The notes below the pieces were generated by a model, which searched no databases, was not told where the DNA came from, and worked only from the letters and a program-made list of their open reading frames with translations. Position numbers and translations under genes: made by a program. Of a DNA stretch of 27,261 nt, positions 1 through 27,261 are shown in pieces. This stretch comes from Deltaproteobacteria bacterium. Lineage in GTDB: Bacteria; Desulfobacterota; Anaeroferrophillalia; Anaeroferrophillales; Tharpellaceae. The DNA lies in assembly GCA_013153415.1 (NCBI GenBank), contig JAADEO010000106.1, positions 1 through 27,261 on the forward strand, in the 5' to 3' direction. Within the stretch, counting starts at the first letter, position 1; every line of letters begins with the position of its first letter.

Positions 1-79
1 GCCAGCGGTCACTCCACCTGCAATAAAATATTTTACAACCTTGATTATATATATGCAGAAGGCAGCTATTCGGAGCCGG

Positions 80-1996
80 TTACTTGAAAAAGATACCCAG
101 GTTGTCGGCCCGGCTCAGGTTGCGGACGGCGGCGAGGAAGGCCGGATATTCCGGGTCGGAATTTTTCAGCAGGCCCCGTTTCTGAGTGATTGTGCGATTG
201 TAGGTCAGGGTTCTGGTTTTGGGGTTGTAGGTGGTTTCGATTGCCCAGTCCAGGTGGGCGAGTTCGCCCCTTTCATTTGCCGGAAATCGGGTCGGTTGCA
301 GGTTTTCCGGCAGTTTGATGATCACCCGGTTGCTGGTTGTCAGATTGTCCGGGATCGCCAGTGGCCGGGTTCTGGAGGTCAGCAGGGTCTGGTAAGGCCG
401 GGCGAAAACCGGGGCGTTGAGAGGGAAGATGATCTCTGTCCGATCGCTCCGGGTGGCAAAGAGGTTGGCGATGGTAAAGCCTCCACTCATAATCAGCGGC
501 TTGCGATCATCCTTGAGGCCGGTGATCTTCAATGGCCCTGCGGCCTGGGCCGTGGGGTTCAAATCATGGAGCATCTGGGAGGTGGCGATCCTCCGTTCTC
601 CGGGCGAGAGATCACGCCAGCGCAAACGCATGCCGGAAGCCATCTCCCCGCGGAGTACCAGGCGGAACTCTCCCTTGACCTGGTGTTTGGCGGAAATCCG
701 GTAGGTGATTTCGCTTTTACCCCGGGCCGCTTCCCGGTCCCGGATAGTCAGCAGCTCGCCACTTTCCAGATCGAGGGCCCGGCAGCCGTCGAAACCGGTG
801 ATTCCTGGAGCCGGTTTTTCCAAGCCGAAATAGAAGAACTCTCCCCGGCACTCTATCAGGGCGGTTTTCCACCAGCCGGGAGAAGGAAAATCGGCATGGT
901 CTTCCAGGAAATCATCCTTGCTGCCGGTCATCAGGATCCTCGGCTTCAGGCCCTGTCGGCGCAGGCGGTCGAAAAACAGCAGAGCTAAGTCGGCATCGGT
1001 ACCGTAACCATTGCGGGCCGTAATTTCCGGTGCCTGGAGTTTGAAAGCGGTCTCCTGAAATGAGATGATATAGGGGGTCGAGGCTTTTCTCAGTTTGCGG
1101 AAAATCCGGTGGCACAGCTCTCTTGCCTTTGCATCGTCACTTCTGTTGTCGGCCAGAATTTCAGTGCTGATCCGGGGGGTGTGGAGCTCGGCACGGAAAA
1201 ACCGGTTGTAAAAAGCGGCAACTTGGCTCTGGCTGGTGAAACTTGAGACCAGCAGGCAGAAACCCTCGTCAACCGGATCCGGGGCCCATTTTTCCGGGAC
1301 CAGGGCGGGAACATCAGTCGCCCGCCAGTGATAAACGGTCTCTCCTTCCCGGTTCCGGTCTATTCTTTCCTTGATCGCAACCTGAGCGGGTTTTTCCCAT
1401 TTCAGATCAAGTCCTGGGGGAACGGTAAAAATCACCTCTTTTTCTCGAATCGGTTCATTGAGGCGGAAGTACTCTTTGCACCAGAAGCCGGTTCGATCCA
1501 GCAGTTCGATTTCCAGCTCGATTTCACTGCCCGGCTCCACAGCCGGCAGGTTGACCACCATCTGCCGGGCCCGCGAGTAGAGGGAGACCTCACTGTTCCA
1601 GGGAGCCGGGATGTCGTGAACCTCCCGTTCGTTGACCTTGATCACGCTGCCGTCGGTGGTCAGAGTGCTGGCCCGGATGAGTTTTGCCGACTGGTGGGAG
1701 CTGTTGTAGGTGAGTTTGAAATCAGCGTAATCCTTCTTTCCCTTGTAGGTCATGATCCGGCGTTTGACGTAGAGCCTGAGCCGGTAGGAACCGTCGGGGT
1801 TGAGGAAATAGTGTTTGCTTATTTTGAGGTTGACGGCGTCACTGTCGCTGTCCGGGCTCGGGATGGTTCGGTGTTCAGTTGTCACCGGGGGCGGGGTTTT
1901 CTGGCCGTGGACCAAGGCTGCCGGGCTCAGAAGCGCGCCAAGCAGGATGAGGGCGCCAAACCGGAGGAGGCGTTTTTCTCGGATAATACTTTTCAC
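80..1996 (-). CDS. Exported DUF3857/transglutaminase-like/DUF3858-type protein, catalytically degenerate paralog
   Basis: ORF 80..2020. The likely start is GTG at 1996, with AAGGA 9 nt upstream and 5 bp after the upstream stop. It has an N-terminal hydrophobic signal segment, DUF3857-like motifs (VVNLPAVEPGSEIELE) and the same overall layout as the upstream gene. The triad positions read GYGTDAD / WWKTALI / FFYFG instead of GxC / NH / DPT. Confidence 0.8.
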   Translation of the reverse strand: MKSIIREKRLLRFGALILLGALLSPAALVHGQKTPPPVTTEHRTIPSPDSDSDAVNLKISKHYFLNPDGSYRLRLYVKRRIMTYKGKKDYADFKLTYNSSHQSAKLIRASTLTTDGSVIKVNEREVHDIPAPWNSEVSLYSRARQMVVNLPAVEPGSEIELEIELLDRTGFWCKEYFRLNEPIREKEVIFTVPPGLDLKWEKPAQVAIKERIDRNREGETVYHWRATDVPALVPEKWAPDPVDEGFCLLVSSFTSQSQVAAFYNRFFRAELHTPRISTEILADNRSDDAKARELCHRIFRKLRKASTPYIISFQETAFKLQAPEITARNGYGTDADLALLFFDRLRRQGLKPRILMTGSKDDFLEDHADFPSPGWWKTALIECRGEFFYFGLEKPAPGITGFDGCRALDLESGELLTIRDREAARGKSEITYRISAKHQVKGEFRLVLRGEMASGMRLRWRDLSPGERRIATSQMLHDLNPTAQAAGPLKITGLKDDRKPLIMSGGFTIANLFATRSDRTEIIFPLNAPVFARPYQTLLTSRTRPLAIPDNLTTSNRVIIKLPENLQPTRFPANERGELAHLDWAIETTYNPKTRTLTYNRTITQKRGLLKNSDPEYPAFLAAVRNLSRADNLGIFFK

Positions 1997-2001
1997 TGCG
2001 A

Positions 2002-4059
2002 TTAATCCTTTGTCTGCCAAGTGATGGATATCGGGGTCCGGGAGAGTTTCAGGTTGCGATTCTGGATCTCAGTCAGCCCCGGGTAGGCGGAGGTCGCGAT
2101 CTCGCTTTTCTTGATCACCAGGCGGCGTTTGAAAACCAGCTCGCGGGGCTTGGTGGAGGTCGCGAAAACCTGGGTGAACTCGGGGGTGTCAATCTTGATA
2201 GTGGCCGGCAGCACGATTTTTCGGGCCGGGTGGGGCAAGGTCAATTTCTCTTCGACGGTGGTGGTGAATGTGTAGCCCAGTTTTATCGGGAAACGTCTTG
2301 CGGTCATATCGGCGCGAGCCAGGATCCAACGGTCCAGCAGGCCGGGGTTTTGCATGCCGGTCACGGGCCGCAGGAGGTTGGTTCCTTGCCCGCTACCGCG
2401 CAGGGCCTTAGGCAGAGAGAATTCTCCACTGAAGCCGAATGGGATCTGCGGGTCGGCCGGATCGGTCCAGTCGATCCGGCTGAGTTCCAGGCCGCAGTAC
2501 TGGTTGAGGAAAAAACCCTTGAGGAAATTCTCGCGTTGCCGGCGGCTCTGGTTCATCATGATCGAGCGCATCATGGTATCGTTGAATCCGGTGCAATGAA
2601 CCTCGATTTTACCCTTCAAAGAGCCTGTTTCGTCAAGCCGGTCACTTATTTTGACCTGAAAGAGATTTCTTTCCGGGGGCAGCGGCGGAGTCAGATCGAG
2701 GTCGTTATGCAACGGGTCGGCGACCAGATAAGAACATTCCCGTTCGTAATCGGGCAGAAACTGGCGGCTGGTTTCCGAGGTCGGATCGAGCAACAGACGG
2801 GTTCGGCCCTGTTTATCGAGAATGGCGACTATGGCGTGATTGAAGTAGGGCAGGGGGATCTCCCGGTCGAGCCGGTCGCCGACCCGGATCAGCACCGGGG
2901 CCGCCCTGAAGCCCGCGCTACGCAGCATGCCGACCAGCAGTGCCGCCTTGTCCCGGCAGACCCCGTGGCGGCGTTGGAAGGTGAGGTTTATATCATGGGG
3001 CTCGAAGCCGGGCCGCCGACTTTCTCCGTTGACTCCCAGATAGCGGATCTTCCGGGCGACAAAGTAGAAAAGGGCGGCGATCTTTTCACGGTCTTCATTT
3101 TTCCCGGAGGTCAGTTTGCTGATTTGCTCTTTCAGTTCGGGGGACGGTTTGAGTTTGTCTTCAACCAGGCTGCTGTACCAGCTGGAAATCGCCTGCCAGT
3201 CGGGCAGGGTCGAATAGAGCAGCCGCATTGCCACCCGGCGGAAGGAGGGCATCTCCGGCTCCGGAACGATCATCGGAACGTTGCGGAAATGCCAGCGCCG
3301 GATTATTTTTTGATCCTTGCCGGGCAGTCGGACTTGCCTGTAAGCAACGCAGCCTTTGACCTCGTTTTTGATCAGCCAGTTGAGCCGGGTGTCGACCGGA
3401 GTGGTGATCGTGAACAGATAGGAGCGGATGGGGATATCGTACTGGCCCAGAATGGAGCCGTAAAACTGGTCCGGAATTACCATTTTGAAGGTGTGGCGGT
3501 TGATCCGGTAGTGAATGGTGTCCCCCACCTCCAGTCCGGGCAGGAAAATCTTGATGGTTTTTTCGAGAGGGTTGTAGATGTTCATGCGGCTGTTGCCGGA
3601 AGAGGTTTCTTCCCGCCGGCAGGCTTTAAGATCAACCGGGCGGGCTCTACCGTCATGGATGATTTCACAGCTGATGATCTCGAGGCGGTCGTAAGCTTTG
3701 TTGAGATAGAAGCTTAAGACCTCATGATTTTGTTTGCCCTCCTCATCGAGAACCGTGATGTAGACATCGTCACTGTTGCTTCGGGAACCGTCGTCCAGTT
3801 GCTCGACATGCTCGATTTCCGAGGCGAGTACGGCGTGGGCATAAGGATAGGTGGTCCGGTTGATCTTTTTCAGCCATTGGAAGGATGCGCCCGTTTCGGT
3901 TGCGAAACTGGTTGCCGGTAGTTGAAAAAGGAGTACCAGCAGGAGGGTCAGAACAACCCGCTTCCCCGATTTCAGGCGACCCGATTCAGGGTAAACGGTG
4001 GAGCTGCGAGAAGCGTTTTCATGCTCTCTGTTCGTGTCGCAATATTTGAATGTTTTCAT
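2002..4059 (-). CDS. Exported DUF3857 + transglutaminase-like (papain-fold) domain protein with intact Cys-His-Asp triad
   Basis: Signal-peptide-like N-terminus (KRVVLTLLLVLLFQLPATSFA) and a DUF3857-like region (IFLPGLEVGDTIHY). The transglutaminase core has GVCRDKA (C368), FNHAIVA (H408) and LLDPT (D425). Confidence 0.88.
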   Translation of the reverse strand: MKTFKYCDTNREHENASRSSTVYPESGRLKSGKRVVLTLLLVLLFQLPATSFATETGASFQWLKKINRTTYPYAHAVLASEIEHVEQLDDGSRSNSDDVYITVLDEEGKQNHEVLSFYLNKAYDRLEIISCEIIHDGRARPVDLKACRREETSSGNSRMNIYNPLEKTIKIFLPGLEVGDTIHYRINRHTFKMVIPDQFYGSILGQYDIPIRSYLFTITTPVDTRLNWLIKNEVKGCVAYRQVRLPGKDQKIIRRWHFRNVPMIVPEPEMPSFRRVAMRLLYSTLPDWQAISSWYSSLVEDKLKPSPELKEQISKLTSGKNEDREKIAALFYFVARKIRYLGVNGESRRPGFEPHDINLTFQRRHGVCRDKAALLVGMLRSAGFRAAPVLIRVGDRLDREIPLPYFNHAIVAILDKQGRTRLLLDPTSETSRQFLPDYERECSYLVADPLHNDLDLTPPLPPERNLFQVKISDRLDETGSLKGKIEVHCTGFNDTMMRSIMMNQSRRQRENFLKGFFLNQYCGLELSRIDWTDPADPQIPFGFSGEFSLPKALRGSGQGTNLLRPVTGMQNPGLLDRWILARADMTARRFPIKLGYTFTTTVEEKLTLPHPARKIVLPATIKIDTPEFTQVFATSTKPRELVFKRRLVIKKSEIATSAYPGLTEIQNRNLKLSRTPISITWQTKD

Positions 4060-4111
4060 GAGGTAATCTCTAGGCGTTCTTTATTATTGCCGTTTTGGAA
4101 TTTTCAAGAGG

Positions 4112-4146
4112 ATTCCCACAAGTTTTTTCACAACCGATGTGGATAA
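4112..4146. promoter_or_regulatory. Cluster of three DnaA boxes
   Basis: ATTCCCACA at 4112-4120 (2 mismatches to TTWTNCACA), TTTTTCACA at 4124-4132 (matches TTWTNCACA) and TGTGGATAA at 4138-4146 (perfect TTATCCACA on the minus strand). Confidence 0.7.
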
Positions 4147-4200
4147 GTCGGCAAAAGGCCGTGATTATTGGAGTATGACGGTTTTTGCGATGTAAGCACT

Positions 4201-4300
4201 TGAAATTATTGGCTATTGTTTTTGGGTTGAAAGTGTATCTCTTTACTTTTCTTTCCGATATCTTTAATGATTACAAGGTATTTATCTCTTTTTTAAAGAG
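4201..4300. other. AT-rich DUE-like segment with three TATCT(C)TTT repeats
   Basis: 27 G/C in 100 nt by hand count. TATCTCTTT at 4236, TATCTTTAA at 4259 and TATCTCTTT at 4283, spaced 23-24 bp apart and lying between two DnaA-box groups. Confidence 0.5.
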
Positions 4301-4320
4301 TTGTTCACAGGTTGTTAACA
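4301..4320 (+). promoter_or_regulatory. Two degenerate tandem DnaA boxes
   Basis: TTGTTCACA at 4301-4309 (1 mismatch) and TTGTTAACA at 4312-4320 (2 mismatches), in the same orientation and 2 bp apart. Confidence 0.5.
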
Positions 4321-4342
4321 GAGGTGATTTCACTGTTTCCGA

Positions 4343-5587
4343 TCAGGCCGTTCTCCGGTTGCGCCGCAAGGCCTGGATACGATTGAGCAGGGGAGGATGG
4401 CTGTAGTGCAGGAAGACGTAAAAAGGGTGAGGTGTCAGGTTGGCAAGATTATCCCGAGCCAACTTTTTCAAAGCCGTGATCAGGGTTTCGGCATCCTTGG
4501 TAGTGGCCGCGGCAAAAGCGTCGGCCTGGAACTCATGACGCCGGGAAAGGGCCTGGAAAAGTGGAGAAATGATCATTTCCACCGGGGTGAAGAGGAGGCT
4601 GAAAAAGACCAGGCCGGCTGCCGGAGAGATGTGCTCCAGGCCAAAAGCCCGGTAGAGATCGGGCTGTTTGATAAACCAGCCCAGCAGGTAGAAGATGATG
4701 CCCTGGTGGATGATGGCGATAGTGGTCATTATCAAGATGTGCTTTTTCTTGTAATGGCCGATCTCGTGGGCGAGGATCGCTTTGAGTTCATTCGGGGTGT
4801 GCTGGCTGACCAGGGTGTCGTAGAGTGCGACTCGCCGATGGCGACCGAAACCGGTGAAAAAAGCATTGCCTTTGCCCGAGCGTTTGGAGCCGTCGATGAT
4901 AAAAACCTGGTCGAGGGGAAAGTCCACTTGGCGGCCGTATCGCTGCAGGGTCTCTTTCAGTTCCCCATCCTCTAACGGGGTGAATTTGTTGAAGAGTGGC
5001 ATGATCCAGGTGGGGGCGATGATCTGGATGGCGAGGGTAAAGATGGCGGTGGTCAGCCAGGCGAAGAGCCACGCCTGTTCGCCGGCGCTCTCGAGAAACC
5101 AGAGAATTGCCGCCAGCAGCGGGGTGCCGAGAAGCAGGGTCAGGATGATTATCTTGGCCCGGTCGAGGAGGAAGGTTTTCCAACTGGTCCGGTTGAAGCC
5201 GAAACGCTCTTCAATCACAAAAGTCCGATAGAGGGAAAAAGGCAGGTTGATTAAAGCCCGGGCCAGGAGAAGGAAGCCGATGAAACAGAGTCCTTGGAGC
5301 AGAGGCGAGTCGCTCAGCTGCCGGCACCAGAGATCGAGTTTACGAAATCCTCCGCCGCCCCAGAAAATCAGGATCGCAGCCAGGTTGAAGAGCTCGGCCA
5401 CTTGGTCAAAAACGGTTGTGACTTTGAGGTATTCGCGGTTTTTATGATAATTCTCAGGATCGATCAAGTCCCTGAACTCCTCCGGCGGGGTTGGGGACTG
5501 GTGGCGGAGATTTAAGATGTCGGCGATCAGGCCGATGGCGTAATCAGCCAGCAGGGCGATGAGAATAAAAGCAGCGTAACCGTTCAC
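4343..5587 (-). CDS. M48 family zinc metallopeptidase, Ste24/CAAX prenyl protease-like membrane protease
   Basis: Several TM segments, plus the motifs ERFGFNRT, DGSKRS..GNAFFTG, HEIGH (HExxH), EFQAD and HPPLLNRI. GTG start. Confidence 0.93.
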   Translation of the reverse strand: MNGYAAFILIALLADYAIGLIADILNLRHQSPTPPEEFRDLIDPENYHKNREYLKVTTVFDQVAELFNLAAILIFWGGGGFRKLDLWCRQLSDSPLLQGLCFIGFLLLARALINLPFSLYRTFVIEERFGFNRTSWKTFLLDRAKIIILTLLLGTPLLAAILWFLESAGEQAWLFAWLTTAIFTLAIQIIAPTWIMPLFNKFTPLEDGELKETLQRYGRQVDFPLDQVFIIDGSKRSGKGNAFFTGFGRHRRVALYDTLVSQHTPNELKAILAHEIGHYKKKHILIMTTIAIIHQGIIFYLLGWFIKQPDLYRAFGLEHISPAAGLVFFSLLFTPVEMIISPLFQALSRRHEFQADAFAAATTKDAETLITALKKLARDNLANLTPHPFYVFLHYSHPPLLNRIQALRRNRRTA

Positions 5588-5665
5588 TTGTGATTAACCC
5601 CGAAACCGGAAAAGGTGGAAAAGGCGTTTATGACGGTTTTCGGGCCCGAAGTCAATGGTCTTGCA

Positions 5666-5694
5666 CGGCCGGCAGGAAAAAATTCTGCCGGCCG
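5666..5694. terminator. GC-rich hairpin between the 4Fe-4S gene and the M48 gene (possible terminator or processing stem)
   Basis: CGGCCGGCAG-9nt-CTGCCGGCCG is a perfect 10-bp stem 11 bp after the stop codon. There is no clear U-tract on the minus strand. Confidence 0.4.
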
Positions 5695-5705
5695 CAATAT
5701 TCAGA

Positions 5706-6455
5706 TCAATTGAGCGGCTCGCCTTTGAGATTGAGTACGATCCCGGTGATCGGTACGGTCTTTCCAGACCGGGACAAAGCCTTCTCAACCGCCACCGGAA
5801 GGCCGGAACAGCAGGGTACTTCCATAGTTACGACGGTAATGCTGTTGATCATATTTTTGCTGAAGATCTCGGTAAAGCGTTCTTCGTAATCGGGCAGGTC
5901 ATCGAACTTGGGGCAGCCCATCATGACGATACGATTTTTGAGCAGGTTCTGGTGCAGTCCGGCATAAGCTACGGCGGCACAGTCGGCCAGGATCAGGAGG
6001 TCGGCATTCTGCAGAAATGGTGCGTGAGCCGGGATCAGGCGGATCTGGACCGGCCAGTGTCCCAGGGCCGAGACCGGGACGGCAGCGTCATTTGCATCGC
6101 CCCCGCAGCCGCAACCGCAGCTGTCGCTGGCAAAGGTCTGCATCTGGGTCGAGGGGCAGCCGCAGGCCAGGGTTTCCTGGCTGCTGCCATCGGGTGCAGT
6201 ATTATCCTTGCGGTTTTTGAGATATTCTTCGACCGCTTCCGGGTCGAAATCTTCGGCCATTCGTTCGACAATCGAGATGGCCCCCTGGGGACAGTCGCCC
6301 AGGCAGGCGCCGAGACCGTCGCAATATTTTTCCGCCACCACCCGGGCCTTGCCGTCGATCACCTGGATCGCGCCTTCATCACAGGCAGGAACGCATTGGC
6401 CGCAGCCGTCACACAACTCTTCATCGATCTGGATGATTTTTCTCATAATTTTCAT
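5706..6455 (-). CDS. 4Fe-4S dicluster (ferredoxin-like) domain protein of the type found in hcp/HcpR loci
   Basis: N-terminal CDGCGQCVPAC and YCDGLGACLGDCP motifs, a Cys-rich linker (CGCP, CGCGCGG), and a C-terminal domain with ADC, GCPKFD and EVPCC. Confidence 0.88.
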   Translation of the reverse strand: MKIMRKIIQIDEELCDGCGQCVPACDEGAIQVIDGKARVVAEKYCDGLGACLGDCPQGAISIVERMAEDFDPEAVEEYLKNRKDNTAPDGSSQETLACGCPSTQMQTFASDSCGCGCGGDANDAAVPVSALGHWPVQIRLIPAHAPFLQNADLLILADCAAVAYAGLHQNLLKNRIVMMGCPKFDDLPDYEERFTEIFSKNMINSITVVTMEVPCCSGLPVAVEKALSRSGKTVPITGIVLNLKGEPLN

Positions 6456-6458
6456 AGC

Positions 6459-7187
6459 TTATTCTCCCTCTTTGATAATGATGCTTTTGCGGGCCAGCTC
6501 TCGGCCGCTTTCGGTCATGAAATCATTTTGCAAATGCTCTTCCAGTTGCTCCTGGCTTAATGGATTTTCCTGGTTGAGAGTCTGGAGCTCGAAAATCCGC
6601 AAGGCATCGTGGACGCACTGGAAATCGAGATTCTCATCTTTGCCGGGATGGTGAAGGTGGTCGAGGATGGCCAGCACCTGTTCAGTCAGCTCCTCCTTGG
6701 CTTTCAGGCTTTCGAGGATCTCCCGGCCCAGGCGGACGGCCTCTTTCTCCAGCTTTTCGGGACTCGGATTTTCATCGCCCTTGGCCCCGATGTTGTGCAG
6801 GTAGGCGGCGCAGAGCACAATAGCCGGATTGGCGCCCTCTTCAGGGGCCAGTTTGCCGGCGAAACGGGCTACCTTGGTGGCTTGGCCGACATTGCGAAAA
6901 TCCTTGCGGAAATGCATCTTCATTTTGATTGCGACCCTATCTTTCAGGAGGTCATCCCGTCCGGCCAGAAGTTCCGGCGGCAACTCGCCCATGCACTGTT
7001 CGGCATATTGGCAGTACGAGGCGCAGCCGAAATCCATTTTGGGGTTGATGACCTGTTTGCCGCAACCTTGGCATTTGGCCGTGGTCTGATCCTTGAAGAA
7101 CTCAATTTCGGTGCCGCAGTCGGGGCATTTGGCATCGAAGATGGCATCGTGTTTCCAGTAGCGGGAATCCTGTCCGGGACAACGCAT
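6459..7187 (-). CDS. Cys-rich Zn-ribbon + HD-fold protein with degenerate metal ligands
   Basis: N-terminal CPGQD, CPDCG, CQGCG and GCASYCQYAEQC. The HD-like region reads NVGQATKV / AYLHNIG / VHDAL. RBS GGGAG upstream; the stop lies 3 bp before the 4Fe-4S gene start. Confidence 0.8.
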   Translation of the reverse strand: MRCPGQDSRYWKHDAIFDAKCPDCGTEIEFFKDQTTAKCQGCGKQVINPKMDFGCASYCQYAEQCMGELPPELLAGRDDLLKDRVAIKMKMHFRKDFRNVGQATKVARFAGKLAPEEGANPAIVLCAAYLHNIGAKGDENPSPEKLEKEAVRLGREILESLKAKEELTEQVLAILDHLHHPGKDENLDFQCVHDALRIFELQTLNQENPLSQEQLEEHLQNDFMTESGRELARKSIIIKEGE

Positions 7188-7278
7188 GATAATCTCTCCC
7201 TTTCGAGCTCACGGTCGCAATGACCGTGGTTAATGTGAACCAATATTATCTTTTTAATGCTTTTCGCTGCGGTTATCT

Positions 7279-7292
7279 TTGACTTAAGTCAA
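7279..7292. promoter_or_regulatory. FNR/HcpR-type operator TTGAC-N4-GTCAA
   Basis: Perfect 14-bp palindrome TTGACTTAAGTCAA between the divergent Crp/Fnr gene and the HD/4Fe-4S operon. The regulator has an FNR-type ExxSR recognition helix. Confidence 0.8.
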
Positions 7293-7333
7293 CCGGGACT
7301 TTTTTTGAGTTCATCTTGTCGGAAGGTTGTGAT

Positions 7334-8077
7334 ATGGAAGAGACTGAAAAAAAGGAGCAGGGGGGGAGAAAAACCGGAATGAACGGGGAACAGTGCCAAT
7401 CTTTACTGAAGTGGCTGGGGGAGACCTCACTTTTTGCCGGGATGCCCGATGCCCATCTGCAGGAGCTTTGCGGCATCGCCATGGTGGTCAGCTATAAGCG
7501 CCGGGCCCTGATTTTCAGTGCCGGGGATCCGGGTAGCGGTTTCTATCTGGTTATGGAGGGGCGGGTGAAGGTCTACATGATTTCATCCGATGGCAAGGAG
7601 CAGATCCTGCATATCCTGGGGCCCGGGGAGCCATTCGGTGAGGCCCCGGTGTTTGCCGGCCGGAGTTTCCCGGCTCATGCCGTGGCTCTCGATGACTGTC
7701 GTCTGGTCTTTCTTCCCCGCGAAGCCTTTGTCGAACTGGTGACCGCCAATCCTTCACTGGCGCTGAACCTTCTGGCGGTTTTATCGCAGCGTCTGCGGCA
7801 GTTCGCCAAGATGGTCGATTCCCTCTCTTTGAAGGAGGTTCCCGGTCGGCTGGCGGCTCATCTCCTGTATCTGAGCGCCAAACAGGCCGATAAAGACGTA
7901 CTGGAGCTCGATCTTTCGAAAACCCAGCTGGCCAGTCTCCTGGGGACGATTCCGGAAACCCTGTCGCGGATCCTGAGCAAGTTGCAACGGGCCGGCTACA
8001 TCCGGATCGCGGGGGCGAAGGTTACGATTGTCGATCGGGAGAGGCTGGAGGAGTTGGCCGAGGTCGGTCGTTTTTAG
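7334..8077 (+). CDS. Crp/Fnr family transcriptional regulator, HcpR/DNR-like
   Basis: cNMP-binding fold (GRVKVY..S.DGKEQILHILGPGEPFGE) and a C-terminal HTH, LASLLGTIPETLSRIL. ATG at 7334 follows GGAAGG; 7379 is an alternative start. It lacks the FNR N-terminal Cys cluster motif. Confidence 0.93.
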   Translation: MEETEKKEQGGRKTGMNGEQCQSLLKWLGETSLFAGMPDAHLQELCGIAMVVSYKRRALIFSAGDPGSGFYLVMEGRVKVYMISSDGKEQILHILGPGEPFGEAPVFAGRSFPAHAVALDDCRLVFLPREAFVELVTANPSLALNLLAVLSQRLRQFAKMVDSLSLKEVPGRLAAHLLYLSAKQADKDVLELDLSKTQLASLLGTIPETLSRILSKLQRAGYIRIAGAKVTIVDRERLEELAEVGRF

Positions 8078-8112
8078 TGCAGAGATTTTCTGGTTTGAAA
8101 AACTAAAAAATT

Positions 8113-8411
8113 GTCCGCAATCTCCGGTTAGGTCTTTGCAAGCCACTTGTTCCAGGGCTGAGAGGGTGGTTTCCCGGAACGGCTTGCGAAATATCGTCGT
8201 TTTTCTTAAGCTAACGGAGCGGCCGCAATTGATGCTGCTTGAATGCGTCAGCATGAGTTCATTAATTATTTCAGTGCAGTGAGCGCTTAGAAAAGAAAAA
8301 CAGATATTGAGCGTAAGAAGTGGAGGGGAATTACCCTCTTTAGCCCGGGTCGCAAGTTTCTAACCGGACACCACTGAGAAGATGTTCGGATGAAAGTATC
8401 TGTTTGCGGAC
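8113..8411. repeat. Nested long-range inverted repeats in a convergent intergenic region
   Basis: GTCCGCAA at 8113-8120 pairs with TTGCGGAC at 8404-8411. TCCGGTTAG-N4-TTGC at 8123-8139 pairs with GCAA-N4-CTAACCGGA at 8352-8368. Confidence 0.55.
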
Positions 8412-8453
8412 CGAAAAAGTTCGTTAGGTTGCGGAGTTTATCCCCGCACCGGA

Positions 8454-9560
8454 TTATTCCCGCAGGCGCAGTTTCTGGCCGATCATGATCTTCGAGCCGG
8501 AGAGCCGGTTGAGTCGGCGCAGTCTCGCAGTCGGAATGTGAAAACGCCGACTGATCGCGCCCAGGGTATCCCCCGGCTTGACGGTATAGAAGCGTTGCCC
8601 GGCCGCGGCCGGTTGCGGAGGCAGGGTTCTGATGATGGCCATCGGGTCCTGCCGGCAGTTTTGCGGCAGCAGCAGGGTGAAACGCCCTCGGGGCAGAAAA
8701 GTGCTGATGAACTGGGGATTGAGTTTTTTCAGGGTATGATAAGTGGTTCCCAGGCCCTTGGCGAAATCGGTCAGCCGGTACCTCTGTTTGAGGTTGAGTG
8801 TCACCCGGTGGTTGGGCAGGGGCTGATAGTACTGGTCAGCGGGAATCCGGAAACCGTAGCGGTCGGGATTGGTGATGATCAGCTTGATGGCGGCCAACCG
8901 GTAGAGATAGCGTTCGCTTTCCGCCGGCAGGCTGAGATGGTAGTAGCTGTTGGCCTGCTGCATTGAAATTGCCGCAGACACCCGTTTTTCGCCACAGTTG
9001 TAGGCGGCCAGGGCCAGGGCCCAGGTGCCGAATTTCTCTTTGAGAAAGGCCAGGTAGGAGATCGCTGCCTGGGTGGAGCGCAGGGGATCCAGACGTTCGT
9101 CGAGGTCGGCGGTGATTCTCAGGCCCTGACGTTTGCCGGTGTGTTTCATGAATTGCCAGAGGCCGGCGGCTCCGGCCCGGGAGTGGATGTTCTCCAGCAG
9201 CGAGCTTTCGATTACCGGCAGGTACTTGAGGTCGTCGGGAAGCCCGGCCTGGTGCAGCTGTTGTGAGAAGAACGGCAGGTAGCGCCGGCTGCGTTTGAGC
9301 CAGAGAATTACTTGTGGGTGGTTGTAGACGACGATGGTGAATTCCCGGTCCAGCATCTCCCGGCCATGCCGCTTGTCAAGCGGCAGTCGTTCACCACAGA
9401 AAGAGAGTTGTGACGGGGGAGTGAAGATCGGCACCGTCCAGCCGGGCGAAATTGAGGGAGTAGCTTCCGTCGCCCCGGCCGGAACGGTGGCGATGACGGG
9501 GAAAAGTAATATAAAAAGCAGGGAAAATAATTTGTTTCGACAGCGACGCATGCGGTACAT
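8454..9560 (-). CDS. Lytic transglycosylase (SLT domain, MltD-like) with C-terminal LysM
   Basis: IESSL (catalytic Glu), AAGLWQFM, LDERLDP, ALAAYNCGE and LysM YTVKPGDTLGAIS..LRRLN. The ORF is open from TTG 9596, but ATG 9560 or 9551 is the more likely start. Confidence 0.92.
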   Translation of the reverse strand: MYRMRRCRNKLFSLLFILLFPVIATVPAGATEATPSISPGWTVPIFTPPSQLSFCGERLPLDKRHGREMLDREFTIVVYNHPQVILWLKRSRRYLPFFSQQLHQAGLPDDLKYLPVIESSLLENIHSRAGAAGLWQFMKHTGKRQGLRITADLDERLDPLRSTQAAISYLAFLKEKFGTWALALAAYNCGEKRVSAAISMQQANSYYHLSLPAESERYLYRLAAIKLIITNPDRYGFRIPADQYYQPLPNHRVTLNLKQRYRLTDFAKGLGTTYHTLKKLNPQFISTFLPRGRFTLLLPQNCRQDPMAIIRTLPPQPAAAGQRFYTVKPGDTLGAISRRFHIPTARLRRLNRLSGSKIMIGQKLRLRE

Positions 9561-9567
9561 GAACCGG

Positions 9568-9596
9568 ATCCTAGTGTTTTTTTGACTGCGCGTCAA
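9568..9596 (-). promoter_or_regulatory. Candidate sigma70 promoter for the MltD-like gene
   Basis: TTGACG-N17-TAGGAT on the minus strand. The -35 is half of a TTGAC-N5-GTCAA palindrome at 9582-9596. Confidence 0.45.
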
Positions 9597-9602
9597 TTAC
9601 TT

Positions 9603-10322
9603 ATGGCGGCCAAGAAAAGAAAAAAGTCATTCTCCCTGGGCTGGTTATGGTGGCCGGGCCTGCTGGTGATCCTGCTGACGGTTGCCGAGGTCTCGCTTTT
9701 CGGGTGGGCCAAACCGCCGTTGACGGTGCCCGACGCGGTGGCTTGGGGACGTTATTATCTCGGCCAGGGACCGCAGCCGCGTTCTCGGCCCTGGGTTGCG
9801 CTCGCAGACATCTCTCCTGAATTGCGCCGGGCGGTAATCGCCTCCGAAGATCAGCGTTTTCTCCGCCATCACGGTTTCGATTTCATCGAACTGGGTCAGG
9901 CCCTGCGATCACTGCGCGAGGGGGGGCATTTACGGGGAGCGAGCACGATATCGATGCAGACCGCCCGGACCATGTTTCTCTGGCCCGCCCGCAGCTGGCT
10001 CAGGAAACTGGCGGAAGCCTATTATACCCTGTGGCTGGAATTGATCTGGAGCAAGGAGAAGATTCTCGAGTTTTATCTCAACAGTGTCGATTGGGGTCCC
10101 GGTATAAGGGGCATCGAAGCTGCGGCCCGCTACTATTTCAATTGTTCAGCCGCAAGCCTCAATGCCGAGCAGGCCGCTCGTCTGGCAGCAGTTTTGCCCG
10201 GTCCCCATTTCTGGCGTCCGGACCAGCCGAGCGCAGCGGTATTGCGTCGGATTGAATGGATACGCCGGGAAATGCATAAAGTGCCTTTGGTCGGAGCGCA
10301 GCGGTCCCGGGCCAGATTGTGA
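9603..10322 (+). CDS. mtgA: Monofunctional biosynthetic peptidoglycan transglycosylase (GT51)
   Basis: One N-terminal TM segment and all five GT51 motifs: EDQRFLRHHGFD, GASTISMQTAR, RKLAEA, KEKILEFYLN and GIEAAARYYF. Confidence 0.95.
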   Translation: MAAKKRKKSFSLGWLWWPGLLVILLTVAEVSLFGWAKPPLTVPDAVAWGRYYLGQGPQPRSRPWVALADISPELRRAVIASEDQRFLRHHGFDFIELGQALRSLREGGHLRGASTISMQTARTMFLWPARSWLRKLAEAYYTLWLELIWSKEKILEFYLNSVDWGPGIRGIEAAARYYFNCSAASLNAEQAARLAAVLPGPHFWRPDQPSAAVLRRIEWIRREMHKVPLVGAQRSRARL

Positions 10323-10388
10323 GTCGCATAACCCGGGAAAGGTGGAATGATGGTGACATTTTAGCGGACGGTGTTGGTCCACAAAAAC

Positions 10389-10418
10389 TTGACAAATTTG
10401 CATCAACCGTTGTACTCA
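10389..10418 (+). promoter_or_regulatory. Weak candidate sigma70 promoter
   Basis: Perfect TTGACA at 10389 followed by N18 and TACTCA; the -10 is a poor match. Confidence 0.3.
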
Positions 10419-10432
10419 AGAGCCGCAGATTT

Positions 10433-10452
10433 CCGGTTTGACCGGGTTTTTT
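10433..10452 (+). terminator. Short intrinsic-terminator-like hairpin
   Basis: CCGGT-TTG-ACCGG-G-TTTTTT, lying 110 bp after mtgA and 20 bp before the next gene. Confidence 0.4.
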
Positions 10453-10471
10453 ACCGAAAAATCATTTTCTT

Positions 10472-11272
10472 ATGAGCTTTTTCAGAAATTTCCGTTTCCG
10501 CTGCCGTCCCTCCATTACTTCAGAGCCGGCTTGCGCCTGTTCTGAAGCTTCCGATAAGTCCGGGAGCACGGAACAGGGAGGTGAAACCGTCGCTTCCGGG
10601 GAAGAGCGGCTGACAACGGTCGGCAAGGCTCTTTATCAGAGTGGTGAGGGGCGGGTTTTTCTGTTTGGTCTCTTTCTGAGCGTGATTTTTATCGCTCTTT
10701 TGGTCTATTACCTGACCATCAACATCAAAGAGGCCCAGACCCTGTTGCTGGCCTTCGTCGCCCATACCCTGGGCGGCCGGGCGGCCGGGATCGGCATCTG
10801 TATCGCTTTCGGTTTTTCCAAATGGATTACCGTCGTCTACAACATGTTTCTCGAAGTATTGATTGTCTGTTACTGCTACTCGCTGTTTGTTTTCACCTTT
10901 AAGAATTATCTCAATTGCAGATGGCTGACGATCGCTGCCAAAAATGCCGAGAAACAGGCCTTGAAACATAAGGATGCGGTCGCCAAGTACGGTTGGCTGG
11001 GGATCTTCATCTTTGTCATGGTGCCGCTGCCGATTACCGGTCCCGCAGCGGGGTCGATCATCGCCTATTTCCTGAAGTTTTCCATCAAGCGGAACTTCAC
11101 CGCGGTATTCGGTGGCACCCTGGTTTCGATTATCATCTGGACCTGCTTCTTCGACTATCTCGATCACCATATCGCTACCTTCAAATACGTGGTTATTTTC
11201 GTGTTGCTGATCGTGTTCGTCTATTATTTCAAGAGCATCAAAAAATGGTTTACCCAGGAAATCGAGGATTGA
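10472..11272 (+). CDS. Small multi-drug export family membrane protein (Sm_multidrug_ex-like)
   Basis: Several TM helices and the family-typical GWLGIFIFVMVPLPITGPAAGSIIAYFL. The N-terminal 45 aa are low-complexity, so the start is uncertain. Confidence 0.78.
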   Translation: MSFFRNFRFRCRPSITSEPACACSEASDKSGSTEQGGETVASGEERLTTVGKALYQSGEGRVFLFGLFLSVIFIALLVYYLTINIKEAQTLLLAFVAHTLGGRAAGIGICIAFGFSKWITVVYNMFLEVLIVCYCYSLFVFTFKNYLNCRWLTIAAKNAEKQALKHKDAVAKYGWLGIFIFVMVPLPITGPAAGSIIAYFLKFSIKRNFTAVFGGTLVSIIIWTCFFDYLDHHIATFKYVVIFVLLIVFVYYFKSIKKWFTQEIED

Positions 11273-11358
11273 AGACCGCCGGTCCGGCTGAGAGGAGACT
11301 AGAGTTTCAGTCAAGGGATTTGAAATAAGAACATATTGATTTTATCGGGAGAAATTTA

Positions 11359-11637
11359 ATGGAAAAGAAACTGTCACTTAAAGGCGATGTCGCGGATATC
11401 GAAACCTGGGACGAGTTCTCGCGGGAACTTACGGCTGCGGTCAGCAGTGGCGTCGACCGACTGGTTCTCGATATGGAACGGGTTACCTATCTGAATTCCA
11501 GTGCTTTGGGTTCGATTGTCAATGCCCAGAGGAAGATTGCCGAACGGGAAGGAGAGATGGTTCTGGTCAATGTTTCCAAAAAACTGTTGCAGTTTTTTGA
11601 GCTTTACAACCTGACCGAAATCCTGACCATTGGCTGA
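11359..11637 (+). CDS. STAS domain protein (anti-sigma factor antagonist-like)
   Basis: LVLDMERVTYLNSSALGSIV corresponds to the STAS DSSGLG phosphoserine motif. 92 aa; RBS GGGAG. Confidence 0.9.
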   Translation: MEKKLSLKGDVADIETWDEFSRELTAAVSSGVDRLVLDMERVTYLNSSALGSIVNAQRKIAEREGEMVLVNVSKKLLQFFELYNLTEILTIG

Positions 11638-11757
11638 GTTGACCGGAAGTAACCGGGGTGGTCTCCAGCAGGCGCCCCGGCTGTTTCACCTGTTATACCC
11701 ATCCTGACCTAACAATCCCCGTAAAACCATGGGATCGTGCTTTAGCGGCCCGTGGTT

Positions 11758-12594
11758 TCAGAACAGTTCCGCCCTGAGATATTCATTGACCTCTTCCAGG
11801 CTTTCAATAATCAGATCTCGTTTATGAGGAAGTTCCCTGGGACTCAGTTCCAGGGTGACGGCCCCCTCGTAATCACGTTGTTTGAGCATGTAGAGAAAAC
11901 GGGTCAGGGGCAGGATGCCGCGGCCCGGAAAGAGGTGTTCACGATGGTGTCCATAGTCGCTGAAATGGATATTTTTGACCCTGCCGCTGGCCATCAGGCG
12001 CTGGAATTCACCGAGAAAGTTGGGGTTGTGCGAACCAATGTGAGTGGTGTCGAAGGTCATGAAAAGATTGTGCTTTTCAATGAACTTCAGCATGTCTTCC
12101 GATTTCCTCAGGATGTTGGGATTGAAACGGAAACGGCGTCCGACGTAAGGCATGTTCTCGATGGTGACGATAACCTGGCTTTGTTCCACCAGTTGTTGAA
12201 AATCTTCCACCCGGCGGAACCAGCGGAAGAATCTGATTTCCGGAGGAAACCACAGGGGGGGATGGAAGTTTACCAGGGGAATGCCGAAATCCCGGGCCAG
12301 AGCTACACATCGGACCAGGGCCCGGCCCCCGTGTCCCCAGCCTCGCAGCTTGAAGAACGGGGCATGGATTGAAAGTATCGGACAGATTTTAAGCAGCTTT
12401 TCGATTATCCGATGAGGGTCGCCGTCTTCGAAAACCGTGTTGATGATCAGTTCGACCCCGTCAAAGCCACTGTCTGCGGCAATGCTGAAAATTTCCGAAA
12501 GCTTGAAAGTGTAAAGGGTGCCGGCGGAGAGCACGACGGCCCGGCTGGGAGCGGTTATCGGCGGGGCTGGTTGTCGATTTGGTGGCTGTGACAT
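11758..12594 (-). CDS. Sugar phosphate isomerase/epimerase family TIM-barrel protein (xylose isomerase-like/AP endonuclease 2)
   Basis: GFDGVEL, SIHAP, VNFHPP, IENMP, FDTTH, NIHFSD, HLFPGRG and LELS metal-ligand pattern. Confidence 0.88.
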   Translation of the reverse strand: MSQPPNRQPAPPITAPSRAVVLSAGTLYTFKLSEIFSIAADSGFDGVELIINTVFEDGDPHRIIEKLLKICPILSIHAPFFKLRGWGHGGRALVRCVALARDFGIPLVNFHPPLWFPPEIRFFRWFRRVEDFQQLVEQSQVIVTIENMPYVGRRFRFNPNILRKSEDMLKFIEKHNLFMTFDTTHIGSHNPNFLGEFQRLMASGRVKNIHFSDYGHHREHLFPGRGILPLTRFLYMLKQRDYEGAVTLELSPRELPHKRDLIIESLEEVNEYLRAELF

Positions 12595-12830
12595 CGGTTC
12601 GTTGGTCTATGCCGGATTCGGGTTTGGGCTCAAGCAGTCGTCTTAATAGCAAGTGTGGCGCAGAAATAAAACCAAAATCTGTCGACTGCGTATTCCCAGG
12701 GTATTTCATGCGGATGTAACGATCCTAACTGCTTGGCTGCTCAAAGCTTCGTCGGTGTGGGCGGAAGCACTGCCCAACTTCGTAATAACTGCCGGGACCT
12801 GCCGAACGACGCTCCTGGAAGCATGTTTCT

Positions 12831-13766
12831 ATGACCAAGGTTATCACCACAATCATTCCTATTTTCATGCTTATCGGTCTCGGAGCCGGAGTGCGGCGCT
12901 TGGGCTTTATCGAAGATGAATTTGTTCGGGCCGCGAATCGGCTGGTATTCTTTCTGGCGATCCCCGCGCTGGTTTTCCGGGCTTTGAGTCGAGCCTCCTC
13001 CTTGCATTCCGAATTCGATTCCGGTTCGGTGTTCATGATGGTTCTGGCGGTTCTGATCGTCGGGGGAATCGCGGTTTTCTGCAACTGGAGGCGGGGCGGA
13101 AAAGAGAGAGCTTTAGCGGGAACTTTCGCCCAGGCCTCGATTCATGGCAATCTCGGTTATATCGGCCTGGCTGTTTCTTTCTATTACCTGGATGAGAGCG
13201 GTTTCGCCCGGACCAGCATGCTGGTCGGTTTCCTGATGATCCTTCAGAACCTGTTGGGAGTGATCTTTCTGCAGGTCTATTGTGGCGGGAGTGAAAGAAA
13301 AGGTTGTGGTTTTCGGGATCTTTTTTCCCGGGTTCTGCTCAACCCCGTGATCCTGGCCGCGATCGGGGGGATCATCTTCAATCTCAGCCGTCTGCCGATG
13401 CCCGAGATCGGTGACCGGTTTCTAATGATTTTGAGTGGGATGGCTCTGCCGATGGGATTGTTGCTGATTGGCAGCAGTATTACTCCCGCACTCCTGCGGC
13501 GATGGCTGCCGCAAGCCTTCCAGATCGCTTTTCTCAAGCTCTTCCTGCTGCCGGCGGTGGCCGTCGCCCTTTTCCGCTGGGGCGGAATCGAGTCGGCCAA
13601 CCTGGTCCCGGTAATCATCCTCCTGGCGGCCCCGACCGCAACCCTGACCTACGTCATGGCCCGGGAGATGGGCGGTCACGTCGATCTGGCGGTCGCCTCG
13701 GTTTCCCTGACAACCATGCTCTCAGCCTTCAGCTATGCTCTCTGGCTGGGATGGCTGACCTCTTGA
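12831..13766 (+). CDS. AEC (auxin efflux carrier) family transporter, malate/malonate permease-like
   Basis: About 10 TM segments, with NRLVFFLAIPAL, GNLGYIGLAV, NPVILA, KLFLLP and AAPTA..TYVMA motifs. Confidence 0.92.
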   Translation: MTKVITTIIPIFMLIGLGAGVRRLGFIEDEFVRAANRLVFFLAIPALVFRALSRASSLHSEFDSGSVFMMVLAVLIVGGIAVFCNWRRGGKERALAGTFAQASIHGNLGYIGLAVSFYYLDESGFARTSMLVGFLMILQNLLGVIFLQVYCGGSERKGCGFRDLFSRVLLNPVILAAIGGIIFNLSRLPMPEIGDRFLMILSGMALPMGLLLIGSSITPALLRRWLPQAFQIAFLKLFLLPAVAVALFRWGGIESANLVPVIILLAAPTATLTYVMAREMGGHVDLAVASVSLTTMLSAFSYALWLGWLTS

Positions 13767-13785
13767 TGAATTATCAGGGTCTGCT

Positions 13786-14616
13786 TTAAGGAAAAAAACC
13801 TCTGATCCGGCTTGTCAGCGGCCCGGGTCGACCGTTGCCGATGGCATGGCCGTCGACCGTGGTTACCGGCAGCAGGTCCATGGTTGAACTGGTGATGAAG
13901 GCTTCATCGGCTTCCCGCAGCTCCTCCAGCGTGCATTTCCGTTCGCAAACCTCTATTTTCCGGGCTGACGCCTGTTTTATGATGAAGCCCCGGGTGATGC
14001 CGGCCAGGATGTGATGGTCGGCCGGAGGGGTGAACAGAGTGTCGTTTTTGACAAAGAAGATGTTAGCAGCGGTGCACTCTCTGATAGTGTCGTCAGCGCA
14101 GACGAACAGGGCTTCCCGGCAACCCTTCTCCACGGCCTGTTGCTTCATCATGACGTTGGGCAGCAGGGCGATGCTTTTGATGTCGCAGCGAGCCCAGCGG
14201 ATCTCCGGGACCGTAATTATTCCGATGCCTTCCTGCCCAAGTTCGGGGGGGTATTCAGGACGGGGGCGGAATGTCAGCAGCAGGTTCGGTTCCAGATCGC
14301 CAGGGTAATCGTGGCGGCGGGGAGCCGTTCCTCGGGTAACCTGGAGATAGACCATGGTTTCGGCAAAACCGGCTTTCGCGATGCCGGTGGCGATTAGCTT
14401 TTCGAGTTGGGAAAGGGGAGCCGGCAGTCGCAGGTTGATGCCGGCGGCGCTGTGCTCCAGCCGTGCAAGGTGCTCTGGCTGCAGAAACGGTCTGCCCTCC
14501 CGGGTGACAATTACTTCATAAATGCCGTCGGCGAAAAGATAACCGCGGTCATTGACCGGTACCCGGGCCTCGGCCAGGGGTATGAACGAATTTTCCAGGT
14601 AAGCTAATTCCGGCAT
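13786..14616 (-). CDS. dat: D-amino-acid aminotransferase (PLP fold type IV)
   Basis: DRGYLFADGIYEV, HLARL, YLQVTRG..PRRH, CDIKSIALL (PLP Lys), ECTAANIF, ILAGITR and EAFITSS. The RxH motif favours DAT over the branched-chain IlvE. Confidence 0.85.
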   Translation of the reverse strand: MPELAYLENSFIPLAEARVPVNDRGYLFADGIYEVIVTREGRPFLQPEHLARLEHSAAGINLRLPAPLSQLEKLIATGIAKAGFAETMVYLQVTRGTAPRRHDYPGDLEPNLLLTFRPRPEYPPELGQEGIGIITVPEIRWARCDIKSIALLPNVMMKQQAVEKGCREALFVCADDTIRECTAANIFFVKNDTLFTPPADHHILAGITRGFIIKQASARKIEVCERKCTLEELREADEAFITSSTMDLLPVTTVDGHAIGNGRPGPLTSRIRGFFP

Positions 14617-15233
14617 CAGTTCTTTCCTCCATTTTGGCGACCGGTCGGCAGGTTGCTGGTGATAAAGCCACTGATGTCATCCGATTCCAGCCGGTCGAGT
14701 TGGGCCCTGATCTTTGCCAGCGGCCAGTCCCACCAGGCGATCTCGAGCAAGTTCTCGATCTCTGCGGGAGAGAACCGGAAACCGAGGCTGCGGGCCGGGT
14801 TGCCCGCGACTATTTCATAATCGCCGACATCTTTGCTGACTACGGCCCCAGCGGCGACGACGGCGCCAGAACCGATCCGGACCCCGGAAAGGATCAGGGC
14901 GTTGCGCCCGATCCAGACCTCATGGCCGATGATGATGTCTCCCTTGCCGACAGGGTGGGCCGGATTTTCAGGAAAATCGGGTAAAAGCCGGCCGAATGGG
15001 TAGGTACTGATCCAGTCGCTGCGGTGGTTGCCGTCGACCAGCAGTTGGACTCCATCGGCGATCGAACAGAATTTGCCGATTTCGACCCGGTACTTTTTCG
15101 ACCAGCGGTGAATCTCGGGTCGTCCGTAGGTGTAGGAGCCGATGGAGATGTTCTCTTTTTGGATCAGATCGGCTGTAAAAGGAGAAGCTGCCCGGGATTT
15201 CCGGCCGCCGAACCATTTTTTCAACAATCCCAT
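14616..15233 (-). CDS. CatB/Vat-related hexapeptide-repeat O-acetyltransferase (xenobiotic acyltransferase family)
   Basis: IGSYTYG, IGKFCSIA, GNHRSDWISTYPF (catalytic His), VWIG..ILSGVRIGSGAVVAAGAVV, GNPAR and IAWWDWP. ATG at 15233; the stop overlaps the dat start (TGATG). Confidence 0.9.
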   Translation of the reverse strand: MGLLKKWFGGRKSRAASPFTADLIQKENISIGSYTYGRPEIHRWSKKYRVEIGKFCSIADGVQLLVDGNHRSDWISTYPFGRLLPDFPENPAHPVGKGDIIIGHEVWIGRNALILSGVRIGSGAVVAAGAVVSKDVGDYEIVAGNPARSLGFRFSPAEIENLLEIAWWDWPLAKIRAQLDRLESDDISGFITSNLPTGRQNGGKN

Positions 15234-15263
15234 ATGCCTCAATGCCGGGGGCGGGTTTCTGAA

Positions 15264-16871
15264 TCAGGGGACAAAGATATTGCCCCGGTTCAAAAGCAGG
15301 TCGGGGTCGACGGCGGCCTTGCAGTTTTTCAGCTGGCCGATCGCGTTCTCATCGTAAAGTACCAGAAAATCCTTGCGTTTACGTTTGCCGGTACCGTGTT
15401 CACCGGAGTAGACGCCACCCAGTTCCACCGCCTTGGCAATAATCTGGTCGTAAAGGCGAGCGGCGCTTTCCAGGGTTTCCCGGCGCGGCAGCAGGGTGAA
15501 ATGCAGGTGGCAGTCGCCCAGGTGGCCGAAAGAGAGGTAGTCGATTTTCTCCTGTTGCAGCCGGGTATGGATGAAATCGAGGAATTCGGCGAAAGCGGCC
15601 GGTGGTACCAGAGCATCGGTCATGATCGTATAGGTCCGGTATCGTTGAATGATCTCTAACGCATTGGCTGGCATCGAGTGCCGGGCTTCCATGAAAAGCC
15701 GCCGTTTGGGTGGGGTGTCGAGCAGGATCACGGCCTCGGCTTCGATATCGCATCCGGCTTCGAGAATCCGGTTGAACCAGAGTTCGGTTTGTGTTTTGAG
15801 TTCGGCTGCCGTGGTCGGGATCTGGAGATAGATGGCGACCTGATTGTCTTTGAAAAAGAGTCGTTCCCGGTGATCCATGTAGTTGCGGCTGTTGACGCCG
15901 AAATACTCGAAGGCGCTGAGGGAACTGAGATTGCCGGACAGCACCCGGTCCAGGTATTGGTAGAAAGCCAGTGCCCGGTTTTCATCCGGCAGAGAGAAGA
16001 AGAGATCGAGATAGGTTTCGGGACAGGTGGCCAGTTTCAGGGTGCAGCCGGTGACCAGGCCGAAAATTCCCTCACTGCCGATGAACATGTCGATCAGGTC
16101 GATGCGGCCGTCGGGTGATGAGTAGGGACCGCTGGCGTTCTTGATCGCCGGCCGGGGATAGGTGGGAACCGGCCAGACGGTTTCCCGACCGTTATCGATC
16201 AGGATAAAACGTCCGTTTTCCGAGATATGCCGGCCGCGCCGGGTACTGATCCTGGTGCCATCGGGCAGCAGGACATCGAGAGCCTCGACCCATTCCCGGG
16301 TAGCACCGATTTCGCCGGGGATGAAACCGGAAGCGTTGCAGGCGATGGTGCCGCCGACCCAGGCATCGCCCCGGCTGGTGGGATCGACCGGGTAATAGAG
16401 GCGGTTTCCGGTCTCCTTGAGCACCTGCTCCCGCAGGTCTTCGAGAATAATATTGACCGGAGCCGTAACCTCGCGGCCGTCCACGTCGATTCTGATCGCC
16501 GGTTCCCTGAAAGAGGCGGTCGACAGGACAATTCCCCCTTCGGCGGTGGCGCTGCCGGTCAGGTTGGAGCGTCCCCCGGAAAGGGTGACGGGGATTTTCG
16601 CGGCTCGTGCGGCCCTGAGCACTGCCGCCGCTTCTCTTTCATCTTCCGGGCGGGCCAGGGCCTCGGCCCGGGCCGGCAGGTTGGAACTGTCGGCAGCGTA
16701 ACCGGAAACAATATCGGGATCGAGGGTCAGGGCGACGCCGAAGTTCTGATGCAGAAAAGCGGCGATCTCCGGCAGATTCTCAATTCCCTGTCTTTGACCG
16801 CAGAATTCATCGATAAATTCGTACTCCCGGGGGCTCAGAACCTTTTCCACGGTAATGCTGGCGCAACTCAT
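15264..16871 (-). CDS. FAD-binding oxidoreductase, GlcD/D-2-hydroxyacid (D-lactate) dehydrogenase type
   Basis: VTLSGGRSNLTG, VDPTS..AWVGGTIACNASG, FIGSEGIFG, GHLGDCHLH and SGEHGTG. ATG at 16871 follows GAGGAG. Confidence 0.9.
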   Translation of the reverse strand: MSCASITVEKVLSPREYEFIDEFCGQRQGIENLPEIAAFLHQNFGVALTLDPDIVSGYAADSSNLPARAEALARPEDEREAAAVLRAARAAKIPVTLSGGRSNLTGSATAEGGIVLSTASFREPAIRIDVDGREVTAPVNIILEDLREQVLKETGNRLYYPVDPTSRGDAWVGGTIACNASGFIPGEIGATREWVEALDVLLPDGTRISTRRGRHISENGRFILIDNGRETVWPVPTYPRPAIKNASGPYSSPDGRIDLIDMFIGSEGIFGLVTGCTLKLATCPETYLDLFFSLPDENRALAFYQYLDRVLSGNLSSLSAFEYFGVNSRNYMDHRERLFFKDNQVAIYLQIPTTAAELKTQTELWFNRILEAGCDIEAEAVILLDTPPKRRLFMEARHSMPANALEIIQRYRTYTIMTDALVPPAAFAEFLDFIHTRLQQEKIDYLSFGHLGDCHLHFTLLPRRETLESAARLYDQIIAKAVELGGVYSGEHGTGKRKRKDFLVLYDENAIGQLKNCKAAVDPDLLLNRGNIFVP

Positions 16872-16913
16872 GTTCTCTCCTCTCATCTAATAGCCGGAGG
16901 TTGGGGTACCGGA

Positions 16914-18185
16914 TCAGAGAGTCAAAATCAGCAATGGTCCGTCCGGGACCACGGCCCAGCGGGCTTGAGGTCCGTATTTGTGCAGCAGTTCGGATACCGC
17001 ATCTTCCACCGAGGTGATCGGTTTCAGGTGATAACGGCTGATCTCTTCCGGGCTCAGGCCGTCGCTGTAGAGCCAGACCGGGTGCTTGACGACCACCTGG
17101 TAGGTCTCTTGGGCGCACCACTGGTCGGCAATGAAGAATTCCCGTTTCATGAGCCGGTCCAAAAAATTTTCCGGGGTGTCGATCATCTCCAGGATCTTGA
17201 CGTATTCGGGGCTGCCGGCCCCTTCGCTGCACTGGCTGGCAATGATGATCTCTCCCCCCTCTCTGACTACCGGGGCGGCCCCGGTAATGCCTTTGACGGT
17301 CTGGTAGAGATTGCAGTCCAGGGGGGCGCCGGAGTTGCTGGTGACGATGAAATCCAAAGGTTCGTCAAGGGTACGCATGCAGTGGGGAGCCAGGAAACGG
17401 CAGCCTTCCAGGTGGGCCTGGACCGGATCCCCGGCGAAAACCCGGGTGATTCGCTTGCTGGTATCGAGAGTGACGTTGACAATGAAGTCGGCGCCGGCTT
17501 TTTCCATGACCTTGAGACCGGCTTCATGAAAAGGGTTGCCGGCGAGCTTGCCGTAGACCGTGCCGGGGTCGGCGATCATCTCCGGTCCGTGCATGTATTC
17601 GAGGGTTTCCAGGGATGATATGCCGGGGAGGATCGATTTGCGGCCCCCGGAAAAACCGGCCCACATGTGGGGCTCGATAAACCCGGTCAGGATCTTTAAC
17701 TCGGCATTCAGGTAGTGGCGGTTGACCTCGGCCTTGACTCCCGGGGCGATTTCATAGACCGGGACCATATCTTCGCGGTTTTTGGAGTAGTGGTTGATGA
17801 TCCGGTAGCTGGCCGCGATTTCGGGGCCGACCAGTTCTTCAAGCTCGTTTCCCAGGTTGGGACGGTGGATGCCGGTGGCAATCAGGATGGTGATCGCTTC
17901 CCGCCGGATACCGGCGTTTTCGATCTCCCGCAGAATGGGAGGCAGAATGACCGAGTTGGGGACCGGTCTGGTGATATCGCTGATGACGATGCAGGCGTTG
18001 TGGCGCTGGCCGGCGAGCTGGGCCAAGGCCGGCGCCGCGATCGGTTTTTGCAAAGCCTCTGCCACCGCGACTTCGGGTTGGTCCAGAGGTTCAGTCTCCT
18101 GGGGTCGGAGAATCCCCTGGAAACCCGGGGTTTCGGGGAGTTCAAGTGAAAGTCCTTGACGACCGTAGCTCAGTGTAACCCGCAT
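16914..18185 (-). CDS. larA: Nickel-pincer (NPN)-dependent LarA-family 2-hydroxyacid racemase/epimerase
   Basis: DITRP, ATGIHR, GFIEPHMWAGFSGGRKSILPG, MHG, LYQTVKG and DQW motifs cover the Asp/Arg, both catalytic His, both cofactor-linked Lys and the Ni-His equivalents. RBS GGAGG. Confidence 0.92.
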   Translation of the reverse strand: MRVTLSYGRQGLSLELPETPGFQGILRPQETEPLDQPEVAVAEALQKPIAAPALAQLAGQRHNACIVISDITRPVPNSVILPPILREIENAGIRREAITILIATGIHRPNLGNELEELVGPEIAASYRIINHYSKNREDMVPVYEIAPGVKAEVNRHYLNAELKILTGFIEPHMWAGFSGGRKSILPGISSLETLEYMHGPEMIADPGTVYGKLAGNPFHEAGLKVMEKAGADFIVNVTLDTSKRITRVFAGDPVQAHLEGCRFLAPHCMRTLDEPLDFIVTSNSGAPLDCNLYQTVKGITGAAPVVREGGEIIIASQCSEGAGSPEYVKILEMIDTPENFLDRLMKREFFIADQWCAQETYQVVVKHPVWLYSDGLSPEEISRYHLKPITSVEDAVSELLHKYGPQARWAVVPDGPLLILTL

Positions 18186-18372
18186 GGCGTTCCTCCCTGT
18201 TGCAGATCATTTGACGATTCAGCGCGATCCTTTCTGAAGTGCCGGTTCCTCAGTGGCGCTGAGTGGTTGCCAGATCGTTTGTCGTCCTGTCATCGGCTTT
18301 TATAGCATGCAATTGATCAAAGTAAATAGAATATTTTCCGGGTGGGGTAGGCGGTCTGGCGGATAAAACTGC

Positions 18373-18401
18373 TTGCTCCCGGCCGTCGGCGTGGTTATAA
18401 T
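18373..18401 (+). promoter_or_regulatory. sigma70 promoter upstream of rfbC
   Basis: TTGCTC-N17-TATAAT, 58 bp upstream of the start codon. Confidence 0.65.
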
Positions 18402-18459
18402 GCGATCGTTTGCGGGTTCTGATAGTTATGCGGCAATTTTGAAAAAAGGGTGGGGGTAA

Positions 18460-19011
18460 ATGGAATTCCAAACAACCGGGATCCCGGGTGTATGCCTGGT
18501 GAAACCCGATATCTACCGGGACCAGCGGGGGTTTTTCCAGGAAGTTTTCAACCGGCAGAGGTATGAAGCCGGGGGGATGGCTTTCGATTTCGTTCAGGAC
18601 AACATGTCGCGTTCCCAGCGGGGCACGGTCCGCGGGTTGCATTACCAGCTCAGGCAACCCCAGGGAAAGCTGGTTTTCGTTCTGCGGGGGGAGATTTTCG
18701 ATGTCGCGGTCGATATCCGTCGACAGTCACCGACCTTCCGGCAGTGGTTCGGCTGTCGTCTCAACGATGAAAACCGTCACCAGCTCTTTGTACCTCCTGG
18801 ATTTGCCCACGGTTTCATGGTTTTGAGCGAGGTGGCCGAAGTCTACTACAAATGTACTGATTTTTATCGTCCGGATGATGAATACGGACTTTTATGGAAT
18901 GATCCCGAAATCGCCATCGGGTGGCCGGATTGCGGCGAGGTCCTGCTTTCACCCAAGGACCTCGCCCAACCTACCTTGCGTACCGTTGATCCGGAGCATC
19001 TCCCGCTTTGA
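18460..19011 (+). CDS. rfbC: dTDP-4-dehydrorhamnose 3,5-epimerase (RmlC)
   Basis: DQRGFFQE, FVQDNMSRS, VRGLHYQ, QGKLV, DVAVDIR, VPPGFAHGF and YKCTDFY. Confidence 0.97.
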   Translation: MEFQTTGIPGVCLVKPDIYRDQRGFFQEVFNRQRYEAGGMAFDFVQDNMSRSQRGTVRGLHYQLRQPQGKLVFVLRGEIFDVAVDIRRQSPTFRQWFGCRLNDENRHQLFVPPGFAHGFMVLSEVAEVYYKCTDFYRPDDEYGLLWNDPEIAIGWPDCGEVLLSPKDLAQPTLRTVDPEHLPL

Positions 19012-20397
19012 TCAGTCCATGACCGTTTCGTAGCCCGCCGCCTTCCAGGTGCTCATGCCGCCGATAACGCTGTAGACATTTTTATAGCCCCGTTGCTTGA
19101 GAATCGAGGCGGCGATGTTGGAACGATAGCCGGACATGCAGATGACGCTGATGTGTTGTTCGAGATCCCGGCTGAAGCCCTGGTTGATGAGTTCCGGCAG
19201 CGGCAAATGCTCGGCGCCGGCGATATGGCCGCTTTCCCATTCCTGCTGGTTGCGGACATCAAGAACCAGATGGTTGCTGTACTTGTTGATAACGTGGTGG
19301 AGCGAATGTACCGTTATCTGGGGGAGGAAACCGGTCTCTTCGGCCTCCAGGATCCAGCTGCTCAGACCGATGATGCAGCCTTTGATCTGGTCATAGCCGA
19401 CCCGGCGGAACATGGTGGCGGCGCTGTCGATCTCCTGACGGTTGTTGCCCAACAGGAGAAGTTCGCTTTCCGGTTCGACGACGTTGCCGATCCAGGTGGC
19501 CGAATTGGGGGCCAGGCCGATATTGAGACTGCCGGGGATATGGGCTCCACCGAAAGCGGTAGCTTCCCGCAGGTCGATCAGCTTGCGGTCCCGGTTTTCA
19601 TTGAGAAACTGTTTGCAGGTGGTCGGTTTGTACTCGCTGATCTGCGGCAGTTCCTTGAGCAGTCTGGCACCCCGGATATTGGTGTTGATGATATGGGTGA
19701 AGTTGATCGGCCGATGCGGGGTGGTTTTGGTCAGTTCGGCCCGGAAGGCGTCGAAATCGAGCTTGAGAAAGGGATTGGTTTTGCGTTCGAAACCCAGGGT
19801 TGAAGAGGGTTTGGCGCTGATTCCGGCACCGCAGAGGGAACCGGCTCCGTGGGCCGGATAGACCTCGACGTAATCGGGGAAATCGGCCAGTTTGACATTG
19901 AGACTGTGGTAGGCGTTGTGGATCTGTTCTTCCAGCAGTTCGCCGCCGGCAAGATCGGGCCGGCCGATGCTGCCGACGAACAACAGGTCGCCGGTCAGAA
20001 GCATTTCCACGAAGTCACCCCGGGAGAGATCGGTAATCGCCAGCGAAATCGAATTGGGAGTATGTCCCGGAGTGGCAAGCACCCTGATCCGGGCATTGCC
20101 GATAACCATCTCGTCGCCGTCATTGAGCGGCATGTACTTGTACTCGACCGGTGAACCGGCTCCGAGGTGAATCGGAGCTCCGGTCTGGTAACTGAGTTCA
20201 GCGGCCCCGGAGACATGGTCGGCGTGGACGTGGGTTTCGATGATGCCGGTAATCTTCATCTTGTTGATGCGGGCGATCTGCAGATACTCGTCGATATCCC
20301 GCTTGGGATCGACCACGATGGCCCGGCCGTCCAGCGGGCAGCCGATCATGTATGAGAGACAACCGAGACCTTCCACTTTGAACTGTTGAAAAAACAT
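19012..20397 (-). CDS. MBL-fold persulfide dioxygenase + pseudo-rhodanese + rhodanese (CstB-like)
   Basis: ETHVHADH, TPGHT, TGDLLF and PAHGAGSLCG. The first rhodanese domain has no active Cys; the second has ICMSGYRS. RBS GGAGG. Confidence 0.9.
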   Translation of the reverse strand: MFFQQFKVEGLGCLSYMIGCPLDGRAIVVDPKRDIDEYLQIARINKMKITGIIETHVHADHVSGAAELSYQTGAPIHLGAGSPVEYKYMPLNDGDEMVIGNARIRVLATPGHTPNSISLAITDLSRGDFVEMLLTGDLLFVGSIGRPDLAGGELLEEQIHNAYHSLNVKLADFPDYVEVYPAHGAGSLCGAGISAKPSSTLGFERKTNPFLKLDFDAFRAELTKTTPHRPINFTHIINTNIRGARLLKELPQISEYKPTTCKQFLNENRDRKLIDLREATAFGGAHIPGSLNIGLAPNSATWIGNVVEPESELLLLGNNRQEIDSAATMFRRVGYDQIKGCIIGLSSWILEAEETGFLPQITVHSLHHVINKYSNHLVLDVRNQQEWESGHIAGAEHLPLPELINQGFSRDLEQHISVICMSGYRSNIAASILKQRGYKNVYSVIGGMSTWKAAGYETVMD

Positions 20398-20412
20398 CCT
20401 TCTACCTCCATC

Positions 20413-20427
20413 TCAGCATTTTGCTGA
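20413..20427. promoter_or_regulatory. Candidate operator palindrome upstream of the CstB-like gene
   Basis: TCAGCA-TTT-TGCTGA, immediately upstream of the RBS. Confidence 0.3.
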
Positions 20428-20561
20428 ATATCAACGGTGCATATTGGAAATAATACTTTTTAAGTCCAGTTTGTATTATGCTAAATCGGGGCGTCTGTCA
20501 AGGGATTTCAATCTCTGTTGCCGACAGCACCGAATCCCATTTTGACAGGTAGGAAAAAATC

Positions 20562-21524
20562 ATGTCGATAACTGGTCACGAAGCCTGTTTCGTCTGTCGC
20601 GAGCCATCGTGGTTTGAGGCGTTGCCGGCAGAAAACGGAGATACGGTTTCCGTAATCATGAATTTTGCTTCCCAGCACGAAGGCTGGCAGGGGATTCCGC
20701 ACGGCGGGGTGGCGATGACGGCGTTGCTGGATCTGGCCGATTACGCCGGACAATACAAAACCGGCGCCAATCTCGCTTATCCCCTGGCGACATCCTGGCG
20801 TTTTGGCGACACTGTCAGGATCGGGGAAAAGATGCTGCTCGAAGCCCGACCGAAAGAGATGGGAAGGTTTGATTTGAGCATGCGCCGTCTGCATACGGAA
20901 AAGATCTACCTGCAGGCCGAACTCAAAACGCAAGAGTCAGCTTTCGGGGTGGATTTCGAGCTGCCGCCAATTGACAGCCTGTTTGATCCGGCCACGGCGC
21001 ACCAACCTCTGGAGGTTTACGACAATTGCTTTGTTTGTGGTCGCAAACGCCGGCGACCGGGACTCGAGCGGCGTTTTTTCCGCAGTGGCACGGGAGTCGA
21101 GCCGGTGGTGGTGATGGTTCGTTTCGGGGATCAGCGGGACCGGGATAGAGGGCTTGCGGCCAATTTTCAGCAGGCTGAAGGGCGGCTCCATCCCGGTGTT
21201 CTGGCCGCTCTGTTGGATGAGCTGTGCGGCTGGAGCGGTGTTCTGGCCGGCGACCTTTACGGTTTTACGGTGCGTTTTCGGCTCAGAATAAATTTTTTGC
21301 CGGAGATTGGCGATGAACTGCTTGGCATCTCCCCCCAACCCCGGGTTCGGGGCCGGGGAGAGCGGATGTTCTACTACCCGTACGGAGTGATTTACCGCCG
21401 TACAAAAGCTGGTTTCACGGAAGTTGTCGCCGTGGCCGAGGGCCAGTGGCTGGCTCGGGAGGAGTTGCGCCGCCAGTTTGTCGCGACCCGCATCGAAGAG
21501 GATCTTTCCGGCATTGTTTTTTAG
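20562..21524 (+). CDS. Tandem (double) hotdog-fold PaaI-like thioesterase
   Basis: Two repeats, each with CFVC followed by HGG/HPG..LLD: HEACFVC..PHGGVAMTALLD and YDNCFVCG..LHPGVLAALLDE. Confidence 0.78.
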   Translation: MSITGHEACFVCREPSWFEALPAENGDTVSVIMNFASQHEGWQGIPHGGVAMTALLDLADYAGQYKTGANLAYPLATSWRFGDTVRIGEKMLLEARPKEMGRFDLSMRRLHTEKIYLQAELKTQESAFGVDFELPPIDSLFDPATAHQPLEVYDNCFVCGRKRRRPGLERRFFRSGTGVEPVVVMVRFGDQRDRDRGLAANFQQAEGRLHPGVLAALLDELCGWSGVLAGDLYGFTVRFRLRINFLPEIGDELLGISPQPRVRGRGERMFYYPYGVIYRRTKAGFTEVVAVAEGQWLAREELRRQFVATRIEEDLSGIVF

Positions 21525-21528
21525 TACC

Positions 21529-21573
21529 TATCAGAACCTATTCTGGTTTGGAAAACCAGAATAGGTTCTGATA
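21529..21573. repeat. Perfect 21-bp inverted repeat (bidirectional terminator or REP/MITE-like palindrome)
   Basis: TATCAGAACCTATTCTGGTTT-GGA-AAACCAGAATAGGTTCTGATA between convergent genes. Confidence 0.9.
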
Positions 21574-21647
21574 AGGTTTACTTATATGTGACCATCGAAA
21601 AAACCTATTTGAGAAAGCCCGTTTGGGTTGCGGGACTCATCCCCGCA

Positions 21648-22133
21648 TTAGGCGTTTTTGAAAACCTTGGCCGCGAGATCGATATCTTCGGGGCAGAAGA
21701 CGAAAAGGGTTTTGCCCTCAGCCGGGGGAACCGAGCCGTAGACGTAATGGATATTGATACCGGCGTCACCGATCTTGCGGGCCGTGGCGGCCAGGGTGCC
21801 GGGTTGGTTGTCGAGTTCGATCGCCATCACCGGGGTGATATCGTAGAGGTAATCGGCCTCGGTCAGCAGGTCGAGGCTCTTGTCGGTGTTGTCGGTCAGC
21901 AGGCGGACCAGGGCGAACTCCTCCGAATCCTTCTGAATCATGCCGTAGCTGGCGGCGGTAGCGTGCCGTTTGAGGGTTTTGCCGCGGGCCTTGAACAGCT
22001 CTTCGACATAGCTGGTGGCATCCTGAATGGTGATGGCGTCGATGTTGATCTGATGGCTGGCGAAGAGTTCCGTCAGACGGGCGAGTTCGCCGGGTACGTT
22101 TTTCAAAAAGAGGGTGATTTCAGTCCGGACCAT
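21648..22133 (-). CDS. Tandem ACT-domain protein (COG4747-like) with an insertion in ACT1
   Basis: EITLFLKNVPGELARL..INIDAI and MAIELDNQPGTLAATARKIGDAGINIHYVY. ATG at 22133 follows CAGGAG. Confidence 0.85.
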   Translation of the reverse strand: MVRTEITLFLKNVPGELARLTELFASHQINIDAITIQDATSYVEELFKARGKTLKRHATAASYGMIQKDSEEFALVRLLTDNTDKSLDLLTEADYLYDITPVMAIELDNQPGTLAATARKIGDAGINIHYVYGSVPPAEGKTLFVFCPEDIDLAAKVFKNA

Positions 22134-22275
22134 GTCGTGATCTCCTGATTGTGATTGGTTGTTTCGGTTTTGGCGAACCTTATTATGATCCACCCATGCT
22201 TGTCAAGAAGTTGATGGCTTCGTAAGAAATCGAAAGTTACGCGAAAACGGGTTGTATACGCAGGTAAATCGTCAT

Positions 22276-22322
22276 AAAAAAAGCCGGCCGCCCGGAAAAT
22301 AACTCCGTGCGGCCGGCTTTTT
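22276..22322 (-). terminator. Rho-independent terminator of hsp20 (likely bidirectional)
   Basis: A7-GCCGGCCGC..GCGGCCGGC-T5, 35 bp downstream of the hsp20 stop. Confidence 0.88.
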
Positions 22323-22357
22323 GGATTCTGCATGGTGGTGGTGAAACAGGTTGCCGG

Positions 22358-22819
22358 TTACTTGACTTCGATCTGAACCTTTTTCGGTTTGTTCTCCTCT
22401 TTCTTGGGCAGGATGACTTTCAATACACCCTTGTCGTAAGATGCGGAGATCTTCTCGCGATCGACGGTTACCGGCAGCTCGAAGGAACGCTGGAAACTGC
22501 CGTAGAAACGTTCCACCCGATGGTAGCTCTCTTTCTTCTCTTCCTTCTCGAGTTTGCGCTCGCCCTTGATCGTCAACATGTTGTTGTCAAGGTCGATCTG
22601 GATATCCTTCTCGTCCATTTCCGGCAGTTCCGCCTTGATGGTGATGGCCTGTTCATCTTCAAAGATGTCGACCAGCGGCCGCCAGGTGGTGGTGGCCAGG
22701 CTCTGATCATCTTTGAGCCCTAAAGTATCCTCGAAAAGAGTATTGATGCGATCCTGAATAGTCAACAGATCCTGGAACGGAGCCCAAGCCCGATTCGGTG
22801 TCCATTTTACAATAGCCAT
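22358..22819 (-). CDS. Hsp20/alpha-crystallin small heat shock protein
   Basis: WRPLVDIFED, AELPEM..DIQI, LTIKGERK, ERFYGSFQRSFELP and ASYDKGVL. RBS AAGGAGG. Confidence 0.96.
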   Translation of the reverse strand: MAIVKWTPNRAWAPFQDLLTIQDRINTLFEDTLGLKDDQSLATTTWRPLVDIFEDEQAITIKAELPEMDEKDIQIDLDNNMLTIKGERKLEKEEKKESYHRVERFYGSFQRSFELPVTVDREKISASYDKGVLKVILPKKEENKPKKVQIEVK

Positions 22820-22897
22820 AGTCTCTACCTCCTTGATTCTTAATGATATTTTCTGGCCGGCTCGGCTTTGCCGCCGACCTTTTTTGCTTTCAAACCA

Positions 22898-22926
22898 AGG
22901 ATAGGTACGGTATTTGCGGTTGTCAA
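22898..22926 (-). promoter_or_regulatory. sigma70 promoter of hsp20
   Basis: TTGACA-N17-TATCCT on the minus strand. Confidence 0.65.
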
Positions 22927-22960
22927 GGGTGGAAAAATGAAAAAATTCGGAGAAAGAGCC

Positions 22961-24154
22961 TCACTGAATTTCCAGGGCCAGCAGGGAGACATCATCGTTG
23001 CAGCCCCGGCCCGCGGTCCAGATTTCGAGCTTGTGGCAGACCTCTTCGAGACTCTCCGCCAGGGGCAGGGTCCGGGCCTGGTTGAGACACTCTTTAAGCC
23101 GTTCTACCCCGAACTGTTCATTTTGCGGGTCGGCGGCCTCGATGATGCCGTCGGAGTAGAAATAGAGACGTTCACCCGGCTGGAGTGAAAGTTCTTCCTC
23201 GTCGTAGACCTTGTCGACGTCGACCAGAAAGCCGATCGGCAGACTGCGCACCTGGAGGGATTCGGCGCTGCCGTCGGCCTTTAAATGAATCATCGGCGGA
23301 TGGCCGGCCGAGATGTAGGTAAGGAGCTTCTGCTCGATGTCGAGCTGGGCGTACTGGATGGTGAAATACTGCTCCGTGTTGCTGTCTAAAGGAAAACGCT
23401 GGTTGAGCTGGTTGGCGACCTCTTCCGGGGGCACCAGGCAGTAGCCCGGCTGGTCGGGGCACGGTCTCTTGAGCAGGTCGGACTGGCCCGGGTTGGGCGT
23501 CAGAATCCGGGAGAGGTTGACCGAGAGCAGGGCCGCCGGCACACCGTGGCCGCTGACATCGAGCAGGTAGAGGCCGATGTGTTTCTCATCCAGGTTGAAG
23601 ATGTTGAGGGTATCGCCGGCCAATTCGTCGCAGGGGTCGTATTTCCAGGCGAAAGCGACGCCTTCCGCTTCCGGCAGTTGGGTCGGGAGCAGGGACTGCT
23701 GGATGCGTGCCGCGGCTTCGAGGTCGCGGCGCATGCGCTCGTTGACTTTTTCCAGCTCCCGGTTGCGTTCGGCCAGGTCCCGTTCGAGATCGGTGATCCG
23801 GATGCCGACCTTGAGCCGGGCCATCAGTTCATCCTTGTCGAAGGGCTTGGTGATGAAATCGTCGGCCCCCGACTCCATTCCCGCCAGAATATCCTCTTTT
23901 TCGCTGCGGGCGGTCAGCAGAATCATGTAGACATAGCCGGGCCGGTCATAGGCGCGAATCCGGCGCAAAAGTTCGAGGCCGTCCATCTTCGGCATCATCC
24001 AGTCGCTGATGACCATCGGATAGTGCTCTTGCTGGAAATATTCCCAGGCCTCGGCCCCGTCTTCGGCGGTGGTCACCTCGTAACCCCATTTCTTCAGCCG
24101 GCTCTCCAGCAGCCGCCGGGAAACCCGCTCGTCTTCGGCAATCAGGATTTTCAT
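22961..24154 (-). CDS. Response regulator receiver + coiled coil + PP2C/SpoIIE phosphatase (RsbU/RsbP-like)
   Basis: AEDE, DWMMPKMDG (phospho-Asp), LLTA and KPF in the receiver. AGD, LDVSGHG, YSDGI and NDDVS in the PP2C domain. The start abuts the upstream stop (TAAATG). Confidence 0.94.
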   Translation of the reverse strand: MKILIAEDERVSRRLLESRLKKWGYEVTTAEDGAEAWEYFQQEHYPMVISDWMMPKMDGLELLRRIRAYDRPGYVYMILLTARSEKEDILAGMESGADDFITKPFDKDELMARLKVGIRITDLERDLAERNRELEKVNERMRRDLEAAARIQQSLLPTQLPEAEGVAFAWKYDPCDELAGDTLNIFNLDEKHIGLYLLDVSGHGVPAALLSVNLSRILTPNPGQSDLLKRPCPDQPGYCLVPPEEVANQLNQRFPLDSNTEQYFTIQYAQLDIEQKLLTYISAGHPPMIHLKADGSAESLQVRSLPIGFLVDVDKVYDEEELSLQPGERLYFYSDGIIEAADPQNEQFGVERLKECLNQARTLPLAESLEEVCHKLEIWTAGRGCNDDVSLLALEIQ

Positions 24155-25495
24155 TTAGAAATAATACCTTCCCATCGGTGTCAATTCGAATTCGTTGAGC
24201 GCGATATACTCTTTATCCCGCCGGTTGATGAACTTGACCGCCCGGCCCTTGAAATCGCGGCGGGCTTCGTTGAGCAAACGGTAGCCCTCGTCCCGGCAGC
24301 GCTGGCAGGCGTGGAAAGGGATCTCGATGCCCATGCAGGTACCGTTGCGGGTGGTTTTCGATATCAGGTGGCGGATGCCGGCGCAGTCGGGACAAACCAT
24401 GACCTGTTCGACCTGCTGGTCGCTGATGCCGTCGGTGTCGTAGTAGACCATTTTCGAGCGGGTGTCGTACTGGTTGGGCTTGACCTTCAGAGGCGGAGGC
24501 GAGAAGTAGTTTTTGCGGACCAGTTCACAGAGCTTCTTGATATATTCACTGATCTGCGGATCCTGGCGCAGGGCCTCGGGATCGTAGTCGGGTTCGCGCA
24601 CGGCCGAGTAGTCGAGACCAGCCATGGCCAGGACGATGCCCAGATTGACGTAGGGCAGGGCTCCCTGGATCGAGTAACCGCCCTCGAGAACGGCGATGTC
24701 GGGATTCAAGCGGTGGTTGAGTTCGGCGTAACCGGTAGCGGAGAAATTCATGTTGGTGATGGGGTCGCCGTAGTGGTTGTCCTGGCCGGCCGAGTTGATG
24801 ATGAGCTCGGGCTTGAAATCCTCAAGAATCGGTTTGACCAGATGGTCGATGACGTAGAGGAAACCTTCGTCCGAAGTGTTGGGCGGCAGAGGGATATTGA
24901 TAGTTCGGCCCCGGGCCGTGGGACCGCCGAGTTCATCGGTGAAACCGGAACCGGGATAGAGGGTGCGGCCGTCCTGGTGCAGGGAAATGAAGAGGACCTC
25001 GGGGTCGTGCCAGTAGATGTCCTGGGTGCCGTCGCCGTGGTGGCAGTCGGTATCGACGATCGCGATCCGTTTGGGACCGTAGTGCTCGCGGATGAACTCG
25101 ATCATCACGGCCTCGTTGTTGACATTGCAGAAACCCCGGTTGCCGTGGACCACCTTCATGGCGTGATGGCCGGGAGGGCGGACCAGGGCGAAGGCCCGGT
25201 CGACCTCCTTTTCCATGACCAGCCGGGCCGCCCGGATGGCGCCGCCGGCAGCGATCCGGTGCGATTCGGTGACTACGTCATCCGGCCCCGGGAAACAGAA
25301 ATGTGTTCGGTCGAAATCGGCGTTGGCGGCGATTTCGGGTTTGAATTCGCTGATATTGGGCAGATCGAAGATGCCCTCTTCACGAAGCTGGTCCTGGGTG
25401 TAGAGCAGGCGTTCCTCTCGTTCCGGGTGCGTCGGGCTGATGGCCCAGTCGTAGGCCGGGAAGAAGATCACTCCCAACTGGCGGGTTTTTTTCAT
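24155..25495 (-). CDS. Histone deacetylase family (AcuC/HDAH-like) Zn amidohydrolase with a C-terminal CxxC..CxxC extension
   Basis: RPPGHHA, GFC, DTDCHHGDGTQ, SLHQ, YPGSG, NIPLP, SAGQD and LEGGY. C-terminal CPDC..CQRC. ATG at 25495 overlaps the upstream stop (ATGA). Confidence 0.92.
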   Translation of the reverse strand: MKKTRQLGVIFFPAYDWAISPTHPEREERLLYTQDQLREEGIFDLPNISEFKPEIAANADFDRTHFCFPGPDDVVTESHRIAAGGAIRAARLVMEKEVDRAFALVRPPGHHAMKVVHGNRGFCNVNNEAVMIEFIREHYGPKRIAIVDTDCHHGDGTQDIYWHDPEVLFISLHQDGRTLYPGSGFTDELGGPTARGRTINIPLPPNTSDEGFLYVIDHLVKPILEDFKPELIINSAGQDNHYGDPITNMNFSATGYAELNHRLNPDIAVLEGGYSIQGALPYVNLGIVLAMAGLDYSAVREPDYDPEALRQDPQISEYIKKLCELVRKNYFSPPPLKVKPNQYDTRSKMVYYDTDGISDQQVEQVMVCPDCAGIRHLISKTTRNGTCMGIEIPFHACQRCRDEGYRLLNEARRDFKGRAVKFINRRDKEYIALNEFELTPMGRYYF

Positions 25496-27180
25496 GATAT
25501 CGCGGCTCCCTGCTGGTCGAGCTTTTCGAGTCCGGGCCGAATCTGGCAACTGACCCGGATGGTTTTGCTGCCGAAGGCGTAGTCATCCACCATGTTGAAG
25601 GCTTCAGCTTCAATAATTCCGACATCTTCGGCGCTGATCCCGGGGTGACCGCTGGCGGCCAGAAATTTCGCCAATTCCCCGGCCCCGTCCCGACGGGCCT
25701 GACTGAGTGAATAGGTCGAGTCGATGCGTCTCTCGATGCCGAGGTTGGGAATTATCATGCTGCCTCGGCCGGTGTCGGCGAACAGTTCGCTCTCCATGGT
25801 GGTCCGGGTCAGAGCGGCGCCGACGGCATTGGCGACAGCGAAATGGTCAGGCACCTCGGTCGGCAGGGCGAAAACTTCACCGAGACGGGAGGCCAGGATC
25901 GCGGCCGGCCCTCCCATGATGTAGAGTTTCTCCGGTCTGATCTCGCGGGCATGGAGAATCTCGGCCACCGTGTAGGCCGGTTTCTGGTTGATCTCTTCGA
26001 GCAGGTCGAGGCTTTCACGTCGTATCCGGTCGGCGGCGAGCCTGAGGATGTTTTCCGCTAATTCGGTTTGCGGCACTGCGGCTTGGCCGGCCAGGTGGCT
26101 GAGACCGGCGTGGGACTTTTCCGGGTTTCCGACAGCTGAGATCCCGGCCACGTTGGCGGCGTCTATCAGGGTCGGAGCCGGTCCTCCGAGGGCCAGCGGC
26201 GGTCCGAGACGTTCCGGGCCGATCGCGATTTCACCCCGGGAATCGAGTCTGACCCGGGAGTCACCGCCGATGCCGATCGAGCGGGTACGGATGGCCCGGA
26301 TCAGGGTCGGTCTTCCCCCGAAAGCGACCCCGTCTCTTTCCAGCAGCGGGGCTCCGTCGGCGAAGATGGCAATATCAGTGGTGGTGCCGCCGATATCGAG
26401 GATCACGGCATCTTCACGGATTGAACAGAGGGCGGTGATCCCCATGATACTGGCAGCTGGTCCCGAAAGAATGGTCTGGACCGGGTGGGTGCGGGAGTGT
26501 TCCAGATCGATGGTGCCGCCGTCGGCCTTGAGAATGTTGAGCGGGGCTTCGAGGTCATGGCGGGCGATACTTTCGCTGACGGCGTCGGCGAAAGCGTTGT
26601 AACGGCGCCAGACCGCGGAATTGTAGTAGGCCGTGGCCAGGCGCCGGGGAAAGTTGAGGCGGCCCGAAAGCCGGTGCCCGAGGGTGGTGAAATCGCTCTG
26701 GTCCGCGGCCATTTCGGCCAGGGTCAATTCGATATGTGGATTGCGGGTAGAGAACTTGCTGACTGCGGCAAATACCCGGACGCCACTTTCCCGGCAGCGG
26801 GCGAGAGCCTCGTGAACGGCTTTTTCATCGAGGGGCTGACGCAGGTTGCCGCGATGGTCGATGGAGCCGGAAAAGATGTAGACATGGTCGCCGAGATCAC
26901 GGTTGAAACAGGATGCGGCCAGCCCGGGGCCGGAAACCGCCAGGACCCCGACCTCTTCCAGTTTTTTTTCAACGATGGCGTTGGTGGTCAGCGTGGTGCT
27001 CAGGTTGATTTTGCGGATGGCGGTGGCCGCTCCGGAAGGCAGGATCTTTTCGAGGACGGCATCGAGCGAGGCCACCAGATTGTCGTGGACGGTTTCGATC
27101 TTGGCCGTGGCCCGGATGCCGTCATCATCGATGATGACGGCATCGGTATGGGTTCCGCCGATGTCAATTCCCAGCAGCAT
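25492..27180 (-). CDS. Hydantoinase/oxoprolinase family protein (HyuA/ATP-binding subunit type)
   Basis: GIDIGGTHTD, STTLTTNA, KADGG, TILSGPAAS, LDIGGTTTDI, IGIGGDS, PTLIDA and ANAVGAA. RBS AGGA. Confidence 0.92.
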   Translation of the reverse strand: MLLGIDIGGTHTDAVIIDDDGIRATAKIETVHDNLVASLDAVLEKILPSGAATAIRKINLSTTLTTNAIVEKKLEEVGVLAVSGPGLAASCFNRDLGDHVYIFSGSIDHRGNLRQPLDEKAVHEALARCRESGVRVFAAVSKFSTRNPHIELTLAEMAADQSDFTTLGHRLSGRLNFPRRLATAYYNSAVWRRYNAFADAVSESIARHDLEAPLNILKADGGTIDLEHSRTHPVQTILSGPAASIMGITALCSIREDAVILDIGGTTTDIAIFADGAPLLERDGVAFGGRPTLIRAIRTRSIGIGGDSRVRLDSRGEIAIGPERLGPPLALGGPAPTLIDAANVAGISAVGNPEKSHAGLSHLAGQAAVPQTELAENILRLAADRIRRESLDLLEEINQKPAYTVAEILHAREIRPEKLYIMGGPAAILASRLGEVFALPTEVPDHFAVANAVGAALTRTTMESELFADTGRGSMIIPNLGIERRIDSTYSLSQARRDGAGELAKFLAASGHPGISAEDVGIIEAEAFNMVDDYAFGSKTIRVSCQIRPGLEKLDQQGAAIS

Positions 27181-27261
27181 GATAATTCCTGTTTAAAATA
27201 GGAGTTGATGTTCGTTTCCGGGCATAACATAAACCCCGATCGAGGTCAAAACTTTCCTCCC

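Follow-up and report, generated by a model that had tools for sequence, protein, structure and literature searches.

The control of DnaA by non-coding chromosomal sites, namely DARS1, DARS2 and datA, has been worked out almost only in Escherichia coli, where the chromosomal positions of DARS and datA sites are of importance. In E. coli, the DnaA-reactivating sequences DARS1 and DARS2 occupy the bioD-uvrB spacer and the rppH/ygdT-mutH spacer, respectively, and datA, a locus at which DnaA-ATP is hydrolysed, lies next to glyVXY. To our knowledge, the DnaA-box clusters (DBCs) of Bacillus subtilis are looser and have no fixed geometry of the DARS type.

Boxes I and II of the DARS sites lie in opposite orientation across a 5-bp space, and the DnaA molecules bound to them have been proposed to meet head to head, with release of ADP; box III serves to lengthen the complex in head-to-tail fashion, and there is a flanking degenerate box III' (PMC6868365). 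Conservation of DARS2 has so far been reported for beta- and gamma-proteobacteria that are near relatives of E. coli (PMC5742627). For B. subtilis, two reports describe DBCs some of which regulate neighbouring genes and which together restrain initiation (PMC3245932, PMC2533591). In the part of the literature that was searched, no DARS-like site was found for Deltaproteobacteria, Desulfobacterota or Myxococcus.

Here we analyse an intergenic spacer from an uncultured member of the Thermodesulfobacteriota. With a probability that we put at roughly 0.55, this spacer holds a cis-acting element that would bind several DnaA molecules and whose conserved role would be exerted on DnaA and not on the neighbouring genes.

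Genomic context

The window, by which we mean the whole stretch of DNA analysed, is an entire contig (C41) of 27.3 kb belonging to the metagenome-assembled genome (MAG) of the host, an assembly of 1.87 Mb in 246 contigs that is 78% complete and has 57.7% GC. The spacer under study measures 283 bp and separates two minus-strand genes (Table 1). The original prediction had described its flanks as a protease and a transglutaminase gene with no dnaA nearby. Pfam agrees with both assignments (M48; DUF3857/transglutaminase), and the dnaA gene of the host genome sits on a different contig. The M48 peptidase gene is syntenic within the host family.

DnaA boxes were scored as mismatches to TTATCCACA. 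The one perfect box and the gaps of 3 and 5 bp within the trio of boxes around it are as first described, and so are the positions of the five DnaA-box matches that had been counted. The count itself was an overstatement, because two of the five carry 3 mismatches in 9 positions. The original prediction had seen no IHF consensus; a site with a single mismatch to that consensus exists within the module.

Table 1. Features of the spacer and of its flanking genes (positions refer to the window).
Feature	Positions	Strand	Remarks
DUF3857/transglutaminase-core gene	2002-4059	-	Pfam PF12969 and PF01841; start codon 20 bp from the module
Complete module (conserved, non-coding), copy 1	4079-4325	+	Read from box a to box e; about 250 bp
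Conserved 20-bp block beside the box array	4079-4098	+	Consensus TTTTATCATTGCCTTTTTGG; near-invariant in alignments A1 and A2
Box a	4101-4109	+	TTTTCAAGA; 3 mismatches; counterpart of DARS1 box III'
Box b	4112-4120	+	ATTCCCACA; 3 mismatches; counterpart of DARS box III
Box c	4124-4132	+	TTTTTCACA; 2 mismatches; counterpart of DARS box II
Box d	4138-4146	-	Perfect TTATCCACA; counterpart of DARS box I; inverted relative to box c, with a 5-bp spacer
Candidate IHF site	4193-4205	+	TAAGCACTTGAAA; 1 mismatch to YAANNNNTTGATW; 46 bp from box d
AT-rich stretch (three repeats of TATCT(C)TT)	4236-4292	+	Repeats start at 4236, 4259 and 4283 and are specific to the host genome; GC 0.267 over 4200-4300
Conserved block	4264-4285	+	Consensus TTAATAATTAC, a few bases and ATTA; common to both copies and both families
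Box e, distal	4301-4309	+	TTGTTCACA; 2 mismatches
Second distal box-like 9-mer	4312-4320	+	TTGTTAACA; 3 mismatches; host genus only
M48 (Ste24/HtpX-type) peptidase gene	4343-5587	-	Pfam PF16491 and PF01435; 3' end abuts the box-e side of the module

Conservation of the module and its two copies

Taken alone, the boxes of the window are not above chance. Matches with at most 1 mismatch number 3 in the window, against 3.26 expected, and perfect boxes number 7 in the 1.87-Mb assembly, against an estimate of about 8 from base composition. In a ranking of 300-bp windows by simple box density, the spacer ties for about the fourth to fifth place, and the top is held by the region at C224:7301, which is that of a second copy of the module. 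Such values speak for a chance cluster, one form of the alternative that no DnaA site exists here. However, chance is excluded by conservation across the order and by spread across the phylum. The boxes are meaningful because the same boxes are conserved at the same spacing in relatives, where some of them are perfect, and they are kept at equal distances from the peptidase stop codon. Furthermore, the assembly has just two inverted pairs with a 5-bp gap and no more than 3 mismatches in total, one at C41:4124 and one at C224:7526. It had been foreseen that a similar box density elsewhere in the genome, together with a lack of conservation, would speak against the locus; the density is indeed unremarkable, but the conservation in relatives is there.

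An alignment of 12 elements (A1) shows a mean column identity of 74% over about 256 bp, and the covariance model built from it on sequence only (R1) scores 128 bits at 4080-4325 of the window. The model recovered the module of the window (copy 1) in 18 genomes of the host family, the host included, and a weaker match over the same model positions (copy 2) in 14 genomes of that family. In the host genome, copy 2 occupies C224:7336-7590, of which the model match spans 7336-7569. The two copies, one of either kind per genome, are paralogous and syntenic. Copy 2 lies just downstream of mazG and beside hflX in all 13 loci fetched, and copy 1 lies between the peptidase and transglutaminase genes only in the host family; one genome has lost copy 1 from that place and has retained copy 2. 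The sister family has a single match, of the copy-2 kind, in 6 of its 7 genomes. Among 80 M48 peptidase loci from many phyla, the box pair was found downstream of the gene in the two closest relatives alone, and copy 1 is therefore specific to the family.

The copies differ in composition. Box a is a good box in copy 2 and a degenerate one in copy 1, the 20-bp block beside the array is confined to copy 1, and copy 2 displays 5 to 6 tandem boxes in a row at periods of 11 to 12 bp and a second box beside box e. Relative to replication, each copy has a fixed orientation: the G-rich strand holds copy 1 in 16 of 16 cases, and the C-rich strand holds copy 2 in all 13. Note that these opposite orientations mostly reflect synteny, because related genomes are not independent. 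The row of tandem boxes in copy 2 resembles the scaffold of an ATP-DnaA oligomer, as found in oriC and datA, more than it does a minimal DARS core.

The replication origin of the host family

One option of the original prediction was a relocated oriC. This candidate was rejected, because the window and six relatives alike show one and the same sign of GC skew to the left and to the right of the locus. Replication skew is strong in the host genome, since the skews of its contigs form two clear modes, around -0.09 and +0.07. All of the window has positive skew, the 4 kb left of the spacer among it, and the six relatives, with contigs of 15 to 47 kb, show no sign change from one flank of the homologous locus to the other. 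A relative with the locus at 11 kb of a 104-kb contig has almost uniformly positive skew over the first 98 kb of that contig. At the dnaA-dnaN spacer, three relatives show a sharp change from negative to positive skew, and a change at dnaA-dnaN is seen on the host dnaA contig too. The skew check that had been proposed with the prediction thus revealed an inversion at dnaA-dnaN and none at the locus.

The dnaA-dnaN spacer has 25 to 34% GC and contains, in this order, a conserved DnaA box, the sequence TTAACAG, a run of TAT/TAC trinucleotides and an AT-rich tract. Read on the other strand, the run is TAG/TAA and resembles the DnaA-trio of B. subtilis-type origins. The comparison with the dnaA intergenic region, also proposed at the outset, hence found box, trio-like run and AT-rich tract together in that region. 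The dnaA-dnaN spacer is the oriC of the host family, which gives the true origin of an uncultured family its place on the chromosome.

With an oriC made of a box and a DnaA-trio, the locus under study has in common its DnaA boxes and AT-rich DNA. An origin of the chromosome, or a second or cryptic one, would account for these features and also for the 13-mer-like repeats and the IHF-like site. However, a skew switch, a trio run and a conserved unwinding element are all lacking at the locus and all present at dnaA-dnaN; the lack of a trio run at the locus had been recorded from the beginning, and such a run was found only at dnaA-dnaN. The TATCT(C)TT repeats are present in a stretch of about 27% GC, as described, and had been likened to the 13-mers of a DNA unwinding element, but they are unconserved in A1 even within the host genus. 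In addition, the three-box core lies 0.55 to 1.6 Mb from dnaA in five closed genomes. The skew, the unconserved AT-rich repeats and the switch at dnaA-dnaN together refute a relocated origin, and an origin of any kind at this locus is extremely improbable.

An 11-mer is common to box e and to the dnaA-dnaN spacer of the host; it is absent as a conserved feature in relatives.

Geometry and identity of the boxes

The layout of the core is box d, 5 bp, the inverted box c, 2 to 3 bp, box b, 3 bp and box a. The gap between boxes c and d is 5 bp in 29 of 29 aligned elements and that between a and b is 3 bp in 25 of 25. Between b and c there are 2 bp in 26 of 27 aligned elements, and 3 bp in the window and in a relative of the same genus. 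The sequences of these spacers hold only 0.37 to 0.49 bit per column (29 elements), the c-d spacer having 0.37. Spacer lengths are constrained and spacer sequences are free. In most elements, some 155 bp separate box d from box e, which has 0 to 2 mismatches in each of the 29.

The frequency matrix of 112 aligned boxes corresponds to TTWTYMACA, with variation mainly at positions 3, 5 and 6; in box c, large variation occurs only at positions 3 and 5 (29 elements). This fits the published consensus of the DnaA box, TTWTNCACA (PMC4585315). Since variation falls on positions at which DnaA boxes are known to tolerate it, these sites are DnaA boxes, and we consider it very probable that the module binds DnaA in vivo.

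Boxes c and d form a 9+5+9 palindrome, which could in principle serve another dimeric regulator or fold into an RNA hairpin. We consider it highly improbable that the array is no DnaA site, be it for these reasons or by chance. Each half-site drifts independently towards the DnaA consensus with no compensatory change, the palindrome has the same 9-mer in tandem beside it, and this 9-mer recurs a fifth time 155 bp away. An RNA element was also taken up as a candidate of its own and rejected: the RNAalifold consensus fold consists of the c/d palindrome only and shows no covariation. A search of Rfam at a permissive threshold returned only a meaningless snoRNA fragment.

The match to the IHF consensus is perfect in 9 of the 16 copy-1 elements, at a site 46 to 47 bp from box d, and perfect matches are confined to copy 1 of one genus. 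The corresponding site of copy 2 has 1 to 3 mismatches. Outside the host family, no IHF-like site was found at a fixed offset.

Distribution across the phylum

The core pattern (a box, 5 bp, an inverted box, 2 bp and a box, with at most 3 mismatches) was searched in 401 sampled genomes of Thermodesulfobacteriota. The three-box core was present in 116 of them (about 29%), with some 190 matches and often at two loci; a control with the reversed pattern over the same 401 genomes gave 7 matches. When the first gap was set to 6 bp, 32 of the 401 genomes had matches, many of which were 5-bp sites found again with a slip of one base, and the true 6-bp variants were concentrated in one family. A gap of 4 bp was found in 6 of 101 genomes, as against 31 of the same 101 with 5 bp. 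Across the phylum, the three-box core is a common feature of sites away from the origin.

Weak matches to the copy-2 model occur in other families and contain the same core. The core stands beside mazG in two of the genomes (G090 and G157), a third match beside mazG is without the strict core, and there is one more such locus.

Neighbouring genes and promoter control

A further option of the original prediction was that DnaA controls the promoter of the transglutaminase operon. The bound array would then switch the adjacent gene, which is the transglutaminase operon at copy 1 and a PLD-like gene at copy 2. A promoter role is possible in the host, because each copy has, a short way off, the start of a gene that points away from it: at copy 1, 20 bp separate the module from the transglutaminase start (and 21 to 61 bp do so in 9 of 16 copy-1 loci), and copy 2 lies 140 bp upstream of the PLD-like gene. 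In relatives, moreover, the stretch of box a and the 20-bp block can be taken for a weak leftward promoter (TTGATA, 18 bp and TAAAAA, preceded by TG), and this block may represent the -10 element and spacer of a leftward promoter.

However, at least 5 copy-1 loci have a DsrE-like gene that ends on the array side and keep the module nevertheless, and in 6 copy-2 loci a co-directional open reading frame ends on that side (DUF1318 in the two checked with Pfam). The array-side gene varies accordingly, from the 5' end of a transglutaminase or PLD/Usp gene to the 3' end of a DsrE-like or DUF1318 gene. These neighbours differ between families, and the module is anchored to the 3' end of the other gene. 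No sigma-70-like promoter or terminator was detected in the window, and none was consistently placed in three other copies; with scans inconsistent and neighbours variable, we found no promoter at a conserved position that drives a conserved gene. Because both copies sit between converging 3' ends in several relatives, promoter control is unlikely as the conserved function. What is left of the proposal is a possible effect at the host locus, where the distance of 20 bp would allow it. As a conserved function, gene-specific promoter control is quite improbable and ranks below a role of the DARS kind and below one of the datA or titration kind.

Comparison with DARS and datA

In the E. coli chromosome (NC_000913), the DARS1 core reads TTATCCACT, 5 bp, TGTGGATAA, 3 bp and TGTGTATTA, and the DARS2 core reads TTATTCACC, 5 bp, TGTGGATAG, 3 bp and TGTGAAGAA. 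Like these sites, the module is non-coding, lies away from the origin and occurs more than once on a chromosome. Boxes d, c and b form a three-box core of the DARS type, with box a in the place of III', although b and a are weak in the window with 3 mismatches each. The inverted pair has the 5-bp gap of DARS in all 29 elements, and box b, the counterpart of III, stands in tandem with box c, the counterpart of II, in every copy. The second gap of 3 bp in the window and its same-genus relative matches that of E. coli, whereas most copies have 2 bp. As in DARS2, a candidate IHF site is nearby, perfect in the 9 copy-1 elements mentioned above and weak in copy 2. Unlike DARS, copy 2 has extra tandem boxes and the module has a conserved distal box about 155 bp away, and no sequence similarity to DARS was seen beyond the boxes. 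The proposal of a non-origin locus of the DARS or datA type is supported by architecture and conservation; a locus that would act on DnaA, in the DARS manner, is what we favour.

The conserved role is, somewhat more probably than otherwise, the control of DnaA activity or availability. Nucleotide exchange on DnaA specifically is the mechanism that we prefer, by analogy and tentatively. One DnaA molecule on box d and another on the oppositely oriented box c would meet head to head across the 5 bp between them, a contact modelled on that at boxes I and II of the two E. coli DARS sites. Those on boxes b and a would lengthen the complex head to tail in the manner of III and III'. By the same analogy, the complex would loosen bound ADP, and DnaA would then reload ATP and could initiate again. 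DNA bending that involves the candidate IHF site and the distal box e may modulate the reaction, as IHF does at DARS2.

The proteins of the host allow a partial comparison. Host DnaA is 42% identical to E. coli DnaA. Speaking against an activity of the DARS kind, Gln208 of the latter, a residue of the head-to-head interface on which DARS activity depends, is replaced by Asn210 in the host, although with retention of an amide side chain. In the same interface, Gln215 is replaced by Met and residues Val211, Leu214, Phe239 and Lys243 are kept, as is Leu290 of the E. coli protein. Encoded in the host are an IHF alpha subunit that exceeds its family cut-off, a beta-like subunit that falls slightly short of its own, and a protein resembling HU. 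A search for Hda homologues in three relatives of 96 to 100% completeness found none. The main E. coli route to ADP-DnaA may therefore be missing, which would weaken the need for a reactivation site and would, by the same token, make inactivation of DnaA at a chromosomal locus useful.

Such inactivation is the essence of a datA-like or titration site, at which the tandem array and an IHF-type bend would assemble ATP-DnaA oligomers and either hydrolyse the ATP or sequester DnaA. The 5 to 6 head-to-tail boxes of copy 2, at their periods of 11 to 12 bp, would suit this function. The parts of E. coli datA are an inverted pair, an IHF-consensus site and a single box, 56 to 84 bp to either side, with the single box some tens of bp off on the other side, which is a comparable layout; the candidate IHF site of one relative is identical to the IHF 13-mer of E. 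coli datA. Because datA has these same parts, overall layout fails to separate it from DARS. The B. subtilis DBCs are a further parallel, being intergenic clusters of DnaA boxes away from the origin, and one report describes six clusters outside oriC whose deletion leads to early initiation (PMC3245932). The details of the core point the other way. The pair of datA has a gap of 3 bp and no tandem third box, whereas the gap here is 5 bp in 29 of 29 elements, which is the DARS value, and a tandem third box adjoins the pair, which is a DARS feature; in addition, the perfect IHF consensus is limited to one genus. We regard a datA-like or titration function as unlikely, though it comes second in our ranking, after nucleotide exchange and before gene-specific promoter control.

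If the copies are true DnaA-reactivating sites, as we tentatively prefer, such sites would usually occupy two loci per chromosome in a phylum far from E. coli and devoid of Hda, to judge from the three relatives searched, and control of the DARS type would be no speciality of the enterobacteria and their relatives. The candidate is sharply defined, with exact boxes, exact spacings, two syntenic copies and a simple pattern across the phylum, closed genomes included, and this makes the question directly testable in cultured members of the phylum.

With regard to the uncultured host, no RNA runs were listed for the region. The closest named relatives of its M48 peptidase come from MAGs labelled Thermodesulfobacteriota, and the DNA runs that contain the region are labelled hydrothermal-vent and epibiont metagenomes.

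Likely origin of replication and the second copy of the module

The origin of replication (oriC) in the family to which the window belongs is likely the spacer between dnaA and dnaN. In the window's own assembly (G000), this spacer has a GC content of 34% and presents an ordered series of elements, beginning with CTATCCACA, continuing with TTAACAG and a run of TAT/TAC trinucleotides that resembles a DnaA-trio when read on the opposite strand, and ending in an AT-rich tract. An identical order of elements was recovered in the spacers of three relatives, and in these three genomes GC skew also switches at the spacer.

The paralogous module (copy 2) of the same assembly is flanked by the 3' end of mazG on one side and by a PLD-like gene on the other. 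It carries more tandem boxes than copy 1, the conserved non-coding DnaA-box element of the window, and the highest DnaA-box density of the entire assembly was found in the 300-bp stretch that contains copy 2.

Coordinates of the spacer, the second module, and genes neighboring copy 1
Feature	Location	Strand
dnaA-dnaN spacer	G000 contig C112, about 7108-7397 (locus L001:668-957)	minus
Copy 2, paralogous module	G000 C224:7336-7590 (locus L142)	minus
Tandem DUF3857 paralogues (two)	window 80-2020 and 2002-4059	minus
ORF of 114-118 aa, weak DsrE/DsrF similarity	L117:1126-1470, L113:1125-1469, L118:1030-1386, L120:1050-1406, L121:1053-1397	
ORF of 216 aa, relative G013	L013:186-836	minus (as extracted)

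Genes surrounding the module

The two DUF3857 paralogues of the window overlap by 19 bp, and only the upstream member of the pair contains the transglutaminase core domain. A gene for a Crp/Fnr-type regulator (window 7316-8077, plus strand) lies 3 kb from the module and shows no evident link to the palindrome formed by the module's inverted boxes c and d.

Several sister-genus genomes carry an inserted short ORF between the module and the transglutaminase gene; its similarity to DsrE/DsrF is weak and scores below the Pfam cut-off. This ORF is not present in the window, and in one genome (L007) it seems to persist as a mere remnant. On the other side, a longer ORF separates the M48 peptidase gene from the module in the relative G013, where the module is intact although it lies ~1.1 kb away from the peptidase gene.

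Box arrangements elsewhere

Within the phylum, genomes of family f38 (e.g., G223:C40:88882 and G307:C5:99637) hold good three-box cores in which the first gap measures 6 bp instead of 5 bp, together with cores of the 5-bp type. The 6-bp cores represent a natural spacing variant that could inform the head-to-head model. In E. coli (NC_000913), a second box arrangement was observed in the rppH-mutH region near ygdT (L144:942-985), at a distance of roughly 300 bp from the core of DARS2. Here a perfect inverted box stands 5 bp after a box-like 9-mer and 3 bp before a further weak 9-mer; the arrangement might correspond to the extra DARS2 boxes known from the literature.

Follow-up and report, generated by a model that had tools for sequence, protein, structure and literature searches.

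A conserved LarA-dehydrogenase gene pair beside a probably separate acetyltransferase-transaminase unit in one family of an uncultured Tharpella/Anaeroferrophillus-related order

Organization of the locus

In the window, which here means the whole 27,261-nucleotide stretch of DNA that was analysed, four consecutive open reading frames on the minus strand encode a LarA-family racemase, an FAD-linked dehydrogenase (FAD535), a hexapeptide acetyltransferase (AcT), and a D-amino-acid transaminase (DAT), as listed in Table 1. The gaps between them are 42, 30, and -1 bp, and an AEC-family transporter gene on the opposite strand faces DAT at a distance of 19 bp, an arrangement of co-oriented genes convergent on a transporter that agrees with an earlier sequence-only reading of this DNA.

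Table 1. Features of the locus and its flanks, with positions in the window.
Feature	Coordinates	Strand	Details
LarA-family nickel-pincer (NPN) 2-hydroxyacid racemase	16914..18185	-	423 aa; Lar_N + LarA_C
FAD535, VAO/PCMH-type FAD-linked D-2-hydroxyacid dehydrogenase	15264..16871	-	535 aa; FAD_binding_4 + FAD-oxidase_C
AcT, XAT-class (CatB/Vat-like) hexapeptide acetyltransferase	14616..15233	-	205 aa; Hexapep
DAT, canonical D-amino-acid transaminase (fold type IV)	13786..14616	-	276 aa; Aminotran_4
AEC-family (Mem_trans) transporter	12831..13766	+	Mem_trans
TIM, xylose-isomerase-like TIM-barrel protein	11758..12594	-	AP_endonuc_2
Divergent larA/rmlC spacer, presumably with the promoter of the larA unit	18186..18459		274 bp

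Inspection of the open reading frames places GGGAGG upstream of the larA start and GAGG upstream of the ATG at 15233, which sets the length of AcT and its gap to FAD535. The FAD535 frame opens at 16886, and the ATG backed by a ribosome-binding site, with GAGGAGAG upstream, lies at 16871, which gives the 535-residue product and the 42-bp gap. A single base is common to the ATG of DAT and the TGA of AcT (TGATG). Orthologs of every one of the four genes, 59-80% identical, occur in many MAGs, indicating that all of them are real. A sigma-70 consensus scan of positions 12500-18700, including the larA/rmlC spacer, returned no site, and the 12 terminator-like matches, none of them in an intergenic gap, are not clearly above the 7.5 +/- 2.6 obtained by chance; the scan is uninformative on co-transcription. 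Since the gap between FAD535 and AcT is only 30 bp and the minus strand carries no terminator-like site there, a single transcript over all four genes is plausible. As the sequence-only reading had also stated, larB, larC, larE, ETF, and GlcF-like genes are absent from the scanned ORFs of the window, as are GlcE/GlcF partners of FAD535, the scanned set leaving out four larger ORFs at 21588-27180.

Identity of the LarA-type racemase

LarA exceeds the cut-offs of both of its domain profiles, Lar_N (202 bits) and LarA_C (102 bits). Its top NCBIfam model is still the lactate racemase Ni_dep_LarA (NF033504, equivalog), with a score of 431.5 bits that does not reach the cut-off of 460, and the malate racemase models (365 and 308) and LarAH10 (270) score lower. 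The nearest solved relative is the enzyme of Isosphaera pallida (LarAIp; 388 bits to 9eid), in which Lys183 tethers the NPN cofactor, His199 is a Ni ligand, His107 and His173 are catalytic, and Arg73, Tyr294, Gln295, and Lys298 bind the carboxylate and hydroxyl groups (PMC11851776). In the alignment to 9eid, R73, H107, H173, K183, H199, Y294, Q295, K298, and W356 (LarAIp numbering) are all retained, and the NPN, Ni, catalytic, and substrate-binding residues are conserved in 35 orthologs as well. The window enzyme therefore shares its carboxylate, hydroxyl, NPN, and Ni ligands and both catalytic histidines with LarAIp (LarAH2/Sar, PDB 9eid/9eia; PMC11851776, PMC7583248), which bears out the earlier statement that the NPN and catalytic residues are complete; the PHMWAG reading likewise recurs, as EPH-M-W-AGFSGG. 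In contrast, three of the four residues lining the pocket for the C-alpha substituent differ from LarAIp (L174M, M175W, Q357C), with M/W/C at positions 174/175/357 and a clade pocket of M174/W175/W356/C357, and the M-W pair replaces the F-F of L. plantarum LarA. The most likely assignment from these comparisons is a racemase of lactate or short-chain aliphatic 2-hydroxyacids, a provisional one given a score below the NCBI lactate-racemase cut-off and a pocket unlike that of both characterised lactate-active enzymes.

Cofactor supply was followed through the source genome, a MAG of 78% completeness, in which no other Lar_N protein exceeds the cut-off. The presence of larB, larC, and larE elsewhere in the genome, on which an active LarA had been made to depend, holds for larC (189 bits) and larE (292 bits), both above cut-offs, whereas larB was not found in this incomplete MAG, though it occurs in 23 of the 27 genomes of the order, one from the same genus included. 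The MAGs compared here and below are incomplete, so that absences are soft, and the relatives are not independent samples.

Identity of the FAD535 dehydrogenase

FAD535 carries an FAD_binding_4 domain (80.9 bits) and an FAD-oxidase_C domain (94.5 bits), and reaches neither the GlcD model TIGR00387 (154 bits; cut-off 568) nor PRK11230 (82 bits; cut-off 897). It is about 25% identical to LctD (7qh2_C), GlcD, LDHD, and D2HGDH, with whose metal and catalytic motifs its GHLGDCHLH and GEHGTG segments align. The residues H450, H457, E491, H492, and R397, invariant among 12 members of the family, match the GH-GDGN-H and GEHG motifs of 7qh2_C, 9qgz, 8jdc, and 6lpn, and by alignment a His-x6-His...Glu metal site, an adjacent catalytic His, and a conserved Arg are present; the metal, catalytic, and substrate-binding (Arg) roles of these residues are presumably those seen in the structures of LDHD and D2HGDH. 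Judged by these scores and alignments, FAD535 represents a distinct, uncharacterised subfamily of VAO/PCMH D-2-hydroxyacid dehydrogenases.

LarA and FAD535 as a two-gene module

LarA and FAD535 are adjacent in every close relative with enough flanking sequence (L007-L016, L019, L020, L039, L060, and L061), and an order-wide survey places them side by side on one contig wherever the assembly allows. The surroundings of the pair take at least three different forms across genomes, including the window type with RmlC upstream, loci with FecCD/binding-protein genes downstream (L010 and L012), a locus with menaquinone and poly(A) polymerase genes (L016), and one within an Etf-LctD-GlcD-GlcF cluster (L019). 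Among about 77 distant FAD535 homologs from metagenomes (46-59% identity), 18 have a LarA-superfamily gene directly downstream, from another subgroup with an F-M/W-E pocket, so that the FAD535 family recurs beside two different LarA subgroups. LarA-FAD535 is a conserved two-gene module.

The closest known counterpart is the lct cluster of Acetobacterium woodii and Anaerobutyricum soehngenii, in which lctB/C encode the ETF, lctD a D-specific NAD-independent lactate dehydrogenase (D-iLDH), and lctF the lactate racemase, which makes L-lactate usable by the D-specific enzyme (PMC8914356). Both arrangements set a LarA-type racemase beside a GlcD/VAO-type D-specific NAD-independent dehydrogenase, which allows either isomer of lactate to be oxidised to pyruvate. 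The gene order EtfB-EtfA-LctD-LarA is also found in MAGs of Syntrophales and Spirochaetes, where the racemase belongs to the same M174/W175/W356/C357 clade as that of the window; because the clade occurs in such lactate clusters, the pair likely functions in racemisation that supplies a D-specific dehydrogenase. In a published survey, the contexts of LarA group 1 contain COG0277 in 35% and ETF in 33% of cases (PMC7583248 Table S1). The window unit departs from the lct clusters in having no ETF genes, permease, or regulator, and FAD535, besides its low identity to LctD, is extended at its N-terminus by about 45 aa and carries an insertion of some 35 aa.

According to the proposed mechanism, the NPN-dependent LarA would interconvert L- and D-lactate, and possibly other short aliphatic 2-hydroxyacids; FAD535, acting as a D-specific, metal-dependent enzyme, would oxidise the D-isomer to pyruvate or another 2-oxoacid; and the electrons would pass to an acceptor not encoded at the locus. 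This logic would be that of the racemase and D-iLDH of lactate-utilisation clusters.

An unlikely though serious alternative is that the pair serves the catabolism of a non-lactate 2-hydroxyacid, such as 2-hydroxybutyrate, glycerate, 2-hydroxyisovalerate, or another short aliphatic compound, with DAT and AcT as unrelated neighbours. LarAIp handles 14 substrates, of which lactate and 2-hydroxybutyrate are the best (PMC11851776), and the altered pocket described above would accommodate such a reading, as would the failure to find a lactate permease in the 78%-complete source genome. The L019 locus has a separate LctD-Etf set as well as a GlcD-GlcF pair next to FAD535, a hint that FAD535 is not simply redundant with D-lactate dehydrogenase, and the neighbours of FAD535 homologs are varied, comprising DASS and TRAP carboxylate transporters, acyl-CoA dehydrogenase, and class I aminotransferase genes. 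Against it stand the identical LarA pocket in classical EtfBA-LctD-LarA clusters, the top rank of the lactate racemase model, the JGI family name of FAD535 (D-lactate dehydrogenase), and the DJ-1/PfpI gene that adjoins some FAD535 homologs. The DJ-1/PfpI family includes glyoxalase III, which produces D-lactate. In a milder form of novelty, FAD535 may be a new family of LarA-coupled D-2-hydroxyacid dehydrogenases with its own substrate and electron acceptor.

The D-amino-acid transaminase and its distribution

DAT matches Aminotran_4 at 177 bits and narrowly misses both NCBIfam cut-offs for its class (PRK06680, 288.1 against 320; TIGR01121, 252.8 against 277.45), while lying far above the BCAT and ADCL models; solved DAATs are matched at 174 bits. 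The motifs DRGYLFA, GIYEVIV, VYLQVT, APRRH, and CDIKS are present in its sequence, and it aligns with the solved enzyme 4pbc. The canonical DAAT motif comprises F26, Y31, [VA]33, [KRPT]35, x-Y88-x-Q, and R98-x-H100 (PMC10003956), and DAT fits it, catalytic Lys145 included, with a sole departure at position 35. It thus resembles the Bacillus sp. YM-1 enzyme bsDAAT (PMC10003956) in fold type IV, the Y31/R98/H100 carboxylate trap, F26, V33, Y88-x-Q, and the catalytic Lys, and differs from it in having Val instead of K/R/P/T at position 35, in its near-miss scores, and in its putative role in D-glutamate supply in a lineage poor in MurI.

This role is suggested by distribution. DAT orthologs occur in 24 of the 27 genomes, some of which have no LarA-FAD535, and MurI (TIGR00067) in 5 of 27. 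The three genomes without DAT, which are 93-97% complete, all possess MurI, and the 22 without MurI all possess DAT; in G025, LarA-FAD535-AcT is kept, DAT is lost, and MurI is present. From this distribution and its complementarity to MurI, we infer that DAT is most likely a housekeeping supplier of D-glutamate for peptidoglycan. The enzyme would convert D-alanine, made by Alr, and 2-oxoglutarate to D-glutamate in a lineage mostly without glutamate racemase, and Alr is present in the source genome. A non-MurI gene of the Asp/Glu-racemase superfamily is also present there, and could in principle be an alternative supplier of D-amino acids.

The acetyltransferase and the flanking genes

AcT belongs to the Hexapep family and matches the XAT-class structures 3eev and 1xat at 134-139 bits, with scores far under the equivalog cut-offs for Vat (144.5 bits; cut-off 300) and CatB (141.6 bits; cut-off 350). 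Like PaXAT (1xat), CatB (3eev), and VatD (1khr), it has the hexapeptide repeats of a left-handed beta-helix, the GNHR-DW-ST-PF loop, and the catalytic His, His70 aligning with His79 of PaXAT; in contrast to these, it is chromosomal and tied to the DAT locus. It is found in 11 of the 27 genomes, all of family f1, and in every case at the DAT locus, either at -1 to 45 bp from DAT or separated from it by a 255-aa gene that overlaps DAT by 4 bp. In G023 and G027, AcT-DAT-TIM form a group by themselves behind a TPR gene. AcT travels with DAT, not with LarA, and would be an accessory partner of the DAT locus. The 255-aa gene of the relatives has no Pfam or NCBIfam match and has no counterpart in the window, where a pseudogene remnant between AcT and DAT is excluded by their one-base overlap.

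This contiguity, together with the retained catalytic His, raises the prospect of a small separate pathway made up of AcT and DAT, joined in relatives by the 255-aa protein. It might, for example, make a D-amino acid or amino compound and acetylate it for use in the envelope or in detoxification, in which case DAT would not be purely housekeeping. Such a pathway is improbable, since AcT is far less widespread than DAT and persists in G025 after DAT loss, and since MurI complementarity already accounts for the conservation of DAT. Enzymes of the XAT class are O-acetyltransferases of xenobiotics, and we know of none with an amino-acid substrate. A DapH-type reading, with AcT as tetrahydrodipicolinate N-acetyltransferase beside an aminotransferase, was rejected on a DapD_Ac score of 55 bits (cut-off 232) against about 140 for the XAT models. 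Sugar modification by rmlC, acetyltransferase, and aminotransferase was rejected as well: DAT belongs to fold type IV, has the complete carboxylate trap of DAATs, and does not resemble DegT, and rmlC points the other way and is independently conserved.

Within family f1, no neighbour of DAT is more constant than TIM (co-directional in L055, L056, L058, L146, and L147). The AEC transporter was considered as a dedicated uptake system of the LarA unit and discarded, since its ortholog occurs in 22 of the 27 genomes, including ones without LarA-FAD535, and adjoins TIM in G013, a genome that lacks all four genes. AEC is part of the local backbone and is not tied to LarA.

Linkage of the four genes and the proposed pathway

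The sequence-only reading had proposed that the four genes form one dedicated route from L-2-hydroxyacid through D-2-hydroxyacid and 2-oxoacid to D-amino acid, with AcT modifying a product or intermediate. The tight, co-oriented spacing is in its favour, as is the same gene order, mostly with the extra 255-aa gene, in G014, G017, G018, G020, G026, G028, and G030, and the steps make chemical sense, pyruvate being among the substrates of DAT. The racemase and flavoprotein steps are indeed upheld by the conserved adjacency of their genes and by the Etf-LctD-LarA clusters, but the extension to DAT and AcT finds no such backing. All four genes are adjacent in eight genomes of family f1 only, and elsewhere they are unlinked or singly absent, so that neighbourhood conservation, proposed as a check, holds across relatives for LarA-FAD535 and within a single family for DAT and AcT. 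The whole f1 neighbourhood is syntenic (MBL-rhodanese, RmlC ... AEC, TIM), and the four-gene linkage may therefore be mere inherited order. Even in f1, DAT stands apart from LarA-FAD535 in at least three genomes (G021, G022, and G023), as it does in all five genomes of the sister family f2 that have both; DAT occurs without the pair in G007 and G010 (100% complete), and the pair without DAT in G025. Neither DAT nor AcT lies at the roughly 77 distant FAD535 loci or near LarA loci of 58-66% identity, and COG0115 never appears in the published table of LarA contexts (PMC7583248 Table S1). With Alr present and MurI absent, we further infer that the physiologically needed direction of DAT produces pyruvate, where the route would consume it.

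A dedicated four-gene route thus appears very unlikely; on these comparisons the idea is not formally refuted and is left without comparative support. Equally hard to credit is a co-option confined to family f1, whereby, with all four proteins made from a single transcript, pyruvate or another 2-oxoacid from L/D-2-hydroxyacids would be channelled through DAT to a D-amino acid acetylated by AcT, which, if true, would be a route peculiar to the lineage and undescribed elsewhere. The genomic evidence points instead to two units, LarA-FAD535 and AcT-DAT, which are probably separate in function and are neighbours only in this bacterial family.

Implications

Were the four-gene pathway real, fermentation acids would be turned into D-amino acids in a new manner. 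Comparison with relatives renders this unlikely and spares a costly biochemical chase. Tight spacing in one genome is no evidence of a pathway, and the placement of LarA-FAD535 beside AcT-DAT looks like ordinary juxtaposition, a new hydroxyacid-to-D-amino-acid pathway not being supported. The LarA clade with the M-W/W-C pocket and the large, uncharacterised FAD535 subfamily are clear targets for substrate and electron-acceptor assays. Finally, judging from gene distribution, the uncultured Tharpella/Anaeroferrophillus-related order seems to depend for its D-glutamate on DAT, not MurI, which is a testable statement on the cell-wall metabolism of the order.

Organization of the Locus

The window corresponds to contig C41 in a 78%-complete metagenome-assembled genome (MAG) of 1.87 Mb. 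Close homologs of its LarA, a predicted NPN-dependent 2-hydroxyacid racemase, are present in MAGs submitted under the names Candidatus Tharpella and Ca. Anaeroferrophillacea. Both Pfam and NCBIfam confirmed the family assignment of the four genes under study, which encode LarA, a predicted 535-aa FAD-linked D-2-hydroxyacid dehydrogenase (FAD535), a hexapeptide acetyltransferase (AcT), and a D-amino-acid transaminase (DAT). Their co-orientation with gaps of 42, 30, and −1 bp was reproduced with the RBS-supported start of FAD535 and the ATG chosen for AcT, as was the convergent AEC (Mem_trans) transporter gene. Because the gap between FAD535 and AcT (15234-15263) is 30 bp and a terminator scan found no terminator-like site in it, co-transcription of the four genes in this genome is plausible. 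Upstream of LarA lie rmlC and a fused metallo-beta-lactamase-rhodanese gene, presumably persulfide-dioxygenase-like, both of which share conserved synteny with larA among close relatives.

Coordinates of features in the window, in loci of relatives (L numbers), and on contig C205 of the same genome
Feature	Sequence	Coordinates	Strand	Remarks
LarA	window	18185..16914	−	423 aa
FAD535 (FAD-linked oxidase)	window	start 16871	−	535 aa; RBS-supported start
AcT	window	ATG at 15233	−	205 aa
DAT (class IV aminotransferase)	window	14616..13786	−	276 aa
AEC/Mem_trans	window	12831..13766	+	convergent on the four genes
TIM (xylose-isomerase-like TIM-barrel gene)	window	11758-12594	−
rmlC	window	18460..19011	+	upstream of LarA, divergent; solitary
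Metallo-beta-lactamase fold + two rhodanese domains	window	19012-20397	−	461 aa; fused; beside rmlC
X255	L007	6252-6971
X255	L008	13131-13919
X255	L011	3633-4403
X255	L013	13219-13986
X255	L015	13272-14039
X255	L039	13729-14484
Group II intron maturase and reverse-transcriptase genes	L009	5129-8456		directly 3' of FAD535
Racemase-dehydrogenase cluster	L019	357-10534		Ca. Anaeroferrophillacea MAG
Racemase-superfamily ORF	C205 (L140)	719-1480	+	~254 aa; outside the window

The Predicted Racemase and Its Partner Dehydrogenase

The top NCBIfam model for LarA was lactate racemase, at 431.5 bits and thus below the cut-off of 460, with lower scores for the malate-racemase and LarAH10 models, while the nearest solved structure was the broad-spectrum LarA of Isosphaera pallida (LarAIp; 9eid, 388 bits); placement among the 25 published LarAH groups relies on these scores against HMMs and PDB entries instead of a tree. 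When aligned to 9eid, LarA keeps Arg73, His107, His173, Lys183, His199, Tyr294, Gln295, Lys298, and Trp356, which bears out the earlier statement that the NPN and catalytic residues are retained; residue roles were read from the description of LarAIp, in which Lys183 tethers NPN and His199 is a Ni ligand (PMC11851776). The pocket contains Met174/Trp175/Cys357 where LarAIp has Leu/Met/Gln, and 35 of 35 orthologs (58-80% identity) show this M-W/W-C signature with little or no variation. LarA is the sole Lar_N protein above cut-off in its genome. The search for larBCE elsewhere was answered in part, as larC and larE are present, whereas larB was not found in this 78%-complete MAG and occurs in 23 of the 27 genomes surveyed across the order.

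FAD535 shares no more than about 25% identity with LctD (7qh2_C), a glycolate oxidase, LDHD, and D2HGDH. The motifs GHLGDCHLH and GEHGTG, invariant throughout the FAD535 family, align with the metal-binding and catalytic motifs of these enzymes, including the metal ligands of LDHD and D2HGDH. The family is large and consists of 530-550-aa proteins, labeled by some sources as D-lactate dehydrogenase (cytochrome). An alignment run against metagenome contigs returned 80 loci, about 77 of them distant; in 18 of these ~77 the gene directly downstream belongs to the LarA superfamily but to another subgroup (31-38% identity, pocket F-M/W-E), and DAT or AcT lies nearby in none. Further neighbors include carboxylate transporters, acyl-CoA dehydrogenase, CoA ligase, DJ-1/PfpI, and class I aminotransferase genes. 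At ~9.6-10.4 kb on three metagenome contigs (L107-L109), an ADP-forming CoA-ligase-like gene precedes the FAD535 homolog and a DJ-1/PfpI gene comes after it. The DJ-1/PfpI family includes glyoxalase III, a producer of D-lactate, and this neighbor gives a weak hint that D-lactate may be the substrate of the FAD535 family.

Same-pocket LarA orthologs in Syntrophales and Spirochaetes MAGs occur in the order EtfB-EtfA-LctD-LarA, corresponding to the arrangement of lct clusters, where a racemase enables L-lactate use by a D-specific NAD-independent lactate dehydrogenase (PMC8914356). Published work already links LarA groups to COG0277 dehydrogenases and ETF, and its LarA context table contains no class IV aminotransferases (COG0115) (PMC7583248). 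The genome studied here contains two ETF-alpha genes outside the window; a lactate permease was not found in its 78%-complete assembly. LarA and FAD535 form a module of racemase and predicted D-2-hydroxyacid dehydrogenase that is of known functional type and most likely acts on lactate; its dehydrogenase belongs to an uncharacterized subfamily. The adjacency of the two genes and the Etf-LctD-LarA parallels thus support the first two steps of the sequence-only reading, namely racemization of an L-2-hydroxyacid and flavoprotein oxidation to a 2-oxoacid.

In locus L019, LarA and FAD535 are part of a larger cluster, LarA-EtfB-EtfA-LctD-like-FAD535-(158 aa)-GlcD-GlcF-like, which combines one racemase with three different GlcD-type dehydrogenases.

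Gene Order in Relatives

A total of 37 genomic loci around LarA homologs were fetched and every neighbor was mapped by tblastn, with gene calls from our own ORF scripts; all genomes compared are MAGs, in which absences are soft. Wherever the locus of a close relative has sufficient flank, LarA adjoins FAD535, and what follows the pair varies: AcT-X255-DAT (L007, L013, L039), X255-DAT (L008, L011, L015), AcT only (L014), unrelated FecCD transporter genes (L010, L012), unrelated menaquinone and poly(A) polymerase genes (L016), or a group II intron reverse transcriptase (L009). The intron genes of L009 probably separate LarA-FAD535 from an AcT-DAT-AEC-TIM continuation on another contig, TIM being a xylose-isomerase-like TIM-barrel gene. 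X255, a conserved gene of ~255 aa that matches nothing in Pfam or NCBIfam, separates DAT from AcT (or from FAD535) in many relatives; in L011 and L015 it overlaps DAT by 4 bp. The window lacks X255, and AcT there runs 1 bp into DAT. Of the five genomes lacking DAT at the LarA locus, four have a DAT ortholog (59-63%) elsewhere, adjoining TIM and, in two of them, accompanied by AcT.

Across the 27 genomes of the order, orthologs were found in 24 for DAT, 20 each for LarA and FAD535, 22 for AEC, 25 for TIM, and 11 for AcT, the last only in the window's own family.

Position of DAT relative to LarA-FAD535 in the order-wide survey
Arrangement	Genomes
DAT next to LarA-FAD535 (own family)	G000, G014, G017, G018, G020, G026, G028, G030
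DAT on a different, well-flanked contig (own family)	G021, G022, G023
DAT unlinked (sister family, 5/5 genomes with both)	G006, G008, G009, G011, G012
DAT without LarA-FAD535	G007, G010 (100% complete), G019, G027
LarA-FAD535-AcT without DAT	G025
Locus interrupted by intron or contig ends	G024, G015, G016, G029

DAT has yet another context in the sister family; in one of its genera, DAT and a class I aminotransferase gene have 4 bp in common. TIM lies directly beside larB, convergently, in all six sister-family genomes with both genes (G006-G011); in the window's family its neighbor is DAT or AEC, not larB.

Roles of DAT and AcT

DAT has the canonical DAAT motif (F26, Y31, V33, Y88-x-Q, R98-x-H100) and catalytic Lys, position 35 alone being off-motif. 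MurI (TIGR00067) was detected in 5 of the 27 genomes, including all three that lack DAT (G013, G025, G031; 93-97% complete), and DAT is present in 22 of 22 MurI-less genomes. Under random placement, the probability that the three DAT-less genomes all belong to the five MurI-positive ones is 10/2925 (~0.003), which is indicative only, as relatives are not independent. A wider Asp/Glu-racemase search (PF01177) added only a different, sporadic paralog. Alr is encoded in the window's genome, and formation of D-Glu from D-Ala and 2-oxoglutarate by DAT is known to take the place of MurI (PMC5458566). This distribution suggests that DAT is most likely a housekeeping source of D-Glu; in that direction it would release rather than consume pyruvate, leaving no metabolic reason for coupling to lactate oxidation.

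AcT is an XAT-class enzyme matching CatB and PaXAT at ~135-139 bits, far under the Vat and CatB cut-offs, and its His70 aligns with His79 of 1xat, the catalytic His of PaXAT. It is confined to the window's family and always occurs at the DAT locus, the order TPR-AcT-DAT-TIM is found in G023 and G027 with LarA-FAD535 not nearby, and AcT is retained in G025 after loss of DAT; AcT therefore follows the DAT locus, not LarA.

A Candidate Selenocysteine Racemase

An ORF of the Asp/Glu/hydantoin-racemase superfamily on contig C205, without a match in NCBIfam, contains an in-frame TGA at codon 196 (context LVPG-U-TILS), and in a 90%-identical copy from a sister-family genome (G011:C40) the matching codon is also TGA. 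The genome carrying the C205 ORF encodes SelB, and a hairpin begins 5 nt after the UGA, although its stability is not significant (z = −0.96). The ORF is a candidate selenocysteine racemase.

Implications for the Four-Gene Pathway

The sequence-only reading had extended the route from 2-oxoacid to D-amino acid through DAT, with AcT modifying a product or intermediate. These last two steps are not supported, given the unlinked DAT in G021-G023 and the sister family and the distant FAD535 loci devoid of DAT and AcT. Conservation of the neighborhood holds for LarA-FAD535-DAT adjacency in eight genomes of the window's family, but elsewhere DAT is unlinked from the pair or single genes are missing. 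Since co-transcription is plausible in the window's genome, a pathway co-opted from this juxtaposition within the family is conceivable, though we regard it as very improbable. Judged from gene order, two units, the LarA-FAD535 module and the AcT-DAT unit, stand side by side here as a lineage-specific juxtaposition.
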